The notes under the pieces: model-generated
The model's input: the letters and a program-made list of their open reading frames with translations, nothing else
What the model was told of the DNA's origin: nothing
Database searches by the model: none
Shown here: in pieces, positions 1 through 64,000 of the stretch
How positions within the stretch are numbered: position 1 is the stretch's first letter
Layout of the letters: the number at the start of each line of letters is the position of its first letter
Origin: a virus
Taxonomy: Duplodnaviria > Caudoviricetes
Strand: one strand, 5' to 3'
IMG/VR virus record: IMGVR_UViG_3300032327_000792
Length of the DNA stretch: 64,000 nucleotides
Translations under genes and position numbers: made by a program

Positions 1-180
1 ATGACCGTGAGCGTGGCCAGTTTCGCCTTCAGCTGTTGAACGGACCAATGCTGCTGTGTCGTTCTCACCAGCGATATCGCACATGTTCGCGAAATACAAA
101 TAACGGCGATTAGCCATTGACTCACCAGCAAAAGCTTCTTTCAAGCACTCTTCTGTTTTACTACCTTTTAATGTTGGCAT
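1..180 (-). CDS. rbr: Rubrerythrin (N-terminal part, runs off window start)
   Basis: Hand translation MPTLKGSKTEECLKEAFAGESMANRRYLYFA...AEGETGHAHGH shows the rubrerythrin AFAGES and ExxH di-iron motifs; SD AAGGA upstream. Not in the ORF track because it is truncated. Confidence 0.9.
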   Translation of the reverse strand, partial: MPTLKGSKTEECLKEAFAGESMANRRYLYFANMCDIAGENDTAALVRSTAEGETGHAHGH

Positions 181-230
181 TTTATTTCCTTTGATGTTAA
201 AAACGTTCAGGACTTGTGATCCTGTTCTGT

Positions 231-260
231 ATTATATATGCTGATCAAACCTATTGTCAA
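231..260 (-). promoter_or_regulatory. sigma70-type promoter for rubrerythrin
   Basis: Minus strand TTGACA-N18-TATAAT. Confidence 0.7.
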
Positions 261-373
261 TGTATTTTAATAGGTTTTTGCTATTGTATTTTTTAATGAC
301 TATCATTAAAAAAATCTATAATAGCTGTATATAATGGTTGCGGGACCCGGCGGCTCTCGCGGAATTAAAACTT

Positions 374-568
374 TTATTCTGCTACAGCTTCTACTACTGT
401 GGGTACTACATAACCCAGCTTCTTGATTCTGCGCTCAATCTTGGCCTGCTCTTTTTTCTTGCTGGCGTTCTTCAACAGTTTGACCAACTGTGGGCCATTC
501 ATTGACACAATTTTTGCCACGCCGGCTTTGGTATAACCGGGCTTTTTACGCTGTAATGATTTTGACAT
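374..568 (-). CDS. Small basic hypothetical protein
   Basis: 64-aa Lys-rich ORF with AAGGA SD. Confidence 0.7.
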   Translation of the reverse strand: MSKSLQRKKPGYTKAGVAKIVSMNGPQLVKLLKNASKKKEQAKIERRIKKLGYVVPTVVEAVAE

Positions 569-580
569 TGTGTTTCCTTA

Positions 581-802
581 TTATTTGTTTACGTAGTCAA
601 TAGAGACTTCGCCACGTTGAATTTCCAACAATGCTGAGACAGGTGCACCCACATGCTCTTGACGCATACTGGATTGATTTAGACGTTTGATTTCTTTGGC
701 ACGTGCAGCTGCCATCAACACCAAATCATATTGGTTACTGTTGGCATTGACCACACAGCGTTGTGTGTTTATTTGGGTACCACGGCTTTCAATCAACGGC
801 AT
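581..802 (-). CDS. rpoZ: RNA polymerase omega subunit-like protein
   Basis: 73 aa from MPLIESRG (AGGAG SD). NQYDLVLMAAARAKEI...VSALLEIQRG resembles omega's RYxLVLxAAxRARQ...ALxEI. Confidence 0.7.
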   Translation of the reverse strand: MPLIESRGTQINTQRCVVNANSNQYDLVLMAAARAKEIKRLNQSSMRQEHVGAPVSALLEIQRGEVSIDYVNK

Positions 803-859
803 AATGTTCTCCTGGATAAAATTTATTATAACATATTGCACAAACAAATGCAACTGATT

Positions 860-934
860 TGGCGTCCCGTAGGAGAATCGAACTCCTCTTACCTGCGTGA
901 AAGGCGGGTGTCCTAACCGATAGACGAACGGGAC
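860..934 (-). tRNA. tRNA-Glu(UUC)
   Basis: GTCCCGT...anticodon loop CTTTCAC...GTTCGATTC...ACGGGACGCCA; cloverleaf with encoded CCA. Confidence 0.95.
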
Positions 935-959
935 AATTTGTATAACTTGTAAAAGTTGA

Positions 960-1139
960 TCAGCGGTCGGTGTGCCATGCCACAGGCAGTTGTGTGCGTG
1001 CATCAAGCATGGATCGAGCTCGATTGATTTTGTTCTGCACGAGTTGCTGTGTCTGCTCTTTGGTTAAAAAAGCGGAAGTAGCATCAAACGCCTTTTGGAC
1101 GATTGCTTCGTGCAATTTTGTATGGTCTACTGATTGCAT
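960..1139 (-). CDS. Hypothetical protein (59 aa)
   Basis: Hand-translated MQSVDHTKLHEAIVQKAF...WHTDR with AGGAAG SD. Confidence 0.6.
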   Translation of the reverse strand: MQSVDHTKLHEAIVQKAFDATSAFLTKEQTQQLVQNKINRARSMLDARTQLPVAWHTDR

Positions 1140-1174
1140 GTGTTCTTCCTTTTTGAGATTATAGTTGTGTTACA

Positions 1175-1458
1175 AACATGCCAGCTTATTCTGTTACGAG
1201 GAAAACTGGCCAAACCCTAAGCAGTGTTTAGGCTGCTAAAGCGAACTGTGCGTCGTTTGCATTTACGTGTTTTGCTTCTACAACCGGGTATCCCCAGTCC
1301 TAAGGAGTTTCACATTCCCCTGTTGTCCACTCATTTACTCTTTGTCCAATCGATTACCGGAGCACCCCCACCTAAATATACCTTATACACTTAGGTGGAG
1401 GTGATGGGATTCGAACCCATGTCTTGAACACTTTTCTCTTTGCTTCATACAACAATAA
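1175..1458 (-). ncRNA. ssrA: Circularly permuted (two-piece) tmRNA
   Basis: Acceptor piece (T-arm GGGTTCGAATCCC, CACCTCCACC ending near 1394) lies upstream of the coding piece starting GGGGGTG at 1369. The acceptor stem has G3:U70. Tag ORF 1260-1228 is ANDAQFALAA*. Terminal hairpin GCCAG...CTGGC at 1180-1210. Outer ends are approximate. Confidence 0.92.
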
Positions 1459-1462
1459 CTTA

Positions 1463-1493
1463 TATTTATAACACAAATGTCGAATGTTGTCAA
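1463..1493 (-). promoter_or_regulatory. tmRNA promoter (sigma70 with overlapping T4 late-type TATAAATA)
   Basis: TTGACA-N17-TATAAA; the -10 element is also TATAAATA. Confidence 0.75.
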
Positions 1494-1521
1494 ATATTAC
1501 GGTTTCGACATAAATAATATT

Positions 1522-2004
1522 ATGAAACATAAACATCATATCATTCCGCGCCACATGGGCGGAACCGATGATCCTACTAACTTAGTCGAGCTTACAGTCG
1601 AAGAACACGCCAATGCTCATAAGACACTTTACGAAGAAAACGGCCGCTGGCAAGATTATGTTGCTTGGCAAGGGTTGTCTCAACTATCTACTAAGCAAGA
1701 TTTGGTACCAATACGATTAAGCGAGGCCGGAAAAGCTGGAGCCGCAAAGTCTAACTTACGATGGAAAGATCCTGCCGAAAAAGTCAAGCAAAGCAAGCAA
1801 ATGAAAGAATCGTATTCTAAAAATAATAGAACAAAAAGTTGGAATGGCAAGTTGTATGAAATTACTACACCCGACGGTCTAATAGAGGTTGTTACTGGAT
1901 TAAAACAATGGTGTGAAGATCACAGGTTTAATCCTAATACTTTTGCAAATGCTTGTTTACGAGGAACAAAAACGCACGGTGGTTTCACCGTGCGTAAGTT
2001 GTAA
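1522..2004 (+). mobile_element. Free-standing HNH homing endonuclease
   Basis: HHIIPRHMGGTDDPTNLVELTVEEHANAH HNH motif plus a C-terminal DNA-binding tail. Start chosen at ATG 1522, just after ATAAATA. Confidence 0.85.
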
Positions 2005-2046
2005 AGCCCGACCCACCATGCATTTTTTCTAAAATGCAAAACTATA

Positions 2047-2202
2047 CTAATTATAGCCTTTTATCACATTGTTGTCAATCTTGGGATTGCCTTTTGCAAT
2101 GATTTGTTCTTTTTGTTTGGGAGTAAAATCAGGATGTTTGTCTTGATTTAACTCTGTTAATCTTGTGTTGTTTGGTTGAGGCTGTTTTTCTTGTTGTGAC
2201 AT
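2047..2202 (-). CDS. Hypothetical protein (51 aa)
   Basis: Hand-translated MSQQEKQPQPNNTRL...KGYN with GGAG SD. Confidence 0.6.
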   Translation of the reverse strand: MSQQEKQPQPNNTRLTELNQDKHPDFTPKQKEQIIAKGNPKIDNNVIKGYN

Positions 2203-2224
2203 GAAAAAATCTCCTGTGTATTAC

Positions 2225-2599
2225 TTATTCCGTTGCAATCACAATCCAGCCCAACTTCAGTAGATCTGCACGAATTTCGTCAGTGACTTCGCTTTCTTTT
2301 ACATAGCCGGTTTCTTCATAGTATTTTTCGGGGTCTGTTTGGTCGTCTGCAAATCCTCCCATGCCCGAACAGTACCAATCCATGTAGTCACCTTGTTCAC
2401 ACAATGTAGCAACTACTCCGCCTGCGGCACGCCAACTACATGACCAGCGATTGTCTGTTAAAACTTCCCAGGTATCTTGCTTTTGAAATTCATTGTTGCA
2501 CATGGCTGCGTACAGATTTTGAGCATAGGGCTTTGACAGTTTCACTTTGTTGCGAAACCATTCTGAGTCCATCATGTCAGTTTGCATGTTGTATTTCAT
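2225..2599 (-). CDS. Hypothetical phage protein
   Basis: 124-aa ORF, phage-like composition. Confidence 0.75.
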   Translation of the reverse strand: MKYNMQTDMMDSEWFRNKVKLSKPYAQNLYAAMCNNEFQKQDTWEVLTDNRWSCSWRAAGGVVATLCEQGDYMDWYCSGMGGFADDQTDPEKYYEETGYVKESEVTDEIRADLLKLGWIVIATE

Positions 2600-2607
2600 A
2601 TCATCCT

Positions 2608-2700
2608 TGGCGGAGAGTTAGGGATTCGAACCCTAGATGGACTGTTTAGATCCATGTCCGCTTAGTAGGCGGATGCCTTCGACCGCTCGGCCAACTCTCC
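2608..2700 (-). tRNA. tRNA-Ser(ACU), type II
   Basis: GGAGAGT acceptor stem, G73 discriminator, long variable arm (ATGGA/TCCAT), anticodon arm TCCGC-CTACTAA-GCGGA, encoded CCA. Confidence 0.9.
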
Positions 2701-2711
2701 TGTCGTTAACT

Positions 2712-2788
2712 TGGTGGGCCGAGAGTGATTCGAACACTCCACCAAAGGATTATGAGTCCTCTGCTCTAACCTAATGAGCTACCGGCCC
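2712..2788 (-). tRNA. tRNA-Ile2(CAU)
   Basis: GGGCCGG/TCGGCCC acceptor stem with C4-G69 and C5-G68, A73, anticodon loop CTCATAA. No C1:A72 mismatch, so it is not an initiator tRNA. Confidence 0.85.
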
Positions 2789-2800
2789 GACTAAGTTAGT

Positions 2801-2829
2801 AGTATAACTGAATCAGTTATAGTTGTCAA
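2801..2829 (-). promoter_or_regulatory. sigma70 promoter of the tRNA cluster with an embedded 19-bp palindrome
   Basis: TTGACA-N17-TATACT; TATAACTGA-A-TCAGTTATA at 2803-2821. Confidence 0.75.
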
Positions 2830-3178
2830 GAAATTTATCCAATGATCCGTATAATCGGGCCAACATGGCTTCTCGACTGCCAAACATTACAATGGTAACT
2901 GGTAGTTTTTTCTTGACCACAATGTAGTAAGGCATTTGTAGTTTGCGATCTAGGTCCAGCAACATCCGGCGGTCAAACTTTTCAATGTCTATTGCCATAT
3001 TGTAGCTTTCAATCTCCAACATGTTCTTTAACACAAAATAGCCAATGTCAGTTAGACGCAGTCCACCTTCTTTGCGTATGTTGTACCACCAGAGCTTCAT
3101 GCCACGTTCTACTGTTTCTTCGTGACCATCCGGCAGTTCAGAGATTAATGTTTCTACAAGTTTGAGTTTGTCTCGCAC
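2813..3178 (-). CDS. Hypothetical phage protein
   Basis: Start reassigned to the GTG next to the stop of the upstream gene (MRDKLKLVETL...). Confidence 0.65.
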   Translation of the reverse strand: MRDKLKLVETLISELPDGHEETVERGMKLWWYNIRKEGGLRLTDIGYFVLKNMLEIESYNMAIDIEKFDRRMLLDLDRKLQMPYYIVVKKKLPVTIVMFGSREAMLARLYGSLDKFLDNYN

Positions 3179-3179
3179 A

Positions 3180-3467
3180 TCAAGGATAGATTGGATTGCC
3201 GGCCTGTAACAATACCACTGAAAATTTGTCAGTTCGAAATTGTGTGTTGAGTTTTTTAGCCAAGTTAATGGCATGCCCCGGATTTGAAAAGCTGACTTTT
3301 TTGTACTTGGGTCCCGGATACTGCACCAACATGTTTGATGTTTTGAGATTAATAGGCTTGCAGTCGTAGAACACTGCCCAGATACCTTCGCTGGCCAACA
3401 CCTGTTCGGTTTTGTAAGTGCTTCGGTTGGTTTGCTCAACCAACACATTGGGTTTTGGTCTACTCAT
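3180..3467 (-). CDS. Hypothetical phage protein
   Basis: 95-aa ORF, AGGAG SD, CATAAATA late-type motif upstream. Confidence 0.75.
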   Translation of the reverse strand: MSRPKPNVLVEQTNRSTYKTEQVLASEGIWAVFYDCKPINLKTSNMLVQYPGPKYKKVSFSNPGHAINLAKKLNTQFRTDKFSVVLLQAGNPIYP

Positions 3468-3510
3468 CTTAATACTCCTATATTTTATTTATGCCAAAAT
3501 ATAGGTATTT

Positions 3511-3720
3511 TTAGAATGAGCCGCCGCCAACTTCTACAGCAATGACTTCTTCACGAGCTTGGGTGGCTATAACCTCACGTAAAGTCTGAAGTTCAATCAG
3601 CAGTCTGGTTAGATCAGCATGTAGGGCCTTGGCGTCAGACATGCTCATGGTAAAGTCTCGAAGTCCGCGACTTTCATTGCCTTGCACACGGTCCACAAAC
3701 TTTTGTAGATGTATACTCAT
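3511..3720 (-). CDS. Hypothetical protein
   Basis: 69-aa ORF in operon context. Confidence 0.65.
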   Translation of the reverse strand: MSIHLQKFVDRVQGNESRGLRDFTMSMSDAKALHADLTRLLIELQTLREVIATQAREEVIAVEVGGGSF

Positions 3721-3753
3721 TTGTTGCCAGACATCTTGGTAAATGGCGCTGGT

Positions 3754-4206
3754 TTAGACATGTAAATTACTTTCCGCTGAATGTTTGGAATAAAATGGTC
3801 CATGAAATGCATAACGTTCTAGTGCAATTAGTTTGGGGTCTTGTATGATTTTCCACTTGCGGCCACGTTTGACAGTGTACCATCCAGCAGCAAACCAAGA
3901 CTTGGATTTTTTTGTTTTGGTGTACAATGGTAACTGATGCGGAACATCCCATACAGGATTGTGTACTCTACCACTGGCTGGATAACCATGCACCAAGTGT
4001 GTGTCTGGTTTACTGGTCTTGACTTCTGTTTCAAAATGTATGTTGGTTCGTTGCTGAACCATTCGAATAGTTTTGTATTTTTCTACGTTGTTGTTTATGG
4101 TAACTTGATACCCACCAGGACATGCTTCAACGTTGCCAACCTTTTCGTTGTCTTTTTGCAATATCCAAAACTTTTTGTCTATCACAGGTTTAGCTATGAT
4201 TGTCAT
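3754..4206 (-). CDS. Hypothetical phage protein
   Basis: 150-aa ORF overlapping the end of rnh, AAGGAG SD. Confidence 0.7.
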   Translation of the reverse strand: MTIIAKPVIDKKFWILQKDNEKVGNVEACPGGYQVTINNNVEKYKTIRMVQQRTNIHFETEVKTSKPDTHLVHGYPASGRVHNPVWDVPHQLPLYTKTKKSKSWFAAGWYTVKRGRKWKIIQDPKLIALERYAFHGPFYSKHSAESNLHV

Positions 4207-5200
4207 TTAATACTCCTTTGTATGTCTCGTTCATCCATCGACCAAACGAGTCTGCTGATTCGCTACACTTGATCAAATCATATTTGCCACAAAACTGCAT
4301 GAATCTCACGCCCACTTGCCCTACATCTTTGTGGGACATCTGTTCACGGATGGCACCGTCCACGGATTGTTTGATGTTGTCAGGTTGTGCTGTTAAATCA
4401 ATCAGGGCCACATTGCGATTGTAGTCATCCAACACTCTGTGTTCCGCACCGTTATGATCCGTCCATCGTTGTAACATCATGTTGTTCCAGTTATATCCTT
4501 GACGATCCCGATCCTCAAACGCTTCTTGAAGTCCAACTTTGTTTTTGGTGCCTTTGGTTCTTACTCCAGGAAATGCAGAGAACACGTTGTCACTGGTATC
4601 ACCGCGCATACACTTTTCAAACAACAGCCATTTGGGATCTGGAATAGTTTTTGGTTCTTGCTTTTTCTTGTCAATAACTGCTTTGCCTTTGGCATCAAAA
4701 TAACCTTCCAGTGTGATGTGCTCGTCGCTGATGCCGTTGTACTGAGTAACATTGGGAGCAATCAATTGCACAAAGTCAGTGTCGCTGGAAATAATAATGT
4801 GTTCGTCTTGGGGGTGTAGCGCAATCCAACGAGCAATGATATCATCACCTTCTGCTGTTGGACATTGAATTACTGAGCAATTGGTTCTCTCAGCCAAGTA
4901 TTTAGTCAACGCATCATAAGTTTCCCAGAACATTTTGTCTTCGTCTTGTTCTGCTTCTGTCAGTGCAGCGCGAGCCACAGCACGGTTCTTTTTGTATGGA
5001 TCATAGAAGTCTTTGCGCCAGCTACGCCCTTCCAGTGCAAATACCACATGATCTGCTTTAAAACGTGTGGCTACTTTGTTGGCACTCATTAAGGTAACGT
5101 GCAGAGCAAAGCCAATTTTCTCCCAGGTGTCACTGGCACGAAAAGCACCATGTCTTGCTCTAAAGAACATGTTTGCTGTGTCTATTAACACATAACGCAT
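4190..5200 (-). CDS. rnh: T4-like RNase H / 5'-3' flap exonuclease
   Basis: LIDTANMFFR, FALEGRSWRK, EGDDII, ISSDTDFVQL, GDTSDNV acidic FEN/5'-nuclease motifs. Confidence 0.9.
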   Translation of the reverse strand: MRYVLIDTANMFFRARHGAFRASDTWEKIGFALHVTLMSANKVATRFKADHVVFALEGRSWRKDFYDPYKKNRAVARAALTEAEQDEDKMFWETYDALTKYLAERTNCSVIQCPTAEGDDIIARWIALHPQDEHIIISSDTDFVQLIAPNVTQYNGISDEHITLEGYFDAKGKAVIDKKKQEPKTIPDPKWLLFEKCMRGDTSDNVFSAFPGVRTKGTKNKVGLQEAFEDRDRQGYNWNNMMLQRWTDHNGAEHRVLDDYNRNVALIDLTAQPDNIKQSVDGAIREQMSHKDVGQVGVRFMQFCGKYDLIKCSESADSFGRWMNETYKGVLNDNHS

Positions 5201-5208
5201 AGGAAGCC

Positions 5209-5910
5209 TTAGACTAATTTGTTGTTGATAATGTATTGTAGCATAAAACGGTGAAAATAGCTATGGCCATCTTTACCAAAATGCCATGAATTGGGTGCTA
5301 CTGTTTGAATACCTTGATCCTGAATCAAGCGGTTAAACGTCAGTTTTGGATCATACGGACCAACATAACTGGTGCCCCAGTCTCGGCGGTCTTTGAGCGG
5401 TCCAAAATCGTTGTTGCCATTGAAAAATATGTGTTTGATATTTTGATTGTTGAGTTCTTGGTGGAATGCCCAAATATCTTCATGTGCTTGCGTGGTTTTT
5501 GCTTGCCAGTCTATGTTGGCCACAAACTGTCGATATTGTTCCTGCAACTCCGGCGGCACTGAATCTATGCCCGAACCATTGACCTGATAGTATACATCGT
5601 TGTGTAACCATTCTTCCCGTTCCCATGTGGACCATTGTATAATCACCAATAGGTCTTGATCGTATCCTTGTGTGGTTAACCATTCACGTGTGGTGCGAAT
5701 AATCCTGGTGTTGGAGCTGGCACTTTCTGCTCCACAATGAAATCCTGCTCTAAGAGTATCGGCCAACAATCTTCCCCAACTTGCCGCAAGATTTGCTGGA
5801 TGAGGTGCACGACCCATATAAAAAAGATTTCCATCATCCATGGCAAATGCATGATTGTTTACGGCTTCTGCTGCCGCAGTATGACTATCGCCGTTTGTGT
5901 ATAGTATCAC
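5209..5910 (-). CDS. SGNH/GDSL-like hydrolase family protein
   Basis: N-terminal NGDSH, SNTRI, WSTWEREE and a C-terminal HxxxxGH; paralogous to 22057 and 57684. Confidence 0.55.
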   Translation of the reverse strand: MILYTNGDSHTAAAEAVNNHAFAMDDGNLFYMGRAPHPANLAASWGRLLADTLRAGFHCGAESASSNTRIIRTTREWLTTQGYDQDLLVIIQWSTWEREEWLHNDVYYQVNGSGIDSVPPELQEQYRQFVANIDWQAKTTQAHEDIWAFHQELNNQNIKHIFFNGNNDFGPLKDRRDWGTSYVGPYDPKLTFNRLIQDQGIQTVAPNSWHFGKDGHSYFHRFMLQYIINNKLV

Positions 5911-6296
5911 GATACCTCTGTGCGGCCGCCGCCTATGTTACGAGTCTGTACCACACGGTTAGCGTCTGGATTTATTGCTTGCTCTTGTTCCCAAGTTTCC
6001 ATGACAACATGCCGACAGATATTTTGGAACCAACGGTCTACTATTTCGGCGTCGGTGTCCTCGGGTTTGCCTTGGTAACCAGCACGTATCAAATTAGCAA
6101 CAAATTTGTCATTCCAATCTAGCTCAAACGCACCTTGGTGCATGTTGTCGGGATCAACGTCCATACTCAGTATGCCAACCCAAGGTTCTCCTTTTTCTGT
6201 AGCAATCTCTTTCTCAGTTTTTTTAGGAGCTCGAGGTTCTCGAGGCAATTCTACCTTTGCAGGTTTTTTCTTTTTGAATATATCAAGTATGCCCAT
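5907..6296 (-). CDS. Hypothetical phage protein
   Basis: 129-aa ORF with ATGA overlap. Confidence 0.75.
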   Translation of the reverse strand: MGILDIFKKKKPAKVELPREPRAPKKTEKEIATEKGEPWVGILSMDVDPDNMHQGAFELDWNDKFVANLIRAGYQGKPEDTDAEIVDRWFQNICRHVVMETWEQEQAINPDANRVVQTRNIGGGRTEVS

Positions 6297-6516
6297 TTTC
6301 TATTCCTTTGATCATCATTATTAATGCTTCGTTTCTGTGATACCAGCGTTGTTCTACCAACGGTTCACCGGGTCCGTGCCACACAGCACTGCCACGTACG
6401 GCCACAGTAAACCATAACCAGCGTCCAGTATTGTAACATCGCCTTGGCCAGATACAGTACTGGTATGTGTATTCGGATCGAAGATGCCAACCGTCCTGCA
6501 TTGCATCCATTGGCAT
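6283..6516 (-). CDS. Hypothetical protein (Trp-rich)
   Basis: 77-aa ORF translationally coupled to nadE. Confidence 0.55.
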   Translation of the reverse strand: MPMDAMQDGWHLRSEYTYQYCIWPRRCYNTGRWLWFTVAVRGSAVWHGPGEPLVEQRWYHRNEALIMMIKGIENGHT

Positions 6517-7298
6517 TATTTTTTAAATACTGGTATAGGCAACATCTTGTGTAAATTTCTAGCACGAATTTCTCGATACAACTCAAGATTTGATAACTGC
6601 TGACTATCAGTAATCTGTATCTGTTGTTCATCTTGTGTCATGGCCAACTCTAACTCAGCATAGGTCAACCCGCCTAGCTGATCTTGATCTACTCTGCCAT
6701 CCTCCCACAATCCATCTGTAGGTGGTGCATCAATGATACGTTGATCCACTCCCAGTTCACGACCCAACTGCCATACTTCTGTTTTCAACAAATCAGCAAT
6801 AGGACTGATATCTACCCCACCGTCACCGTACTTGGTATAGAATCCCACGCCAAAGTCTTCAACTCGGTTGCCTGTACCTACCACAATACCATTGCAACTT
6901 TGTGCTATCTGATACAGAGCCATCATGCGCAATCTTGATCTACTGTTGGCAAAGGCCAATTCGCTGGAATAATTACCCATAATTTCTTCAAAGCGATCAA
7001 AGGCCGAAGTCAAGTTCACAATCTCTGTGCGAACATTGACAAACTTGTTGCCTAACCAAAAACAATGATCCAAACTGAGATTGTGTAGCTCTTCACGTTG
7101 ACGAATAGGTAAGGATACCGCAATAGTGTGTATGCCAGTTTTGGCGCACAAAGTACTTACCACAGCACTATCTATGCCTCCGCTGACGCCAACTACCAAA
7201 CTTTTGATACCGGCTGACTCTGCGTAGTTTTTAATCCATTGAGTGATGCGGTCTGGTAGGTCTGCTGAAATTCTATCTTCTGTTGTAAATGTTGTCAT
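6516..7298 (-). CDS. nadE: NH3-dependent NAD+ synthetase
   Basis: VSGGIDSAV PP-loop, NSRSRLRM, GTGNRVE, FYTKYGDGGVDISPIADL, PTDGLW. Start at 7298 via TAATG coupling to queE. Confidence 0.9.
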   Translation of the reverse strand: MTTFTTEDRISADLPDRITQWIKNYAESAGIKSLVVGVSGGIDSAVVSTLCAKTGIHTIAVSLPIRQREELHNLSLDHCFWLGNKFVNVRTEIVNLTSAFDRFEEIMGNYSSELAFANSRSRLRMMALYQIAQSCNGIVVGTGNRVEDFGVGFYTKYGDGGVDISPIADLLKTEVWQLGRELGVDQRIIDAPPTDGLWEDGRVDQDQLGGLTYAELELAMTQDEQQIQITDSQQLSNLELYREIRARNLHKMLPIPVFKK

Positions 7299-8182
7299 TA
7301 TTTGCCCCATCCATTGCCCCACAGGTCCACATGCAACCTTGGACTGTAGTTCCATCCTTCTGCACAACAAATGTCGGCAATGCGAACTTTGTTTGCTTGG
7401 TATGGTTCAACTACACCACCTTGTGGCATTAAGAAAATTTGTCCTTTAAATCCTGCGTTGCGGAATTCCTTAGTAGCACGTCTAGCATCTTCAATGTGTT
7501 CATCTGTCTCGACCACAAACTTGAGATAGGTTGTGCCAATGTTGGCATAGCTCATAACAATATCCGGACAAATAGCATCCGCCCACGGTTCTCCTGAAGC
7601 ACTTAGTTTGACACTCACACTGAATGTCAATGCATCTTTGTTGCGTGGGCCAATGCCGCCTCGCGGATTGAGTGTCCAGTCCAACAAGAAATGCTCAAAG
7701 TCTGCGTGCAACTTTTGAGTACCGTTGGTTTCAAATGTCAAGTTCTTCAAATCGGCCATGTCGGCATTGCTCAACAATTCTGCATAGGCACGTTGCCAAC
7801 CCAACAATGGTTCGCCACCTGTGATCACAAGATGTACGTCATTGCCGTTGGACTGTTGCCAGTGGTTGTTGGGAGTTAACTTCAACATATTGGACACAAG
7901 TTCTTCTGTGGTCTGTGTTGGACTCAAATGTTTAAATGCAGGATGCCATGACGCATAGCTGTCGCAACCAGTTTCTACCAAAGGCAATTCTGTAAATTTA
8001 TTATATAAATGTACTACTTCAGACACATCATCTGCGCCTGTGCTCTTCTCACCGGGTTTACACCCAAATCCTGCACAGGTAAAGTTACAGCCATAAGTGC
8101 GTAAGAACACACTAGGAACGCCCACAAAGCGACCTTCGCCTTGTAAGCTGTAAAATAATTCTGATACTTTAATTTTTGCCAT
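7298..8182 (-). CDS. queE: 7-carboxy-7-deazaguanine synthase (radical SAM)
   Basis: KVSELFYSLQGEG, FLRTYGCNFTC...CDS, ITGGEP, ETNGT, SPRLHVDLWG. Confidence 0.93.
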   Translation of the reverse strand: MAKIKVSELFYSLQGEGRFVGVPSVFLRTYGCNFTCAGFGCKPGEKSTGADDVSEVVHLYNKFTELPLVETGCDSYASWHPAFKHLSPTQTTEELVSNMLKLTPNNHWQQSNGNDVHLVITGGEPLLGWQRAYAELLSNADMADLKNLTFETNGTQKLHADFEHFLLDWTLNPRGGIGPRNKDALTFSVSVKLSASGEPWADAICPDIVMSYANIGTTYLKFVVETDEHIEDARRATKEFRNAGFKGQIFLMPQGGVVEPYQANKVRIADICCAEGWNYSPRLHVDLWGNGWGK

Positions 8183-8697
8183 TATCTCTGCCACCAATCT
8201 TCCCAAGGAAATACTATCCAACAATCATCTTCTGCTTTGTTGATAGTTTGCGCTGTATAGTTAATATCTAATTTGCTCTTGCTTGCTTCGTTGTCCAACA
8301 ATGTGGCCACTCTAACATTTTTACCCCAAACATCCGTGATCCATCTGTCGTCATTGGGTAAACAACTATTTTGCCAGTCTTGCTTGATCCAGTTAAGTGT
8401 GGCGCCGGTATCATTCAGGTCGTCCACAATAAGAATATTTTTGCCCCCGGATTCATTGTTGCCAAATGCATCCTCAGCCATCCATAAATTACTTTCAGTA
8501 TCTTCGTGATCACGTAAACTCACTTTAAGAGTATGCATTTTTACGTCTAAGTATTGGCTGATCATGGTAGCTGGAATCAATCCGCCACGTGTTAGCCCCA
8601 CAATGTAATCGGGTTGCCAGTTGTCACGTTGTAATTGACGTAAGATTTCTTGAACATGATTTTCCACATCTTGCCAAGTTAAAAATATTTTTTTCAT
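8182..8697 (-). CDS. Type I phosphoribosyltransferase (purine PRT-like)
   Basis: IVGLTRGGLIPA, PRPP loop ILIVDDLNDTGAT, WIVFPWE. Confidence 0.85.
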   Translation of the reverse strand: MKKIFLTWQDVENHVQEILRQLQRDNWQPDYIVGLTRGGLIPATMISQYLDVKMHTLKVSLRDHEDTESNLWMAEDAFGNNESGGKNILIVDDLNDTGATLNWIKQDWQNSCLPNDDRWITDVWGKNVRVATLLDNEASKSKLDINYTAQTINKAEDDCWIVFPWEDWWQR

Positions 8698-9503
8698 TGT
8701 TTATACTTTTTAAGTGATTGTTCAATTCCTAGCAACGGCAGTTGATACTGATTCAGTCGGGTTCCGTTACCGGTGTATGATCTTACGTCATGTTCGGACA
8801 CTTGTATTAACTCGCTATTCAGATTATGTAATTGTGCATACATTTTTACAATCTCACTAAGATGATATTTTTTATTATACACTATATTTAGATTGTTGTC
8901 ATGTATTTGTTTAGCCAAAACAGCTTCAACTACAGTCAATAGATCTTGAGCACTGACCATATCAAACAAACGGTCTTTGTAAATTAACAGTGGTTCGTTG
9001 AGTTGACATTTTTTAGCAAACAATTTTAACAGGCGATTGTCACTTTCACTGCTGTCAAAACAACCAAAGACTCGTAGGTTGTAAAAATTTGGTATGGTTT
9101 GTGCAAACTTGGCTATGACGTTTTTACTACGCCCATAACTGTGTTTGGGATTCCTAATCCAAATTTCTTCCTCGGATGCCTCGCATATATCAGTATCAAT
9201 ATCAAACTCTGCACCGCTACCAAAGTTAATAAATTTATCGTAGTATTCTCTATTGACAGCCAGATTATAAAACATACGCAGATTATTTTCTTCAATATCG
9301 GGATCTATAGCATACACACTTTCTCTACCTACCACAGCACAGTGTACAACAGCATCAAATTGTTGTGATTTTAAAAACTCAGTAACTGAATTTAAATCTA
9401 AAAGATCAATTTCTTTTGATGTCGGGGCAATAACATTGTGTTTGAGATGTTGTTTAAGGTAGCGACCAATAAATCCAGTGCCACCCGTTAATAATATTCT
9501 CAT
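8694..9503 (-). CDS. NAD-dependent epimerase/dehydratase (NDP-sugar reductase-like)
   Basis: TGGTGFIG Rossmann motif, YGRSK catalytic motif. Confidence 0.85.
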   Translation of the reverse strand: MRILLTGGTGFIGRYLKQHLKHNVIAPTSKEIDLLDLNSVTEFLKSQQFDAVVHCAVVGRESVYAIDPDIEENNLRMFYNLAVNREYYDKFINFGSGAEFDIDTDICEASEEEIWIRNPKHSYGRSKNVIAKFAQTIPNFYNLRVFGCFDSSESDNRLLKLFAKKCQLNEPLLIYKDRLFDMVSAQDLLTVVEAVLAKQIHDNNLNIVYNKKYHLSEIVKMYAQLHNLNSELIQVSEHDVRSYTGNGTRLNQYQLPLLGIEQSLKKYKQ

Positions 9504-10033
9504 TTACCGTAATCTGGAAATTCAACTAAGATTGTACTACGATCGCTGTTGTAGGCTTTTTGATATGCTGGAAGAATATCTTCTGGATGATGCAACTCCA
9601 CAATGTCAATATTTTTACACATTAATCTAAATGCGTCTGCAAAATTGCCCTTGTGCTGATCTTGTGGGTCAACAGGATTTTCACTGCCCTTGGCCACACG
9701 AATAATAACTTTGGGTCTACAACGTCCGTCACTCATTGATTCCATTTTATCAAGGTGATTGACAATTTGATCTGTGGCCGTTAATAAAAAATTCCATCTT
9801 GGAACAACGCTAACAGGCACCATGCCATTGATTGCCATTCCTGTGCTTACACCAATTTGAAAGTTTTCGGCTACAGGAAACTCCATCTTCTTATTGTTGG
9901 GAACTTCTGTTATGCTTTCATAACACCCTGTGCCCGCATAGCAAACAGCCTGCCCAAGGATCATAACACGATCCTGTGCGCCAAGCCAATTCATTGCCGC
10001 TTTAAGTTGTTGATTATACAGTTGTGTGGTCAT
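9500..10033 (-). CDS. ThDP-dependent dehydrogenase/transketolase E1 beta-like subunit (pyrimidine-binding domain only)
   Basis: ILGQAV, MEFPVAENFQIGVSTGMA, DQIVNH. Confidence 0.8.
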   Translation of the reverse strand: MTTQLYNQQLKAAMNWLGAQDRVMILGQAVCYAGTGCYESITEVPNNKKMEFPVAENFQIGVSTGMAINGMVPVSVVPRWNFLLTATDQIVNHLDKMESMSDGRCRPKVIIRVAKGSENPVDPQDQHKGNFADAFRLMCKNIDIVELHHPEDILPAYQKAYNSDRSTILVEFPDYGK

Positions 10034-10653
10034 TAAAATTGTACCCTTACTCCGGCGCCAGCATGTGGATATTTGTGGTTTTTATATTTGTAATAGATTA
10101 AATGTTTACTTTTGTACCAAACTCTATTTTGTGCAGGTAGATACCACTTGTCAGCGCCCCACATCTCCTGAGTAGGAGTTAGTACGCTTAGTTCATTGTC
10201 TTCTACAACAAATGTAATTGGCAAGTCTTGTGCTTGGGCATACTTGTAGGCTTCGGCCCAGGCACCTGTTTCGGCACTCATATCACCAGTCCAACACCAT
10301 ACATGTTCATCTGTGCCACGAAGCTTTGCGGCAAGTGCCAGACCTGTTGCAATGCTAGGAATTCCACCTACAATGCTTGAACATATAAATTTGTATTCTG
10401 GCAAATTCATAACCATGCTTTTACCAGACATGATGCGTTCCTTAATTACTTCAGATGGAATACCTTTCAACAACGCTTGATAATGATTGCGCCAAGTACA
10501 ACAGATCCAATCTTTTTCGACGTCAATATGTTCAAACACTTGCATGATCTGATCTTCGTTGCCAGCATATAAATGTATAGGAGCACGAATTTCTCCACGA
10601 TTAAATGTTTCGCCTATATCTGTTTCAAAGTCAATTAGATCTTGTTTGTTCAT
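10033..10653 (-). CDS. ThDP-dependent dehydrogenase E1 alpha-like subunit
   Basis: APIHLYAGNE, WRNHY, GDMSAETG...VVEDN ThDP-binding motif. Confidence 0.85.
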   Translation of the reverse strand: MNKQDLIDFETDIGETFNRGEIRAPIHLYAGNEDQIMQVFEHIDVEKDWICCTWRNHYQALLKGIPSEVIKERIMSGKSMVMNLPEYKFICSSIVGGIPSIATGLALAAKLRGTDEHVWCWTGDMSAETGAWAEAYKYAQAQDLPITFVVEDNELSVLTPTQEMWGADKWYLPAQNRVWYKSKHLIYYKYKNHKYPHAGAGVRVQF

Positions 10654-11969
10654 AGATATAAACTCATAAACCCGTCGACCTTTTGCCCAATGTACTCAAT
10701 CTGTTCGGGAGTGATAACTGGACTACATCCATGGAAGTAAGTGTTCTTCATGGTAAAGGTGGCCACTGGATAGTTGTCACGTGCATCCACTGGATTCATT
10801 AAATGACTATACGCAGGTTGCAACATGATGTTACCAGCAAAGTATGGACGTGTCTGTATCAAGTTTTCTTCTAAGTAGTCAACAATGTCCATGCGAGAAA
10901 AAGGAGCATCCTTACGGATAGTCAAAGGAAAAGCAAACCAACTCACATCAGCCTTATCTCTGGCACGTGGCAAGTGGAAGAACTGTTCATACTTTTCATA
11001 GATGGCAAACAATAGATTGTAGTTACGTTGGCGTAAGGTATGTATTTCTGGCAACTTTTTAATTTGTTCAAGCCCCATAGCCGCCTGTAGTTCAATGGGT
11101 TTTAAATTGTAACCAATTTCATCATACACATATTTGTGGTCAAAGATCTCCCCGGGCATTTCTGGAATCCACTCATTGAATCGCTTGCCACAGGTGCCAC
11201 ATTTTAATTTGTTGGCCTCGGGTCCCACACAATAACAACCACGTCCCCATTCACGCAGGCTACGCACAATAATTTCTTGTTGTGGATTATTCATGGCCAC
11301 AAAGCCACCTTCGCCCATGGTCATGTGATGTGCCGGATAAAAACTACAGCTGGCCATCTCGCCAAAACTGCCTAGAGGTTTGCCATCATAGGTTGTGCCC
11401 AATCCATCACAACAATCTTCTAATAGTATTAGATTGTGTTTATCGACCAATTCCATCACACGATCCATGTTAGGTGGGTTACCCAATACATGTGCAAAGG
11501 TTATAATTTTAATGTCCGGATCATTAGCAAGTATCTGTTCTGCTTGATCTAGATCAATGTTTAAGGTATCAATTTCAATATCGCAGAACACTGGCGTAAA
11601 TCCATTTTGTATAGTTGGATTAAGTGTGGTTGGGAAACCGGCAATGGGCATCAATACTTTAGTGCCCGGTGGAAAGTTGTAGCCACGTTTGGATTTCATT
11701 GCTGCCATCATTAGTAAATTTGCACTGCTACCCGAGTTAGTCAATACGCCGCGTGTTTTACCAAATTCCTTTGGAAATTCTTGTTCAAACCGTAGGCTCT
11801 TGTTGCCCATAACCAGCCAACCATTGAGCAAGGCTTCGGCCGCCGCCACATATTCGTCTGACGTAAAATGCGGACCTGCATAGTTAACAAAGTCCTTGCC
11901 AGCTACCCAGGTCTTGTCTGAGTGTTTGGTATCAATGTATTTTTTAATGTCTTCTAATATTTGTTTCAT
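10650..11969 (-). CDS. rfbH: CDP-4-keto-6-deoxyglucose-3-dehydrase (RfbH/DdhC family)
   Basis: SFYPAHHMTMGEGG (His in place of the PLP Lys), RxWGRGCYC...CGxRF Fe-S cysteines, HKYVYDEIGYNLK. Confidence 0.85.
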   Translation of the reverse strand: MKQILEDIKKYIDTKHSDKTWVAGKDFVNYAGPHFTSDEYVAAAEALLNGWLVMGNKSLRFEQEFPKEFGKTRGVLTNSGSSANLLMMAAMKSKRGYNFPPGTKVLMPIAGFPTTLNPTIQNGFTPVFCDIEIDTLNIDLDQAEQILANDPDIKIITFAHVLGNPPNMDRVMELVDKHNLILLEDCCDGLGTTYDGKPLGSFGEMASCSFYPAHHMTMGEGGFVAMNNPQQEIIVRSLREWGRGCYCVGPEANKLKCGTCGKRFNEWIPEMPGEIFDHKYVYDEIGYNLKPIELQAAMGLEQIKKLPEIHTLRQRNYNLLFAIYEKYEQFFHLPRARDKADVSWFAFPLTIRKDAPFSRMDIVDYLEENLIQTRPYFAGNIMLQPAYSHLMNPVDARDNYPVATFTMKNTYFHGCSPVITPEQIEYIGQKVDGFMSLYL

Positions 11970-12691
11970 GTTTGAATACCCAGTTGATTACAAATTTCTT
12001 TCATGATGTTTATTACTGCTTGACTTCCACGGCTACCATGAAAATGTAGCATGTGTGCTTGATTTATATCTATACCGTTCCAATCATTGTGCCAATCTAT
12101 TATCTGTTGGTCCAGGATTCTTAAATTCATTGCTTGATAGGCCATCTTTGGATGCAGACGGTCCGAGTTTGGAATATCTTGACTCCAAAACATGGCGTTG
12201 TGTCTTAGCTGATCAAACCCCCAATTACGGTCTGGATGTGTTTCTCTTTGAGCCAACCACTCTTCACCCAATTTCCATACATTGGTTGACATGGTGTGTG
12301 GATAATATTGTATGTCGTCATTGAAATAGTGTGCAAAATCTCCATAACTTTTTGGATCAGTATTATTGAACAATCGATATTCAGTAAATTTATCTGAAAA
12401 TAATTCTGTAGGCTGAATCATAAGTGTGTCGGCACCGGCCCAGAATATATTACAGGGTTCACGATTCCATAATTCTTTAATGTCCAACCAATTTTGGTAA
12501 GTGCAGGTATCGGTGTTGGTAGCAGGGTCGGTCCATAATATTTCTTCAAACGGTTCCTTGACAAACTTACAAAAACTTGCTAATCTTAGATCATACATCC
12601 GACGATACTGAGCATGCAAGTCTTGATTTTTTTCAAGATGCCAGCCATCTTTGATTGGACGAACAGCACACACTAGATAATTTTTTACCAT
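11966..12691 (-). CDS. Putative glycosyltransferase (GT-A-like)
   Basis: IFWAGADTL DxD-like motif, DQ and LHFHG; sugar-gene context. Confidence 0.5.
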   Translation of the reverse strand: MVKNYLVCAVRPIKDGWHLEKNQDLHAQYRRMYDLRLASFCKFVKEPFEEILWTDPATNTDTCTYQNWLDIKELWNREPCNIFWAGADTLMIQPTELFSDKFTEYRLFNNTDPKSYGDFAHYFNDDIQYYPHTMSTNVWKLGEEWLAQRETHPDRNWGFDQLRHNAMFWSQDIPNSDRLHPKMAYQAMNLRILDQQIIDWHNDWNGIDINQAHMLHFHGSRGSQAVINIMKEICNQLGIQT

Positions 12692-13635
12692 ACAAAATTA
12701 TTCCTATAGTGATTGACTATCTGTTCTAGTTCTTGATCAAACTTAGCTACGGGCATCCATCCTAATTTTTTTAATTTGCTGTCGTCAATTGCATAGCGAA
12801 CATCTTGTCCTTGTCTGGTACTAGGTGTGATAAATGTTTCCCAATTGTCGTCGTGGTTAACGCCGTGGTATAAATGTAGTATTTTTTTAATTACTTCGCG
12901 ATTGGGCAATTCTGTGTTGCCACTGATATTAAATATTTCATTGATACACCCAGCATCAACAATAGACATTACAGCACTAGCAGTGTCTTTGGCATGCAAC
13001 CAAGTACGCACAGGCCTTCCATGATCGTGCAAATCAATTTTTCTGCCGAGCTCAAGATACTTGATTGATTTTGGAATAAGTTTTTCAACATATTGTCCAA
13101 TTCCATAGTTGTTGGTTGGACGTATAATAACATACTTAAGACCGTAGGTGCGAGCCCATGCCAATATCAACATATCGGCAGATGCTTTGGATGCACTGTA
13201 AGGATTGCTGGGTTTTAGTAAATCAGTTTCGGTATGGCTTCCTTGTTCGATATCGCCGTATACTTCGTCCGTTGAAAAATGCAACAACACAGGGGCTTTG
13301 TACTGTGGTTGTTGTTTGATTAGTTCCAGTAGTCTATGAACACCATTAATATTGCTACGTAAAAACACATCACTGCTCATAATCGAATTGTCTACATGTG
13401 TTTCGGCTGCGGTGTTAATTATATAATCGCAATCTACCAGTCTGTCAATATCGTTTATATCTTTGTGCAAGAAAGTAAAGGTGTTATAGGATTCAAACTC
13501 TTTTAAAAATGTCCAGTTACTAGCATAAGTGCCTTTGTCTATACCAAGCACATACCATCCTTGTTCTAAACATTGTCGAGTAACATGGACTCCTATAAAT
13601 CCCAAACATCCGGTTACATATGCAATTTTTTTCAT
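12685..13635 (-). CDS. rfbB: dTDP/NDP-glucose 4,6-dehydratase
   Basis: AAETHVDNSI, STDEVYG, PSNPYSASK, RPTNNYG, EKLIPK, RYAID. Confidence 0.9.
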   Translation of the reverse strand: MKKIAYVTGCLGFIGVHVTRQCLEQGWYVLGIDKGTYASNWTFLKEFESYNTFTFLHKDINDIDRLVDCDYIINTAAETHVDNSIMSSDVFLRSNINGVHRLLELIKQQPQYKAPVLLHFSTDEVYGDIEQGSHTETDLLKPSNPYSASKASADMLILAWARTYGLKYVIIRPTNNYGIGQYVEKLIPKSIKYLELGRKIDLHDHGRPVRTWLHAKDTASAVMSIVDAGCINEIFNISGNTELPNREVIKKILHLYHGVNHDDNWETFITPSTRQGQDVRYAIDDSKLKKLGWMPVAKFDQELEQIVNHYRNNFVW

Positions 13636-14471
13636 TGGTTTTTAAAATTTAATTTAAACTGTTTCATATGATTATTGACGTCATTGGCAGTAAGTTTTTC
13701 CCATGGATCTTGAGTACCTGCTTTGATGTTTTGCCACCAGGCAGTATCTAGTCCCTGTTCTTGCATCCATTGACTTAACTTTTCAGTTTCTTCCATACGT
13801 AATGCAACCCATTTTAGATTGTGAAAATCTCGGGGGTTGCCAGGGTTTCCTTCTAACTCATGCATATTTCTAGCTTTAAATGTTTCGTCTTGGTTGTTGC
13901 CAGTTAAATCGTGACGGTCGTGGGTGACGTGTACAGGAATACGTTCCCAGATATCTAATTTGTAAGCAACCTGACTCAACCATGCATCTGTCAGTGGATG
14001 CGGACTGAGATAACCCAAGGTATCCAACCAAGCCCGGGGCACAATTGGAAATATACTGTAAGGATGATCTCTGTGAGTATGTACTGCCAACAGTTTGAAT
14101 TGATCTGTATAGCTGGCAATAATTTTATCCCAACCAGAACTATCCATGAGAGCATCATCGTTCCAAAAGAACAACCAATCTGCACTGGATTCTCGAGCCA
14201 AAGCGTTGATGTACTCGTTGAGTCGGCTGTAACCCAAGGGTTCAAACTCCATGGCAGTATAGTCCACACCTTTTTGATCTAACCAAGGTTGCAGATGTTC
14301 AACAAAGTGTGTGCGGCCAACATCATCGTCGTTGTCAAATGCAAACATCAATTGAATACGATCAAGCATTACCGCTCGATTGACCAGGCCAATCACACTA
14401 CGACTCAACGCATCGGTGCGGCCACGTGTGGGTAATAACACTGCTATGCTATATTGATTTTTCTTTTTCAT
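13632..14471 (-). CDS. Glycosyltransferase family 2
   Basis: VLLPTRGR, FDNDD, FFWNDDA. Confidence 0.75.
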   Translation of the reverse strand: MKKKNQYSIAVLLPTRGRTDALSRSVIGLVNRAVMLDRIQLMFAFDNDDDVGRTHFVEHLQPWLDQKGVDYTAMEFEPLGYSRLNEYINALARESSADWLFFWNDDALMDSSGWDKIIASYTDQFKLLAVHTHRDHPYSIFPIVPRAWLDTLGYLSPHPLTDAWLSQVAYKLDIWERIPVHVTHDRHDLTGNNQDETFKARNMHELEGNPGNPRDFHNLKWVALRMEETEKLSQWMQEQGLDTAWWQNIKAGTQDPWEKLTANDVNNHMKQFKLNFKNQ

Positions 14472-14473
14472 AT

Positions 14474-14632
14474 TCACCAATGTCTAATAACTCCAGCAAT
14501 AATAAACATGTTAGTAATTATGTAACATGCTACTATCGCTGTACGAATCCAGGCAATTCGATCTGCTTCTGCATCCGAACTGCCTGCTTTTTCGCCTAGG
14601 GCTTTTGCCCATATATGCCATAGTCTACGCAC
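14474..14632 (-). CDS. Small membrane protein (52 aa)
   Basis: Hand-translated MRRLWHIWAKALGEKA...IVACYIITNMFIIAGVIRHW; one TM helix; abuts the queD stop. Confidence 0.65.
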   Translation of the reverse strand: MRRLWHIWAKALGEKAGSSDAEADRIAWIRTAIVACYIITNMFIIAGVIRHW

Positions 14633-15082
14633 TTAACCCTCGTAGATAGCCGAGTTAGCACCGTGTTCTGCACATTCTACCCTTACGCAATAGCAACGGT
14701 TGTTGGTTTTTTCTCGAATCAACCGATCAGCAAAGTTAAAAGCATGTTCGGCAAACTTCTCTGCACCTACACCATCAAACATTCTGATCTCTGCCAGATT
14801 CAATGCTTCTAGTTCTTGGAACTTGGCTAGATGTGGATCTTGATAATCCAATGCCAATTTGTGATCAAAGTGATCTTCCAGCCATGCTTTGAGCGGTTTG
14901 AGTCCGCCAAAGTCTACTGCCCAGTTCTTGTTGTCTAATGAATCACAGCCAAACGTGAATGTGAATGCTAGACTATAGCCATGTAGCAAGTGACAATGTG
15001 AATGATCGGCGTTGGGTTGACGAAACACCGCACTCAATCCAATGTTGTGTCCGTAGTGTTTTGTTGAGTAATACGTTGCCAT
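14633..15082 (-). CDS. queD: 6-carboxy-5,6,7,8-tetrahydropterin synthase
   Basis: HSHCHLLHGY, WAVDFGGLK, FDH, C-terminal EHGANSAIY. Confidence 0.9.
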   Translation of the reverse strand: MATYYSTKHYGHNIGLSAVFRQPNADHSHCHLLHGYSLAFTFTFGCDSLDNKNWAVDFGGLKPLKAWLEDHFDHKLALDYQDPHLAKFQELEALNLAEIRMFDGVGAEKFAEHAFNFADRLIREKTNNRCYCVRVECAEHGANSAIYEG

Positions 15083-15101
15083 TTATAGTCTCCTATGTTA
15101 A

Positions 15102-15130
15102 ATTATAGCATAGGCGGCAGAGTTTGTAAA
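15102..15130 (-). promoter_or_regulatory. Possible sigma70 promoter upstream of queD
   Basis: TTTACA-N17-TATAAT with extended -10 TG; overlaps a candidate RNA structure. Confidence 0.6.
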
Positions 15131-15165
15131 GCGGGAATGACGCCAAAAGACCGCTGTTGAAGATG

Positions 15166-15558
15166 TTATTTATTCTTGTAATTACCCATGCCAGGAATTG
15201 TGTTGCGTACTCCGCCCACTGGATCAGCAACATCACCTTTCCTCCGCGGAATCAAATGTATGTGTGGCCATTCCACAGTCTGTCCAGCGGCTTCCCCATA
15301 GTTTAATCCAATATTGAACCCGTCCCATTGCCCCGACTCAACCATTTTTTTACCATAGCGGGCAGCATCTTCAAATGCGTCAGCAAGAACACCCAAGGTG
15401 TTGTATCGAGGAACAAACAACAAGTGGCCTGCAGTACATGGATATCGGTCTAGGAATACTCTGACATGAAAGTCTTCGCTGATCACTTGATCCCATGGTG
15501 CAGAACTATCTTCGACCAAGTCTGGTTGATTTTCAACTATACATTCTTTACGTGGCAT
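15166..15558 (-). CDS. HIT family nucleotide hydrolase
   Basis: GHLLFVP, FNIGLNYGEAAGQTV, HIHLIPR histidine triad. Confidence 0.92.
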   Translation of the reverse strand: MPRKECIVENQPDLVEDSSAPWDQVISEDFHVRVFLDRYPCTAGHLLFVPRYNTLGVLADAFEDAARYGKKMVESGQWDGFNIGLNYGEAAGQTVEWPHIHLIPRRKGDVADPVGGVRNTIPGMGNYKNK

Positions 15559-15567
15559 ACAATTCCT

Positions 15568-17907
15568 TTAAAAACTAATTTGAACATTGCCAATAATGCT
15601 GTGTTGTTGTTGACTGGTCACTATACCGTTGATTCGGTATGAAACTTTTTTGTTGACACGATCGCTGTAGCTAAATCTAGCATAAGCCACAGTTGGACTA
15701 TACACATCGGCAGTTGTGTTAGTATATTGTATTTGTCCTTGATTGTCAACGCCTGTTGGCAAAGTAATATTGGCAGTGCCGCTGATTACTTTGGGTAACA
15801 TACCGGCATAGGTCTGAAAGTGTTTCCACTCGTACCCGGCTTCGGCCCATATACTACTGATTGGATTGATACGGTTTACCAAACCTTGCTCAATTTCGGT
15901 ACTGGAATACATTAAACCTAGCTTGCTGACAAATGCTCCTTGTCGGTTGGTCAATGTAGATTCCAATGTACTTGAGCTTTTTACCAATCCCCAACTGCCG
16001 TTGAGCTGCACAAAGGGACTAAATGGCATACGAGTGTATTGTACACTAAGACTGGTATCCTTGTCTATATTGATACCAGTCATACCTACCACCATGTTTC
16101 GATTATCTTCGGAACCGCCAAATTTAAATCCGTTGTGTTTGAAAGCCTGAATACCGGATACTTGTGCTCCTCTTGTGTCATCGTCGATGTTTTCTACAAA
16201 ACGTCCCCATAAATTCATAATACCCGGAGTGTTAGTTGATGAGTAATTCATTGTAAAATCACGGCCGACGCTGTCAACAACACTGACTCTGTTGGCAACA
16301 CCATTTAGATTGATACCTCCAATGTGGCCACTGAGATTCATCAGTCGTCCATTCACTGGCAAACTTAAAGTACCTATAGGATTCAGTGCTTTGTCGGAAT
16401 CAAGTACATTGAGACCAAACCAGGTAGTTGAACTTCGAGACAACACAGTGTTTACTTGAGCGTCACTCATCCAGGGCCATTGTTGTTTAATTGCGGTTGC
16501 TGTGGCTTGAGCACTGGGTGTATTGGTTCCTAGTTTGCTGAGATAAATGGCTTTTTGATGTTGTCCCCCAGAACTGTAACTAATAGCTGTGGCCAAATAA
16601 GTTGAACCATCAGGCCCTTGCACAAATACAATACCGTTGGCTCCGTTGCTGGCGCTGGCATTGATGGCCTGTTCAATATTGATTGATTGATCTTGGAATG
16701 CCTTGAGCACTGTGGCATGACTGGCCACATATTTGTGATCGGCAGTATGAATCAACACCTGACTAGAACCAGTACCGTTCCAGTCTGGGCTGCTCAACAC
16801 AATATCGATCAACCCATCGTTGTTGACGTCAGCAAGTTTGGGATTGTAACTGGCAGACGTATTATGGTTGTAACCAATCAATGTAGTGTCTGTTACATCA
16901 ATAAAAACACCACCACCTTGATTTTTCAAGAACTGTACTTCACTATAGTTTGGCCATTGTCCACCGGATATCCACGGTCGACCAATAACAACAGCACTGG
17001 TCCTACCGCTGTTGTCAAAGTCAAATGCCAATGCTCTAATGTCATGAGATCCGCTGAATCCGTAACTGGCCCACTTAGGTAATAGAAATCTTGACGTTGG
17101 CAACAAACTTTCCTGGGTCAACACAAGATTACCACCAGTAATTGACCAACTGACCAGTCTGTTTGCACCAAACGAGTCAGTCATGATCATGGTACTGGTT
17201 CCGTTGCCCAAAAAGTCTGCGACCGCAATGCCCGATCCGCCTCCCACTGAACTGGTATTGGTATAGTTTGTAAATGTACGATCGGCATTGCCAAAACTAA
17301 ATCGCACATCGTGACCAAAACTCATGGTAACAATATCACTACGACCGTCATTGTTTAGATCATACACAGCACTATCATGACTCAATATGTTACCAAAGTT
17401 AATATTGCTTCGTGTGAAGTTTGATCCGTTGTTAAAAAACACAGCACCAGGACCATAAACACTGGTATCAGTGTATGGAGGAGCATACATATCCTTGCGA
17501 CCATCACCGTCAAAGTCACCAAACTTTACTTGAGCTTCTGTACCAATGATTTGATTGTCTGTGCCCGAAAACCATTGCGATGTTTGATTGACCAACGTTC
17601 CGTTTGACCATCCAAAAATAGAAAGATTGTAGGTAGAGTATGTGCCAGCATCGGGATTCATGCGTCCGGTTACAATTAGTTCCTGCCCTGTCCCACCAGA
17701 AATATTTTCTGCGTACAATGCAGTGTGATCGTATTTGTAAGAAGCACTGTTGATCGGAGTAACTGATCCTACTCTTGTGGGTGTAGAAAATGGCACCTGT
17801 CGATCAATATAGGTTTGATTACTGGCACCCCCTCCTCCTCCACAGGCAGAAAGAGTAGCAATTGCTGAGGATACAGAAACAGCTAAAACAGTTCGACGAA
17901 ACTTCAT
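15568..17907 (-). CDS. Lipoprotein with FG-GAP/VCBS repeats and a predicted C-terminal beta-barrel
   Basis: Signal peptide MKFRRTVLAVSVSSAIATLSAC with a lipobox; DFDGDGRKD, DLNNDGRSD, DFDNSG and DVNNDGLID repeats; ends VQISF. Confidence 0.7.
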   Translation of the reverse strand: MKFRRTVLAVSVSSAIATLSACGGGGGASNQTYIDRQVPFSTPTRVGSVTPINSASYKYDHTALYAENISGGTGQELIVTGRMNPDAGTYSTYNLSIFGWSNGTLVNQTSQWFSGTDNQIIGTEAQVKFGDFDGDGRKDMYAPPYTDTSVYGPGAVFFNNGSNFTRSNINFGNILSHDSAVYDLNNDGRSDIVTMSFGHDVRFSFGNADRTFTNYTNTSSVGGGSGIAVADFLGNGTSTMIMTDSFGANRLVSWSITGGNLVLTQESLLPTSRFLLPKWASYGFSGSHDIRALAFDFDNSGRTSAVVIGRPWISGGQWPNYSEVQFLKNQGGGVFIDVTDTTLIGYNHNTSASYNPKLADVNNDGLIDIVLSSPDWNGTGSSQVLIHTADHKYVASHATVLKAFQDQSINIEQAINASASNGANGIVFVQGPDGSTYLATAISYSSGGQHQKAIYLSKLGTNTPSAQATATAIKQQWPWMSDAQVNTVLSRSSTTWFGLNVLDSDKALNPIGTLSLPVNGRLMNLSGHIGGINLNGVANRVSVVDSVGRDFTMNYSSTNTPGIMNLWGRFVENIDDDTRGAQVSGIQAFKHNGFKFGGSEDNRNMVVGMTGINIDKDTSLSVQYTRMPFSPFVQLNGSWGLVKSSSTLESTLTNRQGAFVSKLGLMYSSTEIEQGLVNRINPISSIWAEAGYEWKHFQTYAGMLPKVISGTANITLPTGVDNQGQIQYTNTTADVYSPTVAYARFSYSDRVNKKVSYRINGIVTSQQQHSIIGNVQISF

Positions 17908-17937
17908 AAGAAAACTCACAGTAGTTACAATATAAAC

Positions 17938-17966
17938 ATTGTAGCTGAATGTGAGTTTCTGGTCAA
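17938..17966 (-). promoter_or_regulatory. sigma70 promoter
   Basis: TTGACC-N17-TACAAT. Confidence 0.7.
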
Positions 17967-18004
17967 CTATAGCCAAGATAGCTAAGTTATTGATTTATAA
18001 GACT

Positions 18005-18703
18005 TTATCTTGGAGCAAACTCTTGTTGTAGCTTGATGTTATCAAAAAACTCTTTCTTTGTTCCTGAGTCTGTATTAAAAGCACCTTTAAGTACAGTGGT
18101 CTGTGTTAGACTAGAGTGTGCCATTATTCCTCTGTTTTCGCAACAGCCATGTGTAGCCTGGATGTATACACCAATGTTGCGGGAGTCAGTTGCGCGAGAT
18201 ATTTCTCTAGCAATGTCATTGGCTAGTTCTTCCTGCAAAGTGCCACGGCGAGCACACCACTGAGCAATTCGAGTATACTTAGACAAACCAATAAGTTTGT
18301 TTGCTGCAATAATTCCAATGTATGCGACACCGCTGACAGGCTGATGGTGGTGACTGCACATACTACGCAACTCACTCCGCACAACCAACATGCCTTCGTA
18401 TCTATCGTCAGAATCATTTGGAAAAGCTGTTGCATCTGGTGCAGGTTCGTATCTACCTGCCATAATTTCTGTAAAGTACATTTTAGCAAGACGTCTTGCT
18501 GTGCCTTTTGAGTTGGGATCATTTTCACGATCAATCAATAGAGTGTCTAATACTGTTTCAAATGCTTCCGTGGCTTCATCTATCAACACAGGCAAATCTA
18601 CTTCTGGATTAATGTATTCACTGATATTGTCGCCTGCCCAGAATCTTTTTTTGTCTGCGTGCATTGTTTCACGTAATACTTGTGCTAAGTTTTTTTCTGC
18701 CAT
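18005..18703 (-). CDS. folE: GTP cyclohydrolase I
   Basis: SMCSHHHQP, GLSKYTRIA, LQEEL, ATHGCCENRG, KKEF. Confidence 0.95.
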   Translation of the reverse strand: MAEKNLAQVLRETMHADKKRFWAGDNISEYINPEVDLPVLIDEATEAFETVLDTLLIDRENDPNSKGTARRLAKMYFTEIMAGRYEPAPDATAFPNDSDDRYEGMLVVRSELRSMCSHHHQPVSGVAYIGIIAANKLIGLSKYTRIAQWCARRGTLQEELANDIAREISRATDSRNIGVYIQATHGCCENRGIMAHSSLTQTTVLKGAFNTDSGTKKEFFDNIKLQQEFAPR

Positions 18704-18748
18704 TTTATCTCCGAGTTATCAAGGTCGTGGATGACCAGTCTTGTTACT

Positions 18749-18777
18749 ATTGTAAAGGTTATTTAGATCAATGTCAA
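18749..18777 (-). promoter_or_regulatory. sigma70 promoter for folE with embedded CTAAATA
   Basis: TTGACA-N17-TACAAT. Confidence 0.75.
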
Positions 18778-19355
18778 GATTTAATTAAAATTTCTCTGCA
18801 GTCTGGATAAGTTACTGACTGACATTGAGGTGTTACGGTTGCTAGTTTTTCTATACCTAGCGCACATGTATCTAAAGTTGGGCAATAATGGTAGCCTTGC
18901 CCGAACGTGATTTGATCTTGCCAAGGGATAATTCGCAAGTTTCTACCATCCGAACGCATCATGGACAGTTGATCATATACTTCTACATCATCTGTTAAGA
19001 TGGCCCCGGACTTGCCTAGCTGTAGTGGTTTACCGTGACCAAAACTTAGACATTGTAATTGACCTGGCTGATACATACCGGGTTCCAATCTGCGGGCACT
19101 GTCCCAGATGCGAGTGCCGTTGAACTGATATTCCCCAGTCCAGTGATTGTTTGTTAATTCGTATTTGATGCCTAGTTGGTGCATCAACATTGGTATTGAT
19201 AGATAGGTGTGTGCTGTAAATGAAGTAGAGGTTACTTGGTCGTATCTCATACAAAGTTCAATGGCATGGGTGCAACCATCAGTGACTACTGCATATGGAG
19301 CTCCTGTGTATTGAGCCAGAGCTTGTTCAAAATCAAACAACGTTTTAAAACTCAC
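18774..19355 (-). CDS. Short DegT/DnrJ/EryC1/StrS-type PLP aminotransferase
   Basis: FEQALAQYTGAPYAV, WDSA, CLSFGHGKPL (PLP Lys), GAILTDD; GTG start assumed. Confidence 0.7.
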   Translation of the reverse strand: MSFKTLFDFEQALAQYTGAPYAVVTDGCTHAIELCMRYDQVTSTSFTAHTYLSIPMLMHQLGIKYELTNNHWTGEYQFNGTRIWDSARRLEPGMYQPGQLQCLSFGHGKPLQLGKSGAILTDDVEVYDQLSMMRSDGRNLRIIPWQDQITFGQGYHYCPTLDTCALGIEKLATVTPQCQSVTYPDCREILIKS

Positions 19356-20307
19356 GATTATACCATGCCCAAGCGTGCTGGACAACATCCTTTAGATTGT
19401 ATTGTGGTCGCCAGCCAGCATGACTGATAAATTTGCCAGCATCGGCTGTAAGTACAGCAGGATCACCTTCTCGGTTTGGGCCGTAACTCCAAGACAACTC
19501 GTCGTCGATTACACTGTTTGCAGTTCCTATGACTTCAAGATTGCTTGCTCCGGTAGTTGTACCAAGATTATAAACATCAGACACTACCAGCAACTTATTC
19601 AATGCCAAGACGTGTGCATCAGCAATATCGGCTACGTGAACATAGTCGCGAACACAAGTACCATCAGGTGTTCCATAATCACGGCCGTTACACACAAAGT
19701 CTTTGCCGTCTCGATAGTTTTCCAGTATTCTGGCAACAATGTGTGTAGCACCCGGTGCTTGACCATGCCTTGCTTGATGGTCAGCACCGCAGGCATTGAA
19801 ATATCTAAATGCCACAAAATCTAACCCATAAGCTCGTTGATATGATTTCAACAACCATTCAATCATCAGCTTGCTTTCACCGTAAGGGCTAATCGGCTCT
19901 GTGGGATCAACTTCATTGCATGGAGTGATTATAGGATTGCCATAGGTTGCAGCACTGCTAGAAAATATAAAGCGACCCAGCCATTTGATTTCTTTTAAAA
20001 AATCCAACAGATTTTTTGTTTTAACAAAATTGTTGTTGTAATAGTCTTCTGGATCCATTATGCTAGGACCAACAAGACTGGTGCCAGCACAGTGAATAAT
20101 TGCATCAGGCTGAATGGCGTTGATCCATTGATGGGATTCAACGCTATCAATATCCGATTGTAAAAATCCATCGAACAAATTCAACAAACGTAGATGTTCC
20201 GGTAACCTTGCCCGATCAACACCATACACTTCGTGTCCTTGATCTCGCAATTGAATAGCAGTTTGTCCGCCAATATAGCCACTGGCTCCGGTTACTAATA
20301 CCTTCAT
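19345..20307 (-). CDS. galE: UDP-glucose 4-epimerase
   Basis: TGASGYIG, FSSSAATYG, PYGESK, FRYFNACGAD, DGTCVRDYVHV, REGDP. Confidence 0.92.
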   Translation of the reverse strand: MKVLVTGASGYIGGQTAIQLRDQGHEVYGVDRARLPEHLRLLNLFDGFLQSDIDSVESHQWINAIQPDAIIHCAGTSLVGPSIMDPEDYYNNNFVKTKNLLDFLKEIKWLGRFIFSSSAATYGNPIITPCNEVDPTEPISPYGESKLMIEWLLKSYQRAYGLDFVAFRYFNACGADHQARHGQAPGATHIVARILENYRDGKDFVCNGRDYGTPDGTCVRDYVHVADIADAHVLALNKLLVVSDVYNLGTTTGASNLEVIGTANSVIDDELSWSYGPNREGDPAVLTADAGKFISHAGWRPQYNLKDVVQHAWAWYNREF

Positions 20308-20885
20308 GTATAATCCGTTAGTTTTTGTTTAATAGCATTTGTTAATGCTAGATGATTAGATGGTTTTTGATATATTCTATATTGTGAGTCAATGTTGTTG
20401 ATATCTTCGTAGTATAATTTTAAATGATATTGATAGTCAAGTTTGTTGAGATTTTTATTATTGTTTAATATGTATTTAATTAGGTAATCAAAATTTTCTG
20501 GTTTAATCTCGACTGTATATTCTTGCATGTTGTTGAATTTTGTAAAATGCCAATTTCCAGTTTCACAACATAAGTAAAAACTGGTAATTTGTTCTATGAT
20601 ATTTTTTCTTTCTAATTTGATAAGAAAACTATCAGTTACCAATTGATTTATAAATTCAATGTTAGAATTAGTAATTTGATCCGGCATTATCTTAATAACA
20701 AATTTGTTATGAGAGGTTAAAAATGCTTTAAAATTTTCTAACCTTTTAGAAAAATCTACATGTAATACTTCATCAAAATTAACTAATTTATATTTTTTAC
20801 TAATATAGTCGCATAACGCTGTAGAACCAGTTCTGTAAGATGTAAAAATAACAACTGATTTGTTTTCCGGAATTACTAAATTCAT
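20304..20885 (-). CDS. Putative sulfotransferase (Stf0-like)
   Basis: TSYRTGST 5'-PSB-like loop, LER...S 3'-PB, LYYED; AT-rich. Confidence 0.55.
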   Translation of the reverse strand: MNLVIPENKSVVIFTSYRTGSTALCDYISKKYKLVNFDEVLHVDFSKRLENFKAFLTSHNKFVIKIMPDQITNSNIEFINQLVTDSFLIKLERKNIIEQITSFYLCCETGNWHFTKFNNMQEYTVEIKPENFDYLIKYILNNNKNLNKLDYQYHLKLYYEDINNIDSQYRIYQKPSNHLALTNAIKQKLTDYT

Positions 20886-22060
20886 TAGTGTTTGGCCTCT
20901 GCTACATAGTCACGATACCTATTGCCAGCTCTGTTCCATTGCTCACCTTCGCCTTTGATAATATCACAAATGCGATCAATGGTGCCATTGTTCCAATCGC
21001 TGATTTGACCTTGACGGGCGTGTGGTGCTTGCATTAGTTTCTGTAACTTGGCAACAGCATCATCCATTGACCAAGGAATGTACAAACGATCGGCATCGTT
21101 GGCAAAGGTTTCTGGAAAACTTCTGTATGCAGGATACAGAACATTACAACCTAGTGTGTCTGCTTCGCTGACAGTGTTTGACACCCAGTCTTGCAACGCA
21201 CAGTTGAACAGTACTTTGCTGTCATTAACAATATTGTAATAGTCATTCTTCTGCAAATCTTTGTAGATCTTTAGCGTGCCTTCAGCTTCTAATTTGTAAG
21301 CACGATCCAAGTAACGTTGATTGTTACTGCGCAACGGCCCGCCACTTAACACAGCAAACTCATAGTCCTTGCCCCACTCAGTGGACTTAACTTGTTCAAT
21401 CAAGTCCATGTAAAAGTCTGGTTGTTTCTCTTGATCAAAGCGTGCAGCAAACACAACACGGTTACTGCGTTCTGCCCATGGTTTAACCAAGTTATTAACG
21501 CGGCCTAGAACTTCTTGTTTGCCAAATGCCAAGCCACTGATATTGTAGATAGGAGCAGTCCAGTTAGCAATACGCATGTGAGCCACCATCTCTTCGTTGG
21601 TGGCCAGCACAGTGGCAAACTCATTGACCATCTGTTCATACAAGCTCATCCACTTGCTCATACCCCATACGTGTACAAAGTCATCGGGGTCAATGGCCTG
21701 TGCCAAACAACGTACATAAATTTGTGGTCTTTGCTCTGCTGGAATTTGATCCATGATGTATGGCAATGATTCAATGCCAGGTTGGAACATGTCTTCGAAG
21801 TATACTACATCTTCACCGCTACATTCACCACTGCGCATCAGTTGAACCAAGTTCATCATTTGACTCATACCAAAGAAACTGCGACCATGTGCATCTAACA
21901 CTTGGCCAACAGAGATTGCTCGGGTATTGTCGATGGTTGAACCTGGAACTACAACATAATTGATTTTGCGCTTCTTAAACACAGCTTCGTTCCATTGTTG
22001 CAACTGAAGTGTATAACGGCCTTCGTAGGGTTCAAGGCCCATGTAAAAAAGTTTTCTCAT
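20885..22060 (-). CDS. GT-B fold glycosyltransferase
   Basis: FAARFDQEKQP and LFNCALQDWVSNTVSEADTLG donor-binding region. Confidence 0.7.
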   Translation of the reverse strand: MRKLFYMGLEPYEGRYTLQLQQWNEAVFKKRKINYVVVPGSTIDNTRAISVGQVLDAHGRSFFGMSQMMNLVQLMRSGECSGEDVVYFEDMFQPGIESLPYIMDQIPAEQRPQIYVRCLAQAIDPDDFVHVWGMSKWMSLYEQMVNEFATVLATNEEMVAHMRIANWTAPIYNISGLAFGKQEVLGRVNNLVKPWAERSNRVVFAARFDQEKQPDFYMDLIEQVKSTEWGKDYEFAVLSGGPLRSNNQRYLDRAYKLEAEGTLKIYKDLQKNDYYNIVNDSKVLFNCALQDWVSNTVSEADTLGCNVLYPAYRSFPETFANDADRLYIPWSMDDAVAKLQKLMQAPHARQGQISDWNNGTIDRICDIIKGEGEQWNRAGNRYRDYVAEAKH

Positions 22061-22767
22061 ATTACGTTAAGTCTTTCAAGGTGGTCTAACACTACATTTG
22101 TTAGTTTTTTGTGTCCTAATTTATTAGGGTGTTTGGTAGCATCAAAATCTGTTGCTATCAAATTTGTTGATGCTGGCTTCTCAATATAGTTCCATTGCAA
22201 TTTTAGTTGTTTTAATTTTTCAAACAATAGCATATACTGTTCCGCATATATATCCTGTTCCGGGTAATGCTTGATAACATAATTATAAATGTTTTCACTG
22301 GACGAAAGCAAATTTAATTCGTCCAATTGAGAATCCCACATTTGAAAAATCAAATACTTACTGTTGAACTTTTTACAATAATTATGTATTGTCCAGATAT
22401 TTTTATAATAGCGATATATTGAATCAATTTCTTTATAACACTTAGAATAGAAAAAATTAGAAAGGTTGTTGTTAACTTCGTTAGTATGTTCATTATGAGC
22501 ACTCTTGAAGTTTAAAACCCAACTTCCTAAATCTGGCGCCGGAAGATGATACCGTTGGTGCGTAGTGAGACCAAAAATCATTATCGATGGGTTCATTCCT
22601 GACAACCATTGATTGCTTAAACAATCAATAATACGAGAGTTACTGCCGCATCCGAGACTTTGATTACATAGTTCCAGGCCCAGATGTTCCGCAACTAATT
22701 CTGGCCAAATTGGAAAAGTATATTCTTTGTGCCGAAATGACCAACTGTCGCCATTTACATACAGCAT
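22057..22767 (-). CDS. SGNH/GDSL-like hydrolase family protein
   Basis: NGDSWS, WPELVA, GSNSRI, HPNKLGH. Confidence 0.55.
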   Translation of the reverse strand: MLYVNGDSWSFRHKEYTFPIWPELVAEHLGLELCNQSLGCGSNSRIIDCLSNQWLSGMNPSIMIFGLTTHQRYHLPAPDLGSWVLNFKSAHNEHTNEVNNNLSNFFYSKCYKEIDSIYRYYKNIWTIHNYCKKFNSKYLIFQMWDSQLDELNLLSSSENIYNYVIKHYPEQDIYAEQYMLLFEKLKQLKLQWNYIEKPASTNLIATDFDATKHPNKLGHKKLTNVVLDHLERLNVI

Positions 22768-22773
22768 GGAAAG

Positions 22774-22995
22774 TTATCTGTATCCTGCGAATCGGCGACC
22801 GTCTTCAAACCACATGTTTTTGGCATTTTTGCCTTGTGTGAATTTGTTGTACTGTTGCCAGGCATAGCTCTTGAAGTTGTAAAGATCACCTTCGTTGAAA
22901 CGATAGCCGTACTCTACACAGAAGTCTAAGAACTTTTCCAAGTCGCCATGAATGGCTAGAGCTCTAGCACTAGGACGATATACTTGCTTACCCAT
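22774..22995 (-). CDS. Hypothetical phage protein
   Basis: 73-aa ORF, AAGG SD. Confidence 0.7.
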   Translation of the reverse strand: MGKQVYRPSARALAIHGDLEKFLDFCVEYGYRFNEGDLYNFKSYAWQQYNKFTQGKNAKNMWFEDGRRFAGYR

Positions 22996-23005
22996 GGTGT
23001 TTCCT

Positions 23006-23449
23006 TTAGATTTTGATTGAAAGGTTAGGACGAGATAATTCGTATTTGATCAAACAGCCGTTCTCGCCATCTTCGGCCACTTCGATCCACACAGCACGAT
23101 TGGGGTATCGTTCTGCGATCTTAATATATATGTCATCAGCAATCATCTCGCAACTTTTGTAGTCTAGTTTAAGAGTGCCTGTAGAGTATAAGTTTTCCAG
23201 CCAGCGTTTGAATTGAATGAACTCAATGTCTCGATCATTGTGGAATACATCAATCCACACACGGAAGTGAAATATGTGACGATGTGGATTGGCCAAGAAA
23301 CTAACGTCATATTCATCTCCGGTGGCCAACAAGGGATTTGTGGCTGCATCTGGATAACGATGAATTCCTTCTTTTTTAAACGTTACCCAAATCTTTCGTT
23401 CAGCTTCGTTGATAATACGCATGGCCTGTACTCGTTCTTCGTTGATCAT
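23006..23449 (-). CDS. QueD-like T-fold protein (DpdL-like)
   Basis: LANPHRHIF matches LxxxHRHxF; RDIEFIQFKR and SCEMIA resemble the QueD core. Confidence 0.7.
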   Translation of the reverse strand: MINEERVQAMRIINEAERKIWVTFKKEGIHRYPDAATNPLLATGDEYDVSFLANPHRHIFHFRVWIDVFHNDRDIEFIQFKRWLENLYSTGTLKLDYKSCEMIADDIYIKIAERYPNRAVWIEVAEDGENGCLIKYELSRPNLSIKI

Positions 23450-23712
23450 GTTTTCAAACCTTCAATAGTGATAATTTTACCAATCTCTGTTCCAAGATCC
23501 TGCGTGTCAAGTATAACATACAATCCTGAGTTTGTGTGATCTTTTCGGATATTGTAGCTAGAGGTTTCGACAATAGTACCTCCATTGGCTTTATAGACTT
23601 TTAGTTGAAATCCATGAGCGTCAATTCGATCTGAATGGTGGTAGTCGTCTAACTGAATCAAATCATCATTGTTGTTGACCCAATTGCGTAGACGTTTTTT
23701 AATCCATCTCAT
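23446..23712 (-). CDS. Hypothetical protein
   Basis: 88-aa ORF with ATGA overlap. Confidence 0.65.
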   Translation of the reverse strand: MRWIKKRLRNWVNNNDDLIQLDDYHHSDRIDAHGFQLKVYKANGGTIVETSSYNIRKDHTNSGLYVILDTQDLGTEIGKIITIEGLKT

Positions 23713-23714
23713 AA

Positions 23715-24296
23715 TTATTGTTTCTCAAAATGTTTCATGAATGTATCTCTGGCACCAGAAATGTTATGTATTTGTTTCATAGCTTTATCAGTAATACGCA
23801 TTCTGTAAGAATTATGATGACCGTATCCATCTAAAATTACCCAACCATTTTTTGACTTGATAGTTTTGTCTCGGCAATTTGACATAATTTGATCTCGGCA
23901 ATCATAATACCCAGCAGCTAATTTTTCCTGTGTGGTGTCTATTGCCATATCAACTAACTTAACCGACGAAACTTCAAGAAAGTCTGTATCATAAGTGATT
24001 TGATTTTGATTTTGAGTTTTATGATAGTAACGGGTATCTTCCCACTTGTCCGCAACTTTGATTGCGTCAATGGTCATTGATCCAACAGTGTGGGCTGCTT
24101 TACTACCTTTGCGCCGAGTTTTATTGTCAATGCCATACTGAGGGTGATCTACTAAACCGTTTTTGTCAATGGCATGACCTTTGTTTTCCATCAGGTTGTC
24201 GGCCCACTGACCAATATCACAATCATTTGTAAAACTAGGAATACTAGTTCCTTGGGTAATATTATCTTTGATAACGCTTACTCTGGCTTTTTTCAT
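23715..24296 (-). CDS. Hypothetical protein, possible PD-(D/E)XK nuclease
   Basis: VD-x6-DNK pattern only; weak functional evidence. Confidence 0.5.
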   Translation of the reverse strand: MKKARVSVIKDNITQGTSIPSFTNDCDIGQWADNLMENKGHAIDKNGLVDHPQYGIDNKTRRKGSKAAHTVGSMTIDAIKVADKWEDTRYYHKTQNQNQITYDTDFLEVSSVKLVDMAIDTTQEKLAAGYYDCRDQIMSNCRDKTIKSKNGWVILDGYGHHNSYRMRITDKAMKQIHNISGARDTFMKHFEKQ

Positions 24297-24823
24297 TTTA
24301 GTGTTTCATCCTTGGTATATCTAGACCAGTCTGTGAATACTGATCGATCTTGTAAATCGTGTATGTTATGACACCACACGCCGGGATTTGTTGCTCTAAA
24401 GTCTTTGTCGTCTAACTTCAATGTAGCGTTGTAGCCTAGTTGTTTGATATATGGTAGCTTGACACTGATCATTGGAATAAAGTTATTGTATTCAACCAAT
24501 GGACCCTCTATCAATCCTTCTGAGCAACTAACATCAATATCTAGTGTACACATATAATAGTGATCGCCACCGTGACCACTACGTAACAATAGTCCTACCA
24601 TGTCTTCCCAAGGCTTCCATTTGTTGCTGTCAATGTCTAACTTTGGAAAACTTTGATTGGCACCAAAATAGATATGATCACATTTGTGTGCCAGTGCTGT
24701 AGCATGTATTTTGGCTGGATCTTGTACACCTACAACAAACAAAGTCTTCATGCCAAACGCTGGCGTATGTTCTACTTCTGTGCCAATAAAGAAACGGGTA
24801 TCTTCGTGTCCTGGTCTATCCAT
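24293..24823 (-). CDS. Hypothetical protein linked to the DpdA-like gene
   Basis: 176 aa, overlaps the dpdA-like stop codon; HIYFGANQSF motif. Confidence 0.75.
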   Translation of the reverse strand: MDRPGHEDTRFFIGTEVEHTPAFGMKTLFVVGVQDPAKIHATALAHKCDHIYFGANQSFPKLDIDSNKWKPWEDMVGLLLRSGHGGDHYYMCTLDIDVSCSEGLIEGPLVEYNNFIPMISVKLPYIKQLGYNATLKLDDKDFRATNPGVWCHNIHDLQDRSVFTDWSRYTKDETLK

Positions 24824-26618
24824 TTTTCTCTAACTGATCTAATTTGGCAACTTCATCTTGGGAAAAGTCTTCACCATGCTCTAATTGTACACTATCCGCT
24901 TCTTCAATGTCAAATAAATCGGTAAATGTAGACTCAGTTGGCTTCTCTGGTTCCGTTGGTTTCTCTTTGGTCAGGTTTGCCTCAATGACAAAATGCTTGT
25001 TGGCGTTGGTGTGAGGATTAATGGTTTTGTCACCTTTGAATCCACGTGTGCCAGGAATGTCCATCCAGTATCTGCTGTAGTGTTTAATTATGGCTTCGGA
25101 TTCTTCTCTACTGCCTGTGGCAAAAATAGCATCTACAATGTCCTTGAACATACTGTTGTCGCCTAGTTTCTTTTTGGTTCCTGTAAATCTCATCATGTGC
25201 GGCCATTTGCCAGCATCGTATTCTCGATTGGCTCGTTGAACTGCTTCAATGTGCATCCAAACATTATGACCCATCAGCAGGGCATAACTGAAACTGTCCC
25301 AACTGGTGGTACCTTCTTTGCCAACTTTGTTTAAATCACCAGGTTTATAGATACAAATATCTTTCATTTGTAACAACTTGGAAATCGGTGATTCGTCAAA
25401 ATGATCAATCAGTCCATCTGCTACCACTGCTTGACCATATGGTCGTGTATCAGAGCTATACTTCTTATCATCAACAATTGGACTCATTCTATAACACCAT
25501 TTGTCGTTGTGTGGCAAGTCAATGTGATGATATACCTGTCCGTTGGCTGTGGCCAAGAAAGGTGACGCACAGTCAAAGCTGATGGTGAAATTTGGATTTA
25601 CATACCGGCGTACAGCACGTTGAATGTCTGTCAACAATACTGCCCACTCTAGCTTACTTGTACCCAAAAAGTGCATCCAATCGTGTACGCCTTCTTGTAA
25701 CAATCCATCGTGACGAAGAGCCACAAGACGCTGGAGAATTAAGTGTACATCGCACATGTTCTGACCACCCATGGACCAGCCATTGAAATGCGTATCGGGA
25801 TATTTTTTAGGATCGCAATAATCCTTCATCAATTGATACCAATCTTCGGCCTCTTCGTGATTGGATCCTTGTAACACGTTTAAGAATTTGGCACCGCCAT
25901 TTTTAACGCCTTTACGATGTTTCATAAAGTATTCGTTGTTGTATTTGGTAGCTTCCACAGCTTCTTGATATTCGGTAATACCGCAGGCCGCTGACGCTTT
26001 TTTGTCGTGTATGACCCAGGTTGGGATATCAAGAATCATGCCATAGTCGCTGACACCATCTAGCCATTTAAGCACCGCTTCTCGTTTGGTCTGGGCAGCG
26101 TTGATTAACTTTTGATAATTTTTAGCATGATCAATTGTGACGGTTTTAGGGTTACCTTTTTTGTCTGCAACAGGTTTGCCATTTTTGTCCAATACCGGGC
26201 GTACCTCAACACCAGCTTTTACCAAATCTGCCATCTTTTGGGTGACTTCTGCACTAGTAGGATCGCGCCACTCTCCTTCCCATAGACCTTTGGCAATCTG
26301 GAATCCACCAGAGTCACCTAGAATCAAGGTACTAGGATCGCGATTGCGAACCATGTCTTCTGACCAATCTTGTTTGGTTAAATCTAAGTTGGCATGTCCA
26401 CCGGAGTACAATGACCATTTATAAGGAAACAGAGCCTTTTGATCATTGAGCCAGTTCATCATTTCCATATCTAATCCTGCTGGCATACGTGCAGGATCTA
26501 CATATGGCGGACTTGCTGGATCTCGTTGTTTGCCTATAAACGTGGCATAGAAACCTGAGATAGCCGGCAAGAACACAGCATAGTCATTTTGCTTTGCGGT
26601 TAGGTTGTCTTGAGACAT
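24816..26618 (-). CDS. dpdA: tRNA-guanine transglycosylase-like protein (DpdA-type DNA deazaguanine transglycosylase)
   Basis: ILGDSGGFQI, MILDIP, VLQG, GWSMGG, HFLG and SFDCASP TGT barrel motifs; no CxCxxC Zn site seen. Confidence 0.75.
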   Translation of the reverse strand: MSQDNLTAKQNDYAVFLPAISGFYATFIGKQRDPASPPYVDPARMPAGLDMEMMNWLNDQKALFPYKWSLYSGGHANLDLTKQDWSEDMVRNRDPSTLILGDSGGFQIAKGLWEGEWRDPTSAEVTQKMADLVKAGVEVRPVLDKNGKPVADKKGNPKTVTIDHAKNYQKLINAAQTKREAVLKWLDGVSDYGMILDIPTWVIHDKKASAACGITEYQEAVEATKYNNEYFMKHRKGVKNGGAKFLNVLQGSNHEEAEDWYQLMKDYCDPKKYPDTHFNGWSMGGQNMCDVHLILQRLVALRHDGLLQEGVHDWMHFLGTSKLEWAVLLTDIQRAVRRYVNPNFTISFDCASPFLATANGQVYHHIDLPHNDKWCYRMSPIVDDKKYSSDTRPYGQAVVADGLIDHFDESPISKLLQMKDICIYKPGDLNKVGKEGTTSWDSFSYALLMGHNVWMHIEAVQRANREYDAGKWPHMMRFTGTKKKLGDNSMFKDIVDAIFATGSREESEAIIKHYSRYWMDIPGTRGFKGDKTINPHTNANKHFVIEANLTKEKPTEPEKPTESTFTDLFDIEEADSVQLEHGEDFSQDEVAKLDQLEKNG

Positions 26619-27340
26619 TACTTGCTTTGTGCTGGAAGAATATAGTTATAAGTTGCCATGCCTGAATCTACAGTGATCATTGCTGCACCATCATCGCTGA
26701 TCTTGACCACTTTGTCGCCTGTTAGATCCATAATGCTGATAAAAGTTTTAATTGGCCATGCCCATGAACGTTTTAATTGTCCTGTAACATCCGGCTGGAA
26801 CACAAAGTTACCTGCGTGTGTTGAATGATCGCCAAAGAAGAACTTTAGGTTGCCATCTTCTGTTTTGGCTTGAAAGTTTACTTCTTCTGCGTTGGCACTG
26901 GCCTGCATTTTTAGTCGCTGAATACTGGCCACCGTTGGTTCAAACTCAATATGCCAGTTTACACCTTTGAACTTGACTGTTTTGAGTTTTTCGTTAACAA
27001 TTTCTGATGCCATAAAACGATAGTTGTTTTTAAAGTCACCAGTGGCATTTTCAAAGTTGATGCCATCTGGCGCACCAGTATCCTTGCGTGTCACTGATAA
27101 CTTGGCATTTTCTTTGTACTCTTGAATGTTCAACAAGATGTTTAGTTTGGTCAAGTTTGGCATACCGAATGTGCCCACAAACTCTGCCACTGGTGCTGAA
27201 TATTTGCCTTCCACTACCACGCTACGATCTTCGGCCATGCCTGCAATCAATGTCTCGTTGGCATCGCCTGTGATTTTCACTAGGTCAATGCAACCCAATT
27301 TCAATGTGTGTTCTACTAAGTCTAATAAATGATCTCTCAT
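26618..27340 (-). CDS. DNA polymerase sliding clamp (gp45/PCNA-like)
   Basis: 240 aa with a beta-rich pattern; C-terminus MITVDSGMATYNYILP; lies between polB and dpdA. Confidence 0.65.
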   Translation of the reverse strand: MRDHLLDLVEHTLKLGCIDLVKITGDANETLIAGMAEDRSVVVEGKYSAPVAEFVGTFGMPNLTKLNILLNIQEYKENAKLSVTRKDTGAPDGINFENATGDFKNNYRFMASEIVNEKLKTVKFKGVNWHIEFEPTVASIQRLKMQASANAEEVNFQAKTEDGNLKFFFGDHSTHAGNFVFQPDVTGQLKRSWAWPIKTFISIMDLTGDKVVKISDDGAAMITVDSGMATYNYILPAQSK

Positions 27341-27361
27341 GTGTTTCTCCTATTGTGTTTA

Positions 27362-27390
27362 AGTATAACTGGTTTATTTAGATTCTGCAA
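27362..27390 (-). promoter_or_regulatory. sigma70 promoter with embedded CTAAATA upstream of the clamp gene
   Basis: TTGCAG-N17-TATACT. Confidence 0.6.
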
Positions 27391-28330
27391 CTGATTTGTG
27401 AATAATTTTTGCCAAAGTTTGACCACCGCGTAGACTGGACAGTTCGCCAGGTTTGCGTATTTCTAAAAAGGTACTGGGTCCATTATTGTGCCACGTATGC
27501 AATCTGTCAAATCCAATGTGCTCGGTCAAATCAGTGATCAATCTTCCGGGGGTATAACACGCAAAATGTTTCTCTGCCAATAGTACTCCGGGCACTCGAC
27601 TGCAATCATTGTAGGTCATAATTAAAACACCACCGGGTTTTAATTTTTGATAGATTTCGTTGAGATATTTACGAACATATTCTAAAGGGCGGAAATTAAA
27701 AAAGTTGTAAACCAGACACAGTCCAAATTGGTTATTGGGGATCTTTTCTAATATTTCAGAATCCAGAGTTTCTTGTATAACAATGTTTCTTAATCTGGCT
27801 TGATACTCGTCGGAAAAATTATTGATTGACGAAACTTTGCCTAATAAATCAGGACTGGTGTCAATCAAATATAATGGGTCAAATCCAACCATTTCGCTTG
27901 CCAACGTCTCGAGACCAGGGCGAATAATCATTCCTGGATATTTCCAATCACAATACATCCTTAATCGAGAACGCAATATTGTTTCTGGAGTAATTTGGGG
28001 TCGTCGATTAAGGATGTAATCGTGGTGTTCGCTCCTCATCTCATTTTCGAACAACCTGTAACTTTCCTGCAACCAGTACTTTTCTTGAATTTCAATTTGT
28101 TGCTGTACCTGTAGGCTTAACTGATCAACTGTGTCGGAAAGTTTTTTAAATTCTTGATTTATTATATTGTTATGTTGACACAGTTGTTGTTGAAACGTAC
28201 CCATTTGTTCTGGTTGTGAATCCACTAAGTGTGCAATTTTTTTTATGGCAAGATCGGCGGGAACTTGAATTGAGTCCACAGACACTTGATCTAACGCAGA
28301 TTTATACGCAACAAGATCACTAAGTTTCAT
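27374..28330 (-). CDS. Coiled-coil plus class I SAM-dependent methyltransferase-like protein
   Basis: LYLID, IYQKLKPGGVLIMTY methyltransferase C-terminal motifs; motif I is degenerate. Confidence 0.55.
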   Translation of the reverse strand: MKLSDLVAYKSALDQVSVDSIQVPADLAIKKIAHLVDSQPEQMGTFQQQLCQHNNIINQEFKKLSDTVDQLSLQVQQQIEIQEKYWLQESYRLFENEMRSEHHDYILNRRPQITPETILRSRLRMYCDWKYPGMIIRPGLETLASEMVGFDPLYLIDTSPDLLGKVSSINNFSDEYQARLRNIVIQETLDSEILEKIPNNQFGLCLVYNFFNFRPLEYVRKYLNEIYQKLKPGGVLIMTYNDCSRVPGVLLAEKHFACYTPGRLITDLTEHIGFDRLHTWHNNGPSTFLEIRKPGELSSLRGGQTLAKIIHKSVAESK

Positions 28331-28331
28331 A

Positions 28332-30989
28332 TCACCACTCGAACAAAGTTTGGAAGGTGTTGTCTGTGTTGGTAGCCGACGCTAAATCCCAATCCAGTAC
28401 ACCCAATAAGTTGTCAACCTTGCCGTCAATCACAGTGGCTTCCATCTCAGCATCGTCGAACGGTAGTTCTTTGAACCATGCCGGCAGGTGTAACTCATCT
28501 GTGGGGTATCCGATTGAAGTCCACCCAAGTGCATTTGATTTCAACTTACACACAATGGTTTTCATACCATCCACAATCTGCAATGAATAATTATCGCTGT
28601 TCATTCTGCGCAAGTTATTCCAGTTAAGTGCAGCACGAACGTGTCCGGGCATATTGGTCTTGCCTTCACGTTCTTCTTTCTTGCCATACATGGTCAAGTT
28701 GTTCACACGTTTAGGACTACCTTTTTCCCAGCCCGGTCGTTCTTTGAACAAGTATTTAAACTCTCGAATCTTTTCCACCACTTGTTCTTTGCCAGCACCT
28801 GTTAGAACACTGTGCAAAACATCACTCAAGAAGTTTTGAATAACCACTGGAGTATCCGATCGTTTTAGATCTAGCCCCATGGCTTTTACTTTGCCGGGCT
28901 TGCCGTCGGTATCTAGACGTCGACCTTCTTTGTCTATGATCATCACAGCATAGCGTTTCTTGGTAATAAACAAACCTTTGGAAGCTACGACTTCTCGACC
29001 ACCCATGATTACTTCGCCCATTTCTCTTGGACAATGAAATGCCTGTTCCATAAAGCCTGGAAAACTTTGGTTAACTTGATCAGCAATTGAATCATACAAC
29101 GCAATGCAGGTTTCTTTGGACCACTCCAGTCGGCCTTCTTCTACTTCTTTTTTCAACACTGGCCAAGCTGAAAAGTAGCAAGAGTCTGTGTCACCGTAGA
29201 TAATAGTTTCGCCTGTGTGATCGTATTTGCCTGTGACGCATTCATTTACATAAGCATCCATGTGCTTGGCAATGGCACGTCCAGTAAGTGTTGTTGATTG
29301 TCCAATACGCTTGTCAAAAAACCTGCAACCAGGATTAAGAATAGCGCCATACAAACTGTTAAGATTGATCTTTTTAACCAACTGTCTTTTGTCCCAGTAT
29401 TCTTCATCTTCTTTGTTCTCACATAGTTTTAATCGGGCCTGCATGTCTTTACGTTCGGCATACCAACGCTTTAACAAACCAGGAATGATACCTTCTTTCT
29501 CAAAGGTAAAGATAGTGCCATTGGCCGAAATGATCCAGGGCTGGTTTGAGTCAAACACAATCTTCCACACTTCGGCGGCACTGTGTACCGACTCGTCACC
29601 ATCTTGCCAGTCGATAGTAATCTCTGTGCCACGTTGTTGATCCATCACAGCAGTATATTCTAGACTGGCAAACAAACCTTCCCAGGCTGCTGCAAAACTG
29701 GCACCTCCACGCATTTTGTCGGAGATGTAACGATCAGTCATTGTGGGTCTGAGTTGACCAACAATTGTTTCTGGCCCCATGTTGAGAGCACGGATTGCCG
29801 ACGGATACAGTGAGTTGATGTCAATTGATCCAATGTATTCGTGGATACCTTTTTTAGGGTAAGCAACGTAGGCACCTGCAGCCTGAGTATCTTCATCGGT
29901 AAGTCTTTCTTTGCGATTAGGTACAACCATACCACGTTCGTGTGCTTCATTGATAATGGCTTGTTCTGTTACGGCCACAGCTCCCATTGTTGTTTGTAGC
30001 AACACAGTGTTTTCATGTGCTAGAGTATTGGCCAGATCCAAAAACTTCAGCTTGGCATCCAGCTTGGCCAACAACAAGGTATCTTGTCTGTTGTACTCAA
30101 TAAACGTTTTGAAGTTTTGATTGTACAACTGATCTAGTGTGCCTTCGAATGCTGTTTTTCGTTCGTCTAGTTCATATTCGCCGATGGCATCCAAACTGTA
30201 ACTGTGGCGTTCTTCGTATGTGTACTTGCGATACAGTTGCATATAGTCCATATGCACACGACCAATCAAGTCATAAGTTTCTTGTTCAGCACCAAAGCGT
30301 TCAAACACACGCTTTTTGGGATACTGATTCCACAGGCACATTCTACGAGTGTCGTCCTTGCTTAGAACTCTAGTGATACGATTGATAGTGTAAGGTATAT
30401 CAAAGCCTTCTGAGTTCCACCCTGAAAGGGCATCAGCATCCTCGATTAGGTCCAAAAATACTTTAAGCATGTCTGCTTCGTTGTCAAACAACATAGTGTT
30501 GGAGAACTCTCCGGTAATTTCTTCAGCAGTGGTCCGACTCATGTGCTTGGGAGGAATGACTAGAGTGACCATTTGTTCCAACCAGCCCAAGTACACTGAG
30601 ATAGCAGTAATTGGATTGAATGGATCATCGGGCCGACTAAAACCACGTTCTGGATCAAAGTCTACTTCAATATCAAAAAATGCTGTGTGTAATTTTGGAC
30701 CGTCTTGTCCTTTGTAGTTTTCTTCTAGGCAACGAAAGATAGGGTTAATATCAGACTCATACAATTGCGTGCCTGACTGGATACGCATCTCTTTTCGAAA
30801 CTCTTTGTTGTTGCGTGTTGAGAATCGACTCACAGGTGTTCCATAGATTGATTGGAACTTGCCTCGGGGGTCGTCATAATAGAAAATGTAGTTGGCCGGA
30901 TATTCGCGATACTCTCTGCGTCCATCCCGGCGCTCAACTACATGTATGCGATCGTGTTCACGATCAAATAGTGCATCAATATAACTCAT
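28332..30989 (-). CDS. Family B DNA polymerase (gp43-like)
   Basis: FDIEVD, GWNSEGFD and YNRQD exonuclease motifs; DINSLYPS, KINLNSLYG, YGDTDS and KKRY polymerase motifs. Confidence 0.97.
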   Translation of the reverse strand: MSYIDALFDREHDRIHVVERRDGRREYREYPANYIFYYDDPRGKFQSIYGTPVSRFSTRNNKEFRKEMRIQSGTQLYESDINPIFRCLEENYKGQDGPKLHTAFFDIEVDFDPERGFSRPDDPFNPITAISVYLGWLEQMVTLVIPPKHMSRTTAEEITGEFSNTMLFDNEADMLKVFLDLIEDADALSGWNSEGFDIPYTINRITRVLSKDDTRRMCLWNQYPKKRVFERFGAEQETYDLIGRVHMDYMQLYRKYTYEERHSYSLDAIGEYELDERKTAFEGTLDQLYNQNFKTFIEYNRQDTLLLAKLDAKLKFLDLANTLAHENTVLLQTTMGAVAVTEQAIINEAHERGMVVPNRKERLTDEDTQAAGAYVAYPKKGIHEYIGSIDINSLYPSAIRALNMGPETIVGQLRPTMTDRYISDKMRGGASFAAAWEGLFASLEYTAVMDQQRGTEITIDWQDGDESVHSAAEVWKIVFDSNQPWIISANGTIFTFEKEGIIPGLLKRWYAERKDMQARLKLCENKEDEEYWDKRQLVKKINLNSLYGAILNPGCRFFDKRIGQSTTLTGRAIAKHMDAYVNECVTGKYDHTGETIIYGDTDSCYFSAWPVLKKEVEEGRLEWSKETCIALYDSIADQVNQSFPGFMEQAFHCPREMGEVIMGGREVVASKGLFITKKRYAVMIIDKEGRRLDTDGKPGKVKAMGLDLKRSDTPVVIQNFLSDVLHSVLTGAGKEQVVEKIREFKYLFKERPGWEKGSPKRVNNLTMYGKKEEREGKTNMPGHVRAALNWNNLRRMNSDNYSLQIVDGMKTIVCKLKSNALGWTSIGYPTDELHLPAWFKELPFDDAEMEATVIDGKVDNLLGVLDWDLASATNTDNTFQTLFEW

Positions 30990-31062
30990 CTATCTCCAAT
31001 TATGGCTGGTTGGCCGTGATTCATGTTCGTAACGTGAACGACTCGCTGTTGTAAAACAGTAC

Positions 31063-31323
31063 TTATAGTGTCTTGCCGGTCATGGTCAAAATTTGCTCAA
31101 GCAATTCATAATCTGATTGTTCCTGTCCAAATCCGGCCTTGTGCGCAAGTTTGACTGCTTTCTTGAGAATACCGGGTTTGATTTCCATTTCTTCGGCTAC
31201 TGCTTTGATTGTGTCGTTCAATCCACCTGACAGTGTTTCAATTTCGTGCATGACTTGGCTACCTTCATTGAGAATCTGAGTCAATTTCATAGTCTGTTCT
31301 GCTGTAAATACGCGATTACTCAT
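31063..31323 (-). CDS. T4 DsbA/GapR-like dsDNA-binding protein
   Basis: 86-aa helical protein; IKAVAEEMEIKPGILKKAVKLAHK pattern. Confidence 0.55.
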   Translation of the reverse strand: MSNRVFTAEQTMKLTQILNEGSQVMHEIETLSGGLNDTIKAVAEEMEIKPGILKKAVKLAHKAGFGQEQSDYELLEQILTMTGKTL

Positions 31324-32065
31324 TTTTAATTTCCTTTGTAGTTAATAACTTCTTTTTTGCTTCTCTTAATTTTGCTGCTGCTGATTTTTTTGCTTTTGTT
31401 TCTTCTGAATCTCTTTTACCCATACTGCTTTCGGATATTTTCTTTCTCAATTCTGGATTGCTTGCTCTTATTATAGCAGCTTTCTTATAGTTTTGTCTAG
31501 CAATTTCTGAATGTTTTTTACCTTTAGTATTAGATGGTTTTCCAATCTTTGCTTTGGATAAGTTACGACTATGCTCCGGGCTAGGAGATTTACCAAACAT
31601 AGGATTTTTTTGTCCTTTTTTTGAAGCTGACATTTTTTTCTTAGTTTCTTCTGTATGAGGTTTTCTACCGGTTGTCTTTCGTTGTTCTCGCATCCGTTGT
31701 GCTTGTTCAACTCCATAAATTTCCTCCCATGTTTTTCCTTTTTTAGCAAGAGACCATTTTGCTTTAGTTTTATCTGTGTGGATCGTTCCACTGGCACCCT
31801 CACCACCATTAGCTAAATTACACAAACATCCTGTTCCGTCTGATAATTTGCCATATTGAGATATAAGGCTTATTTCTAAATCCCATGCCTCTTGTTCTGT
31901 TAGATTTTCTGCAAGTCTTTTAGATATAAACCCATGCTTAGAAACTATATTTTTCCAAAACGGATTTCTTTTATTGGATAACTCTCTCTTTGATTTTCCT
32001 TTACCGATATAAAATGGATCTCCGGTAGGATCGTCAGCTTTGTAATGTGCATAAACGTAGAACAT
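31316..32065 (-). mobile_element. GIY-YIG homing endonuclease with NUMOD3 repeats
   Basis: YVYAH...FYIGKG...R...E; HTDKTKAKWS, HTEETKKKMS and HSEIAR repeats; AT-rich. Confidence 0.9.
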
Positions 32066-32119
32066 AAACACCTCTTAGTATGTGTTTATTTAGCTTATTG
32101 ATGTAAAAATCAAATAAAA

Positions 32120-32196
32120 ATCCCCTGTTAATAACAACTTAGGTAGCGAATCTTAGTTGTTAAGGCTCGGGGAACAGCCATTCGGTCCTAAGGCCA
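32120..32196 (-). ncRNA. Candidate structured RNA (hairpins plus possible pseudoknot)
   Basis: GGCT/AGCC stem with a TCCCC loop complementary to downstream GGGGA; inner 11-bp stem TAACAACTAAG/CTAAGTTGTTA. Confidence 0.45.
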
Positions 32197-32211
32197 AATT
32201 CTATAATTCTT

Positions 32212-32352
32212 TTAGACTTCGCTGTAGGGATTTTGAGGCAGGTCGTATTCGGTTGGCTCTGGCACAACAGGATAGCGATCTTGCGATGCTGACTCTGGAT
32301 CATTCCATACATTACGATTGTTTATGATTTGTTGACGTTGTTGATCAGTCAT
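32212..32352 (-). CDS. Hypothetical protein (46 aa)
   Basis: Hand-translated MTDQQRQQIINNR...PQNPYSEV. Confidence 0.55.
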   Translation of the reverse strand: MTDQQRQQIINNRNVWNDPESASQDRYPVVPEPTEYDLPQNPYSEV

Positions 32353-32353
32353 G

Positions 32354-32986
32354 TTATTTTCCAGCCTTTGCTAGGGCTGCTCCTTTGTTGAAACTGGGCG
32401 ACCATGGACTCATTCCATCTACTCCGCCACGTGCTCTTGACCAGTTGTATCCGGCTCTGTGTCCAGAACAATCCTTGGTACATTCACTGCCCAAAAAACT
32501 CAACTCGTCCAACTGATCCTTGAGAAAGGTATCAGCAAATGCCTTGCATAACTCTCGAATCTTGGTGTTGCGTGTATATTGTGTGTGAAACTGTTTGCCT
32601 TCAAATGTCTGAGCAGGATCTTTATAACCGCAATAAACTTTGTGTATACCGTGCTGTTCAATCAGATCCTGACAACTTTTGCCTTCACGTTCGGCCATGA
32701 ACTCGTTGCAAGGACTCAGTGTGGTTATCACAATACTGCCCTCTGGTACGGGTCCAAACCTGGCAGTGTAGTTGTCAATTGCTGCACGTTCGGCATGTGT
32801 TCGACGACCGTCTTGCGCAGGACGATTGATACCCACTACACAGTTGTTGTTGGGATCCAACACTGCAGCGCCAACCATGCCCAAGTTTTGATTTCCGTAC
32901 TGTCCTTGAATCACCAGTTCACACAGTTTTGTCAAGATTGAATCTAACTTATCATGATTGTGAATTTGGAAGTCGGAGATCCTCAT
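32354..32986 (-). CDS. Zn-dependent cytidine/adenosine deaminase-fold protein with C-terminal Cys module
   Basis: VGAAV, THAERAA, TLSPC-x11-C; tail CTKDCSGHRAGYNW. Confidence 0.8.
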   Translation of the reverse strand: MRISDFQIHNHDKLDSILTKLCELVIQGQYGNQNLGMVGAAVLDPNNNCVVGINRPAQDGRRTHAERAAIDNYTARFGPVPEGSIVITTLSPCNEFMAEREGKSCQDLIEQHGIHKVYCGYKDPAQTFEGKQFHTQYTRNTKIRELCKAFADTFLKDQLDELSFLGSECTKDCSGHRAGYNWSRARGGVDGMSPWSPSFNKGAALAKAGK

Positions 32987-33345
32987 TTTTGTTCACGTAC
33001 CTTGGTAGCAACATTCTTTGCCTTGCCCCTACGTTCAGGATTGGGATCTTGTCTACGTTTCTTGGCAGCACTGGCGGCACGACCTTTTTTGCCCAGAGCC
33101 TGTGCTTTTGATTGTGGCAAACATTTGGGTTTGCCTTCTTTGCTGGATCCTCTGGCACAGTCGCCACGAATCTTGCCATCAGGGCCAAAGCGTACCCACT
33201 TTTCTTTGAACCACTTGCGCAGATCTTCTTCTAGTTCCTCGTTGGTATTTTTCACACAGTTAGGATATCGTTTTCCAAACATGGTCTTCATACCCTCTTT
33301 GTGATAACCTTTCCAGCAGGCCTCAAGGATCTCGCGATATCTCAT
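32983..33345 (-). CDS. Putative internal head protein (basic modules)
   Basis: MRYREILE leader followed by two Lys/Cys-rich modules. Confidence 0.65.
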   Translation of the reverse strand: MRYREILEACWKGYHKEGMKTMFGKRYPNCVKNTNEELEEDLRKWFKEKWVRFGPDGKIRGDCARGSSKEGKPKCLPQSKAQALGKKGRAASAAKKRRQDPNPERRGKAKNVATKVREQK

Positions 33346-34943
33346 TTTTTTGCTTTGTTGCCCCAGTTGGCAGCACCTTTTTTACGACACTGAACCAAGG
33401 CACCTGATGCATAGGCTGACGGCCAAACTTTGTAGCGACTTTTTACTTTGTGATAGCAGGCATCTTGTTCTTCGCGTAATTTATCATCTAGATCCTGATA
33501 CCCATATCCACGTCCGGGAATTTTTATAGGGCTTGAACTTGCAACACTGGCTTTGTCGTTGTCACCATAGAGATCATCTTCAAGATTTTCAATACGGTTG
33601 CTGACTGTGCGTTGAAAACTTCTCAAATTAGGAACGCCTTTGAATTGAAAGCGATCCAGCTCTTGGTTGCGTTTGCTGATGGTCGCAGTTCTGGTAGTAG
33701 GATTGTATTCAACCACAAAACTCTGCATCACCATTTTGGCTGGAATTTCTTGTGTTTCTTTTACAGGAGCCTTTGTAGAACCATATTGTGATTTCATCAA
33801 CTCTTCACTTAATTCATCTTCAAATGGCAAATACCAGAACCAGTTTTGAAAACCGCCTGGATTGGTATCATAGTCCATGTGAGCACGATTTCTGGCGCCG
33901 GTCATCATGCGTTTGAGTTCTAATTCAGCACCATGCTCGATAGCAATGGCTTCCAAGGCATCATACAGTTGACCAGCAAGATAACTGTCACGATTGCGTT
34001 CAATTTTAGGTGCCAGTTCTTGATATTTTTCAGCCAACTCAGTGTATAGATCTTTGACAGCACCTTCTGCTACTGGTCGATTCAATAATTTTTCCAAACG
34101 ACTGATAGCACCTGGTACGTCTGTGCGACCTTGTTTGGCCGACTCTCGACGGCGAGCTTCAATTTCATTGTGTTTCTTTTCACGCTGTGCTGATGCTTTG
34201 TTCCAACGTTCTCGAGCTGTGTCTTGCTCATACATGCCCAAGCGTTGCAGACGACCTTGGTTGTCTAACGTGTAGCCCACATCAAACAACTGTTTAATTT
34301 TTTTCTGAGCCAATTTTTCATTGCCGGCGCGGCGAGCATCTTCGATTTCACCAGCAATAATTCTGGCATTACGGTCATTTTGATTTTCTTCGTGAAACAA
34401 GTGTGTGTCTGGTGTTATAGAGAGTCGTTCTTTTTGTTGAGTCCACGCTCGATTCTTCTTGGCCCATTCTGTTCGTGTCATACCATAGGCATCTTGAAAC
34501 TGTTTGTCTGTCATGGCATTGCGGCCGCGGCTGCGTAAAAAGTCTTGATATTCAATATCAATGTCCTTCATGCGACCTTCTTTGATTCTGATATCTTCAA
34601 AAGGAACATCGTCCATGTTATCTTTGCTGAACATGTCTAATTGATAGCCCACTGGTCCCTTATGAGTTCCATATGCACGGTTCATGTTCTTCTGTGTTTG
34701 AGCAGCACGACGTTGAACCTGTGTGTAAGGTGTGTGAGGCTTGCTGACTATTTGATAACCACTGCGTTTTAATTCTGAATAAGCACGGTCAAACCCTGTG
34801 CCACTGGTATTCCACTGTGGTAGATAATAACCACGATTGTCTTTTTTCAATCTATAGTGTTGCACTGTTTGCGGATCGGCACCAACCACATAGTGTTTGG
34901 TCAACAACACAAACTGGTCTTCAAATAAATCATTCAGTATCAT
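33342..34943 (-). CDS. Putative modular internal head protein
   Basis: MILNDLFE leader; Glu-punctuated modules. Confidence 0.65.
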   Translation of the reverse strand: MILNDLFEDQFVLLTKHYVVGADPQTVQHYRLKKDNRGYYLPQWNTSGTGFDRAYSELKRSGYQIVSKPHTPYTQVQRRAAQTQKNMNRAYGTHKGPVGYQLDMFSKDNMDDVPFEDIRIKEGRMKDIDIEYQDFLRSRGRNAMTDKQFQDAYGMTRTEWAKKNRAWTQQKERLSITPDTHLFHEENQNDRNARIIAGEIEDARRAGNEKLAQKKIKQLFDVGYTLDNQGRLQRLGMYEQDTARERWNKASAQREKKHNEIEARRRESAKQGRTDVPGAISRLEKLLNRPVAEGAVKDLYTELAEKYQELAPKIERNRDSYLAGQLYDALEAIAIEHGAELELKRMMTGARNRAHMDYDTNPGGFQNWFWYLPFEDELSEELMKSQYGSTKAPVKETQEIPAKMVMQSFVVEYNPTTRTATISKRNQELDRFQFKGVPNLRSFQRTVSNRIENLEDDLYGDNDKASVASSSPIKIPGRGYGYQDLDDKLREEQDACYHKVKSRYKVWPSAYASGALVQCRKKGAANWGNKAKK

Positions 34944-37852
34944 TCTATGAATCCTTGCATACGTGCTGCTTTTTCTAGTTGCGTCATACGATCTCTAATG
35001 AGTTGTCGATCAGCATAACTATAACCTGGTGTGTCTAATTGTTTTGCCAAATGCTCACGTTTGTCATAGTAATCATTTTTGTCACGTAACTTGTTGTTTC
35101 CGCCACGGTTAAATGTGTCAGCCTCGGGTAAACGTTCGCCTGTTCTAGCACTACGAGCTGTGCTGGATCCGGGTTCGTGTGGCTCTGGTTCTGAACCTGT
35201 CTCAGAATCTGTGCCAAATCCATAATCAAATTTCTTCACAGTCTTGCCTTTGTTGGCATAGTGCTTGCGAACCAGCGCCGGATCAGTTTCATCGCTGGGC
35301 ACACGTAGTCTTGTGGTTGTACCATCTGTAAAATGCACAGTCCAAGTTTCTGGGCCGCTTTCTTTTAGTTCTAATTCTTTCTTAGAGTACATTTGTCTAG
35401 CTAGATCAACTGCCGCGGCATTGTGAAATTTTTCAACATCAATGCCAAACTCATCAGCATACTTTTGAGCAAGTGCATCACGTATTTTAGCAAACTTTGG
35501 AAAACTATATTTTAATGCTTTCATTGGAGCACCATTTGGATCTCTTAAATCTTGTACATATTGATTTAAAACATTTTCTTCATCGGCGTTCAGTTCTTTT
35601 GCTTTTATTTCGTGTACATCTTTCCGGGGTGACCATAGGGCTTTACGCATGCCCAGGTACTGTTGCAATGCGCCTAACTGCCGTTGATACTTGGCCATCA
35701 TGTCATCATAGGCAGTGTCAATGTCGGCTGTGGTAAAATAATCTTCCAAGTCGGCTGCCAATCCACGTGGTAACATACGTCCACCACGTGTGGCACGAGC
35801 TTGTAGTCGTTCTATGTCTTGTTTGATACTGGCCAAGTTATCAATACGTTGTTTTTTGCTTTGTAAATCACTCAGGCGGGTTGGAATGGGTTGTGGTTCT
35901 ACAGAAACAACTTCTGTTGATGCTGTGGGTTGGGTCTGTTGATTTTTCCAACGATGCAACTCTTTTGCAGCCTTGTCCGGTAATGCTTCAGCCACTCGCC
36001 GCATTGGCAGTGCTACATCTCTGTCGTCAATGTCCTCAGGATACTTGTCTTCTTCTTCACTGTTGATAATTCGGTTGATCAATGTGGAGTGATATTTTGG
36101 ATTGCCAGCTTTGTTGGTTCCTGTGCCAATAATTCGACCACCGCGGCTCACAGTGACACGACCTGTGTCGGGACTGTAGTCCACTGTGTAACCTTGAATC
36201 ACACTTTTGACAGGAATATTTTCAAGCAACGACTGATCAGGTGTGGAAAGAGGTTCAACATACGCACCTTTTTGTATGATGTATTCATAGATGAATTGAC
36301 TCAAGAAAGTTGGATCACTGAACAGGTTGAATACTAAATTTCTTTTACTTTCTCCTTCTGGCAAAGTGTTGAGAATACTATACAATTCTTTAATGTGTTT
36401 TTTCTTGATAAACAATGGACGCATACCGCCAATGCCGTCGATCTCTACGGTGTTCAATCCTTTCATATAGGCATCAACAAATCTCAGTAGATTGGCTTTG
36501 GCCAATGTGCTTTTTGGATCAACTGCACGTGGCACGGCATTTTCTTCCAGCCCAGAGGCCATTTGGCCCAATGTATCGTTGGCAGCATTGTCGGCAGCAG
36601 TTGCGGTTGTTTGTCTGGTTTTCTTTGTGTCAGTGCCTGCGGTTGCTTTATTTGTCTGAACCAGACTCAAAGGAACAGGTCGTTGAACTTTTCGAGCTTT
36701 TTCTCCACTGGCCGGTTCAGGTATTTCTGCAGCAGATTGTTCTGCATCAGGAGTTTCTGCAGGAGCCCGACCGGCGGCCTGAGCAATTGCTGACATAGCA
36801 GCACGTCCAGCTTGAGCAGACTGTTTTTCTTTGCGAGTTTGCAACTGCTTCATTACACTGGATGATTTTTCAAGTTTTTTAACTTGTGCTTGTAATTCTT
36901 CAATTGACTTGTTGAGTTCTTTGACCTGCGCTGGATCAACCTTTTCGCCTTGATTCAGAAGAGCGTCCCACATAGATTTTTGACTCTTGAGTGTGTCAAT
37001 TTCTTTCTTGAGGCCAGCCACTTGTGCTCTTGCACCAACATCCAACGGAGTAAAATCTGGAGCACTGGTCTGCGGCGTACTGGGTTCAACATACAATGGA
37101 ATTTTGTCTGTGGCCACACTCACACCCGGTTGTGCCGGCGTTGGTTCTGTACGACGTTGACTCATTGAAGTCAGACGTTGGGCTAACACAGCATTGGCCT
37201 GACGCAACTGTTGAACAGTCTGTTGCAAGCTACGTTCTTCACCTTCTAGGTTGTCAATTTCTGTGTCTTGTTGTTGATTGATTGCAGTGATCTGTTTCAA
37301 CAACTCATCCTGTTGACGGTTGACTCCTTTGAGATCAGAAATATTTTTTTCAGTTTTTTCTTGATTTGCAAACTCGTCTTTGACCAAAGCTTCAATGTCA
37401 CTGTTGGCCGATGGATATTTTGCACGAATTTTTTGTAGTTCTCTTGCTACCTGTGCATCTGAAGCAGTTTTTCCACTGAGTTCTTTGTTTTTCTTCTCAA
37501 ACAATTTCATTTGTGCTATGTGATTCAACATTTTTATTGTTTGATTATAGCTGGTCAATACCCGATACATAAAATTAAATTTGCCCATGTCTGGCAAGCT
37601 GTCGTAGTAGGCAATGATGTCAGGGAAATATTTTGGATCAATGCTGTATGTGCGATCATCTAAAAATGTCAGCTGGGCTGGTTTGCCTTTGGGTTCATAA
37701 TTGATAGCATTGATCAATGCTCCCATGTTGGCATTGCCCAATGCACGATGTTGGCTTCCTGCTTTTTCTGGATTGACCGGCATATAGCTAGATTTTGGTC
37801 TTGGATCTCCTTCGGGAGTGCCGGGAGTTTCAAATAGGTCAAATACAATCAT
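34940..37852 (-). CDS. Putative modular internal head protein with coiled coils
   Basis: MIVFDLFE leader; 970 aa. Confidence 0.65.
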   Translation of the reverse strand: MIVFDLFETPGTPEGDPRPKSSYMPVNPEKAGSQHRALGNANMGALINAINYEPKGKPAQLTFLDDRTYSIDPKYFPDIIAYYDSLPDMGKFNFMYRVLTSYNQTIKMLNHIAQMKLFEKKNKELSGKTASDAQVARELQKIRAKYPSANSDIEALVKDEFANQEKTEKNISDLKGVNRQQDELLKQITAINQQQDTEIDNLEGEERSLQQTVQQLRQANAVLAQRLTSMSQRRTEPTPAQPGVSVATDKIPLYVEPSTPQTSAPDFTPLDVGARAQVAGLKKEIDTLKSQKSMWDALLNQGEKVDPAQVKELNKSIEELQAQVKKLEKSSSVMKQLQTRKEKQSAQAGRAAMSAIAQAAGRAPAETPDAEQSAAEIPEPASGEKARKVQRPVPLSLVQTNKATAGTDTKKTRQTTATAADNAANDTLGQMASGLEENAVPRAVDPKSTLAKANLLRFVDAYMKGLNTVEIDGIGGMRPLFIKKKHIKELYSILNTLPEGESKRNLVFNLFSDPTFLSQFIYEYIIQKGAYVEPLSTPDQSLLENIPVKSVIQGYTVDYSPDTGRVTVSRGGRIIGTGTNKAGNPKYHSTLINRIINSEEEDKYPEDIDDRDVALPMRRVAEALPDKAAKELHRWKNQQTQPTASTEVVSVEPQPIPTRLSDLQSKKQRIDNLASIKQDIERLQARATRGGRMLPRGLAADLEDYFTTADIDTAYDDMMAKYQRQLGALQQYLGMRKALWSPRKDVHEIKAKELNADEENVLNQYVQDLRDPNGAPMKALKYSFPKFAKIRDALAQKYADEFGIDVEKFHNAAAVDLARQMYSKKELELKESGPETWTVHFTDGTTTRLRVPSDETDPALVRKHYANKGKTVKKFDYGFGTDSETGSEPEPHEPGSSTARSARTGERLPEADTFNRGGNNKLRDKNDYYDKREHLAKQLDTPGYSYADRQLIRDRMTQLEKAARMQGFIE

Positions 37853-37854
37853 AA

Positions 37855-38565
37855 TTACGCTTCTTCAATATAGTCTTGTGACTGGTTGTTCTTTTTTTGT
37901 CTTGCACGGAACATCTCAATGGCCATGGCAGCTTCGTCAATGTTTTTGAATCTGGACTTCATGGTGCGATTGCCGTGACGTATTTCAAATCCTGTGCGTT
38001 CATTGCCGTGTATTTCAAACATAGCGCCATTTTCCAACATCATGGATTTGACACAGGCTGATTCAGCATAGGTAGGATTTTGCATTAGGGGCGTTGGGTC
38101 CTGAATCACCGGATCTTCTTCTGTGGGGTCTTCTGCAATTTCTTTTGCCTTGGCCACAAGATCCCGGTTGTTTTTGTCTTTTTTGCCAATGCCTCGATCC
38201 ACTGGCTTTTGACCTAGGTCACGATCTATTTTCTTTTCCAATGTCTCTTCAACACTTTCTAAATAATCTATCAAACTCTTTTTGACTTTGTCTAGAAGTT
38301 TTTCTTCTTCGACTTGAGCTTCTTCAACAACTTCTTTGTCCGCCTCTTCATCATGTTCAACACTGTCGCCTACCATGTAGCCGCTCATGGGGTTCTTGGC
38401 GTTGGGATTGCCGCCCAGTATCTTCTGTGTTTTTGGTTTGAACAGTGCCGGCAACTGCTTGACACTTTTTTGGTCCGCATTCAATCCGTGCGTGACATCC
38501 ACAGGAGTGATACGTCCTTCCAACTTGGCCAAACGTTCAATGATATCGCGAATGTCATTGCTCAT
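37855..38565 (-). CDS. Putative head/scaffold-associated protein
   Basis: MSNDIRDIIERLAKLE leader; acidic segments. Confidence 0.55.
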   Translation of the reverse strand: MSNDIRDIIERLAKLEGRITPVDVTHGLNADQKSVKQLPALFKPKTQKILGGNPNAKNPMSGYMVGDSVEHDEEADKEVVEEAQVEEEKLLDKVKKSLIDYLESVEETLEKKIDRDLGQKPVDRGIGKKDKNNRDLVAKAKEIAEDPTEEDPVIQDPTPLMQNPTYAESACVKSMMLENGAMFEIHGNERTGFEIRHGNRTMKSRFKNIDEAAMAIEMFRARQKKNNQSQDYIEEA

Positions 38566-38566
38566 A

Positions 38567-39007
38567 TTATGCTCTTGCGTCCTTTAGATAGCTGCTGAGT
38601 TGCCAATAATATTTGCCGTGTGCAGACTGACGTTCGGCCATGAAGTTGGCGATGTCCTCACGTTTTTCGGACTGTGCAACAGCAAACACTTGCATGACCA
38701 AATCTTTCATGGTCTGTGTGTCTGCCAACAATTCTTCCAACATAAGTCTGGCACGTGGAACTTTGGTCTGTGGTGGTATGATTGATAGTTCTTGAAAACG
38801 CTCAAAACTTCCAGGAGCATATTCTTCCAAGGTACGGATATATTCAGCTATGGCATCTGTTGCACCGTAGGCATCTTGATAGATTTCAGCAAAGAATTCG
38901 TGCAACTGTCCAAAATCTGGCCCTTCCACGTTCCAATGAAACATGTGTGCCTTTAAATAATAAGCAAAATTGCTGGCCAATAACTGTTTTAATAAATCAC
39001 TTAGCAT
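38567..39007 (-). CDS. dps: Dps/ferritin-like DNA-protecting protein
   Basis: HMFHWNVEGPDFGQLHEFF...D..AE ferroxidase signature. Confidence 0.92.
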   Translation of the reverse strand: MLSDLLKQLLASNFAYYLKAHMFHWNVEGPDFGQLHEFFAEIYQDAYGATDAIAEYIRTLEEYAPGSFERFQELSIIPPQTKVPRARLMLEELLADTQTMKDLVMQVFAVAQSEKREDIANFMAERQSAHGKYYWQLSSYLKDARA

Positions 39008-39200
39008 TCTTTTTTCCCTGTTTCTTTTTGTATTCTTTAGGCGTGTTTGGTGTTGGATCTGAGCCTGTTGAGTATTTACCTGTAAAGAAGTTTCCACCAT
39101 TTCTTGTGATCATGCCGCCCATGGGTGCAGCCACTGTGGCTATGGCACCGGATCCAGTGGATCCCGCCGAAGCATTTTCCATTATTTCACGAATTTTCAT
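38997..39200 (-). CDS. Small putative internal head protein
   Basis: MKIREIME leader, Ala/Gly-rich core, Lys-rich tail. Confidence 0.6.
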   Translation of the reverse strand: MKIREIMENASAGSTGSGAIATVAAPMGGMITRNGGNFFTGKYSTGSDPTPNTPKEYKKKQGKKNAK

Positions 39201-39483
39201 TGTAGATCCTCAGTAAATTTTCGCCTTTGATATTGGCATCGCCCAACTCTACACGCATGTTCGCCACTGTAAGTTGTGCTAAATGTGGGGGCACAAGTTC
39301 GTGACGGATTTGGTATTGGCCAGGTTCGGCATTGATCTGGATCAGTTCTTCAAGATATTCATTGTTCCAAATCCAAGTGCGTTCTGTGAACAACTCGTCA
39401 TTGACATACACACGATAAACCGGGGGCAATCCCTCCCAATCGCAATGCACATCACACAGCACTCGCACGAATTTCTTGTCCAT
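39187..39483 (-). CDS. Hypothetical late protein
   Basis: 98 aa; CTAAATA 4 nt before the ATG. Confidence 0.7.
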   Translation of the reverse strand: MDKKFVRVLCDVHCDWEGLPPVYRVYVNDELFTERTWIWNNEYLEELIQINAEPGQYQIRHELVPPHLAQLTVANMRVELGDANIKGENLLRIYNENS

Positions 39484-39514
39484 GCTGTATTTAGCGGTTT
39501 TGAATTTTAAGAGT

Positions 39515-40480
39515 TTAAAGACTAAATGGATCTATGATCACAATTTGGCCGTCTTTTCTACGACCCAAGTTTTCAATTGAACGCAAATCCAACGGTGCTA
39601 GTCCGCCAACGGCATCTTCGAGATCCTGTGTGGCCATGACCAATCCGTCTACTTGTTCTTCTGACAATCCCAGCGGTCTTTTTTTGTTTTGGTAGAATGC
39701 TGCCAGGGCTTGTTCACCACGAGGTAGGGCACTCATTAGATCTTCAATGTATTCCAGTACCTGGTCTTCGCCTGACACAGGGCCAAGATATTCCATTTCG
39801 TACACAAAGTAGGTTTCGCCATCCACCTCAAAATCACCAGCGTTGTAAATTCTTGGATAGTGTGGATTGCGTTGATTACGCAGAAAAAAGCCCACATAAG
39901 TTTTTACTATGTCTTCACGTTCGTCTTCGCCAATGCCCACAACTTTGAGCACTGTGCCACGTGGGCTTAGAAATGCTATTTGATCACGGCCTTCACCAAG
40001 ATAACCATAGCCACGATCAACAAAGTAATCTTGTATGCGCTGACTAACTGACAATTCATCTTCGTCGTTGATTTCGTTGATTGGTTGCCAAGTCATTGCT
40101 TTGGCACCTTTGGTGATAGGGTTGAATCCGTGGCGCTGGTATAGTTTGGTCAATGATTTTTGACTTATTTTTCCTTTGGCCCAAGGGTACAATGTTAATG
40201 TAATGCCCGCCGACTGTGCTTGACGTTGCAGTTCTTTGATGGCACGACTGCCTATGCCCTTGCGTTGCTCAGGACCGGCCATTAGCCAATCTATTTCCAC
40301 TGTGTTAGAATCAATGCCGGGTTTGAGTTTGAATGCAGCAAACTGTTGATCTTGACCTGTGCCCCAAACCATGACTCGATCAGCTTGACCATAGGGCCAT
40401 TCTGGGTACTGACTGTAGACCTGATCTATCCAGGCCTGTGCTGTACCTGTGTTTTCAACTAAGAATTCACAAGCTCGCAT
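39515..40480 (-). CDS. GNAT acetyltransferase + protein-kinase-like fusion
   Basis: QRKGIGSRAI acetyl-CoA loop; after INEINDE come LGEGRDQIAF, VLKV, DLRSIEN and IIDP. Confidence 0.7.
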   Translation of the reverse strand: MRACEFLVENTGTAQAWIDQVYSQYPEWPYGQADRVMVWGTGQDQQFAAFKLKPGIDSNTVEIDWLMAGPEQRKGIGSRAIKELQRQAQSAGITLTLYPWAKGKISQKSLTKLYQRHGFNPITKGAKAMTWQPINEINDEDELSVSQRIQDYFVDRGYGYLGEGRDQIAFLSPRGTVLKVVGIGEDEREDIVKTYVGFFLRNQRNPHYPRIYNAGDFEVDGETYFVYEMEYLGPVSGEDQVLEYIEDLMSALPRGEQALAAFYQNKKRPLGLSEEQVDGLVMATQDLEDAVGGLAPLDLRSIENLGRRKDGQIVIIDPFSL

Positions 40481-40708
40481 TTATTCAAAGTCCACTGACT
40501 CTTGTACTAACTGTTTTGTTTTTAATTCTTTTACTGATCCCACATGGTGGTCTTGTATTTGATACTGTTGTTTGAGTATGGTTCTTGCAATTTGTGCGTT
40601 GGGTGCCCAGACCTGTGCGTCAACATAGCCCACATAGTTGGGTTGATTGACACGAACTTTGGCTGTCCAAAGTCGGGCGGATTCTGTTACGAACTCACGT
40701 AATCTCAT
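40481..40708 (-). CDS. Small putative internal head protein
   Basis: MRLREFVTE leader. Confidence 0.65.
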   Translation of the reverse strand: MRLREFVTESARLWTAKVRVNQPNYVGYVDAQVWAPNAQIARTILKQQYQIQDHHVGSVKELKTKQLVQESVDFE

Positions 40709-40714
40709 AATATA

Positions 40715-41533
40715 TTACTTATTCTTCTTTTTTCCAGACTTCATATTGGCACACCAATGATACATCTTGGCTTTTTCTCCCGATGCATTTTTAGCCTTGC
40801 GACGTAGATCAGTTACTGATCCTGCACAACTGGCACCTGCACGTTTCACACGTCCTGGACGGCTTTTGCCTTTAACTTTACCGTCAGCAAAGTTTTCGTT
40901 GGTGGTCTTGCCCTGTATTAGATTTCTCACTCGATCAATCACATGATTCACACTGCTCAAGGTGGCATGTGAAAAACCCTTCATCACTGTTCGATCCTGT
41001 TGAACCATCGCATACTGATATATCTTGGAGCTGGTACCGCGTTGTATGCTGAAAATCTTGTTGTCTCTGTTGAAGAAGTGTGCAGAGTTGGCACCCAATT
41101 CCTGATCCCAACCTTGACTGTCAAAAAACACACGATATATGTTGAGTATGTCATTCCAACTTAGATTGTAGTCGTTGCCTCCCCACGGGTCATGTTCAGG
41201 TGGCACAAATTCATTGAGAGTTTCTTGATCTTCCCAAACTCTTTGATCACCACGGTGTTTGTCCCAAAATCCCCGGCCTGCATCGGTTTGATCCCAACTT
41301 CTAACAATGGTATAGCCATTGTCTTTTAGGTAATCGTACATATTGGCCGCAATGCCCTGACCGTGATAACGTTCATCAACCCATACAGTTTGTGGATCCA
41401 ATCGACCCTCTTGGTCAAAGAAAAATTCTGCATGGCCTAAATTTTTACCACCGGCAGTAGCTTTGACAGCTACACCGTCTGCATTCCGACTGATCAACAG
41501 TTTGTATTCTAATAGGAATTCTCGAGCTCTCAT
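40715..41533 (-). CDS. GNAT-containing modular protein
   Basis: MRAREFLLE leader; VWVDERYHGQGIAANMY GNAT motif A; basic Cys tail. Confidence 0.7.
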   Translation of the reverse strand: MRAREFLLEYKLLISRNADGVAVKATAGGKNLGHAEFFFDQEGRLDPQTVWVDERYHGQGIAANMYDYLKDNGYTIVRSWDQTDAGRGFWDKHRGDQRVWEDQETLNEFVPPEHDPWGGNDYNLSWNDILNIYRVFFDSQGWDQELGANSAHFFNRDNKIFSIQRGTSSKIYQYAMVQQDRTVMKGFSHATLSSVNHVIDRVRNLIQGKTTNENFADGKVKGKSRPGRVKRAGASCAGSVTDLRRKAKNASGEKAKMYHWCANMKSGKKKNK

Positions 41534-42618
41534 CGGGCACTCGCTACAAAACGTAAGTCTCTACTGATAGATCCCAACTCTTTTTTCATTTTGGGGCCAG
41601 CACGTTTGACGTCTGCACGTGACACATGAGTGTCGGGTTCGTCCTGGGTTGTTACATTAACAGGCTCATCGGTGCGTGTGTCAAAGCCGTGTATGTTCAA
41701 CTTACGACCATAACGCTGTTCTAGTTCTTGCCACACACGATAGCCACCTTCACTTTGCTTGTTGTCGCTGATCAGTGTGAGTCCCTGGTCCAGTATCAAA
41801 AAAGCATACAAATCTGCAGCACGGTATTGATTTCGAGGACCTGAATAAACACCCTGAATGACAAAGCTGTTGGGGTTTGATCGATAAGGACGACCTGTGG
41901 TGCCCAATTGACTGGTGCGTGTGTTGGTGTTAAACACATAGTATGTGACTGTGCCACGATTGTTCCATGACCATAGTTCGAACCCGTCACCAAGATCAGC
42001 AACTAAATTGCCTAAGTATTCAGACTCTTTGCCTGAGGGAATAGGTTTGCCATCATTGGGCATGAGATCCAAATGTTCTCTTTTGCTTTTGGATTGTGTG
42101 TTGACCATGGTCACTTCCATTATACCAGTGGCTCTACGCAATCTCAAATCATAGTCTCGATCGCTTTCGTATTTGGTAATAAAATCGTCGTAATAGCGTT
42201 TGGCGTCAGCAGGAGTGTCAGCTTCAAAACTGTGAACTATTTTATCAGGTGTTTCGGCATGATAGATTTCATAGCTTCGGTTGAGTCTGTCACGTACACG
42301 AGCCATGCGTTCTTGTCTAGCGTCAACCTGACGGCCAGCACGATCAAGATAGCGTTCCAACTTATCTCTACTGATTTCATTTACTTTATCGTTCATTGGG
42401 CGTTTAATGCGTACCAATCTGTTGGTACTGGGTTCTATGGTATAGCCCAGCATGATCAACTGTTTCATAATTTGTCTGGCCTGATCCATATTGGGCACAT
42501 GACCGTCACTGTTGTCCAGAGCATCCATCATGAGATTGTACAAAATCATAGCTTTTTGCGATGTGCCAGACTCAAATTCGTTAGCACGAATCTCAGTTAC
42601 GAACTCTTGAGCTCTCAT
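41530..42618 (-). CDS. Modular protein with C-terminal GNAT-like domain
   Basis: MRAQEFVTE leader; RAADLYAFLI...LISDNKQSEGGYRVWQEL. Confidence 0.65.
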   Translation of the reverse strand: MRAQEFVTEIRANEFESGTSQKAMILYNLMMDALDNSDGHVPNMDQARQIMKQLIMLGYTIEPSTNRLVRIKRPMNDKVNEISRDKLERYLDRAGRQVDARQERMARVRDRLNRSYEIYHAETPDKIVHSFEADTPADAKRYYDDFITKYESDRDYDLRLRRATGIMEVTMVNTQSKSKREHLDLMPNDGKPIPSGKESEYLGNLVADLGDGFELWSWNNRGTVTYYVFNTNTRTSQLGTTGRPYRSNPNSFVIQGVYSGPRNQYRAADLYAFLILDQGLTLISDNKQSEGGYRVWQELEQRYGRKLNIHGFDTRTDEPVNVTTQDEPDTHVSRADVKRAGPKMKKELGSISRDLRFVASAR

Positions 42619-45600
42619 TTTTTCTTCCGGTCCAACATGTTGTAAGGATGTCTTTTGTCGTTCATGTATTCCACAGCTAACAGCATCACAGAATTCTTGG
42701 CTGACTGTGGCACACTGGCCCAACTGCTGTAGCCATTCTTTTGGGCAGCCATGTTCATGAATTTTCTGGCTCGTTCAGCATCACTTTCTGTGCTTTCGCC
42801 TAATTCGGGTCTTGGATCTACGCTACGCAAATATATGTCTGCCGCAGGATTCTGTTGCTCCAGGTTAGTCTGCACTACATTGGCTTGGTTATAACTGGCA
42901 TTGGTCATTGAATGAATAACCCGTCCGGTTATGCGATCCACAAATTCCCAATTGCGGCGAACTTCTGTGGCATCTTGAGGTCGGTCAAAGTTTTGTGCTA
43001 TATCTGGCTCAATATCATTCACTGCTTGCGCTACTCGCCAGCCATAGTTTTCTGTGTCTGCAGGCATGCCTTGATTGCGTAGCCAATTGCTAAACTTGTC
43101 ACCAGCATCCGCCGCATCATCTGCTCGGTACCGTAGTATCACACGATTGTTTCTGCGATCCACAATTTCGTACTGATCTGTGGCCTGAACACGTTGTTGT
43201 AGGCGTTGGCTGTCTACAGCGTTGTCCACTGCTTGTTTAACACCGGTGGCTCGTTGCACTGTGAAGTTGCCTGTGTCCAAATTCTTGTCCTGCAAGTATG
43301 TGATCGCAAAGTCCACAGCCTGAGCCTGACTGGATGCCTGGAATGTGTAGAATGGTAGGCCACTGTGTTTGTTCAATACCACATAGTCTTTGGGTTGAGC
43401 AATTTGTTTGGCCAATTTGGCTCTGCGACTGAGTTTGGGTTCGGGTTCAGTTTTTCCTCCGCCGTAGGGCTCAATGTAGAATGGTATGACATCAGTGTAC
43501 TTTTCACGAGCCTGATCAGCGGCTTCGCCACGTGTGGCAGCATCAATGATTTCCAATGTTTCGTTGTTGTCTTTGCGCATAACACGCCATTGACCTGTGT
43601 TGGTACCCACATCACGCAGTTCGTAGGCCTGCTTGAAATCCATCATGGAACTGGCCGGACTCACACGAGCTTTGGCACGTTCCAGTGCGTCCAGTTCTGT
43701 GTAGTTTGAAAACTCTAGGCCTTCAACTGGTTTGTTGGTGGATCTGTTGTAGAGCCTCCACGAACTCTTGCCTCCTGTGCCATCAGGAACTTCCTTGTTG
43801 ATTACTTTTTCGGCCCATTGTTTTTTGAGTTGTTCAGCAGTGAGTTCACCAGCACTGAACTTGCTGAACAGTTCCAGGTCCCGGTTGCCTTCAGGAGCAA
43901 TTAGCTTGTATAGTTTTTTGTAGTATTCAGGACGCTCTAAGTCAGGACGACCAGCTAGATACATGGCATAGGCAAAGCGACGCATGGTTGATGCCAACAC
44001 GTCTGCTTCACCCTGATCGCCTATGCTTAGGTAATCGCCGCCAGGTGATCTAAATTCAATATAGCCAGGCTTGATATGTGCTGATGTATATTTGGAACCA
44101 CCCACGCCTTGCTGTACATATTTCTGTGCTAACTCAAGCAAATTGCTCTTCATCAACTCTACAGCAGAGGCAATCTTAGGACTGCCACTGGCCACGTTTT
44201 GTTTGATCTTTTTCATGGCCGAAGCAGTGTAGGTATTGGCAGCACGTCCAAACTTGTCCAGCACATACTCGTCACCCATGAACAAGATCAATTTCAAGTA
44301 GTCAACATCACCACCTTTGAATGGTATTGATATGCCCATGTGCAAACCTGTTGAATCGTTGGTGTAAGCATAACCGTCGGAATTGGCCCATGCAATCACT
44401 TTTTCCATCTGTTCAATGGCCTGATTCAATGGCAGTGGTGGACTCACAAGTTCCAATCCAGCATCATCTCGATTATCTGGGCTCAAACTTGAGTCTGGCT
44501 CCAGCACATATTCGTTAGGCACACGACGGGCGGAGTGATAACCTGATCCCACAACCACACGTTTGCCCAGTACTGTTTCAAGTTCGGCAGCAATTTGAGA
44601 CCAGTCACGAGATCCTTCGTTTCTGCTGCTGGTGTTGGTGTAGTAAGGCCAATCCAAATTGTACTCGTTCATGACATCGCTCATCCAGCGTAGACCTATG
44701 TCTGAAAAGAAGCCAGAATCATCCGCATCGTAGCCATTGCGGAATTCATCCAGTGCAGCGTCCCAGTTTGCACCTTGTTTGCGAACTTCATCTTCAACTA
44801 GAGCATCCAATAGATCTTCTGCTGCGCTCTGGGCATCCATGTATTTTTGATACAGGGGATTTTCTTTGGCGTATTCTTGTTGATCGCTGTATTTGGTAAA
44901 GCGAGGAGCCCGTTCGCCAGCTTGAATAATCTCATTCATTTCATCATCAGTTAAATCCAACAACTCCAACTGTTTTTGTATTTCAGTGTCTTTGTCCCAA
45001 TCGCCTTCGTCAACAAGCACCTTACGAATCAAGTCTTCGGCCTCTTGTTCAAAGTCACGCATGATTTGTTCATCACGCCACTCAAAGTAGGCTTCATCCA
45101 GTCTGTCTCTCAATCGATCGGCTTGACGTTCACTCATGCCATATCCACTGTAGTCGTTGGAGAAAAATTCAACAACTTGTTCAATACTGTAGGCACGTTC
45201 GTCCATGTCCATGTCGGCTTCCATGTCATCATCGCTGTCGTCATCTTCACTGCTGGTGTCACGGAATATCAATTCTGCTTCAAAGCCGGCCAAAATACCT
45301 TCGGCTTCGGGTGAATCAGCAAACTTACGCAGAGCTGAAGGACTCATCTTGACTTCGTCTAGCTGTACACTTTCAAACAAGTCAGGATCAAAATCATCAG
45401 CTGAAATAAAGTGAGTGGTGCCATCTCTGTGCTGCAGTTGAACAGCATCATCTTCGGATTCTACTTGACGTATGCTCCAGCCCAGGCTGTTTAACACAGA
45501 TTCAATTTGCGGTTGACGGTCTGTGGCATTCCACCAACGATTGGCCAGCACAAAAATAGGATCTGGAACATCATCGTTGCGGTCACGCCCAGGGCCGGGT

Positions 45601-47861
45601 GCAAATTCATTCACATTGTATGTGGGGTCAGTTTTGATCTTTGGACCGGGACGTTTTACAGGATCCACAGGATCAATGTCAGTGACATCCAGCCCTGTGG
45701 CTTTTATGTCACCAATGAACTTGTGTTCTGTATCTTCGTCACCAAAGCTGATGATGGTACTAGGAGGACCCTGTCCAAAATCGTGTTGCCCTAGACCTTT
45801 CATGTTTGGAATATGTTGACCCAGTTTGTACCAGTCGTACACATCTGAAACATCCACACGTAGCGTGCCAGCTGGCATTGTGGGTTTGAATTCTGGACCA
45901 GGCGGTCGTTGGTTGCCTAGAGCATCTAGTTTAGAGCTCACACGGCCAGTTTCTTTGAACTCGCGTAGGGCATTCTTAAGACCTTTGATCAGTAACTCAG
46001 GATGTCCTTGACTGTCTGTGTTCAAACTCAACTTGTTGGCTTCTTTGCCCACTGCTCCGGGCTGAACATCCACACTCAACGCATTGCTGAACTGTGGTAG
46101 CTTTGCTTGTTTACGTGTGGGAATATAACCCGAAGATTCTTTTACATCATCTTTGTTTTGCATCTGTTTCTGTAGCTGATACAAACGACTTTGATTCTTT
46201 GCGTTAGCTGATCCAGGACCTTGACCCTGTGCTCTTAAAAAATTCTGTAGTTCTTGATCCAGTTCGGCCTTGACACCGGCCCGGTTCATGTTTTTCACTG
46301 TTTGTGCTGTGCGTGCCGCTGTTTGTGCATCTCGAACAGTGCCAGCAGTTGTAGTAGCACAGCCAGGAGTACCTGCTATGCATGCGGCTGCTGCTATTGC
46401 ACCTAACTTTTCTTTTACACCCTCTTGTGTGGGCTTTCGGCGAGGTTTGAAAGGTACCAGCATGTTGGCCGGCAATCTCACAGTTTCACCTGTGTCAGCG
46501 TCTGTGATGGTGACCATGTGACCAACCTGTTGAATCACAGTTCCGCCCTTGGGCAACATTTTGAGACCATAGTTATCAATTACACCGTCGCCGCGTTGGA
46601 ACATCTTGCTTGAGCCCAAACTGTAAGTGGCTTCCATGGTGTGCTCAGTATCAAACAATTCAGGGTGCAGTTGTCCGTATTCACGCATCAGCACACCAGC
46701 TTGAGCATTGGCTTCGTTTTCGTATTCACTGCCTGTGACACCTGCATCGTCAGGTATGTCAGCAACTTCACCTTGACGCTGATGTGTGAGCTCGTGTGCT
46801 ACTGTGCGCAATATGTCCATGACATGGCGATTGGCCAAGCTCACAATCAATTCATTGGTGTCATGATTGTAGCTGCCAAATGTTCGGTTGCGTTTGCTCC
46901 ACACAGGATCACGTTTGAAACGTATCCGGGGCGTGTTTTCAATACCTAATTTTTCAACACAAAAGTTCACAAAGTCTGTGACAGTGTCTTCTGTGGTGGG
47001 TGCAGATTCCTGTATGCTTTCTCCACCACCACCATCGCCTCCTCCACCGTCGGCAGGAGCTTCACCGGAACCGGCAAATCCAAATCCGGGATACCAATAT
47101 CCACCAAAGCCGTATTTTACTTTTTTCTTTTTGGCTTTCTTTTTGCGGCGTTCATTCAAACTCAACTCTGCATCTTTGGCTGCTGCTCTGGCACTGTATA
47201 ATTTTTTAATTGCGCCTTGATTGCGCAACATCTTGAAGGCCAGGTTTTCAGCACCCAGTTCACCGTGTGCATCAAGTCCAGCTTGACGCATGTTTCGGAT
47301 TTTGTTTGCCAACTCTGCAATGGCGTCGCCATCCTGAGAAGCCACAGCAGATTCAATTCTGTGTCCAATGTCTTCATACTTTGACTTCACTGCTTCGTCG
47401 TTGACAGTGGCACGTTGCTTGAGTGGAATTTTTACCCAGTCATTGTTCAGCACACTGTATATGCCCTGGCTCACAGGTTGCTTGCGGGCATCTTCTACAT
47501 AGAGCTCTACATCATAGCCGCCAATGGTGATGTTGTGTTGATCATTGTACTGATACTTTTTGGCATCAAACAGTTCGCGATATACATCATCGGCATCTGC
47601 CTGAGGAATATCTACCACTAGATGTAGATCAATGTCTGAATAGGGTGTGTAAGTGTATCCGGCATTGCTACCTGACACAGTAATGTCTTTTACTTCTATG
47701 TCACTGAGTCCTAGAAATTCTTTAAAATCCTCGGCAATTGCCAACAGGCGCTCACGCACCTCGGGTTTCATTTTTTGCCCGGACCAAACCACTGGATTTA
47801 AAGTGTTGTTGAATTTAACAGCATCTGCTAAATTATAGGAATCTAATTCTGTGATGTTCAT
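42615..47861 (-). CDS. 1748-aa polyprotein: Pol-beta-type nucleotidyltransferase, zincin-like domain, amidoligase, C-terminal repeats
   Basis: GSNAGY...SDIDLH plus DVELY; AHELTH; GFEAE...DSSL...LELVSPPL...TGLHM...IEFR. Confidence 0.75.
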   Translation of the reverse strand: MNITELDSYNLADAVKFNNTLNPVVWSGQKMKPEVRERLLAIAEDFKEFLGLSDIEVKDITVSGSNAGYTYTPYSDIDLHLVVDIPQADADDVYRELFDAKKYQYNDQHNITIGGYDVELYVEDARKQPVSQGIYSVLNNDWVKIPLKQRATVNDEAVKSKYEDIGHRIESAVASQDGDAIAELANKIRNMRQAGLDAHGELGAENLAFKMLRNQGAIKKLYSARAAAKDAELSLNERRKKKAKKKKVKYGFGGYWYPGFGFAGSGEAPADGGGGDGGGGESIQESAPTTEDTVTDFVNFCVEKLGIENTPRIRFKRDPVWSKRNRTFGSYNHDTNELIVSLANRHVMDILRTVAHELTHQRQGEVADIPDDAGVTGSEYENEANAQAGVLMREYGQLHPELFDTEHTMEATYSLGSSKMFQRGDGVIDNYGLKMLPKGGTVIQQVGHMVTITDADTGETVRLPANMLVPFKPRRKPTQEGVKEKLGAIAAAACIAGTPGCATTTAGTVRDAQTAARTAQTVKNMNRAGVKAELDQELQNFLRAQGQGPGSANAKNQSRLYQLQKQMQNKDDVKESSGYIPTRKQAKLPQFSNALSVDVQPGAVGKEANKLSLNTDSQGHPELLIKGLKNALREFKETGRVSSKLDALGNQRPPGPEFKPTMPAGTLRVDVSDVYDWYKLGQHIPNMKGLGQHDFGQGPPSTIISFGDEDTEHKFIGDIKATGLDVTDIDPVDPVKRPGPKIKTDPTYNVNEFAPGPGRDRNDDVPDPIFVLANRWWNATDRQPQIESVLNSLGWSIRQVESEDDAVQLQHRDGTTHFISADDFDPDLFESVQLDEVKMSPSALRKFADSPEAEGILAGFEAELIFRDTSSEDDDSDDDMEADMDMDERAYSIEQVVEFFSNDYSGYGMSERQADRLRDRLDEAYFEWRDEQIMRDFEQEAEDLIRKVLVDEGDWDKDTEIQKQLELLDLTDDEMNEIIQAGERAPRFTKYSDQQEYAKENPLYQKYMDAQSAAEDLLDALVEDEVRKQGANWDAALDEFRNGYDADDSGFFSDIGLRWMSDVMNEYNLDWPYYTNTSSRNEGSRDWSQIAAELETVLGKRVVVGSGYHSARRVPNEYVLEPDSSLSPDNRDDAGLELVSPPLPLNQAIEQMEKVIAWANSDGYAYTNDSTGLHMGISIPFKGGDVDYLKLILFMGDEYVLDKFGRAANTYTASAMKKIKQNVASGSPKIASAVELMKSNLLELAQKYVQQGVGGSKYTSAHIKPGYIEFRSPGGDYLSIGDQGEADVLASTMRRFAYAMYLAGRPDLERPEYYKKLYKLIAPEGNRDLELFSKFSAGELTAEQLKKQWAEKVINKEVPDGTGGKSSWRLYNRSTNKPVEGLEFSNYTELDALERAKARVSPASSMMDFKQAYELRDVGTNTGQWRVMRKDNNETLEIIDAATRGEAADQAREKYTDVIPFYIEPYGGGKTEPEPKLSRRAKLAKQIAQPKDYVVLNKHSGLPFYTFQASSQAQAVDFAITYLQDKNLDTGNFTVQRATGVKQAVDNAVDSQRLQQRVQATDQYEIVDRRNNRVILRYRADDAADAGDKFSNWLRNQGMPADTENYGWRVAQAVNDIEPDIAQNFDRPQDATEVRRNWEFVDRITGRVIHSMTNASYNQANVVQTNLEQQNPAADIYLRSVDPRPELGESTESDAERARKFMNMAAQKNGYSSWASVPQSAKNSVMLLAVEYMNDKRHPYNMLDRKKK

Positions 47862-47895
47862 AGTGTATTTATTGGATCTTTTGTTATAACATCTT

Positions 47896-47927
47896 AAAGA
47901 AAAAGCCGCTGATTAGGCGGCTCTTTT
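47896..47927 (-). terminator. Rho-independent terminator
   Basis: AGCCGC-7nt-GCGGCT hairpin followed by a T-rich tract on the minus strand (and TTTT on the plus strand). Confidence 0.75.
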
Positions 47928-47944
47928 GATCAATCAAAAAAGAA

Positions 47945-48823
47945 TTACTTCTTTTTCTTTTTGCTGGCCATTACTTTGCCTGTGACCGGCGCCGGGGGTT
48001 CAGCAGCTGTCACGGGTTCGGTCATTGTTGGCACAATCTGTGTAGTCTGTGCAGCCGATTGATTGGCCAATGCCATTGCATGTAGATCTCTATAGGCCTG
48101 CTCTTGATTTTCATTGCTGAACACATAGGTTCCTGAGTGACGTAACAACACACGCTTGTCTACCCATACTTCTCCACCTAGATCACGCCAGTTTTCGCAA
48201 AATGCCCAGTCTTCGGAGTAGTAGCGATTTTCACGCACACCTGTGTCAAAGTAGGTCTTCATGTGAGCGTCTAGCTCCTGAGGCAAGCCAATGTCGTTCT
48301 TGAATGGAATTACGTGTGGATGCTTGTTTAGCTTTTCAAACACATGACGCTTGATCAGTAGGAATCCTGTGCCTGTTTTTGATACTTCTTGCAGTGCGCC
48401 ATCTTCCTTTGCACCGTCAAATCCGTTGACACACCATTTGATTGGCAAGGATTTCATTGGGTACAATCCACCAATTACGTCTTTGTCTGCATTCAACATC
48501 ACCAACAAATGCCATGGCTCCCAGCCAATGTCAGCATCAATAAACATCAAGTGTGTGGATTCGGGGTTGGTCAAAAACTTGGCTGTGAGTGTGTTTCTGG
48601 CACGAGTAATTAGAGACTCATTGGTCATGGTTTCCATGGTCCAATCAATGCCCAACTGACGTGCAGTATTGGACCATTTGATAAAACTCATAAATGTTGA
48701 CTCAGTTAAATTACCGCCATAGCATGGCATACAGATATGTACTTTGGTAGTTTTTAAAAAATCAACATTGACTTGTATGGTGTTTTGTGGTGGTAATGGA
48801 GATTGTGTGATTGCGTCTGACAT
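47945..48823 (-). CDS. Glycosyltransferase (GT-A/GT2-like)
   Basis: ICMPCYGG, ESLITRARN, HLMFIDADI, SEDWAFC, RHSG. Confidence 0.75.
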   Translation of the reverse strand: MSDAITQSPLPPQNTIQVNVDFLKTTKVHICMPCYGGNLTESTFMSFIKWSNTARQLGIDWTMETMTNESLITRARNTLTAKFLTNPESTHLMFIDADIGWEPWHLLVMLNADKDVIGGLYPMKSLPIKWCVNGFDGAKEDGALQEVSKTGTGFLLIKRHVFEKLNKHPHVIPFKNDIGLPQELDAHMKTYFDTGVRENRYYSEDWAFCENWRDLGGEVWVDKRVLLRHSGTYVFSNENQEQAYRDLHAMALANQSAAQTTQIVPTMTEPVTAAEPPAPVTGKVMASKKKKK

Positions 48824-48876
48824 CGTTTCCTCTTTGTTAAAATGTGTGTATATTTACAAGAGTACAGCAGGTGGGG

Positions 48877-49677
48877 CTATTTTTTACGACCGGCGCAGTG
48901 TGCTCGTTGACTGAAACCTTTGGGGTTTGAACAATTGATTGAGCTCTTGTATTTCTTACTCCATTTTTCTTCCAAATAGTCGTCAGATTCTTTTTCTTTT
49001 AATTGTGCTATGCGTTGTCGTAATTGGGTTATTTTTTCAGCAATTCTAGCACGGCTTTCGCTGACTATTTCCACTGGACGACCAGTGCCTAATTTAAGAT
49101 CAAATATATCTCGGATTCCTGGGTCCACATCACCATAAAGATCAGCAATGATTTGATCACGGTCTGAATCATTTCCGGCAATATATTGTTTTCTTATCTG
49201 ACTGGCTGAATTGGCATCAGCACCACGTACTCGGAAGTTTACAGTGGGTGTCACTGCCACATAGGCGTGTTGTGTCATATTCTGCAGATCCTTGCTGTCT
49301 AGGGGCAGGGGTTGCATGTAACTGGGTGTGCCGTCTTTTTTGGTGCCAAATGTAAATCTAGCATCTTCACCGGTCATGTCTTTTTCACTCACAGCAAATA
49401 TCAACACAGTATTTTCAGGATCGTCTATTTCGGATCGGATTTCTTGTGCTTGATAAGGATTACGTACCTGCGCAATTTGCCCGGGACTGATGCCCAATTT
49501 GGTCATCATTGCCATTTTGTCTGCAAAAGAAAATGGGCTGGTTTCTGGATCTTGTTTGTCGCTGCTCACAACAAATACATTGCGATCGCCGTAACGCTTG
49601 GTCAGATAATCATAGCTGGCTTTGTGCCCACGATGAAAAGGATGAAAACGGCCGGGATATATCACTACTGTACGCAT
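48877..49677 (-). CDS. HIGH-family nucleotidyltransferase (cytidylyltransferase/NMNAT-like) with basic C-terminal module
   Basis: YPGRFHPFHRGH, SASQIR; tail after YLEE: KWSKKYKSSINCSNPKGFSQRAHCAGRKK. Confidence 0.75.
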   Translation of the reverse strand: MRTVVIYPGRFHPFHRGHKASYDYLTKRYGDRNVFVVSSDKQDPETSPFSFADKMAMMTKLGISPGQIAQVRNPYQAQEIRSEIDDPENTVLIFAVSEKDMTGEDARFTFGTKKDGTPSYMQPLPLDSKDLQNMTQHAYVAVTPTVNFRVRGADANSASQIRKQYIAGNDSDRDQIIADLYGDVDPGIRDIFDLKLGTGRPVEIVSESRARIAEKITQLRQRIAQLKEKESDDYLEEKWSKKYKSSINCSNPKGFSQRAHCAGRKK

Positions 49678-49690
49678 CTAGTATTTAGCG

Positions 49691-50134
49691 TTACATGTTT
49701 TCCAGGAGCCAGAGATAAATCGGCGTGGTGAATTTCAATGCCACTGTGCCATTGCAACCAATAGTTCCAAAAAATTGCTCTTTTGTTACAGGTTGTGTGC
49801 CATTGAAATCGTGTTCATACACAGCAAGCTCGTTGACCATTTGCCCTAACTCAATATCATCAAATGTCAAATTGGCAATTTCCAAACACGCATCATGCAG
49901 TATCTCCCCAGATTCAGATATTGCTGTGTGCTCTGGCAGTTTGTTTTTTAACACTATTTTTAATGTGTGATCTGTTTCGACATTGTCGTCGGGCAAATTA
50001 CCTGATACTATTACAGAGTCTGCAACATGTTCCGTGTCAAACACACACTGATCATTGATCCAGCATTCAAATCCCAGGGCCACTGCAGGATTAGTAGGAG
50101 TTAATTGGAAACTAAATGTTGATTGTTGCATCAA
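49691..50134 (-). CDS. Hypothetical protein
   Basis: 147-aa ORF coupled to neighbours. Confidence 0.7.
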   Translation of the reverse strand: MMQQSTFSFQLTPTNPAVALGFECWINDQCVFDTEHVADSVIVSGNLPDDNVETDHTLKIVLKNKLPEHTAISESGEILHDACLEIANLTFDDIELGQMVNELAVYEHDFNGTQPVTKEQFFGTIGCNGTVALKFTTPIYLWLLENM

Positions 50135-50514
50135 TAAACAATGTTTACAAAGTTAATGGTGCCAGAGTCAAAGCCAGTGATTCTAGCACGTACCCAGACA
50201 TAATTGCCAGTGGCTGTAAACACACGATGATCAGTTATGGCACTACTGCCGTCGTTGATGGTGCTATCGTCGCCATATTCATAGATATCAAACCAGTCAG
50301 CTGTTTGCCACTCGTTGTCTATTGTGGCCTGCAAGGTAATGGTGCCTGTGAAATTGGTAGTTCGAATGCCCAGGGTTTGTATACCACCCTGTCCTTGATA
50401 ATAGCCCACTGCTTTGACACCGTCAGAGTCAAAATCAGCAGAGCTGCCGTCGTAGTTGCCGGACGGTGTGCCTGACACCACATTGTCCAATAAAAATATA
50501 CTGGTCAACGCCAT
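50131..50514 (-). CDS. Putative virion structural protein (beta-rich)
   Basis: 127 aa, Gly/Thr/aromatic-rich, late context. Confidence 0.55.
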   Translation of the reverse strand: MALTSIFLLDNVVSGTPSGNYDGSSADFDSDGVKAVGYYQGQGGIQTLGIRTTNFTGTITLQATIDNEWQTADWFDIYEYGDDSTINDGSSAITDHRVFTATGNYVWVRARITGFDSGTINFVNIVY

Positions 50515-50690
50515 TATGCCTGTTGCACTTCCACAATAACAGCACTGCCTGCAGCTTCCGACGCTAGTTGTTGCACAACTGCTTCCAGTTGAGAAACCAT
50601 TTCAGGAGTCAACAACACATGAGCTGTATCTGTGTCACGTACCATTTCTGATACAGTAATAACTAAAGAGGTTGAATTGATTTTTGCCAT
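50514..50690 (-). CDS. Hypothetical protein (58 aa)
   Basis: Hand-translated MAKINSTSLVITVSEMVRD...VEVQQA, downstream of CTAAATA. Confidence 0.65.
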   Translation of the reverse strand: MAKINSTSLVITVSEMVRDTDTAHVLLTPEMVSQLEAVVQQLASEAAGSAVIVEVQQA

Positions 50691-50696
50691 AGTGTT

Positions 50697-51404
50697 TTAT
50701 TTAGCCACCAATTGTGAGGTCTTGCGAATTAATCCCGGTCGGATCAATGCCAGCATGGTCAACCAAGTGCGGTTGTTGTAGTCCACAAAGAAATAATCCT
50801 GTGTGCGTACAAAAGGCAGTGATAACCATGCTTTTAATGCAGGGCTAATTCTAATGTCAGGCTGATTGTTAAAGAAATTCAATAGTTGATCTTTTTCTCC
50901 AGCAGTCAGCTTGACATTGCGGAAATAGCTTCTGTATTCATGTCGAGGATTGAGCAATGCAATGGTATTTTTGGCACGCACAACCACAGCCTCGGTGTAC
51001 TTTGCCTCACGCACAAAAGGCAAACGTCCAATGCGTTCCAGCAATACAGAATTGTTGCTGTAAATCCAACATTGATTCACCGAAATTACTATTTTGTAGG
51101 GTTCAGTTACCTGTTGTAAAAAGTCAACAAACGCATACAATTCGTCACGAGTTTGATCAGTAATAGGCTGATGTTGGCGCACAAAGTTATTTTGTGGCCA
51201 GCGAGTACGCACACGTTCACGCCACTGTTTTCGGTGGTTCAGTATATCAGTGATTTTTTCAATGTCCAAGGTGTTACGCAACGCAGTGGCTTCATTCAGC
51301 CGCAAGCGTATGCAGTATTGCCAGTGATCGTAAAACAATTGATCACTGTCAATGGACTTAAAGTTTGGGCTTTGTTGGGTCAAGGACAATGTATCCATCC
51401 GCAT
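50697..51404 (-). CDS. Hypothetical protein
   Basis: 235-aa ORF; start uncertain (overlaps the clpA end). Confidence 0.65.
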   Translation of the reverse strand: MRMDTLSLTQQSPNFKSIDSDQLFYDHWQYCIRLRLNEATALRNTLDIEKITDILNHRKQWRERVRTRWPQNNFVRQHQPITDQTRDELYAFVDFLQQVTEPYKIVISVNQCWIYSNNSVLLERIGRLPFVREAKYTEAVVVRAKNTIALLNPRHEYRSYFRNVKLTAGEKDQLLNFFNNQPDIRISPALKAWLSLPFVRTQDYFFVDYNNRTWLTMLALIRPGLIRKTSQLVAK

Positions 51405-53634
51405 CTACCACCGGAACGGGTATAGGTTCTTGTATCACAAATGTCACTGCGTCACCGTCAAGTTCGGCATGCAACACACAGTCACTCAATCGGTCAAACA
51501 AAATACGTTTACTCAGTGGCACGCGAATTAATTCATCAATTTTGCGTGACAATGGTCTGGCACCCATTTTGGGATCGTAGCCTTTTTCCGCCAACAAATC
51601 AATCACTGCTTCGCTGAGCGTTAATCGGATGCCTTTGACACTCAAACTTGTTTGCAATTGATCCACAAATTTGATCACAATCTTTTTGATGGCCAATTGG
51701 TCTAATTTCACAAACTTGCACACTTGATCAATACGATTGCGTAATTCAGGTTTGAAGAACTCTTTCATGGCCCGGTCTTCTGATCCTGTCTTTTCCAGGC
51801 TCTGTCCAAAACCAATGTTGTTTTGTTCATTGTCACGGGCACCCAAATTTGACGTCATAACAATAATGCAGTTCTTTAGATTCACAGTTTTACCATTGGC
51901 ACTGGACAATCTACCTTCGTCCAACATCTGCAACATGATATTGATCACGTCCGGATGAGCCTTTTCAATTTCGTCAAAAAGAATGATCGAAAATGGATTT
52001 TTTGAAATGTCTGAAATCAGCTTGCCGCCACCTATGTTGCCGTCTTCAAAGCCCACATATCCTGGAGGAGCACCAATCAAACTGGATACAGTATGCTTTT
52101 CTTGATATTCGCTCATGTCGTATTTCAGCAACTGCATGTCTAAATTTGCACTTAATAATTTGGCCAATTCTGTTTTGCCAGTGCCTGTTGGACCCATGAA
52201 CAAGAACGACGCAATGGGTCTGTTTTCATTGCCGATGCCTGAGAAGTTGATATACACACGCTCTAGCACAGAATCAACAGCGGCATCTTGCCCGTACAAC
52301 TTTTGCTTGATATTGGATTCCAAATCCACAATCTTGGCTGAACGTTCATTTTGCAATCTATCCAAGGGAATATTAGCAACTCGGGACAACTGTGCCATAA
52401 TCATTTCTTTTGTAATGGTCACATTGCCCTGATCTTTTACACGTTGTCCAGCACAGGCTCCATCAATCAAATCAATTGATTTGTCGGGATTTTTACGATC
52501 ATGAATATAACGTCCTGATAATTCCACAGCAGCAGTCATGGCTTCTGTGTCAATCATCACATTGTGGAAAGTTTCCAAGCGTGGGCTCAATCCAATGAGA
52601 ATTTGCTCAGTGACTTCTGCTGTGGGTTCATCCACAGACACTCTATGGAAACGACGCATCAGGGCACGATCTTTTTCAAATGATTCGTAGTATTCTTCCC
52701 ATGTGGTTGACGCCACCACTTTTAAACTACCTTTGGTAATGGCTGGCTTCAACATATTGGCAAAGTCCAGGCTTGAATTATTGCCAGCACCTGCACCTTT
52801 CATGGTGTGCGCTTCGTCAATGAACAAAATACAATTGCCTTTGCTTTCCAATGCGCCAATTACTTGCTTGAATTTCTCTTCAAATTCACCGCGATATTTT
52901 GAGCCTGCCAACAAAGATCCAATTTCCAATCCCCATACTTCGTGGCCTCGAAGAAACTCCGGCACACGTCCTGCTATAATTTCCTGTGCTAGGCCATCCA
53001 CAATGGCAGTTTTGCCCACACCAGGATCGCCTACCATCAGCACATTGGCCTTGAATCGACGGGCCAACACAGTGATCATTTCATCCAATTCTGAACTGCG
53101 TCCAATCATGGGTTCCAGCTTGTTTTCTTGAGCCAATCTTGTGAGGTTGGTACAGTGTTCTTCCAACACTTCTGTGGCCTGCTGAGTGTTTAGCTTGACA
53201 TCCTTTTGGTTGTAGTTCTTGCCGTAGAAGTCCACGAACTCAGCTTTCTTTACACCGTACTTCAACAAGAAGTAATGAGCATGACTGTTGGTCTCGGACA
53301 TCATGGCCAAATAAAGATCCACTGTGGTAACACTGCGACGCCCTGTGAACAACACCTGTGTGAGAGCACGATTAAAACAACGTTCCAGTGCATTGGTCTT
53401 TTTGGGTTGTATGTCGCCTTGTTTGATTAGATTGACCAGGCTGTTTAAGTATGCCTCTAATTCTTCTTCAAACATGACCACATCCGTGCCGTATTTTTCC
53501 AACACTTTGCGAAAGGCAACATGACGAATCATGGCCAACAACACATGTTCTGTCAGCACATATTCATGTTGCTTGGTTCGAGCAATTTTGACTGCTTCGT
53601 CAACAATTTGTTCAATTTCAGGATTGTTTTGCAT
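51358..53634 (-). CDS. clpA: ATP-dependent Clp protease ATP-binding subunit ClpA
   Basis: Clp N-domain, two AAA+ modules (GDPGVGKT, GPTGTGKT), IGF ClpP-docking loop (NNIGFG), MGARPL. Confidence 0.93.
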   Translation of the reverse strand: MQNNPEIEQIVDEAVKIARTKQHEYVLTEHVLLAMIRHVAFRKVLEKYGTDVVMFEEELEAYLNSLVNLIKQGDIQPKKTNALERCFNRALTQVLFTGRRSVTTVDLYLAMMSETNSHAHYFLLKYGVKKAEFVDFYGKNYNQKDVKLNTQQATEVLEEHCTNLTRLAQENKLEPMIGRSSELDEMITVLARRFKANVLMVGDPGVGKTAIVDGLAQEIIAGRVPEFLRGHEVWGLEIGSLLAGSKYRGEFEEKFKQVIGALESKGNCILFIDEAHTMKGAGAGNNSSLDFANMLKPAITKGSLKVVASTTWEEYYESFEKDRALMRRFHRVSVDEPTAEVTEQILIGLSPRLETFHNVMIDTEAMTAAVELSGRYIHDRKNPDKSIDLIDGACAGQRVKDQGNVTITKEMIMAQLSRVANIPLDRLQNERSAKIVDLESNIKQKLYGQDAAVDSVLERVYINFSGIGNENRPIASFLFMGPTGTGKTELAKLLSANLDMQLLKYDMSEYQEKHTVSSLIGAPPGYVGFEDGNIGGGKLISDISKNPFSIILFDEIEKAHPDVINIMLQMLDEGRLSSANGKTVNLKNCIIVMTSNLGARDNEQNNIGFGQSLEKTGSEDRAMKEFFKPELRNRIDQVCKFVKLDQLAIKKIVIKFVDQLQTSLSVKGIRLTLSEAVIDLLAEKGYDPKMGARPLSRKIDELIRVPLSKRILFDRLSDCVLHAELDGDAVTFVIQEPIPVPVVDADGYIVLDPTKPKL

Positions 53635-53701
53635 ACGGCCCTTTGTTGTTATTGATGTATGTATATATTATTATACACTGAAATTTCGTTATAACGCAAT
53701 C

Positions 53702-54487
53702 TTATTGGGTGTGTTTGATTCGAATCAGATCCAGCAATTCTGAGTCAATCTTCGGGGGCAAACTGCCTTGTATCCGGATCAGTATATCGCCTTGCTGACC
53801 TGATCTATGGCGTAGTCCACGTCCTCGTAGTCGCAGCGTGGTTCCGGGCTGACACATGGGCGGAATAGTGAAAACTATTTCGGTGCCCAACACGTCTCTA
53901 ATTCTGGCATTGGTGCCCAAGATCAAATCCCACACCGTGGCAGTGTGTTCTGCTGTCAAATTAAGACCTGACCTAAACCAACGCGGATCAGGATGAATTC
54001 TAAATGAAACAATTAAATCCATACCACCCGGCGCCAGTCCTGGGTACTGTACAGAATCGCCATCATCAATGCCTAGAGGAATTTCAATGTCTACTGCCTG
54101 TGTGCCTGTTTGGGTGCCCACGGATACAGTTCTACGACCGCCCTGTGCTACATCACGCAACTGTATCCATAGGCTCATTCTGGCCTGCTGTGGCCTGCGT
54201 TGTCCTTGTCCAAAGCGTGCACCAAATATGTCAAATATTGTGTCAAAGTCAAAGCCCTGCGGTCCACCGTGTTGTCCAAACGAGCCAAAGTTAGGCTGTG
54301 GATTGTCGTACTGCGCTCGTGCTTGTGGATCGCTCAGTGTGCGGTATGCTTCCTCTATTTCTTGAAACTTCTTTACATCTCCACCCTTGTCCGGATGATG
54401 TTGGCTGGCCAGCTTTCTATAAGCACGTTTGATTTCGTCGGCATCAGCAGAGGTTTTTACACCTAGAGTTTCGTAATGGTTTTTCAT
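53702..54487 (-). CDS. DnaJ-class (CbpA-like) co-chaperone
   Basis: J-domain with HPD, G/F-rich linker, C-terminal domain, no Zn finger. Confidence 0.9.
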   Translation of the reverse strand: MKNHYETLGVKTSADADEIKRAYRKLASQHHPDKGGDVKKFQEIEEAYRTLSDPQARAQYDNPQPNFGSFGQHGGPQGFDFDTIFDIFGARFGQGQRRPQQARMSLWIQLRDVAQGGRRTVSVGTQTGTQAVDIEIPLGIDDGDSVQYPGLAPGGMDLIVSFRIHPDPRWFRSGLNLTAEHTATVWDLILGTNARIRDVLGTEIVFTIPPMCQPGTTLRLRGRGLRHRSGQQGDILIRIQGSLPPKIDSELLDLIRIKHTQ

Positions 54488-54545
54488 TGAATAAAAAAAG
54501 ACAGTATACTTTAATTATACTGTCTTTTCAGGTACATGTCAATAA

Positions 54546-54746
54546 TTACTTTTTGTCAGGAACTTTGGTGCCTTCGTGCTTTTTGTGTATCTTGATTGTT
54601 TTGCATACTTGCACAGGCTTGCCATCTTTGCCTTTTACCACTTGGCCATTGGCATTTTTTTTGTCTTTGCATACTTCTTTTGTGTGTGGTTCTGCAAATG
54701 CAACAGAAGTAAAGGCTACTAATAATACAGCTAATAAATGTTTCAT
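54546..54746 (-). CDS. Small secreted protein (66 aa)
   Basis: Signal peptide MKHLLAVLLVAFTSVAFA; two Cys; Lys-rich. Confidence 0.7.
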   Translation of the reverse strand: MKHLLAVLLVAFTSVAFAEPHTKEVCKDKKNANGQVVKGKDGKPVQVCKTIKIHKKHEGTKVPDKK

Positions 54747-54747
54747 A

Positions 54748-55212
54748 TTATAACTCCGGATGTGGTGGTTGTGCTGGGCCTGGCTTGCCGCCAAAGGTAG
54801 GTGTTGCTGTGAACTGTGAACTATTGCCACCAAAACTTGTTGTTGGTGCTGGTGCACTAAAACTTGGTGCTGGTGTGCTCACAGGTGCAGGTGGTGTATA
54901 TGTGGTTCCTGCGGCAGGCAATCCGCCGTTGTTGGCACCGCCCAGCTTTTCCTGGGTACGTCCATAGGCCGCGATACCCAACACAGCACCCATGGCAATG
55001 TGATACAGTCCTGCACCCTGTAGCGTGATAGGTTGCCATTGTGTTTCGACACGGCCGCCTCCGATAACCTGTACCAAGCTCCATAGGATAGGGAATAACA
55101 CAAAATCTGCTACACAGGTCAGCATGTATGACCAACCCATCATTGGACGCCATTTTGAATTCATCCAATCTTCATTTTTCTTTGCGCTCTCGCTTTTAAC
55201 TGCTTCTGTCAT
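54748..55212 (-). CDS. Holin (GTA 3TM-like family)
   Basis: WRPMMGW, TM helices, MGAVLGIAAYGRTQEK; next to spanin and endolysin genes. Confidence 0.7.
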   Translation of the reverse strand: MTEAVKSESAKKNEDWMNSKWRPMMGWSYMLTCVADFVLFPILWSLVQVIGGGRVETQWQPITLQGAGLYHIAMGAVLGIAAYGRTQEKLGGANNGGLPAAGTTYTPPAPVSTPAPSFSAPAPTTSFGGNSSQFTATPTFGGKPGPAQPPHPEL

Positions 55213-55231
55213 ACTAGCTCCTATTTGTCTG

Positions 55232-55348
55232 TTATTTTTTGGAAATCATTGTTTGAATTTTTGCTTGAATAATTTTAGCCCAAAATGGCTGTGGAAAATT
55301 CCAACCCACAAATGCTCCTACTGCTACCCAAAATAATGTGTCTAACAT
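55232..55348 (-). CDS. Small membrane protein (38 aa)
   Basis: Hand-translated MLDTLFWVAVGAFVGWNFPQPFWAKIIQAKIQTMISKK; AGGAG SD. Confidence 0.65.
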   Translation of the reverse strand: MLDTLFWVAVGAFVGWNFPQPFWAKIIQAKIQTMISKK

Positions 55349-55374
55349 GTCAATGCTCCTTGTTGTTTGTGTTA

Positions 55375-55983
55375 TTATTTAATGCTTTCGAAGATTTTCT
55401 TCTGTGTCTGATACCATTCTTGCCAGCCGCGTAGCTTTTCTGCTGTTTCGTGACAGGTGCCGTAGTTGTCCACTACTGTTTCGAGGAGCTCACTGGCTTT
55501 AACTGTGCTGGGGGTTCCATCAGCGGCGTCGGCGCCTCGGGAAACTTGATTAGCACTGGCACTGTCGTGCAGGCCGACAGCACTGCGAGGCAACACGCAC
55601 TGGCTGTCAATTTGACGACCAGCAGTTTCTTTGATAATTGTTTTGTTGACATACACTGTTTCCTTTATTACTTGAACTTTTTCTCGGGTTTTCTTTTCCA
55701 ATGCTACATTGGCATCTTTACTTTGTTTTTCTGCCACAACCACTCGCTGTTTTAACTCTGTGATCATTTGACGATATTCAATACCGCCATAGAAATAAGC
55801 CGAAATAATCAACACAGCAACACCGGCCAATTCTGCTATCAGTCGGTATTGCCCAACAAATGGCAGAATAGATACCAGTTTACTGGCAATGTACAGCACT
55901 ATGCCTGTTAAAAATAATGCATAGGTAATCCAGACAAATATTGAATCTGGAATTAACTGCAACAGCCATTGTATCTGCCACAT
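55375..55983 (-). CDS. Rz-like spanin
   Basis: N-terminal TM helices, coiled coil, C..P...LHD and NYGTCHETAEKL..WQEW. Confidence 0.65.
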   Translation of the reverse strand: MWQIQWLLQLIPDSIFVWITYALFLTGIVLYIASKLVSILPFVGQYRLIAELAGVAVLIISAYFYGGIEYRQMITELKQRVVVAEKQSKDANVALEKKTREKVQVIKETVYVNKTIIKETAGRQIDSQCVLPRSAVGLHDSASANQVSRGADAADGTPSTVKASELLETVVDNYGTCHETAEKLRGWQEWYQTQKKIFESIK

Positions 55984-55986
55984 CAG

Positions 55987-56601
55987 TTAGGCTCCAAACA
56001 CATGCTTGGCGTGCTCATAATGCTTGATTCTGTCTTCAAGACCAATGTAACCACCGTTGATCTTTTTGGTCATTGTTCTGATATCGTCTGCATCTGCGTA
56101 TTGATTTAGATTGGTGGTTTCCCAAAACCAGCAGGCTGATTGTACAGCACCTTCAAATGTACCCAGGTACTCGCTTACTTCCTCTGCAGTGGATTCAATG
56201 GAGTCGGCAAAACTTTCATAGTTGTTGCGGCCGGTAAGCTGGATAAGGCCTCGGCCACAATACCTAAACCCGTCTCCTGTTTCTTCGGGGCCATTGCCCA
56301 TGCGGCCACCATAAATTCTGTTGGCAATCTTTTCTGGTTTCTTTTCATATTGTTGTGCCAATTCATCTGTGGGGAAATACTTGCTGAACAACTTGCGTAA
56401 GGTTACAGCACGATAATTTAAATTTTCTGTTAGGAATCGAAAGTTACCGGATTCGTGTGCGCATTGTGCTATGAAAGCAGACACACGTTGCGGAGTGTCG
56501 ATGCTGTAGTCGGGTAATATAGCGTTCAATGCTCCACACCATTGTTCTATGTAAGGATTGTTACCAATACATGATTGTAGCTGTTGTTGGGTGATTTCCA
56601 T
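55987..56601 (-). CDS. Glycoside hydrolase family 19 endolysin
   Basis: AFIAQCAHESG, ENLNY, DGFRYCGRGLIQLTGRNNY, INGG. Confidence 0.9.
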   Translation of the reverse strand: MEITQQQLQSCIGNNPYIEQWCGALNAILPDYSIDTPQRVSAFIAQCAHESGNFRFLTENLNYRAVTLRKLFSKYFPTDELAQQYEKKPEKIANRIYGGRMGNGPEETGDGFRYCGRGLIQLTGRNNYESFADSIESTAEEVSEYLGTFEGAVQSACWFWETTNLNQYADADDIRTMTKKINGGYIGLEDRIKHYEHAKHVFGA

Positions 56602-56624
56602 AGTAGTCCTTTAACTACTACTAT

Positions 56625-56888
56625 TTAGTTTCGTCCCCAATTAACTCTACTCCACACACGTTCGTGACACCAATAAATGAATGGCTTTACAATCATTTCT
56701 GTGGCTCCTATGCCTAAGCTCATAATGAAATGTCCTGTGATAGCATAGCTGATGGCAATAGTGGTCAATGTACCGCAACAGCGATAACTGTAGGCTTTGA
56801 CAAGACTGCGTACAGCAGTCTCGCCGTTATTTAAGGCCCAGCTCTTGACGAATTTTTGTAGCACTGATTGAATGTATTGCTTCATCAA
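56625..56888 (-). CDS. DUF2061-like membrane protein
   Basis: ETAVRSLVKAYSYR...YWCHERVW; start uncertain. Confidence 0.65.
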   Translation of the reverse strand: MMKQYIQSVLQKFVKSWALNNGETAVRSLVKAYSYRCCGTLTTIAISYAITGHFIMSLGIGATEMIVKPFIYWCHERVWSRVNWGRN

Positions 56889-57687
56889 ACACTTCCTGTT
56901 CTATTCGATAACCCACATCACGTCCGTAAGTGATATTCACAATGTTGGGCACGACCTGTATTTCATACTGTCCTTGATAGATAGGATCTAGATCTCTGCG
57001 TATGTAACTCTTTACTTGTTCTATAGCAAATGGGTTAGATCCTTGCCACCCTTGACAGTCACGTATTTGTATGACTACCTGTCCTGTCTTGGCAATGGCA
57101 CGTTCAAACAAAGCTCTGTGACCAGCATGCCAAGGTTGCCAGCGGCCCAACATCTGTACAGTTTCTTGTTGCCAATCAAAGGTGGGTCTACGACGATTTT
57201 CTAATATATGCTCGCCCACAAATTCAGCCCATTTTTCTGCATTTTGTTCTGTAATTCGGAAGTCATAGACAGCTGGTTCTACAAACAGTTTGTTGGTATC
57301 TTCAAAACGCCCAGCATCAATAGTGTCCATCCATATGGTCCAGTCTGCTTTGAAGTTGTTGCGCATTTCAACCAAGGGTGCCACAAAGTCACAGATCACA
57401 AATTCTCCCGAACACTCTACTGCAAATTGCAACATACGTAGACTTTGACGAATACGACCTTCGTTTGAGAAATCCCAATCATTGAATTTTCTACGAACAT
57501 CGTCGGCATTGAACCAATTTACTCTTACCTTCATGAAATTGGAGTCTGGAATTCCTTCGTAATTTAGTATTCGTTGAGGGTTGATTTTTTCTAAATCACC
57601 ATTGTCTTCTAGATACTTCTTCAATGCGCCTGCTAGATAGGTTTTTCCTGAACCAGGCAAGCCCATTATCAATATACGTTGTGTCAT
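56827..57687 (-). CDS. Adenylylsulfate-kinase-like P-loop domain fused to a HIGH nucleotidyltransferase domain
   Basis: GLPGSGKT, NADDVR, DFVAP; C-terminal MLGRWQPWHAGH...SATKIR. Confidence 0.75.
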   Translation of the reverse strand: MTQRILIMGLPGSGKTYLAGALKKYLEDNGDLEKINPQRILNYEGIPDSNFMKVRVNWFNADDVRRKFNDWDFSNEGRIRQSLRMLQFAVECSGEFVICDFVAPLVEMRNNFKADWTIWMDTIDAGRFEDTNKLFVEPAVYDFRITEQNAEKWAEFVGEHILENRRRPTFDWQQETVQMLGRWQPWHAGHRALFERAIAKTGQVVIQIRDCQGWQGSNPFAIEQVKSYIRRDLDPIYQGQYEIQVVPNIVNITYGRDVGYRIEQEVFDEAIHSISATKIRQELGLK

Positions 57688-58355
57688 AATACTCCTTTGT
57701 ATTGTTTAATCATATAATTACCAGCAGCAACATGGGCTGCTTCCAGTGGGTGCCATGATGCTGTTTCTGGATAACCATGCATACGACTCCAATCTAGGAA
57801 ACTGAGCCCTTCAAACGTAGTCATATGTGGTTTTACATATTCTTGTAAATCTATCACCGCCGGTGTAGTGTGCCACTGTTGATCAAAAAGTAAATTGTCC
57901 ATGTAGGTCATAATAAACGGAATGTTTTTTTGATTAAGAGTATCAATGGTCAATTTAATATAACTTAAACAAGTAAATTTATCGCGATACTCAGAATGTA
58001 AATCACGATAATATGTTTTAGCTAAAGAATCAGTGTCAACTGGCATAATAGTGCGCCACGGGCTTCGGCTAGGCGTAATTGGATTGGCAGGATAATAATC
58101 AAAACGATCAATCCACGTCCATCCTATAACAAACAAATCAACATTATTGTTGTCAGCAGCCTGATTTAAAATTTGTTCTAGTATTTGTAAATTTCCAGCG
58201 CCTGGTCTGGCATAGCACTGGTAATCTTTATCTAAATATTGAGCTAAATGTGAAGGCCAAGTCAATTGACTAGGCATAGCATATGGACCATCTCTGCCAT
58301 CGTCGGCTAGTTCACTGCCAAAAATAAAGCTACATCCAAAACTTTTTAATCGCAT
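57684..58355 (-). CDS. SGNH/GDSL-like hydrolase family protein
   Basis: FGCSFIFG, WPSHLA, GNLQI, WTWIDRFD, HPLEAAH. Confidence 0.5.
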   Translation of the reverse strand: MRLKSFGCSFIFGSELADDGRDGPYAMPSQLTWPSHLAQYLDKDYQCYARPGAGNLQILEQILNQAADNNNVDLFVIGWTWIDRFDYYPANPITPSRSPWRTIMPVDTDSLAKTYYRDLHSEYRDKFTCLSYIKLTIDTLNQKNIPFIMTYMDNLLFDQQWHTTPAVIDLQEYVKPHMTTFEGLSFLDWSRMHGYPETASWHPLEAAHVAAGNYMIKQYKGVL

Positions 58356-58392
58356 AGGTAATTATATACCTAGTTTATGTCGCTATGGAAAA

Positions 58393-58944
58393 TTAAAGGA
58401 TACCAGCAGCGCTTTGAATTGCTTGAAGTGCTTTGTCTTCGGGATCGTAGATACGCTTAGTGGGTAGACCAGCCACTGAACGCATTTCGTTAAGGTCTTT
58501 TTCGTATCGTTCACGATAAGCTCTAGGAGTTAACGGAACCAACTCATCAAATTCATCGCGAGAGAATGGAACTTCCTTGCCTTTGTAGTGCATGGTCCAG
58601 TCGGCAACATCAAACTCTGTGAGAGTATTTAGGTCACTCAACAGTGTTTCAACATTGCCACCGGCTGTGCTACGTCTGCGTAATTCTACATAGACCAAGT
58701 AGCGGTTGGGCTTTATTTCACCCGGTGATCGATCTGCATCCAGCACAAAGTCGTAGCCTTTTTCAAACCATTGCATCAGATCTTTGGCAGCTTGCGCATT
58801 GCGTAGGAAAAAACTCACCACAATGATATCGTCATCGTCGCCCATTTTTGAACTGAATTCATCCACATGAATAGTAGGCTTGATCAAGCCTTCCATGTCT
58901 TTAAATTCTAGGCTTTCAAATAGTGGGGGTTGGTTGTTGTGCAT
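58393..58944 (-). CDS. Hypothetical phage protein
   Basis: Start reassigned to MHNNQPPLFE. Confidence 0.7.
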   Translation of the reverse strand: MHNNQPPLFESLEFKDMEGLIKPTIHVDEFSSKMGDDDDIIVVSFFLRNAQAAKDLMQWFEKGYDFVLDADRSPGEIKPNRYLVYVELRRRSTAGGNVETLLSDLNTLTEFDVADWTMHYKGKEVPFSRDEFDELVPLTPRAYRERYEKDLNEMRSVAGLPTKRIYDPEDKALQAIQSAAGIL

Positions 58945-59491
58945 TGTTGTCATCTGTTTGATATTCTTGTTTGTCCAGATCCTGCTCATAGGCATCGTCT
59001 AGGTCCTGTAGATTAATGTCTTGATCTTCCAATTCTACTGAGCCTGTGCGTATATCGCTCATCAAGCTCTTGGGCATGGTTATTTCTACCAACCATACTT
59101 TCTTTTCAATGATCTTTGCTTTGTGTGTGCCCGGACGGTAATCCGAAGGATCTTCAATTTTCACAGGCACTTTCATCATGGTTTTTTTGTATTTTACATC
59201 ACAGTCAAACGGTAGCAATCTACGAGCACCACGTGGATCTGGCATCAGTTTCTCAGGCCATAAAAATGTACATGTCACACGATATTTGGAAATCTCTGGC
59301 CCCGCTACCAACTCACCAATTTCCCAGTTGGCAAAAGCATATAGATCAAGTTCATCCAACACACGCTCGTAGTCCAACAAAGTAAGCAAACTGCCCTCAC
59401 TCATGTAGATATTTTTGATGTTGTCAGCCACTTGCCAATAGTCTGAACCGTCTTTGAATATTGGTTGGTCAAATTTTGTTTTGTTGCGCAT
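58916..59491 (-). CDS. Hypothetical late phage protein
   Basis: 191 aa; CATAAATA 5 nt before the ATG. Confidence 0.75.
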   Translation of the reverse strand: MRNKTKFDQPIFKDGSDYWQVADNIKNIYMSEGSLLTLLDYERVLDELDLYAFANWEIGELVAGPEISKYRVTCTFLWPEKLMPDPRGARRLLPFDCDVKYKKTMMKVPVKIEDPSDYRPGTHKAKIIEKKVWLVEITMPKSLMSDIRTGSVELEDQDINLQDLDDAYEQDLDKQEYQTDDNNAQQPTPTI

Positions 59492-59677
59492 GTAGTTATT
59501 TATGGTTTTGGTATTACCGTAGCTGTTTTAGAAGTTGGATTAGTTGACATCCAAGTCTAATACTTAGTCCACAGATTTACAATATCTACACCCATAAAAC
59601 TTTTTAAAATAGTACCTAAATATGTTATCAACTGTAATCCCTGCAGTTGATTACACTTAACTACAACGGAGTTCACT

Positions 59678-60418
59678 TTGAGTAGACAGAGAGCAGCAAA
59701 AGCACAACGTCGTAACAACACTATGACAAACCAAGAAAATACCATAAGATTTGATCAGGTCAAACCAATAAAGCAAAAGCCCATTGATATCGTGCCACGC
59801 ACAAGGAATCAAGAGCGTTTGGTATTGGCTTTGCAATCCGAAGATCAGTCTATAGTGGTCACAGCCGGGCCAGCAGGAACAGGAAAAACATATTTGGCTA
59901 TGCTGGCCGCAGTAAAAGCCTTTAGACAAGGCGATTGCAAACGTATTGTGTTAACTCGCCCAGCAGTGGGTGTTGAAGATGAAAAGCATGGATTTTTACC
60001 CGGCGACTTAAATGCCAAGATGGATCCATGGGTTCGGCCATTGACAGATATCTTGCGTGAGTATTACAGACAACAGGATATTGCCGAAATGATGGAAGAA
60101 CAAACTATAGAAATTGCTCCCTTGGCATTTATGCGTGGACGTACTTTCAAAGATAGTTTTATCATTGCTGACGAGATGCAGAACGCAACTCCCAATCAAG
60201 TAAAAATGCTGATGACCCGTATCGGCGAAGGCTCAAAAATAGTAATCACGGGCGACGTAGAACAGGCCGATCGTAATCGCGGCAACAATGGTTTGATGGA
60301 CCTTTGTTCACGATTAGAGAAAGGAGGTGTAAAGGGTATAGCTGTGTGTCATTTAGACAATCGAGACATTCAGCGACATAGAATCATTGATTCTGTGTTA
60401 CACCTTTACGCCGACTGA
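59678..60418 (+). CDS. phoH: PhoH-like ATPase
   Basis: GPAGTGKT, TRPAV, GFLPG, AFMRGRTF, DEMQN, GDVEQAD. Confidence 0.93.
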   Translation: MSRQRAAKAQRRNNTMTNQENTIRFDQVKPIKQKPIDIVPRTRNQERLVLALQSEDQSIVVTAGPAGTGKTYLAMLAAVKAFRQGDCKRIVLTRPAVGVEDEKHGFLPGDLNAKMDPWVRPLTDILREYYRQQDIAEMMEEQTIEIAPLAFMRGRTFKDSFIIADEMQNATPNQVKMLMTRIGEGSKIVITGDVEQADRNRGNNGLMDLCSRLEKGGVKGIAVCHLDNRDIQRHRIIDSVLHLYAD

Positions 60419-61017
60419 GAAGAAATTAATTCGTAGATTTCTTTCCAGTTTTTGACAATTTGGATGCCTTCGTGGTAGTAGTGCATGTTATGACCGTGCT
60501 CTATCAGAAGGCATTTCAGTCCTGCGTGGTATCCAGCTTCGGCATTTTCCGGCTTGTCTTCGATCCACCAGCAACCAGTGCCTTCGTATTCTTCCAAGGC
60601 TTCATCTTTGTGAGCACCCGTGTCCAAACACACAATTCGTTCAAACGCAGTGGGTCCAAACAACTTGTGCAAGTTCATCTCACGTAGCTTTTGAGCATTG
60701 GGATCCAAACTCAAACTGGTGATAGCATGAAAACGGAATCCTAGTTCTTCATGTAGACGTTTGATGTAAAACATGGCATCACGTTGTGCTGGCAAGAATC
60801 CAATTGCTGCCGATTCGTTGAAAATTTTGATCAGTTTTCGAACTTGTTCTTTGGGAATATTGTAGCGTATGCTCATATCGTAGTTGAGTTTGCTACCTTC
60901 TACTTCGGTAAATCCGTGTTCTTGCATCCAGATAGTGAACGCATATTCCCAATCCAAACAAACTCCGTCACAGTCTGTGAGGATCAGTCGATCTAGATTT
61001 TTGAATTTTTTACGCAT
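60406..61017 (-). CDS. HAD-family phosphatase (5'-deoxyribonucleotidase-like)
   Basis: LTDCDGV motif I, K..WIEDKPEN motif IV. Confidence 0.8.
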   Translation of the reverse strand: MRKKFKNLDRLILTDCDGVCLDWEYAFTIWMQEHGFTEVEGSKLNYDMSIRYNIPKEQVRKLIKIFNESAAIGFLPAQRDAMFYIKRLHEELGFRFHAITSLSLDPNAQKLREMNLHKLFGPTAFERIVCLDTGAHKDEALEEYEGTGCWWIEDKPENAEAGYHAGLKCLLIEHGHNMHYYHEGIQIVKNWKEIYELISSQSA

Positions 61018-61048
61018 CTTGCTCCTGCTGTTTTATTTTGATACTACT

Positions 61049-61077
61049 ATTATAGCAGATCAGAAGTTTCTGGTCAA
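61049..61077 (-). promoter_or_regulatory. sigma70 promoter
   Basis: TTGACC-N17-TATAAT with extended -10 TG. Confidence 0.75.
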
Positions 61078-61985
61078 CCGGGACAATTAAACTGGCATCC
61101 GTGTTCGGGTGCAGTAAGTATGGAATCATAAAATTGTATAGTCTTCTGCTGGGACAATACTTCAGTGATAGTGGTATTTTTTATATTATAGTCGGACCGA
61201 TTTTTACCAAAATGTGATTTATAATAAAAATTATAATCGGTTATTCTGCAACAACCACTGTAGTATCCACCGGCAGAAATATAATGACTTTTATTGTTGT
61301 AACATTCGGGATTAACTGTAAAATTTTTACTTGATGCTGTTTTCCAGTCCGCCTGCGGCTGATATGTATTTCTTAGATATTGAGGATCTGTAATTTTTAA
61401 ATGTGATAAAGTATCTTGGTCAAATCTATTGCTAGGTTTCACAACAAATCGGTCAACTTTCATTTGTTCGGCCAATAACCGAGTTTTTTCCATAGAATCA
61501 ACATTGTATCCAAAAGGTATATATTTCCACTCAGTTTGACATGGCGATTCCACACATGCTTTTATACCTACTTCGATAGATTCCCAATCTCCGTTGACTC
61601 GATATTGAGTAAAATTTTCTGGGGATCCATCAATACTAAATTGCACAATATCTTGATCGGACAACAAACTACATAATTCTTTCCACCAACTATCTTTTTT
61701 GTAACTTCCGTTGGTCACAATACAAAGCACCGCACCTTTTTCTTTGAGTTTTGCAACAAAATCAATAAACTCCGGATGATAGATTGGATCTCCATAGTTG
61801 CCGCAAAGAAGTATTGGAACTCGGGCAAGATCAATGTCTAAGAATTTTAATAGATCATCAATATCCAGGGATTGATTTTTCCAGTGATCTGGCCATTGGT
61901 TTAAAAATTTTGTTCGACTGCACTCAGAACATTTTAATGTGCAGATATTGGTAGGTTCAATATGAAACCCTTGGGGTAAAATCAT
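61074..61985 (-). CDS. Radical SAM protein with C-terminal Cys (SPASM-like) domain
   Basis: CTLKCSEC CxxxCxxC, GNYGDP, TNGS, SIDG; C-terminal Cys residues. Confidence 0.85.
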   Translation of the reverse strand: MILPQGFHIEPTNICTLKCSECSRTKFLNQWPDHWKNQSLDIDDLLKFLDIDLARVPILLCGNYGDPIYHPEFIDFVAKLKEKGAVLCIVTNGSYKKDSWWKELCSLLSDQDIVQFSIDGSPENFTQYRVNGDWESIEVGIKACVESPCQTEWKYIPFGYNVDSMEKTRLLAEQMKVDRFVVKPSNRFDQDTLSHLKITDPQYLRNTYQPQADWKTASSKNFTVNPECYNNKSHYISAGGYYSGCCRITDYNFYYKSHFGKNRSDYNIKNTTITEVLSQQKTIQFYDSILTAPEHGCQFNCPG

Positions 61986-62272
61986 TTGACTTTGTTAATT
62001 TCTTCCCCATTGATATTCAACGGATGTCCATTTTCTTCAAACAGGCGTTCAATGGTATGAGCATAGTGTTGGTAATAATAAGCAACAATTCGGTCCCAAT
62101 CCTTGGGCACTTGTGCATCGCCCATGCTGGCCAATATCACTTGTTGATCCTTAAAGTCCAAGATCACATTGGCTGTTTGTAGATCACGGCGTTTAAGATT
62201 TTTACTCACAGCCATGACTTCGTCAATTTGGCCAGTAGGTTTACGATAGTAAGTTAAAATTAAATATCTCAT
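61982..62272 (-). CDS. Hypothetical protein
   Basis: 96-aa ORF with ATGA overlaps. Confidence 0.7.
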   Translation of the reverse strand: MRYLILTYYRKPTGQIDEVMAVSKNLKRRDLQTANVILDFKDQQVILASMGDAQVPKDWDRIVAYYYQHYAHTIERLFEENGHPLNINGEEINKVK

Positions 62273-63189
62273 TTGAGTCCTGCAAGTTCGATTAATGTTG
62301 CTGATAAATTAATTTCTTGATCTGCTACCATGGGCACATTGATCAAGCCATTGCGTATAATAACAATGGCCTGATCCTGACGTTCAGGCGCTTTTGACCA
62401 TAGTTCTAAGTTGTCGTACATCCAACGGAATACATCTTCCATTTCTTCTGGACGCACACTGGCACACATCAGTTTGCGTGCTTCTGTAATCTTGCCGGCC
62501 TTGAACAAGTTTACTGCATCCAGTTTCCAATCTTTGGCACCGCCTTCGTCACCATTGGGTGGAGACAAACGTCCTTCTTGGCTGTTCATTTGGCACATAT
62601 TCAAGCATTTACGCAAGTCCGGATAAGTTGCTTTAACATAACTGTCCAAGGTATCTAAATCAAATTCAATGCTTTCAGTGACCAACACAGTGGCCATTCT
62701 AGCAGTGAACTCAGTGACGTCTACACGTTCAATATGAAAACCTTGACACCTGCTGTGGAGAGCTGGTATGATACGATTAGGATAATTACAAGTAAGAATA
62801 AACCTAGCACTGGCGTGATAGGTCTCCATGACGCCACGTAGCGCCGCTTGCCCGTTGGGCGAAATATAGTCCGCTTCATCCAACAACACCACCTTAAATT
62901 CGCCAAATGGCATAGTTTGTACAAATCCTGTAATCTTGTCACGGATTGTGTCCACCGAGTTTTCACGCGATGCATTGATCTCCAACACATCGTAGCTGTC
63001 AATACCCAACTGATTGATCAAGATTTTTGCCAAGGTAGTCTTGCCCACACCTGGCGCTCCCGAAAACAACAAGTGCGGTATTGATCCAGCTTTGATCCAG
63101 CCAGCTACTTGATCTTTTTGTGCTTGATCTCTAAACACATAACCATCTATGTCTCGAGGTCTGTATTTTTCAGTCCAGAGTTCTTTCAT
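62269..63189 (-). CDS. Clamp loader AAA+ subunit (gp44/RFC-like)
   Basis: WTEKYRP, GAPGVGKT, EINAS, LLDEAD, SRC motif. Confidence 0.93.
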   Translation of the reverse strand: MKELWTEKYRPRDIDGYVFRDQAQKDQVAGWIKAGSIPHLLFSGAPGVGKTTLAKILINQLGIDSYDVLEINASRENSVDTIRDKITGFVQTMPFGEFKVVLLDEADYISPNGQAALRGVMETYHASARFILTCNYPNRIIPALHSRCQGFHIERVDVTEFTARMATVLVTESIEFDLDTLDSYVKATYPDLRKCLNMCQMNSQEGRLSPPNGDEGGAKDWKLDAVNLFKAGKITEARKLMCASVRPEEMEDVFRWMYDNLELWSKAPERQDQAIVIIRNGLINVPMVADQEINLSATLIELAGLK

Positions 63190-63340
63190 TGTTGTCCTTG
63201 TCTGTTTGTGCCTGTTGGGCAATCCATAAATTTAATCGGTCCATATAACCCTCTTCGGTCAATCCGTGCCATCCTATGCACCGGCCTGTGGGGCTACGAC
63301 CGCATCCGCACTGTCCTACTACTTGTGGCAATGGCATCAT
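63170..63340 (-). CDS. Small CDGSH-like iron-sulfur protein (56 aa)
   Basis: Hand-translated MMPLPQVVGQCGCGRSPTGRCIGWHGLTEE...; ATGA-coupled to the upstream gene. Confidence 0.6.
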   Translation of the reverse strand: MMPLPQVVGQCGCGRSPTGRCIGWHGLTEEGYMDRLNLWIAQQAQTDKDNNERTLD

Positions 63341-63819
63341 TGCGTTGTTTCCTTAGAATTTCGAAAAGTTTCTGCTTCTACTACACGCCTACGCAAACTG
63401 CTGGAACTGAATGAGTGATCACGACCATTGAAGATTGGACGAATACCACGTATGTGTCCTTCGTTTTTACCTGTGTAATTTTGATTTTCATACTCTACTC
63501 CCAGTATACGCACATCCACAGGAAGAATCAACAACAAGTCAACCAAATCCTGTTCTGTTTGGTACACAACAATTTCATCTACATAACGTACTGCGGCCAA
63601 TTGTATCTGTCGTTCTACCACACTTTGAATAGGTGCGTTCTTGGAATCAGGCCGATCAATTGATGCGTCCGTTTGTAGGCCAGCAATCAAGTAATCACAA
63701 TGATTCTTGGCTTCGGCCAACATTGCAATATGTCCGGCGTGCAACATATCAAATTGGCTGAATGTAATGCCAATTACCTTGCCTTGTTCTTTGAGTTCTC
63801 TAACTTTGTTGAATATCAT
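63337..63819 (-). CDS. Glycerol-3-phosphate cytidylyltransferase-like (TagD family)
   Basis: FDMLHAGH, LIAGLQTD, ER..QL.AVRYVDEI, SSSSLR. Confidence 0.85.
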   Translation of the reverse strand: MIFNKVRELKEQGKVIGITFSQFDMLHAGHIAMLAEAKNHCDYLIAGLQTDASIDRPDSKNAPIQSVVERQIQLAAVRYVDEIVVYQTEQDLVDLLLILPVDVRILGVEYENQNYTGKNEGHIRGIRPIFNGRDHSFSSSSLRRRVVEAETFRNSKETTQ

Positions 63820-64000
63820 TTGCGTTTGAGTAGTTCAGCTACTCTTTCCTTTTCCCATTCTTCCTCGCCTTGAAAGACCGGAAGTTTTTGATAAATGTCT
63901 TCTATCAAGCATTTTACTTGATATATTTCTTTTTTGCAACCACTTGCCGTCCAACCATCGTTGCGAGGATCGTTGGCTTCCAATGCCATACGGTGAAGTT
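63816..64000 (-). CDS. Hypothetical protein (C-terminal part, runs off window end)
   Basis: Open frame ...LHRMALEANDPRNDGWTASGCKKEIY...LLKRK*, coupled to 63819. Confidence 0.6.
   Translation of the reverse strand, partial: LHRMALEANDPRNDGWTASGCKKEIYQVKCLIEDIYQKLPVFQGEEEWEKERVAELLKRK

What the first reader, a model, noticed from the sequence alone, without database searches (positions are those of the whole stretch)
1175..1458. Circularly permuted two-piece tmRNA in a phage
Seen: the acceptor piece precedes the coding piece. A 24-nt intervening segment sits inside a CACCTAA...TTAGGTG hairpin. The acceptor stem has G3:U70, the tag is ANDAQFALAA, and the 3' end is encoded as CCT, so CCA must be added after processing. 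Known: permuted ssrA occurs in alphaproteobacteria, some betaproteobacteria and cyanobacteria. Inference: the tag looks betaproteobacterial, which points to the host. The ORF track misses this gene.
Basis: partly seen in the sequence, partly recalled or inferred. Interest (0 to 1): 0.7.

Follow-up and report, generated by a model that had tools for sequence, protein, structure and literature searches.

The report
Two-piece tmRNA gene in jumbo phage
An uncultured giant freshwater phage really does carry a rearranged ("two-piece") gene for tmRNA, the RNA that frees stalled ribosomes; such phage genes are already known, so the gene itself is ordinary, but it is a patchwork of parts shared with other phages and lies beside a selfish nuclease gene that tracks phage tmRNA genes.

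Summary
The gene lies on the minus strand at about 1457-1180. ARAGORN calls a permuted tmRNA with tag ANDAQFALAA. Rfam gives tmRNA_permuted 108.7 bits and beta_tmRNA 102.1 bits, both above cut-off; the alpha and cyano models fall below theirs.

The record is an IMG/VR virus contig with T4-type genes.

Two-piece tmRNAs in aquatic T4-like phages are already published (PMC9004378), and tmRNAs in huge phages too (PMC7162821). This scan has noted them before on other DNA (769 notes, at least 527 genomes). It is a new member of a known kind.

The host inference is weak:
- The type and tag resemble Rhodocyclaceae tmRNAs.
- The exact tag occurs in at least 63 viral contigs and in none of 401 sampled Burkholderiales genomes.
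- The tRNA-like-domain signature occurs in none of 185,579 species genomes.

Added here:
- The tRNA-like module is 98-99% identical to phages with unrelated tags, while the tag module matches other phages: the gene is a mosaic.
- The adjacent HNH gene belongs to a family that sits head-to-head with phage tmRNA genes and, in relatives, abuts a truncated tmRNA stub ending in the T-loop.

No RNA data could be obtained.

The parts
1463..1493 (-). Promoter of the tmRNA gene. It has -35 TTGACA (1493-1488), a 17-nt spacer and -10 TATAAA (1470-1465). This overlaps a T4-late-type motif TATAAATA (1470-1463). The transcription start is inferred near 1458-1456.
   Evidence: Read. The same TTGACA-17-TATAAT/TACAAT promoter sits between HNH and tmRNA in homologous loci L307, L316 and L319. 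Promoter activity is inferred, not shown.
1394..1457 (-). Acceptor piece. It contains the P2a 5' strand (1454-1449), the P2b 5' strand (1430-1424), the T-arm (1420-1404), the acceptor 3' strand (1403-1397), A1396 and CC (1395-1394). The terminal A is not encoded.
   Evidence: Rfam alignment and consensus fold of 12 viral relatives. The 5' end is inferred from the promoter.
1370..1393 (-). 24-nt intervening segment, expected to be removed by processing. Its outer bases extend the acceptor stem into an 18-bp hairpin.
   Evidence: Two pairs of the stem extension show compensatory changes (columns 68/92 and 72/88).
1180..1369 (-). Coding piece. It contains the acceptor 5' strand (1369-1363, G3 = G1367), the P2b 3' strand (1349-1343), the P2a 3' strand (1326-1321) and two hairpins in the PK1 position (1320-1304 and 1297-1284). 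These are followed by the tag frame, the stop-codon hairpin (1237-1220) and a terminal hairpin (1210-1180) with an invariant 17-nt loop. The 3' end is undetermined and there is no terminator.
1228..1260 (-). Tag reading frame GCA AAC GAC GCA CAG UUC GCU UUA GCA GCC UAA, encoding ANDAQFALAA then stop.
   Evidence: ARAGORN and the sequence. The identical peptide is encoded in at least 63 viral contigs.
1477..2004 (+). HNH homing-endonuclease gene, head-to-head with the tmRNA gene. The real start is probably ATG 1522, because homologs align from residue 10-16 onward.
   Evidence: phrog_655 at E 1.2e-15. Pfam HNH is weak, at 20.2 bits, below its 21.4 cut-off. 42 viral homolog loci were found and 15 have a tmRNA within 2.5 kb. 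The gene is absent from syntenic relatives L056 and L074.
960..1139 (-). 59-codon ORF with an AGGAAG ribosome-binding site, 40 nt after the tmRNA terminal hairpin. It may be co-transcribed.
   Evidence: No family match. Co-transcription is inferred from the lack of a terminator.
860..934 (-). tRNA-Glu (UUC). It forms part of the same-strand RNA gene cluster with tRNA-Ser(ACU) 2608-2700 and tRNA-Met 2712-2788.

Best explanation
This is a functional phage-borne ssrA gene of the betaproteobacterial permuted type.

Shown here: the gene order, the tRNA-like domain with G3:U70 and discriminator A, helices joining the two halves that keep pairing through compensatory changes, a conserved Ala-resume tag frame with a stop codon in a hairpin loop, and a sigma70-like promoter motif directly upstream.

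Inferred from established tmRNA biology (Keiler, Shapiro and Williams 2000, as cited in PMC9004378):
1. One precursor is made early, and perhaps also late through the overlapping TATAAATA motif.
2. Host RNase P cuts before G1369.
3. 3' processing trims to ACC, and the host CCA-adding enzyme adds the final A.
4. The roughly 65-nt acceptor piece and the coding piece of at least 190 nt stay paired through the acceptor stem and P2.
5. Host AlaRS charges the RNA. Host SmpB and EF-Tu deliver it to ribosomes stalled on broken messages.
6. The nascent chain receives AANDAQFALAA and is degraded by Clp-type proteases.

The likely benefit to a T4-like phage is keeping ribosomes free and recycling amino acids while host and phage messages are being cut.
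For: - ARAGORN permuted call with tag.
- RF04321 at 108.7 bits and RF01850 at 102.1 bits, both above cut-off; alpha and cyano models below theirs.
- In 12 viral relatives, 40 consensus pairs are predicted and 8 show compensatory changes, in P2a, P2b, the T-stem and the spacer stem.
- In 13 contigs the tag module is almost invariant, and the terminal hairpin covaries at 4 pairs.
- The precursor folds better than all 100 shuffles, z = -3.2.
- A virus record with T4-type DNA polymerase and a tRNA cluster.
- At least 140 IMG/VR contigs hold permuted tmRNAs of this kind.
- From my own knowledge: with the alanine that the charged tmRNA donates, the tag (AANDAQFALAA) differs from the E. coli tag AANDENYALAA at only three positions.
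Against:
- No SmpB on the 85 kb held, so function depends on the host protein.
- The phage copy scores lower on the permuted model than bacterial copies do (108.7 against 137-175 bits).
- It lacks the terminal terminator hairpin of the beta model.
- The 3' end of the coding piece is unknown.
Confidence: 0.8

Rival explanations
1. The RNA acts mainly as a decoy. It soaks up host SmpB or competes with host tmRNA to shut down host trans-translation, rather than rescuing ribosomes.
For: A phage tmRNA reduced to the tRNA-like domain (mycobacteriophage DS6A) is reported to inhibit tmRNA (PMC4131195; PMC11915505). No SmpB gene is on the record.
Against: The tag frame, its resume codon and the stop-codon hairpin are intact. 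They are almost invariant at the nucleotide level in 13 aligned contigs, and the peptide is identical in at least 63. A decoy would not need them.
Confidence: 0.06
2. The gene is kept mostly as a passenger of the HNH homing cassette. The nuclease cuts phage tmRNA genes and spreads with a replacement copy, so the presence of the tmRNA here reflects selfish spread more than benefit to the phage.
For: 15 of 42 HNH-homolog loci have a tmRNA within 2.5 kb. In 14 of the 20 closest loci the HNH stop abuts a truncated tmRNA 5' stub ending in the T-stem or T-loop. The tRNA-like module is 98.6-99.3% identical between phages whose neighbouring genes are 72-76% identical.
Against: Relatives L056, L074 and L044 have the same module without the HNH. 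Structure and tag are under purifying selection. A cassette explains spread, not maintenance of a working gene. The two readings are compatible.
Confidence: 0.1
3. It is a piece of bacterial DNA: either a host ssrA fragment picked up at a prophage attachment site, or a mis-binned bacterial contig.
For: tmRNA genes are common integration sites, and prophages can carry ssrA fragments (PMC9004378; PMC4383910, listed).
Against: - The gene is full length and has its own promoter.
- No integrase on the record.
- G+C is about 42%, with phage genes on both sides.
- The best bacterial match among the 120 loci compared is about 80% over 75 nt.
- The tRNA-like-domain signature has 0 hits in 185,579 species genomes.
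Confidence: 0.02

Closest known systems
Two-piece tmRNAs of aquatic T4-like myophages (Methylophilales phage Melnitz, pelagimyophages; Buchholz et al. 2022, PMC9004378)
   Same: A circularly permuted ssrA in a T4-related aquatic phage, placed just after an early-type promoter, with downstream genes possibly on the same transcript. ARAGORN finds it and ORF callers miss it. That paper counted 53 two-piece forms among isolated phages.
   Different: Melnitz's gene is of the alphaproteobacterial type and carries a glutamine riboswitch in its 3' part. This one is of the beta type, and no riboswitch family reached threshold. Here an HNH gene sits head-to-head with it.
Betaproteobacterial two-piece tmRNA (Rfam RF01850; Sharkady and Williams 2004, as cited in PMC9004378), found here mainly in Rhodocyclaceae such as Azonexus/Dechloromonas, Thauera and Accumulibacter
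   Same: The same acceptor stem and the same order of pieces. Spacers are of similar length (bacterial median 27.5 nt). ACC is usually not followed by A. The tags are similar: ANDERFALAA, ANDEQFAIAA.
   Different: - P2b reads UUCAAGAC instead of UUCUGGAC.
- The region between P2 and the tag is different.
- There is no terminal terminator hairpin.
- The score on RF04321 is lower (108.7 against 137-175 bits).
- The exact tag was not found in the sampled bacteria.
One-piece phage tmRNAs (mycobacteriophage Bxz1 group, Bacillus phage G; PMC4131195) and tmRNAs of huge phages (Al-Shayeb et al. 2020, PMC7162821)
   Same: Large phages carrying ssrA beside many tRNA genes. The same ribosome-rescue role is proposed.
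   Different: The one-piece Bxz1-group and phage G genes are standard, not permuted. Some huge phages also encode SmpB; none is on this record.
Free-standing homing endonucleases in phage tRNA regions (T4 SegB; named from earlier scan notes and my own knowledge, not read here) and group I introns with endonuclease genes in the tmRNA T-loop (PMC11915505)
   Same: A nuclease gene tied to a conserved stable-RNA gene. The T-loop is the break point in relatives. Flanking sequence is shared far beyond the genome average.
   Different: No intron is present. The HNH lies outside the mature RNA, on the opposite strand, with a promoter and an intact tmRNA behind it. Cutting has not been shown.

Membership tests
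Circularly permuted (two-piece) tmRNA | Gene order: 3' tRNA-like half (T-arm, acceptor 3' strand, ACC) before the 5' acceptor strand and the tag frame | tested here: met
   ARAGORN permuted call, Rfam alignment and the sequence.
Circularly permuted (two-piece) tmRNA | Covariance-model score above the curated cut-off | tested here: met
   RF04321 at 108.7 bits against a cut-off of 47.
Circularly permuted (two-piece) tmRNA | Alanine identity: G3:U70 in a 7-bp acceptor stem, with discriminator A | tested here: met
   G1367:U1399 and A1396. The pair is invariant in 12 relatives (columns 62/98).
Circularly permuted (two-piece) tmRNA | Helices (P2) that hold the two pieces together | tested here: met
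   P2a is 1454-1449 with 1326-1321; P2b is 1430-1424 with 1349-1343. Compensatory changes occur at columns 6/144, 8/142 and 31/122.
Circularly permuted (two-piece) tmRNA | Tag frame with an Ala resume codon, a hydrophobic C-terminus and an in-frame stop | tested here: met
   GCA at 1260 through UAA at 1230-1228, encoding ANDAQFALAA. Conserved in at least 63 contigs.
Circularly permuted (two-piece) tmRNA | Processing into two RNAs, CCA addition, charging with alanine, and SmpB-dependent tagging | not testable with these tools
No SmpB is on the record, so host SmpB is assumed.
Betaproteobacterial subtype (Rfam RF01850) | Scores above the beta model's cut-off and below those of the alpha and cyano models | tested here: met
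   Beta 102.1 against 84; alpha 31.1 against 50; cyano 33.5 against 70. The last helix of the beta model is not formed.
Phage-encoded gene (not host DNA) | Lies in a viral genome among phage genes, with no close bacterial copy | tested here: met
   IMG/VR virus record. T4-type DNA polymerase and other phage families. Syntenic viral relatives L056 and L074. 0 bacterial hits to the tRNA-like-domain signature.
tmRNA-targeted HNH homing cassette | Nuclease gene flanked by a displaced stub of the target gene and a restored copy | tested here: inconclusive
   Met in relatives: 14 of the 20 closest loci have a stub ending in the T-stem or T-loop. In this window no stub is recognisable: the alignment score was reached by 1712 of 2000 shuffles. 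Only the head-to-head layout and the presence/absence difference from L056 and L074 are seen.

The most novel reading that the evidence does not exclude
The gene is a chimera built by a homing cassette. A family of HNH endonucleases targets the T-loop region of phage two-piece tmRNA genes and spreads together with a promoter and a replacement tRNA-like module. This would copy one tRNA-like domain (98-99% identical) into phages whose other genes are only 72-76% identical or unrelated. The PK1 and tag modules are exchanged independently, giving tags that range from the canonical 10 residues to 28-31 residues with unusual ends (LAV, FAV).
Probability: 0.4. Interest if true: 0.55.

Novelty: new member of a known kind. 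Interest (0 to 1): 0.33.

Why it matters
For annotation, it adds a beta-type two-piece tmRNA to the genome of an uncultured freshwater T4-like jumbo phage, and it shows that ORF-based tracks miss such genes.

For host prediction, it is a caution. The tag and the tRNA-like domain form phage-only lineages, so tmRNA type alone should not be used to name the host.

The side observations could explain how phage tmRNA genes diversify and spread. These are the swapping of tRNA-like, PK1 and tag modules, and an HNH family tied to phage tmRNA genes. They also give a set of natural tag variants for testing what phage-made tags do during infection.

Tried and rejected
- Near and distant BLAST of the region against 50,697 deposited phage genomes found no tmRNA match.
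- A genome-wide scan with the phage-specific tRNA-like-domain signature found nothing in bacteria.
- The genome search 'relatives' is not available for virus records.
- The order-level sample gave no taxon names, so I could not tabulate which bacterial families have the permuted form. Only 4 of 151 genomes had a strong hit.
- The exact tag was not found in 401 sampled Burkholderiales genomes. This is a sample, not proof of absence.
- A search for the window's exact PK1-region sequence in viral contigs found nothing. Relatives at 86-88% came from the tag search instead.
- Sharkady and Williams 2004 is not held in the library.
- The tag string appears in no searchable paper.
- No SmpB, ClpP or integrase is on the 85-kb record. 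CheckV rates the record 24% complete, so absence from the phage is not shown.
- I considered that the hairpin plus GGUGGGUCGG element upstream of the HNH gene is a decayed tmRNA stub. The similarity is not above chance, so I dropped that claim.
- Small ORFs around the gene have no family match.

Full report
**Observation**

ARAGORN finds four RNA genes in the window, all on the minus strand. They are tRNA-Glu, a permuted tmRNA (1137-1485) with tag ANDAQFALAA, tRNA-Ser(ACU) and tRNA-Met.

Rfam gives tmRNA_permuted 108.7 bits (cut-off 47, E 2.9e-20) at 1454-1228. It gives beta_tmRNA 102.1 bits (cut-off 84, E 6.3e-30) at 1507-1154. The alpha and cyano permuted models score 31.1 and 33.5 bits, below their cut-offs of 50 and 70.

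The gene is on the minus strand.

**Anatomy (RNA sense, window coordinates)**

- Promoter: TTGACA (1493-1488), 17 nt, TATAAA (1470-1465). It overlaps a T4-late-type TATAAATA (1470-1463).
- Acceptor piece, about 1457-1394:
  - P2a strand UGUUGU (1454-1449)
  - P2b strand (1430-1424)
  - T-arm AUGGG-UUCGAAU-CCCAU (1420-1404)
  - acceptor 3' strand CACCUCC (1403-1397)
  - A1396, then C1395 and C1394. The next base is U, so the last A of CCA must be added.
- Spacer: 1393-1370, 24 nt. Its ends extend the acceptor stem to an 18-bp hairpin.
- Coding piece, from G1369:
  - GGGGGUG (1369-1363), with G1367:U1399 as G3:U70
  - P2b and P2a return strands (1349-1343 and 1326-1321)
  - two hairpins where pseudoknot 1 normally lies (1320-1304 and 1297-1284)
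  - tag frame 1260-1228
  - a hairpin holding the stop codon in its loop (1237-1220)
  - a last hairpin (1210-1180) with a 17-nt loop that is invariant among relatives
- No terminator follows. A 59-codon ORF with a ribosome-binding site starts at 1139, and tRNA-Glu lies at 934-860.

**Is it a phage?**

The window is the end of an 84,997-bp IMG/VR virus record that CheckV rates 24% complete. Earlier notes of this scan describe the same genome as an uncultured freshwater T4-related jumbo phage of roughly 310-345 kb; I did not test this beyond the gene content.

The window holds a T4-type DNA polymerase, a 5'-3' exonuclease and other phage families. G+C is about 42%. No integrase is present.

**Relation to bacterial tmRNAs**

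A pattern for the permuted layout with this acceptor stem hit at least 120 bacterial loci. Most are from Rhodocyclaceae or unclassified Betaproteobacteria (Azonexus/Dechloromonas, Thauera, Accumulibacter, Propionivibrio); a few lie in MAGs of other phyla (see noticed in passing). Their tags are ANDERFALAA, ANDEQFAIAA and similar.

- These bacterial genes match the phage gene only at about 80% over 75 nt.
- They score 137-175 bits on the permuted model, against 108.7 for the phage.
- A signature of the phage's tRNA-like domain (GTTCAAGA...GGTTCGAATCC...CACCTCCACC) has no hit in 185,579 species genomes.
- The exact tag is absent from those 120 loci and from 401 evenly sampled Burkholderiales genomes.
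- Not encoding the last A is normal for the type: 103 of 120 bacterial loci lack it.

So the gene is of the beta type, but it belongs to a phage lineage. The host inference is only a weak lead. Phage Melnitz is a published case where the tmRNA type and the host class disagree (PMC9004378).

**Relation to other phages**

The same pattern hit at least 80 viral contigs, most with an ARAGORN permuted tmRNA and very diverse tags. A degenerate pattern for the tag hit 66 viral loci, and 63 of them carry a permuted tmRNA with this tag (62 exactly; in L278 ARAGORN reads it extended at the N-terminus).

Structure is conserved:
- In 12 relatives, 8 of 40 pairs show compensatory changes, in P2a, P2b, the T-stem and the spacer stem.
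- In 13 contigs of the tag group, the terminal hairpin covaries at 4 pairs while the tag module is almost invariant.

**Mosaic**

- The tRNA-like module (1456-1318, spacer included) is 97.8-99.3% identical to L074, L056, L009, L012 and L044 (a 315-kb contig); L035 shows 98.5% by BLAST.
- L074 and L056 are syntenic relatives whose protein genes are only 72-76% identical in DNA.
- Their tags are unrelated: ANDELYALAA, or 28-31 residues ending LAV, FAV or LAA.
- The window's PK1 and tag modules are instead 86-95% identical to L293, L265, L241 and L261. The tRNA-like domains of those contigs match at only 67-87% over half the length.
- L261 combines the window-type tag module with the L056-type PK1 hairpin and a third tRNA-like type.

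One constant ratio of constraint cannot explain these opposite patterns. Module exchange is the simplest reading. The junction in the window lies near 1322-1318.

**The neighbouring HNH gene**

ORF 1477-2004 (+) matches a PHROG homing-endonuclease family. It is missing from L056 and L074. In those loci a conserved upstream hairpin plus GGUGGGUCGG lies 25-35 nt from the tmRNA start. In the window the HNH gene separates them by about 545 bp.

- Forty-two viral loci encode homologs, and 15 have a tmRNA within 2.5 kb.
- In 14 of the 20 closest loci the HNH stop codon abuts a truncated tmRNA 5' stub. In most of them the stub ends at GGGUUCGA in the T-loop.
- On the start-codon side lies the same outward promoter, often followed by a complete tmRNA.
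- The stubs resemble the window's tRNA-like sequence (87-97%) more than the resident full genes do (about 70%).

This fits a homing cassette that rebuilds the gene it cuts. This scan has noted the same theme for tRNA genes. In the window itself no stub is recognisable, and no cutting has been shown, so this remains a hypothesis.

**Mechanism**

The best reading is ordinary trans-translation with host factors, as set out under Best explanation. The processing, charging and tagging steps are inferred from established tmRNA biology. None could be tested here.

**Novelty**

Two-piece tmRNAs in phages are published: 53 forms among isolates, mostly aquatic (PMC9004378). tmRNAs in huge phages are also published (PMC7162821), and a 2025 database lists 79 phage tmRNAs (PMC11915505). 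This scan holds 769 notes on the theme in at least 527 genomes.

The gene is therefore a new member of a known kind. I did not find the mosaic or the tmRNA-linked HNH family described in the searchable papers, but that search was not exhaustive.

Noticed in passing
window 1456-1170 (-); loci L056, L074, L044, L261, L265, L293: The tmRNA gene is a mosaic. Its tRNA-like module is 98-99% identical to phages with unrelated tags, while its PK1 and tag modules are 86-95% identical to other phages with a different tRNA-like domain. L261 is a third combination.
   Followed up: partly
window 1477-2004 (+); loci L306-L347: The HNH gene belongs to a family tied to phage permuted tmRNA genes. 15 of 42 homolog loci have a tmRNA within 2.5 kb. 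In 14 of the 20 closest loci the HNH stop abuts a truncated tmRNA 5' stub that ends in the T-stem or T-loop. Homologs start near window residue 16, so the true start is probably ATG 1522.
   Followed up: partly
window 1999-2033 (-); L056 3950-3985; L261: A conserved hairpin (UGCAUUUU-AGAA-AAAAUGCA, with a compensatory variant in L056) followed by UGGUGGGUCGG lies upstream of the tmRNA in HNH-free relatives and upstream of the HNH gene here. Its function is unknown, and it is not significantly similar to a tmRNA stub.
   Followed up: partly
loci L056, L074, L012, L048, L306: Syntenic and related phages encode very long tags of 28-31 residues, some ending LAV or FAV instead of LAA (for example ANASTGEVTVSGKNVKFSARTVKAESFAV). 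These may not be standard degradation tags.
   Followed up: no
window 51358-53634 (-) and 53702-54487 (-): A ClpA-like double AAA+ unfoldase of 758 aa lies next to a DnaJ homolog. It scores 794 bits on TIGR02639, below the equivalog cut-off, and has an IGF tripeptide at residues 614-616 where ClpP-docking loops lie. No ClpP is on the record. A link to the fate of tagged proteins is only a thought.
   Followed up: partly
window 2608-2700 (-): ARAGORN reads the tRNA-Ser anticodon as ACU (A34), which is unusual for bacteria.
   Followed up: no
window 2047-2202 (-): The last codons of a conserved 51-codon ORF (...GNPKIDNNVIKGYN) spell a perfect TTGACA-17-TATAAT on the same strand (2078-2050). This is conserved in L056 and L074, so coding sequence and promoter may overlap.
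   Followed up: no
loci L091, L124, L127, L133, L146, L149, L151: The permuted-tmRNA pattern also hit contigs binned as Acetothermia, Actinomycetota, Clostridia and Acidimicrobiia. ARAGORN found no tmRNA in several of them. They may be mis-binned phage contigs or chance matches.
   Followed up: no
loci L265 and L299, just after the tmRNA: A GroES-like ORF (begins MQITPLKNKVLVAENK) directly follows the tmRNA in some phages of the ANDAQFALAA group.
   Followed up: no

Follow-up and report, generated by a model that had tools for sequence, protein, structure and literature searches.

The serine codons AGU and AGC (AGY) are read by the standard tRNA-Ser(GCU), a class II tRNA with G73, a long variable arm and G34 in the wobble position. 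Anticodons of the ANN type were described as 'universally missing' in split codon boxes, in cells and phages alike (PMC8007984), and the explanation given for this absence is that A34 cannot discriminate between codons (PMC6103715). Gene-encoded A34 that stays unmodified was reported for the Mycoplasma capricolum tRNA-Thr(AGU) and the yeast mitochondrial tRNA-Arg(ACG), which serve four-fold boxes in which loose reading is harmless, and unmodified A34 in other tRNAs was reported to accept C or indeed any of the four bases (reviewed in PMC6103715). In the split AGN box, which serine shares with arginine, such reading would endanger AGA and AGG, and this is the usual argument for the avoidance of A34 in split boxes. 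In tRNA-Arg(ACG), A34 is converted to inosine (I34) by TadA, which requires the motif TACG containing G36 (PMC12255301; PMC5630033). The anticodon ACU itself was used in an engineered orthogonal tRNA-Pyl(ACU) for the reassignment of AGU in E. coli lysate, where it was more efficient on AGU than the GCU variant; the template had been purged of AGA/AGG as a precaution and the result is therefore silent on fidelity at these codons (PMC6158751). In a literature search we found no paper on a natural prokaryotic or phage tRNA-Ser(ACU).

A tRNA of this kind is encoded in the DNA analysed here, a 64,000-nt stretch (the window) of the IMG/VR virus record IMGVR_UViG_3300032327_000792 (Duplodnaviria; Caudoviricetes):

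2608-2700, minus strand: tRNA-Ser(ACU), class II, 93 nt, with G73 and encoded CCA (ARAGORN and Rfam)

ARAGORN calls the gene as tRNA-Ser(act), and the Rfam tRNA model RF00005 matches it over its full length with 55.8 bits (E 2.5e-9; gathering score 29). Its acceptor stem has 7 bp (GGAGAGU/ACUCUCC), its D stem 3 bp (G10-C25, C11-G24, C12-G23), as is typical of bacterial serine tRNAs, and its anticodon stem 5 bp (UCCGC/GCGGA). The long variable arm of approximately 21 nt forms its own stem of 5-6 bp, and the T arm (UAGGG/CCCUA) is followed by the discriminator G73 and the encoded CCA. The cloverleaf is without mismatch, every stem pair being Watson-Crick. The anticodon loop is C32 U33 A34 C35 U36 A37 A38 (CUACUAA); the anticodon corresponds to plus-strand AGT at 2664-2666, with A34 as the complement of T at 2666. 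The sequence-only reading, in which an intact serine body with G73, a long variable arm and the loop CU-ACU-AA was described, proved correct throughout by ARAGORN, Rfam and the reading of the minus strand.

Although it is cognate to a serine codon, ACU lies outside the canonical set of serine anticodons (NGA or GCU). Bacterial seryl-tRNA synthetase (SerRS) recognises the long variable arm, the acceptor stem and the D stem and does not read the anticodon, and in E. coli the SerRS identity pairs are G2-C71, A3-U70 and C11-G24. All three are present in the window tRNA, and they are the most frequent pairs at these positions in an alignment of 51 ACU sequences (GC in 49/51, AU in 42/51 and CG in 42/51). 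Because the body carries the serine features and SerRS ignores the anticodon, the tRNA should carry serine. From tRNA-Ser(GCU), with which it shares the class II body, G73, the long variable arm, the D-arm pattern, the remaining loop bases and the place in phage tRNA arrays, the window tRNA differs in having A34 instead of G34; it would pair with AGU in Watson-Crick geometry and with AGC only by an A-C mismatch, and the ACU tRNAs form long-lived lineages of their own even if position 34 is masked. The gene-encoded A34 is shared with the M. capricolum and yeast mitochondrial tRNAs, with the unedited state being proposed for the window tRNA, but Ser(ACU) acts in a split box and not in a four-fold one. 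With tRNA-Pyl(ACU), which is artificial and differs in body and amino acid, it has the anticodon in common.

Taken together, we regard it as moderately probable that the gene encodes a functional serine tRNA which is charged with serine, leaves A34 as A and reads AGU by Watson-Crick pairing; its expression, its serylation, the non-editing of A34 and the restriction to AGU are the parts that we infer. In the proposed mechanism the tRNA would be transcribed early, as a pair with a neighbouring tRNA-Met, from a promoter of the host type, and would then be charged with serine by the host SerRS. As A34 would retain the pairing face of adenine, it would pair with the U of AGU in Watson-Crick geometry, whereas the host tRNA-Ser(GCU) would read this codon by G-U wobble only, and the phage would in this way boost the decoding of AGU, its top serine codon. 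The carriage of tRNAs for A/U-ending codons by AT-rich phages follows the same logic. The simplest interpretation common to all carriers is a tRNA dedicated to AGU that would be added to, or would replace, the wobble-reading GCU tRNA in AT-rich genomes.

The whole record comprises 84,997 bp with a GC content of 42.5%, and its completeness of 24% according to CheckV corresponds to a phage genome of approximately 350 kb; it encodes a family-B DNA polymerase and a ClpB-like ATPase and belongs to an uncultured freshwater giant (jumbo) phage. On the minus strand the exonuclease-like gene is followed by small ORFs, the promoter, a tRNA with CAU anticodon, tRNA-Ser(ACU), a 124-codon ORF, a permuted tmRNA, tRNA-Glu and the record end:

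4190-5200, minus strand: 5'-3' exonuclease-like gene
2801-2829, minus strand: predicted sigma-70-type promoter, TTGACA-17-TATACT (consensus scan, 11/12 match)
2712-2788, minus strand: tRNA with CAU anticodon (ARAGORN; Rfam 64.7 bits)
1137-1507, minus strand: permuted (two-piece) tmRNA with the tag ANDAQFALAA (Rfam tmRNA_permuted 108.7 bits, beta_tmRNA 102.1 bits)
860-934, minus strand: tRNA-Glu(UUC), the last tRNA before the record end (ARAGORN; Rfam 51 bits)

The predicted promoter stops 13 nt ahead of tRNA(CAU), which itself lies 11 nt upstream of tRNA-Ser(ACU), and the two tRNAs are probably co-transcribed. In the consensus scan, the region holds no more sigma-70-type sites in total than expected by chance. 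A TTGACA...TA(t/c)A(c/a)T box is found upstream of the tRNA-Met in about 20 non-identical relatives, with a spacer of varying sequence, and judged from this recurrence it probably drives early transcription of the Met-Ser(ACU) pair by the host polymerase. In most relatives the tRNA(CAU) likewise follows the 5'-3' exonuclease gene. Its G1-C72 pair argues against an initiator; it may be either an elongator tRNA-Met or a lysidine-dependent tRNA-Ile2 reading AUA, the latter of which would suit an AT-rich phage.

The tmRNA, placed by ARAGORN at 1137-1485, is part of the same translation-RNA block as tRNA-Ser(ACU). Permuted tmRNAs recur in the phage clade (L008, L012, L015, L017 and others), some with the short tags ANDAQFALAA or ANDEQFALAA and others with unusually long tags of approximately 29 residues, e.g., AKASTGEVTVSGKNVKFSARTAKAESFAV. 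Between tRNA-Ser and the tmRNA a perfect sigma-70 consensus (TTGACA-17-TATAAT) is present at 2078-2050 on the minus strand, and about 50 nt past it a strong intrinsic terminator with a 10-bp stem (1995-1972) and a subsequent T run; the minus-strand stretch 1962-2078 could encode a candidate small RNA of approximately 80 nt or a leader. The minus-strand ORF at 581-1006 overlaps tRNA-Glu and shows a marginal match to rpoZ, the RNA polymerase omega subunit (TIGR00690, E 4.4e-5, just under cut-off), that spans residues 90-135 (approximately 602-739). If this rpoZ-like gene is real, it probably starts downstream of tRNA-Glu.

Base 34 held up in the relatives, as A34 is kept in near-identical and in strongly diverged copies from independent metagenomes: among independent assemblies of other samples, one tRNA is identical to that of the window (L001) and others are 90-95% identical (L005, L022, L083, L084 and G003). 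Among relatives gathered via the flanking exonuclease protein, a route independent of the tRNA, Ser(ACU) falls into at least four diverged lineages with lengths of 88-93 nt and differing stems (L001, L005, L012, L013, L022, L055), and other relatives gathered in this way carry GCU (e.g., L020, L028, L040). Within the window's own lineage a compensatory change is seen, with U27-A43 in the window and C27-G43 in L005. A pattern scan with a generic D-arm-to-anticodon body containing ACT was performed on viral contigs and on bacterial contigs with one genome per species. It yielded at least 117 viral and at least 115 bacterial Ser(ACU) loci confirmed by ARAGORN (117/119 and 115/120, respectively, among the matches listed), which together comprise at least 204 distinct sequences; among the matches listed the bacterial loci are mostly from Saccharibacteria, Paceibacterota and other Patescibacteria. 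The pattern demanded Y32, U33, A37 and A38, so the conservation of these loop bases is imposed by the search. In 51 viral ACU tRNAs with less than 88% mutual identity, compensatory changes occur at 23 of the 25 stem pairs, the variable-arm stem included. In a tree computed from 392 distinct Ser(NCU) tRNAs with position 34 masked, the A/G state at position 34 changes 20 times compared to 131 times (minimum 118) with shuffled labels, a contrast that is not a probability since related sequences share labels, and the 19 nearest neighbours of the window tRNA among the tree sequences all carry ACU. The small number of changes indicates that A34 was inherited over long divergence and did not arise by sporadic mutation. 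By this sequence comparison A34 is shown to be under purifying selection across many lineages.

These data bear directly on the possibility that the tRNA, without any function of its own, derives from tRNA-Ser(GCU) as a neutral or decaying form, through a G-to-A mutation or an assembly error. ACU and GCU are indeed only one transition apart, but an error of assembly does not agree with the identical A34 in independent assemblies, and decay does not agree with a mismatch-free cloverleaf, with the persistence of A34 across the distinct sequences under stem compensation or with its clustering on the tree. A neutral variant or an error is contradicted by these comparative sequence data, and we judge it highly improbable.

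The statement of the sequence-only reading that bacteria read AGY codons with GCU holds for most bacteria, but overlooks the Patescibacteria and uncultured phages, in which serine tRNAs with ACU are common. Cultured phages with ACU were not found, the matches to the tRNA in the phage collection being GCU or UGA (Vibrio phages SBP1 and K479, Aeromonas TSW001, Acidovorax ACF1 and Salicola SCTP-2), and the Escherichia jumbo phages WPEC5 and A4 carry GCU only. Copies of Ser(ACU) are present in 4 of 81 sampled Polynucleobacter genomes, one of which (G030) has four. On account of these copies the genus was considered as the phage host, and it was rejected, as its ACU copies are sporadic and its tmRNA falls below the cut-off of the beta two-piece model. 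One of the Polynucleobacter genes (L237:3195-3284) abuts a tyrosine integrase gene (L237:3432-4658), and has a mismatched acceptor stem that is apparently chimeric; its sequence and position suggest the attachment site of a mobile element, or a tRNA carried as its cargo, and L240 is another copy.

The codon usage of the phages was analysed with respect to the proposed reading of AGU. A comparison of AGU and AGC, which the sequence-only reading had regarded as informative, revealed AGU as the most common serine codon of the window phage (AGT 32.7% and AGC 20.4% of the serine codons). Among the matches listed, ACU-bearing phage contigs are more AT-rich than GCU-bearing ones (GC 37.7% vs. 40.8%), no ACU-bearing phage contig exceeds 55% GC, and the AGU share of AGY is 0.67 in ACU-bearing and 0.62 in GCU-bearing contigs (p 6e-5). 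No AGU excess beyond the general T-over-C third-position bias was detected in ACU-bearing phages (regression coefficient 0.10 +/- 0.08; per-family table). As the preference for AGU does not go beyond the general bias at the third position, codon usage fits the idea of an AGU reader without singling it out. The arginine codon AGA is not avoided, accounting for 30% of the arginine codons in ACU contigs and 28% in GCU contigs (among the matches listed) and for 21% in the window phage, which argues against a harmful reading of AGA by tRNA-Ser(ACU). At AGA, the tRNA may discriminate well, may lose out to competing tRNAs, or may misread to an extent that the phages tolerate. tRNA-Arg(UCU), which could protect AGA from misreading, was not enriched next to Ser(ACU) (33 vs. 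42 of 117 loci, among the matches listed), nor does position 32 differ between ACU and GCU tRNAs. That the tRNA works unmodified, one of the options named in the sequence-only reading, is the option that is favoured: A34 persists through divergence, AGU is the top serine codon, AGA is not avoided, and ACU performed better on AGU in vitro (PMC6158751).

How ACU and GCU are distributed relative to each other depends on the genomes. In the fetched phage stretches they are rarely found together (2/117 ACU loci and 0/117 GCU loci, among the matches listed), whereas in 74 of the 115 bacterial loci listed, mostly from Patescibacteria, ACU stands beside a normal GCU. A replacement of GCU by ACU is valid for the fetched phage stretches only, the body pattern having missed the GCU gene of G003, one of three complete phage genomes with Ser(ACU):

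G005, complete, 238 kb, 31% GC: 26 tRNAs, for serine ACU and UGA and no GCU; AGT 1217 and AGC 102 codons; AGA 77% of the arginine codons
G004, complete, 233 kb: ten tRNA genes, for serine ACU only; AGT 1317 and AGC 599 codons; AGA 61% of the arginine codons
G003, complete, 344 kb, with terminal repeats, a close relative of the window phage: 29 tRNAs, for serine UGA, GCU and ACU; AGT 2407 and AGC 1220 codons

In G005 and G004, ACU is the sole AGY reader of the phage, and all nine standard-anticodon tRNAs of G004, Ser(ACU) included, read A/U-ending codons. In G003 the GCU and ACU genes are 9 kb apart. The window phage may likewise hold a tRNA-Ser(GCU) beyond the record, which represents approximately 24% of its genome.

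Phage tRNAs that escape tRNA-targeting defences via changes in the anticodon loop exist, and the changed wobble base could accordingly serve to escape a host anticodon nuclease or tRNA-targeting toxin that inactivates tRNA-Ser(GCU), with AGY codons still being decoded. The rare co-occurrence of ACU and GCU in the fetched phage stretches fits such a replacement. However, an escape is senseless where ACU is encoded next to a normal GCU, as in the bacterial loci, and the complete relative G003 keeps both tRNAs as well. Furthermore, the limitation of ACU to AT-rich phages is predicted by codon matching but not by escape from a defence, and nothing in the window hints at a defence that targets tRNA-Ser(GCU). 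To our knowledge, no defence or nuclease specific for tRNA-Ser(GCU) has been described. We consider nuclease escape quite improbable.

The other alternative to the dedicated AGU reader is a deamination of A34 to inosine by the host TadA or by a phage enzyme; the resulting ICU would read both AGU and AGC and would thereby replace tRNA-Ser(GCU) altogether. The sequence-only reading had pointed to a phage deaminase gene as a possible source of this activity, and a deaminase-like gene does exist at this position:

32354-32986, minus strand: protein with cytidine-deaminase fold, 210 aa (PF00383, 2e-12)

The protein contains the motifs HAE and PC-x10-C. Its best matches in NCBIfam and PDB are to the RibD pyrimidine deaminase domain, which is the sole specific similarity, and no match to TadA was obtained in NCBIfam and PDB even at E 10. 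Orthologs are confined to the closest clade (G002, G003). Two complete genomes of ACU-bearing phages, G004 and G005, lack them, and G005 is devoid of any PF00383 (cytidine-deaminase-fold) gene. The proposed editing to ICU by this enzyme is thus not supported, as it is RibD-like and not TadA-like, is missing from phages that carry the tRNA and the tRNA is shared by Patescibacteria; on the basis of these comparisons the deaminase is not considered to be part of the tRNA-Ser(ACU) system.

Editing by the host TadA would be possible in principle, since the loop CUACUAA, which shares six of its seven bases with tRNA-Arg(ACG), deviates from the TadA motif YUACGAA at position 36 only and is presented as a 7-nt loop on a 5-bp stem. 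Approximately one quarter of natural mRNA editing sites are one base off the motif, and more are with overexpressed TadA (PMC12255301; PMC5630033). Inosine would also fit with ACU as the sole AGY reader of G005 and G004. On the other hand, the window tRNA has U36 instead of the G36 of the core UACG in the substrate motif (PMC12255301; PMC5630033), and editing was lost or almost lost upon single mutation of any of the motif positions tested (PMC12255301). Different from the situation in tRNA-Arg(ACG), inosine in Ser(ACU) would cross the boundary between serine and arginine, as ICU would also pair with AGA; this codon accounts for 21-77% of the arginine codons of these phages, and its share is not reduced in ACU-bearing contigs. 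The use of I34 in the AGN box is known from no organism (PMC8007984), and tRNA-Arg(ACG), the known I34 tRNA, is rarer beside Ser(ACU) (6 vs. 26 of 117 loci, among the matches listed). Editing to inosine therefore appears improbable.

Ser(ACU) is a predicted serine isoacceptor whose anticodon belongs to a class that canonical tRNA sets lack, and it is above all a natural test of the split-box A34 rule. Judged from sequence conservation, selection maintains it in hundreds of sequences from phages and Patescibacteria, which contradicts the statement that such anticodons are 'universally missing' (PMC8007984). The genomes that bear Ser(ACU) use the neighbouring arginine codon AGA heavily, which constitutes a natural system for the old decoding question of what an encoded A34 reads and why it is normally avoided. 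The finding is relevant to the annotation of phages, to codon adaptation models and to the reassignment of sense codons, for which ACU anticodons are already in use. To this, the window adds a jumbo-phage lineage with a conserved putative early promoter and the decoupling of the tRNA from the nearby deaminase, and the complete relatives add ACU as the sole AGY reader or as an additional one. A more far-reaching and rather unlikely possibility is that the split-box A34 problem is solved in these tRNAs, either by a yet unknown feature that restricts reading to U, such as a modification of A34 or the context of the loop and t6A37, or because unmodified A34 discriminates intrinsically, and on the ribosome far better than textbooks assume. 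If this were true, Ser(ACU) would be the most common representative of a larger group of 'forbidden' ANN tRNAs that has escaped attention in aquatic phages, with class I tRNAs with AAA and AAG anticodons adjoining it.

These 77-nt class I tRNAs with the anticodons AAG or AAA are often found beside Ser(ACU) in the relatives (L005:16408-16484, L013:17123-17199, L020:16363-16439, L022:19686-19762, L017:6159-6235, L162:4621-4697, and both types in L131 at 5041-5117 and 4123-4199). They have A73, the acceptor sequence ACCCC.G and no long variable arm, and some of them carry C33 instead of U33. ARAGORN labels them as Leu and Phe; bacterial leucine tRNAs are class II, and the Leu label is doubtful given the class I body. 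From their sequences they may represent a second A34 tRNA family or mistranslating tRNAs. Asp(AUC) tRNAs called by ARAGORN at three ACU loci were rejected, as they look unreliable with odd stems and, in one case, an intron-like insert. At the start of the G003 genome, ARAGORN calls a tRNA-Pro(AGG) of 92 nt (G003:C1:521-612, the locus L470:521-612); this length is odd for a proline tRNA, which makes a false call possible. In G004, a tRNA with the four-base anticodon gaga is called by ARAGORN at G004:C1:29011-29085.

Follow-up and report, generated by a model that had tools for sequence, protein, structure and literature searches.

The region between positions 23,006 and 26,618 of a 64,000-nucleotide stretch of viral DNA (hereafter, the window) raises the question of what base is placed in the genome of a phage that encodes the early steps of 7-deazaguanine synthesis and is described as lacking queC. 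The window is a fragment of an 85 kb source record, which is estimated to represent 24% of the genome of an uncultured giant phage. The original prediction named five elements, namely folE, queD, queE, a tRNA-guanine transglycosylase (TGT)-like gene and a T-fold paralogue of QueD. All five are present and all are on the minus strand (Table 1); the folE, queD and queE genes are real, but they lie outside the interval 23,006-26,618 in which they were listed. We conclude that the locus probably encodes a DpdL-type system, independent of QueC, through which a 7-deazaguanine base takes the place of guanine in the DNA of the phage itself, and that a sugar-bearing 7-deazaguanine is the most likely product. 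The order DpdA-like gene, p176, DpdL, p73 and glycosyltransferase is maintained across 80 related viral contigs and 8 MAG-binned contigs, and these two sets (80 loci and n = 8, respectively) are the basis of the counts given below for individual genes.

Table 1. Features of the window, listed by position.
Feature	Position	Strand	Basis and occurrence
NadE-like PP-loop amidotransferase	6516-7370		
QueE (predicted CDG synthase, radical SAM)	7298..8224	-	N-terminal motif and homology to annotated phage QueE
Purine (xanthine/guanine-type) phosphoribosyltransferase (PRT), adjoins QueE	8182..8697	-	Pfam Pribosyltran, 60.9 bits
Second glycosyltransferase-like protein, 282 aa, after QueD	13632..14480	-	phrog_14945 glycosyltransferase, 1.5e-10
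QueD (CPH4 synthase)	14633..15082	-	Pfam PTPS, 51.7 bits (cut-off 22.4)
HIT-family protein	15166..15558	-	Pfam HIT, 41 bits; position between FolE and QueD conserved
FolE (GTP cyclohydrolase I)	18005..18703	-	Pfam PF01227, 133 bits; NCBIfam FolE models, about 1e-38
DegT-like aminotransferase, 204 aa, remnant or short form	18774..19388	-	Pfam DegT, 8.2e-13, two pieces; 40/80 loci
UDP-glucose 4-epimerase (GalE)	19345..20307	-	NCBIfam TIGR01179, 291.5 bits (cut-off 262.3)
GT-B (GT4-like) glycosyltransferase (GT)	20885..22060	-	Pfam Glycos_transf_1, 28.6 bits (cut-off 26.4)
p73, 73-aa conserved small protein between DpdL and GT	22774..22995	-	51/80 loci
DpdL, 147 aa, QueD paralogue, predicted CDG decarboxylase	23006..23449	-	Signature and homology
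88-aa ORF, variable small gene between p176 and DpdL	23446..23712	-	51/80 loci; no family match
193-aa ORF	23715..24296	-	2/80 related loci; no family match
p176, 176 aa, not assigned to a family	24293..24823	-	Conserved between TGT-like gene and DpdL
600-aa TGT-fold protein, putative DNA guanine transglycosylase	24816..26618	-	Fold model and profile alignment
Sliding-clamp-like protein (context)	26618..27340	-	35% identity to PA5oct EST35_0314
DNA polymerase (context)	28332-30989		

The QueD protein is 55% identical to that of Synechococcus phage BUCT-ZZ01 and carries the motif C-H-L-L-H-G-Y (C-x3-H-G-Y), which is the same in the QueD proteins of Acidovorax phage ACP17 and Cellulophaga phage phiST. 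The NCBIfam match of QueE is restricted to residues 17-52 (5e-11) and is far under the cut-offs; the protein contains ELFYSLQGEG...GCNFTCAGFGC and is homologous over its full length to phage genes annotated as QueE (44% to BUCT-ZZ01). The only match to QueC in the 85 kb record was the PP-loop of the NadE-like gene, so the description 'queC-less' is true of the record. However, given that the record covers about 24% of the genome, the window alone cannot demonstrate that QueC is missing, and the claim is instead carried by larger relatives of 317-354 kb. CheckV rates three of these as 90% complete or more; DpdL and QueE are present in them, and QueC, QueF and a Pfam-type TGT are not.

A QueD paralogue in which LxxxHRHxF is found in place of the CxxxHGH of QueD was named DpdL by Cui, Hutinet et al. 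(NAR 2023, PMC10516641). They proposed that, where a phage encodes DpdA, FolE, QueD and QueE, and no QueC, it decarboxylates 7-carboxy-7-deazaguanine (CDG) to 7-deazaguanine (PMC10516641); the original prediction gave both the name and the link to CDG decarboxylation correctly. The motif noted there is exact, as LANPHRHIF occupies residues 52-60 of the 147-aa protein. Comparison with both DpdL proteins named in the paper gave identities of 57.5% to ACP17 gp125 (E 5e-40) and 34.2% to phiST CGPG_00067 (E 9e-8), and the protein matches phrog_17812 at 2.9e-35. By these sequence comparisons, it is a true DpdL homologue, and it is found in 72 of the 80 related loci and in all five near-complete relatives. 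The activity of DpdL is a prediction, as no dDG (2'-deoxy-7-deazaguanosine) was formed when DpdL and DpdA were expressed in E. coli.

The 600-aa protein had been described as TGT-like with a DSGGFQ motif, which lies at residues 102-107, and the assignment is borne out by a structure model and by profile alignments. It has no match among Pfam, PHROG, NCBIfam or PDB sequence models. Even with an E threshold of 1, the Pfam TGT model PF01702 found nothing in the window's record or in five relatives, and a profile of the TGT-fold family retrieved no TGT among PDB sequences. When the AF2 model of the protein (pLDDT 89.2, pTM 0.87) was compared with the PDB using Foldseek, the top 50 matches were all TGTs (E about 1e-7). 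Likewise, only TGT-family structures outscored generic TIM barrels in VIA-align, with Z scores of 17.1 for ArcTGT 1iq8 (rmsd 5.0, 302 residues aligned), 16.8 for QTRT2 6fv5, 16.0 for TGT 3unt and 14.6 for DpdA 7ui4, compared with 11.6 or less for the generic barrels. DpdA1 of Enterobacteria phage 9g, bacterial DpdA 7ui4 and the TGTs share with the protein both the fold and the catalytic aspartates.

The catalytic aspartates of TGT, in Z. mobilis numbering, are D102 in DSGGFQ, D156, and D280 in FDC. In an hhalign comparison with E. coli Tgt (91%, E 1.1e-6), the TGT-fold family aligns GDSGGFQ with TDSGGFQ, ILDIPT with IFDECT, and SFDCASP with MFDCVMP; altogether, profile alignments place DSGGFQ, LDIPT, LNVLQG, GWSMGG, HFLG and FDCASP on TGT active-site motifs. 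Of 80 family members inspected, nearly all have DSGG[FY]Q and, in an alignment of 93 family sequences, D102, S103, G105 and D349 are invariant and D197 is at least 90% conserved. The TGT superfamily has a structural zinc site, CxCxxC...H. CxCxxC is absent after D349 in the window protein and no cysteine column is at least 90% conserved in the 93 aligned sequences, and hence the canonical site is not apparent. As modelled, the 600-aa protein is a TGT-fold enzyme with both catalytic aspartates.

Comparison with the DpdA subfamilies, as had been suggested, gave a distant match to a DpdA3-like profile built from ACP17 gp123, a 416-aa BUCT-ZZ01 protein and phiST CGPG_00065 (97.1%, E 5.7e-11, 176 columns), and nothing significant to DpdA1 (gp03) of Enterobacteria phage 9g, which aligned over only 19 columns at the S-x-D-S/C-S-S motif (probability 1%). 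There is no BLAST-level similarity to the DpdA3-like proteins, which are 259-437 aa in length as opposed to 600 aa. The protein would be placed in a long branch of the type found in Pseudomonas jumbo phage PA5oct (Wroclawvirus), distantly related to DpdA3. The company of FolE, QueD, QueE and DpdL, in a phage without the full preQ0 pathway, fits a DpdA3 context, and we infer from the context that DNA, rather than tRNA, is the substrate. The same TGT-fold family in Vibrio phage 2.275.O adjoins QueF, an annotated vitamin uptake transporter, Gat and FolE.

The gene for p176 overlaps that of the TGT-like protein by 8 nt and is translationally coupled to it. In 78 of the 80 related loci it is the next gene after the TGT-like one. 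Beyond these loci, it is present in the 8 MAG-binned contigs, and in 7 MAG-binned contigs it comes before DpdL. Homologues occur in the PA5oct group (46%) and in ACP17 (gp122, 32%), where the gene adjoins that of the DpdA3-like gp123. The structure model of p176 is confident (pLDDT 89.8), yet matched no clear known fold. Its earlier nomination as a candidate pathway member is backed by this conservation, p176 being invariably in the company of DpdL. The 193-aa ORF is probably an accessory insertion outside the pathway. p73 occupies the same position in six of the eight MAG-binned contigs.

The closest system with a known product is that of phiST, whose DNA contains 100% dDG and which represents the only DpdL phage group with a measured base (PMC10516641). 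Like the window, phiST has no QueC, and its FolE, QueD and QueE are clustered beside the DNA polymerase with a divergent TGT-like gene and a DpdL that carries LxxxHRHxF. In contrast, its transglycosylase is 259 aa long, and its cluster includes MazG and a dUTPase-like gene and is without p176, p73, GT, GalE, HIT and PRT. PA5oct shares the TGT-fold family (31%), DpdL (58%), the p176 homologue, GT, the PRT-QueE pair, and the order polymerase, clamp, TGT-like gene. It differs in the placement of GT, which separates the TGT-like gene from DpdL, and of the p176 homologue, which is about 26 kb away. Apart from QueE, all of the PA5oct counterparts are annotated as hypothetical. PA5oct DNA is resistant to restriction enzymes with G-containing sites, and no transglycosylase was named in that report (PMC12191111); we found no identification of its modified base in the literature searched. 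ACP17, BUCT-ZZ01 and Xanthomonas phage BUDD share DpdL, GT and QueE/FolE/QueD clusters, but have shorter DpdA3-like transglycosylases (DSGGLQ / FDEIP / SYDSTTHT), and in ACP17 the p176 homologue is directly upstream of the transglycosylase. Phage 9g (DpdA1, dG+) shares the order polymerase, clamp, DpdA; the window system differs from those of 9g, bacterial DpdA and the tRNA-guanine transglycosylases in its precursor branch, with QueC/Gat-QueC absent.

What the published pathway leaves unexplained is the set of conserved extras, namely p176, the glycosyltransferase, the epimerase and the PRT, and these suggest that the pathway may end in something more complex than unadorned 7-deazaguanine. GT is present in 60 of the 80 related loci, and its D-x7-E motif aligns with the E-x7-E of the ACP17 and PA5oct enzymes. 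GT homologues adjoin DpdL in ACP17, PA5oct, BUCT-ZZ01 (70% identity), BUDD/X1, BCSR5 and Phosso. GalE, which probably supplies the donor sugar, follows GT in most related loci, and the 282-aa glycosyltransferase-like gene holds its position in several relatives. A large accessory sugar-nucleotide island occupies positions 8694-13635 of the window. T-even phages carry glucosyl-hydroxymethylcytosine, made with a GT-B glycosyltransferase encoded beside the base-modification genes, and the sugar in the major groove protects the DNA from nucleases. GT here would work in a similar way, except that in T-even phages the sugar is attached to a pyrimidine, whose hydroxymethyl group is the acceptor.

The alternative that deserves the most weight, although we consider it doubtful, is that the product is plain dDG as in phiST, and that GT, GalE, HIT and PRT serve other ends, such as glycosylation of the virion or host surface, or nucleotide salvage, and are linked to the pathway only by a common early-gene neighbourhood. 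phiST reaches complete replacement with FolE, QueD, QueE, DpdL and DpdA3; dDG can thus be made without GT, which could have some other role. Unlike hydroxymethylcytosine, dDG has no known acceptor group, as C7 of 7-deazaguanine bears no evident hydroxyl or amino group to accept a sugar, and the sugar-nucleotide island shows this region to be one where sugar genes accumulate. In RHph_I1_18, Bakedbeans and Ahp1, moreover, no GT was found up to 9 kb from DpdL. Nevertheless, GT and DpdL are no more than about 2 kb apart in 7 of the 11 phage lineages examined, and these seven are otherwise unrelated, differ in gene order, and span two transglycosylase types. Moreover, p73 and GalE retain their positions around GT, which is missing beside the same TGT-fold family in the QueF-type cluster of Vibrio phage 2.275.O. 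The original prediction allowed for dDG or a related base; the conserved GT and the other extra genes make the related base the likelier of the two.

The remaining alternatives concern individual steps. It is unlikely, though conceivable, that modification precedes replication, such that the PRT would make a CDG or 7-deazaguanine nucleotide, kinases and ribonucleotide reductase would convert it to a dNTP for incorporation by the polymerase, and the TGT-fold protein would be auxiliary (in repair of residual G, or tRNA modification). The biosynthesis of tubercidin and toyocamycin provides a precedent for a phosphoribosyltransferase that makes a deazapurine nucleotide. The PRT, which matches an NCBIfam xanthine PRT at 1.2e-17, adjoins QueE not only in the window but also in PA5oct and BUCT-ZZ01, and belongs to the clusters of L181 and L185; a complete replacement of G, as in phiST, is also more readily envisaged if the base is incorporated. 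However, the PRT is missing from the phiST, ACP17, BUDD and BCSR5 clusters examined, a transglycosylase is found in every DpdL cluster examined, and Cui et al. favour post-replicative insertion (PMC10516641). Action of the TGT-fold enzyme on host or phage tRNA, with which its best structural matches (tRNA enzymes) would agree, appears highly improbable: the gene is placed in the replication module, like DpdA1 in 9g, with the clamp on one side and DpdL on the other, the protein has relatives among the DpdA3-like proteins of phages whose DNA is fully modified (PMC10516641), and PA5oct DNA resists G-dependent restriction (PMC12191111). We give even less credence to a replacement of QueC by the NadE-like amidotransferase, which would amidate CDG to 7-amido-7-deazaguanine. 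The gene adjoins QueE in the window and in G001, shares the chemistry of carboxylate to amide through an adenylate, and has the weak QueC PP-loop match; yet it scores as a bona fide NadE (TIGR00552, 169.8 bits; cut-off 63.65), is missing from four of the five near-complete relatives that retain DpdL, QueE and the TGT-fold gene, and has no counterpart in the clusters of the other phages examined.

Returning to a sugar-bearing deazaguanine in DNA, the established functions of their families suggest that FolE, QueD and QueE would convert GTP to CDG, which DpdL, the published candidate, would decarboxylate to 7-deazaguanine. Acting like DpdA enzymes, the 600-aa putative transglycosylase would then swap guanine for the deazapurine in double-stranded DNA. 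p176 may be an obligatory partner or a tailoring enzyme, and is a candidate for the 'missing factor' of the DpdL and DpdA system that failed in E. coli. The glycosyltransferase, conserved together with GalE, would most likely decorate the inserted base further, such that the end product in the window lineage would be a sugar-bearing deazaguanine instead of plain dDG. Its purpose would be to shield the phage DNA from host nucleases.

The source record of the window measures 85 kb and is rated 24% complete by CheckV, which points to a jumbo phage of ~350 kb. Nearly all of its genes lie on the minus strand, and five are tightly packed between 23006 and 26618, ending with a 147-aa T-fold paralogue of QueD. 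The original prediction had placed folE, queD and queE in the same interval; the three genes are real, but lie further downstream (see table). A megablast search of the phage collection with the locus gave no match.

Features of the deazaguanine locus and its surroundings
Feature	Position	Strand	Remark
DNA polymerase	28332-30989		single 885-aa ORF
318-aa methyltransferase-like protein	27374-28330	-	between DNA polymerase and clamp-like gene
600-aa TGT-fold protein	24816-26618	-	contains DSGGFQ
176-aa protein (p176)	24293-24823	-	start overlaps end of 600-aa gene by 8 nt
193-aa ORF	23715-24296	-	between p176 and DpdL
88-aa ORF	23446-23712	-	
147-aa protein (DpdL)	23006-23449	-	
73-aa protein (p73)	22774-22995		
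GT-B glycosyltransferase (GT)	20885-22060		
FolE	18005-18703	-	
QueD	14633-15082	-	
Second GT-like gene	13632-14480	-	phrog_14945, 1.5e-10
dTDP-glucose 4,6-dehydratase-like gene	12685-13635	-	sugar-nucleotide island
241-aa gene, no assigned family		-	sugar-nucleotide island
RfbH-like CDP-hexulose 3-dehydrase	10650-11969	-	sugar-nucleotide island; NCBIfam 436 bits, cut-off 423
Split TPP-dependent enzyme	9500-10033 + 10033-10653	-	sugar-nucleotide island
RmlD/epimerase-like gene	8694-9503	-	sugar-nucleotide island
Purine phosphoribosyltransferase (PRT)	8182-8697		xanthine/guanine-type
QueE	7298-8224	-	
NadE-type NAD synthetase	6516-7370	-	adjoins QueE, whose end it apparently overlaps by up to ~70 nt (taking the first TTG that could serve as start); rated a bona fide NadE by NCBIfam

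Judged from its sequence, the 147-aa paralogue is DpdL. Its motif, LANPHRHIF, is an exact fit to LxxxHRHxF, and it aligns throughout with the DpdL of Acidovorax phage ACP17 (57.5% identity) and that of Cellulophaga phage phiST (34%). By definition, DpdL is the QueD paralogue that carries this motif; it is found in phages with DpdA, FolE, QueD and QueE but without QueC, and has been proposed as the 7-carboxy-7-deazaguanine (CDG) decarboxylase behind the 2′-deoxy-7-deazaguanosine (dDG) of phiST (Cui, Hutinet et al., PMC10516641); the motif, the paralogy and the proposed activity were all given correctly in the original prediction. Since the window record is a fragment, the absence of QueC was judged on five relatives with records of 240-354 kb, three of them at least 90% complete and one 100%. 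All five carry DpdL and QueE, and none has QueF or a Pfam-type TGT; the sole match to QueC, in one of them, is a PP-loop belonging to a NadE-like gene. The description of the pathway as queC-less is borne out in these relatives.

The 600-aa protein, the putative transglycosylase, has no match in Pfam, PHROGs, NCBIfam or the PDB (phmmer), and an hmmsearch of the PDB with the family profile was also empty; the link to TGT comes from structure and profile-profile comparison only. The AlphaFold model (93 sequences) has a pLDDT of 89.2 and a pTM of 0.87, and in a Foldseek search of the PDB the 50 best matches are tRNA-guanine transglycosylases without exception (E ~1e-7). In an exhaustive VIA-align comparison, five TGT-family structures came out on top (archaeosine TGT, Z 17.1; QTRT2, 16.8; bacterial TGT, 16.0; Cap10 and the DNA preQ0 insertase DpdA, both 14.6), with unrelated TIM barrels at 11.6 or below. 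Profile-profile comparison related the family to the DpdA3-like proteins of ACP17, BUCT-ZZ01 and phiST (97%, E 5.7e-11) and to E. coli Tgt (91%, E 1.1e-6), with every TGT active-site motif in register, including both catalytic aspartates; DpdA1 of phage 9g gave no significant relation. A tblastn search with E. coli Tgt found no phage DpdA. The family has more than 7,400 matches in the word-indexed collection (902 representatives at 50% identity). DSGG[FY]Q is almost universal among the 80 members inspected, and S72, D102, S103, G105, H316 and D349 are invariant in the alignment of 93 sequences. None of its cysteine columns reaches 90% conservation, and the cysteines of the canonical zinc site are accordingly not apparent. 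By its predicted structure, the 600-aa protein belongs to the TGT-fold enzymes but escapes sequence models, and we interpret it as a long, divergent branch in the vicinity of DpdA3.

Its neighborhoods in cultured phages are informative. The PA5oct homologue, EST35_0316 (31% identity), lies in the order polymerase, clamp-like protein, EST35_0316, GT (EST35_0317), DpdL (EST35_0318), PRT (EST35_0321), QueE, and p176 of PA5oct is EST35_0364; a preprint inferred modified G in PA5oct from its QueE and PTPS genes and named no transglycosylase (PMC12191111). In Vibrio phage 2.275.O the same TGT-fold family sits in a preQ1-type cluster, where its neighbors are QueF, FolE, an amidotransferase, a gene for queuosine synthesis and a transporter with the annotation "vitamin uptake transporter". 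Occurrence in both clusters ties the 600-aa family to 7-deazaguanine synthesis in two pathway variants. The Vibrio protein itself (NVP2275O_468; MG592671.1 330216-332006, record L175), annotated as hypothetical, is a likely DpdA, as yet not labeled as such, from the preQ1-type system of a jumbo phage that is in culture.

The suggestion that the 176-aa gene is an unassigned member of the pathway is well supported. In 78 of the 80 related viral loci, p176 comes directly after the TGT-fold gene. The order TGT-fold gene, p176, DpdL, p73, GT recurs in eight MAG-binned contigs (42-65% identity) and in a more divergent short contig; p176 directly precedes DpdL in five of the eight, and is separated from it by a small ORF or short gap in two more. 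Among cultured phages, only ACP17 and the PA5oct group (46%) have p176, and all of them have DpdL; the ACP17 homologue, gp122, is directly upstream of the DpdA3-like gp123. The more than 7,000 metagenomic homologues carry no annotation, and none of 76 family members matches Pfam. H50, N56, K136, D138, D139, N146 and W150 are invariant, and E16, E18, H19, C48, C92 and C151 nearly so, a pattern that looks enzyme-like. The predicted structure (pLDDT 89.8) is an alpha/beta partial barrel. The protein had no sequence match in the PDB and no Foldseek match there at E up to 0.001, and a protein-atlas feature search gave scores below 0.9. The best VIA-align matches, STAS domains (Z 6.5) and QueE (Z 5.0-5.7), are all in the noise range; a search of the ESM Atlas by shape brought up a QueE cluster (TM 0.58), and hhalign of the family against the QueE of the window was null. 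We therefore do not claim p176 as a relative of the QueE/radical-SAM core, the structural likeness being recurrent but weak and without sequence support.

Three other candidate homologues of p176 were rejected, namely PA5oct EST35_0317 (which is the GT), phiST CGPG_00066 and the "glycosylase" upstream of DpdL in Phosso. Genes just upstream of the GT in Xanthomonas phage BUDD (143 aa, L169 6039-6470) and Burkholderia phage BCSR5 (155 aa, L172 11632-12099) have the N-terminal pattern GxEVE..TLF..HxY in common with p176, and may be very distant relatives; the hhalign E-values (0.009 and 0.002, respectively) are not significant. Two longer ORFs are possibly fusions that could hint at partners: a 393-aa ORF of Vibrio phage Bakedbeans that includes a DpdL domain (L170 8206-9387), and a 326-aa ORF with a p176-like region in record L184 (1913-2890). 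The 193-aa ORF, present in only two of the 80 related loci and without a family match, has the behavior of an accessory or mobile insertion; in the MAG-binned contig L181, a homologue of this ORF stands upstream of p176. The 318-aa methyltransferase-like protein, kept in 72 of the 80 relatives and weakly matching phrog_4752 ("tRNA methyltransferase"), might likewise act in the modification of nucleic acids. The DNA polymerase of the window is ~45-52% identical to its PA5oct orthologue, which is split by a homing-endonuclease gene (L003 1605-6831).

The original list of genes did not mention GT, GalE, PRT and the other extra members of the conserved order. The GT is GT4-like (Pfam, above cut-off) and is followed by GalE (above the NCBIfam cut-off), a DegT-like remnant, FolE, a HIT protein, QueD and the second GT-like gene, which directly follows QueD here and holds the same place in several relatives; PRT is the neighbor of QueE in the window as well as in PA5oct and BUCT-ZZ01. 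The published scheme does not account for GT, GalE, the DegT-like gene, HIT, the second GT-like gene or PRT. Of the systems described, the DpdL/DpdA3 system of phiST is the closest; the window shares its logic, but has another branch of transglycosylase and at least six additional conserved genes. An accessory sugar-nucleotide island (8694-13635, minus strand) looks like a dideoxy or branched-sugar pathway, and is not conserved in the 80 relatives, bar cross-matches of its dehydratase-like gene to their GalE. In BCSR5, another sugar-tailoring enzyme, a PIG-L family GlcNAc de-N-acetylase-like gene (L172 10921-11628), adjoins the GT of the DpdL cluster.

By the established functions of their families, FolE, QueD and QueE lead to CDG. 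DpdL would then decarboxylate CDG, the TGT-fold enzyme would insert the base into DNA after replication, p176 would be needed for one of these two steps, and GT, fed by GalE, would add a sugar. Our joint reading, held tentatively, is that the phage makes an undescribed DNA base, a sugar-bearing 7-deazaguanine to which the GT-B enzyme adds a sugar from a galactose-type donor supplied by GalE, that p176 is a new required enzyme or subunit of the DpdL pathway, and that the 600-aa PA5oct-type protein represents a further, very widespread branch of DpdA. Because dDG offers no obvious acceptor, one speculative route would be C-glycosylation at the electron-rich C7 freed by DpdL decarboxylation. Two glycosyltransferases would allow a disaccharide.

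The alternative that the base is plain dDG and the sugar genes are unrelated is possible, if somewhat doubtful. No GT is found near DpdL in phiST, RHph_I1_18, Bakedbeans or Ahp1; GT homologues do lie within ~2 kb of DpdL in PA5oct, ACP17, BUCT-ZZ01 (70% identical), Xanthomonas phages BUDD and X1, BCSR5 and Sinorhizobium phage Phosso, in loci with differing gene orders and both types of transglycosylase. GT is absent beside the TGT-fold gene of 2.275.O, and so goes with DpdL rather than with the transglycosylase. We regard a pre-replicative nucleotide route through PRT as unlikely, and a role of the TGT-fold enzyme confined to tRNA as very improbable. NadE-dependent amidation is scarcely credible: four of the five relatives lack the NadE-like gene, and for this want of conservation we rejected it as a substitute for QueC.

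7-Deazaguanine DNA is a recently opened field, in which the DpdL branch is based on a single phage group and on an enzyme not so far made to work. Outside the Cellulophaga phages, DpdL travels with a fixed set of p176, p73, GT, GalE, HIT and purine PRT; these genes are concrete candidates for filling the gaps in the published pathway. This gene set points to a sugar-bearing purine, for which we found no description in the literature searched. The 600-aa family also provides a candidate transglycosylase for PA5oct-type jumbo phages, the DNA of which is known to be G-modified with no such enzyme named. Cultured carriers exist (PA5oct, ACP17, BUCT-ZZ01, BUDD and Phosso), and modifications of this kind decide whether phage DNA can be read by restriction enzymes, CRISPR nucleases and sequencing chemistries.

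Follow-up and report, generated by a model that had tools for sequence, protein, structure and literature searches.

Eight neighbouring genes of an uncultured phage encode proteins with unrelated bodies (GNAT, kinase-like, coiled-coil and small basic) behind a single type of short leader. What is this leader for? The window analysed here is a stretch of 64,000 nucleotides from IMG/VR record IMGVR_UViG_3300032327_000792, whose source is a ~310-kb T4-core jumbo phage near Atu_ph07 and Phosso, not a T-even phage. A sequence-only reading had proposed a scaled-up T4 internal-protein system, in which many enzymes are loaded into the head, cut into single domains and injected. Because a T4-style tag stands on eight neighbouring genes and the motif recurs at module joints, our analysis indicates that the phage probably packs and cuts an enzyme kit.

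A leader shared by eight genes

All ten N-termini singled out by the sequence-only reading lie where it had placed them, at ORF starts on the minus strand (Table 1). The pattern M...[DE][FIL][LVIMF].?E has eight matches in a six-frame translation of the entire 84,997-bp contig, and all are ORF starts of the block (8/8 inside, 0 outside). A DNA-level version of the pattern gave six matches in forward, none in reverse and none in the control. The leader codons vary synonymously among paralogues and in a close relative (Arg AGA/CGA/CGT, Glu GAA/GAG, Phe TTC/TTT), and selection therefore acts on the peptide. The two strict leader forms are matched by ~170 of 239 homologues, the remainder carrying mostly shortened variants. 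The tag is acidic and amphipathic, unlike a secretion signal. A very loose N-terminal regex was dropped because of poor discrimination (4.4-4.6% of ORF starts versus 1.6-2.4% of internal Met in G001, Atu_ph07 and T4).

The repeated start might instead act at the DNA or RNA level, for instance as the boundary of a recombination cassette or in translation initiation, or be the trace of a recent duplication, with no peptide role. Shuffling of modules at the joint and tag points is clear when close relatives are compared, and a sequence common to the joints could favour recombination. We nevertheless give this explanation very little credence, as the tag residues are kept while their codons change, the module joints described below keep two positions only, and unrelated folds stand behind the tags.

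The locus would consist of two late-type transcription units. TAAATA occurs 4-7 nt before a start five times in the window, compared with 0.3 expected, and late-type boxes head both units; sigma-70 promoter and terminator scans stayed at chance level. Neither megablast of the phage collection nor an exact-word scan of viral contigs returned a close DNA relative of the block.

Table 1. Features of the block, from high to low window coordinate.
Coordinates	Strand	Feature	Match or homologues
47904..47922	-	GC-rich hairpin, then T run; terminator-like, end of upstream unit	
47866..47872	-	ATAAATA box, T4-late-promoter-like, 4 nt 5' of the 1748-aa gene ATG; nearly no 5' leader	
42615..47861	-	1748-aa multi-enzyme ('polyvalent') protein, begins MNITEL	Pfam, PHROG
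41530..42618	-	362-aa protein, leader MRAQEFVTE (42592-42618), modules A, B, C	357 homologues
40715..41533	-	272-aa protein, leader MRAREFLLE (41507-41533), GNAT domain, basic Cys-containing tail	Pfam PF00583
40481..40708	-	75-aa protein, leader MRLREFVTE (40682-40708)	
39515..40480	-	321-aa protein, leader MRACEFLVE (40454-40480), GNAT domain, INE joint, protein-kinase-like module	
39488..39493	-	TAAATA box, 4 nt 5' of ATG at 39483; start of second late-type unit	
39187..39483	-	98-aa protein without leader, 98% conserved in close relative	
38997..39200	-	67-aa Gly/Ser-rich protein, Lys-rich tail, leader MKIREIME (39177-39200)	
38567..39007	-	146-aa Dps/ferritin-like protein, begins MLSDLLKQ, without canonical leader	PF00210, E = 2e-22
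37855..38565	-	236-aa acidic protein, begins MSNDIRDIIERLAKLE then G	
34940..37852	-	970-aa coiled-coil-rich protein, leader MIVFDLFE (37829-37852)	
33342..34943	-	533-aa protein, leader MILNDLFE (34920-34943)	
32983..33345	-	120-aa basic Cys-rich protein, leader MRYREILE (33322-33345)	weak DUF5872 match
32354..32986	-	210-aa cytidine/dCMP-deaminase-like protein, begins MRISDF	Pfam PF00383, E = 2e-12

Five block genes lack the canonical tag, namely those for the 1748-aa, 98-aa, Dps, 236-aa and deaminase proteins. The two starts earlier read as looser leaders are present but weaker. That of the deaminase is degenerate and has no terminal Glu. The other is MNITEL. Alignment with stand-alone nucleotidyltransferases (NTases) of Maribacter and Synechococcus phages identifies it as this family's own N-terminus and perhaps no added tag at all, and we rejected it as an added leader; it does recall the start of T4 Alt, MELITEL. 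The N-terminus of the 236-aa protein is possibly a second, longer leader type, judging by its resemblance to the starts of the Atu_ph07 virion proteins gp33, gp594 and gp206.

Likeness to the T4 capsid targeting sequence

T4 IPII and IPIII begin MKTYQEFIAE (read from NC_000866), with which MRAQEFVTE has in common the M, a basic residue at position 2, QEF, an aliphatic residue and the E at the end; MRAQEFVTE is shorter by one residue, and the cores QEFIAE and QEFVTE are near-identical. In T4 the first 10 residues are enough for targeting, and gp21 cuts after L/I-x-E (PMC9026906). The T4 capsid targeting sequence (CTS) and the block tags both end in L/I/V-x-E, the ends in the block being VTE, LLE, LVE, ILE, IME and LFE. 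As with IPI, IPII, IPIII and gp21 of T4, a short N-terminal tag is carried by otherwise unrelated proteins, the genes lie in clusters that vary from one relative to another, and a gp21-family protease is encoded, here in relatives of the block phage. The 67-aa protein is small and basic like the T4 internal proteins.

The block tag differs in having 8-9 residues rather than 10 and in existing as two forms that are interchangeable, MRAxEFhxE and M[FI]hx[DE]LF..E. Its predicted cargo is mostly enzymes and multi-module proteins of up to ~1000 aa, whereas that of T4 is small basic proteins, and unlike in T4 the tag motif is also found at internal joints, which gives a polyprotein layout. T4 does have a head-carried enzyme trimmed by gp21, the packaged ADP-ribosyltransferase Alt with its short propeptide MELITE; no ADP-ribosyltransferase domain was found among the Pfam and PHROG matches of any block protein.

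The search for a prohead protease succeeded in the relatives: a Peptidase_S77 (gp21-type) gene is present in two related jumbo-phage contigs, the complete 356,865-bp G001 and G002 (86 bits), and gp204 of Atu_ph07 is a gp21-type protease. In the phage's own 85-kb record, which is 24% complete, neither gp21 nor gp23 was found.

Tagged proteins in the Atu_ph07 virion

Atu_ph07 is a cultured relative whose virion proteome (Table S5 of PMC6102473) was matched to ORFs by mass; the sample was purified by PEG only and the protein list has likely contaminants. The motif M[RK]..[DEQ][LIFV].{1,2}E has 23 six-frame matches in Atu_ph07, 21 of them at ORF starts. Of the tagged ORFs, 19/21 are virion proteins compared with a background of 140/714 (Fisher p = 1.9e-12), a value obtained with a wider motif that was adjusted after the Atu_ph07 data had been seen and many of whose matches are paralogues. 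The strict motif, derived from the window only, gave 5/6 virion proteins (p = 0.0014), and without the gp53-64/408 paralogue family seven of nine tagged proteins are in the virion (p = 2.8e-4).

These counts bear on the possibility that the N-terminus is a tag for another machine, either a degron or adaptor for a phage ClpA-like unfoldase or chaperones, or a non-capsid localisation signal. Just upstream of the block are indeed genes for a Clp-type ATPase of 758 aa (51358-53634) and a DnaJ-like protein, both syntenic with Atu_ph07 gp292 and gp293, which adjoin a virion-protein cluster. We regard this possibility as improbable, given that nearly all tagged Atu_ph07 proteins are in virions, that the tag agrees with the T4 CTS and has the gp21 motif at its end, and that it is acidic and amphipathic, unlike a secretion signal.

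Composition of the predicted cargo

The 362-aa protein consists of module A (42376-42591), VNE/IS, module B (42115-42375), IME/VT and module C (41533-42114), where the slash follows the Glu; [LIVMF]xE occurs in this protein just three times, at the end of the leader and at each of the two joints. For module C (AF2 model, pLDDT 73) VIA-align gave a Z of 8.8, and nearly all of the top 50 matches are GNAT acetyltransferases. The assignment of module C as a putative GNAT-fold domain rests on VIA-align, and a Foldseek search of the PDB returned nothing at E <= 0.001. Among homologues, fusions of deaminase modules to module C also occur. Homologues of the 272-aa protein begin MRAxEFIVE/YRLSVSKDADG, and the 75-aa protein, the last residue of which is exactly Glu, equates to the opening module of a 466-aa protein from a close relative. 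The 321-aa protein, with 275 homologues, joins in one polypeptide a GNAT domain (40073-40453, Pfam) and, after INE/IN, a protein-kinase-like module (39518-40072; phrog_15752, T7 0.7-type kinase, E = 1e-4).

The 67-aa ORF is a real gene, as it is called in a close relative and matches phrog_17311 over residues 1-27. A frameshift joining MKIREIME to Dps was considered and rejected, as the two are separate genes, with the Dps ATG (39007) overlapping the stop of the 67-aa gene; the Dps gene is called in the relative too. The C-terminus of the 533-aa protein matches PHROG 727, 3477 and 38880, and relaxed Pfam thresholds added nothing new for the 236-, 362-, 533- and 970-aa proteins.

In the 1748-aa protein, an NTase (residues 1-236) is followed by a Lys/Gly-rich linker, a HELTH motif of zinc-peptidase type at residues 356-360 (46782-46796), an Amidoligase_2 domain at residues 1088-1321 (43899-44600) and, C-terminally, five short modules that are repeats. 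For the HELTH region there is no Pfam match, and the Atlas leads to M78/SprT-like peptidases are below threshold, with scores under 0.9. NTase and Amidoligase_2 are domains of disparate biochemical activity in one polypeptide. The amidoligase part has a virion homologue in Atu_ph07: gp196 (14 peptides), whose sequence starts with MRWQDISSKKLTE, shares 36.5% identity with residues 1117-1321. Polyvalent proteins of phages and conjugative elements have been proposed to enter the host with DNA and to be processed by peptidases (Iyer et al. 2017, PMC5512222). Like the block proteins they carry several unrelated enzymatic domains per polypeptide; the block differs in that most of its cargo is small two- or three-module chains, and in an explicit address tag with a conserved prohead-protease-type joint motif, which would provide a concrete mechanism of loading and cutting.

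Packaging does not by itself decide what the proteins do, and they could be structural (scaffold, core, inner-body or DNA-condensing), digested or kept in the head rather than acting on the host. No enzyme domain is seen in the coiled-coil-rich 970-aa and 533-aa proteins, those of 67 and 120 aa resemble T4 IPII and IPIII in being small and basic, a Dps-like DNA binder lies within the block, and T4 core proteins are fragmented and expelled (PMC9026906). The GNAT, kinase-like and deaminase folds, however, are 80-95% conserved across metagenomes, which is hard to reconcile with a disposable scaffold, and T4 Alt and IPI are precedents active in the host. As an account of the whole set we therefore judge a structural role unlikely, although the large proteins with coiled coils may belong to the structural core or inner body and not be enzymes.

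Hydrophobic-x-Glu at the module joints

Wherever homologue comparison allowed, domain boundaries fall at hydrophobic-x-Glu sites, as had been proposed: VNE and IME in the 362-aa, INE in the 321-aa, IKE and VAE in the 533-aa and LLE in the 970-aa protein. Three module families are always preceded by this motif, with Glu at P1 in 121/121 distinct internal contexts (~240 metagenomic homologues). For module C, P1 is Glu in 61/61 contexts and P3 is V/L/I/M in 59/61; for module B, P1 is Glu in all 11; for the kinase-like module, P1 Glu and P3 I/L/V occur in 49/49. Only P3 and P1 are kept, P2 and P4 being free, and in stand-alone versions of the modules the last Glu of the leader aligns with the joint Glu. 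Between the window and a close relative (L082) similarity breaks at IKE/G, VAE/G and LLE/N. In the 970-aa protein it restarts directly after LLE/N (36221-36229), and in the 533-aa protein IKE/G (34578-34586) aligns with the leader end LFE/S of the relative's 228-aa protein, with a second break at VAE/G (34065-34073).

A raw excess of [ILV]xE in the large proteins was not borne out. Counts in the 1748-, 970- and 533-aa proteins equal the shuffled expectation (20 observed versus 21.8 expected in the first), so we rejected an overall enrichment and only the position of a site is informative. The hydrophobic-x-Glu before a module could be a structural module edge, not a protease site. Immediately behind the module C joint the sequence is conserved despite a prediction of disorder. 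In Atu_ph07, gp63, whose joint reads ITE/T, reaches its highest abundance at ~27 kDa versus a predicted 41 kDa, gp53, gp482 and gp483 also have gel bands below predicted mass, and gp54, with two modules but no such joint, is at its full-length position. In the phiKZ-like giants (phiKZ, 201phi2-1, SPN3US), a T4-related (gp21-related) prohead protease cleaves behind Glu in many head-internal proteins, among them ejection and inner-body proteins, and propeptides serve incorporation. These belong to another phage lineage, with S/A-x-E sites (P3 S/A, versus L/I/V in the block), and a short universal N-terminal tag is not described there.

Proposed loading and processing

We consider it likely that the block is a cargo locus, most of whose products carry a counterpart of the T4 CTS, dock on the core and are cut by a gp21-family protease that frees their modules in the head. 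The tag, M-R/K-x-x-E-F/I-h-x-E or M-I-h-x-D-L-F-E, would dock each protein on the prohead scaffolding core; the protease would then remove the tag by cutting after the Glu of hydrophobic-x-Glu, and cuts at the same motif would free the modules at every joint of multi-module proteins. The tagged proteins would subsequently be ejected into the host with the DNA and act on host targets. The predicted cargo comprises three or four GNAT-type acetyltransferase folds and one kinase-like domain, together with proteins that are either small and basic or long and coiled-coil, and probably also the 1748-aa NTase/peptidase-like/amidoligase protein and the deaminase. Our verdict is that the T4 CTS/gp21 system occurs here as a scaled-up variant. 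Support for the sequence-only reading is partial and indirect, coming from the CTS resemblance, the L/I-x-E ends, the Atu_ph07 virion, the relatives' protease and the joint motif; five genes have no canonical leader. The principle is already known from T4; the scale, enzyme cargo and polyprotein layout are not described in the literature searched.

More tentatively, at a little under an even chance, a large clade of uncultured 290-370-kb jumbo phages reaching to cultured Atu_ph07 may use an 8-10-residue capsid tag and hydrophobic-x-Glu joints to load any enzyme module, single or chained, free it by protease like a viral polyprotein and deliver it with the DNA. The full injected set would then be readable from sequence, and would consist mainly of enzymes that modify proteins or nucleotides (GNAT, kinase, deaminase, NTase, amidoligase) and act before phage gene expression.

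If true, the proteins carried into the cell by giant T4-related phages would be predictable from genome sequence alone, as a set of dozens per genome that includes many enzymes with no assigned target. They would directly supply candidate factors for anti-defence and for takeover of the host in the first minute, and would explain the more than 100 unassigned proteins in the Atu_ph07 virion. The leaders and joints would also offer short tags and cut sites of natural origin with which foreign proteins could be loaded into the heads of large phages.

Tag distribution

All ten N-termini quoted in the sequence-only reading as capsid-targeting leaders were found, each at the start of an ORF. The pattern M...[DE][FIL][LVIMF].?E, written from the eight clear ones, was scanned in six frames over the whole 84,997-bp contig, the IMG/VR record of which the window is a part, and gave eight matches, all of them tagged ORF starts of the block and none elsewhere. 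A DNA-level version of the pattern matched six times forward and zero times in reverse or in the control. Because the tag codons vary synonymously among paralogues and relative to a close relative (AGA/CGA/CGT, GAA/GAG, TTC/TTT), the constraint acts on the peptide. In the related IMG/VR contig G001, the window-derived pattern again matches nearly exclusively at ORF starts.

The ORF beginning MKIREIME is a genuine 67-aa gene; the Dps-like gene begins later, at 39007. The canonical tag is absent from the 1748-aa, 98-aa, Dps, 236-aa and deaminase products of the block. MNITEL, the start of the 1748-aa protein, was rejected as a tag, as it is the NTase family's own N-terminus; the stand-alone NTase homologue Molly1_26 (L080, Maribacter phage Molly_1) begins MNLKTLVE, which looks tag-like. 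The 236-aa protein begins MSNDIRDIIERLAKLE/G (slash, presumed cut), and comparable N-termini are found on gp33 (MSSDLRKYKNILSES), gp594 and gp206, all abundant in the Atu_ph07 virion; this start may represent a second, longer leader class.

Tagged proteins in the Atu_ph07 virion

Atu_ph07 is a cultured relative for which a virion proteome has been published. We assigned 140 rows of its virion mass-spectrometry table (PMC6102473, Table S5; sample purified by PEG alone) to ORFs of the 490-kb genome by predicted mass and map position. The strict motif, derived from the window alone, marked virion proteins in five of six cases (p = 0.0014). A wider motif covering all six Arg/Lys-type window tags, M[RK]..[DEQ][LIFV].{1,2}E, gave 23 six-frame matches, of which 21 were ORF starts; 19 of these 21 encode virion proteins against a background of 140 of 714 ORFs (Fisher p = 1.9e-12), a comparison that is not fully independent since Gln was allowed after the Atu_ph07 data had been seen. 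With the paralogous gp53-64/408 family set aside, virion proteins still made up 7/9 of the tagged ORFs (p = 2.8e-4). Several tagged virion genes (gp43, gp482, gp548, gp561 and gp672) stand singly, scattered over the genome, and the tag thus predicts virion presence regardless of gene neighbourhood.

At 41.8-50.6 kb of Atu_ph07 (MF403008), gp53-gp64 are tandem ~250-aa paralogues that share the start M[RK]W.QL[TNI]E, and the published virion proteome includes every one of them. This shared start has the look of a capsid-targeting tag that has gone unrecognised in a cultured phage. The word "internal" appears nowhere in the Atu_ph07 paper (PMC6102473), and the literature searched held no paper connecting a capsid targeting sequence with Rak2- or Atu_ph07-like jumbo phages. 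The amidoligase part of the 1748-aa protein (residues 1117-1321) is 36.5% identical to Atu_ph07 gp196, a virion protein (14 peptides; N-terminus MRWQDISSKKLTE) encoded just ahead of the portal gene.

Module joints

The strongest new evidence is the module joints. Nearly all of the 357 homologues of the 362-aa protein start with a tag of either of two interchangeable flavours, MRAxEF[IV]xE or MFIxELF(L[DN])E, and join varied N-terminal modules (GNAT, deaminase, DUF6934, DUF6886) to a conserved module B and a C-terminal module C (85% conserved). Hydrophobic-x-Glu directly precedes module C in every architecture: of the 61 distinct contexts upstream of internal copies, all 61 have Glu at P1 and 59 have V/L/I/M at P3, with P2 and P4 variable. 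The module B joint holds in 11/11. Stand-alone 199-aa versions of module C place the tag's final Glu at the joint's position (MFLYE/LT, MRFFE/IT). An independent family, the kinase-like module of the 321-aa protein (275 homologues), has P1 Glu and P3 I/L/V in 49/49, and its stand-alone 194-aa versions begin MRAQEFVAE/LN. The 16 residues following the module C joint are conserved though predicted to be disordered, and a recognition site would therefore fit better here than a structural edge.

In a close relative, the 318-kb ENA scaffold L082, the corresponding syntenic locus keeps all tags and exchanges modules, with break points relative to the window at IKE/G, VAE/G and LLE/N; in an alignment of the 533-aa protein with a 228-aa L082 protein, the internal IKE/G of the former falls on the tag end LFE/S of the latter. 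The sequence-only reading had domain boundaries falling at hydrophobic-x-Glu sites. This holds for their placement, at joints and L082 break points. The total number of such sites is not above chance; the signal lies in placement. In the 362-aa protein, [LIVMF]xE occurs three times in total, at the tag end and both joints.

Hints of cutting come solely from the published Atu_ph07 gel. There, gp63 consists of an extra N-terminal piece, ITE/T and a 247-aa module, the joint aligning with the paralogues' tag QLTE/D; its abundance peaks in the ~27-kDa band versus 41 kDa predicted. The two modules of gp54 lack a hydrophobic-x-Glu joint, and this protein ran at full length. Positions far under the predicted mass were also seen for gp53, gp482 and gp483; non-specific degradation may likewise have produced the low positions.

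Relation to T4 and to other jumbo phages

The leader MKTYQEFIAE, attributed to T4 internal proteins, reads at the start of both IPII and IPIII (NC_000866), and T4 Alt begins MELITELFDE. The T4 sequence and the window tag MRAQEFVTE have in common Met, a basic residue 2, Q-E-F, one aliphatic residue and the last Glu. The initial 10 residues of IPIII are enough for head targeting, with residues 4 and 7 important for targeting and 8 and 10 for processing; Asp at position 10 blocks processing and still allows targeting (PMC9026906). The same source bears out the gp21 motif, with cutting after L/I-x-E. Some homologues among P0004-P0243 end the tag in Asp instead of Glu (MRAKEFVADFEG, MRAQEFVTDFEG).

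The search for a prohead protease succeeded in relatives and failed in the window phage's own record. The contigs G001 (356,865 bp, rated complete) and G002, located via the conserved module of the 362-aa protein, have one gp21-type Peptidase_S77 protease each (86 bits), and Atu_ph07 gp204 is of gp21 type. The 85-kb record gave no gp21 or gp23 match, which carries low weight as the record is a fragment (completeness estimate 24%). The 362-aa protein has a protein-database entry on a 310,159-bp contig, with relatives' entries on 290-370 kb contigs. The family-B DNA polymerase is nearest to those of Sinorhizobium phage Phosso (51%) and Agrobacterium phage Atu_ph07 (47.5%), both T4-core jumbo phages, and the gene order from ClpA-like ATPase to DNA polymerase is common to the window phage and Atu_ph07, where gp292 and gp293 flank a virion-protein cluster. 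Window genes lie on the minus strand almost throughout. The homing-endonuclease-like gene looks like a recent mobile insertion, since L082 has just a 46-aa ORF at that place.

Coordinates of features in and around the block
Feature	Position	Strand	Remarks
Family-B DNA polymerase	28332-30989		
Homing-endonuclease-like gene	31316-32071		NUMOD3 motif (Pfam E = 2.9e-14); between deaminase and DsbA-like genes
Basic Cys-containing pieces	33342-33470, 32983-33345, 40715-40870, 32354-32440		weak DUF5872, PHROG 727/3477 matches
236-aa protein	37855-38565		
Dps/ferritin-like gene	38567-39007		inside block; DNA-binding or iron-storing type; conserved in close relative
Tandem modules of 1748-aa protein	42615-43870		residues ~1330-1700
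ClpA-like ATPase and DnaJ-like genes	51358-54487		directly upstream of block; syntenic with Atu_ph07 gp292, gp293
TAAATA boxes	47866-47871, 39488-39493, 49682-49687, 50698-50703, ~59497-59502	minus	4-7 nt before ATG

Putative cargo and expression

Pfam and PHROG matches place GNAT domains in the 272-aa and 321-aa proteins and both NTase and Amidoligase_2 domains in the 1748-aa protein; they further identify a deaminase, a Dps-like protein and, weakly (E = 1e-4), a kinase-like module of T7 0.7 type. Module C is predicted to be a divergent GNAT fold (VIA-align Z 8.8, the best 50 matches almost all GNAT acetyltransferases; Foldseek by itself weak). A HELTH motif and sub-threshold peptidase leads suggest a candidate zinc peptidase within the 1748-aa protein, which also holds five tandem ~50-aa modules (aromatic-x-h ... 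Ala-rich helix). The 75-aa and 362-aa proteins contain small modules of a similar kind. Basic Cys-containing end-pieces (CWKGY..., ...SAYASGALVQCRKKGAANWG, CTKDCSGHRAGYNW...) recur: three proteins, of 533, 272 and 210 aa, carry one C-terminally, and the 120-aa protein consists of such sequence throughout.

TAAATA lies 4-7 nt ahead of ATG starts five times in the whole window versus 0.3 expected, a spacing too short for a Shine-Dalgarno site, which suggests that the genes so headed are expressed late and have next to no 5' leader. With boxes 4 nt upstream of the ATGs at 47861 and 39483, and a hairpin and T run ahead of the first, the block seems to consist of two units of late type, both nearly leaderless, an arrangement that would fit head proteins. 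Its long coiled-coil proteins may be structural. Taken together, the block is probably a scaled-up variant of the T4 capsid targeting sequence and gp21 system, comprising an address tag and trimming; with less certainty, it would deliver active enzymes into the host.
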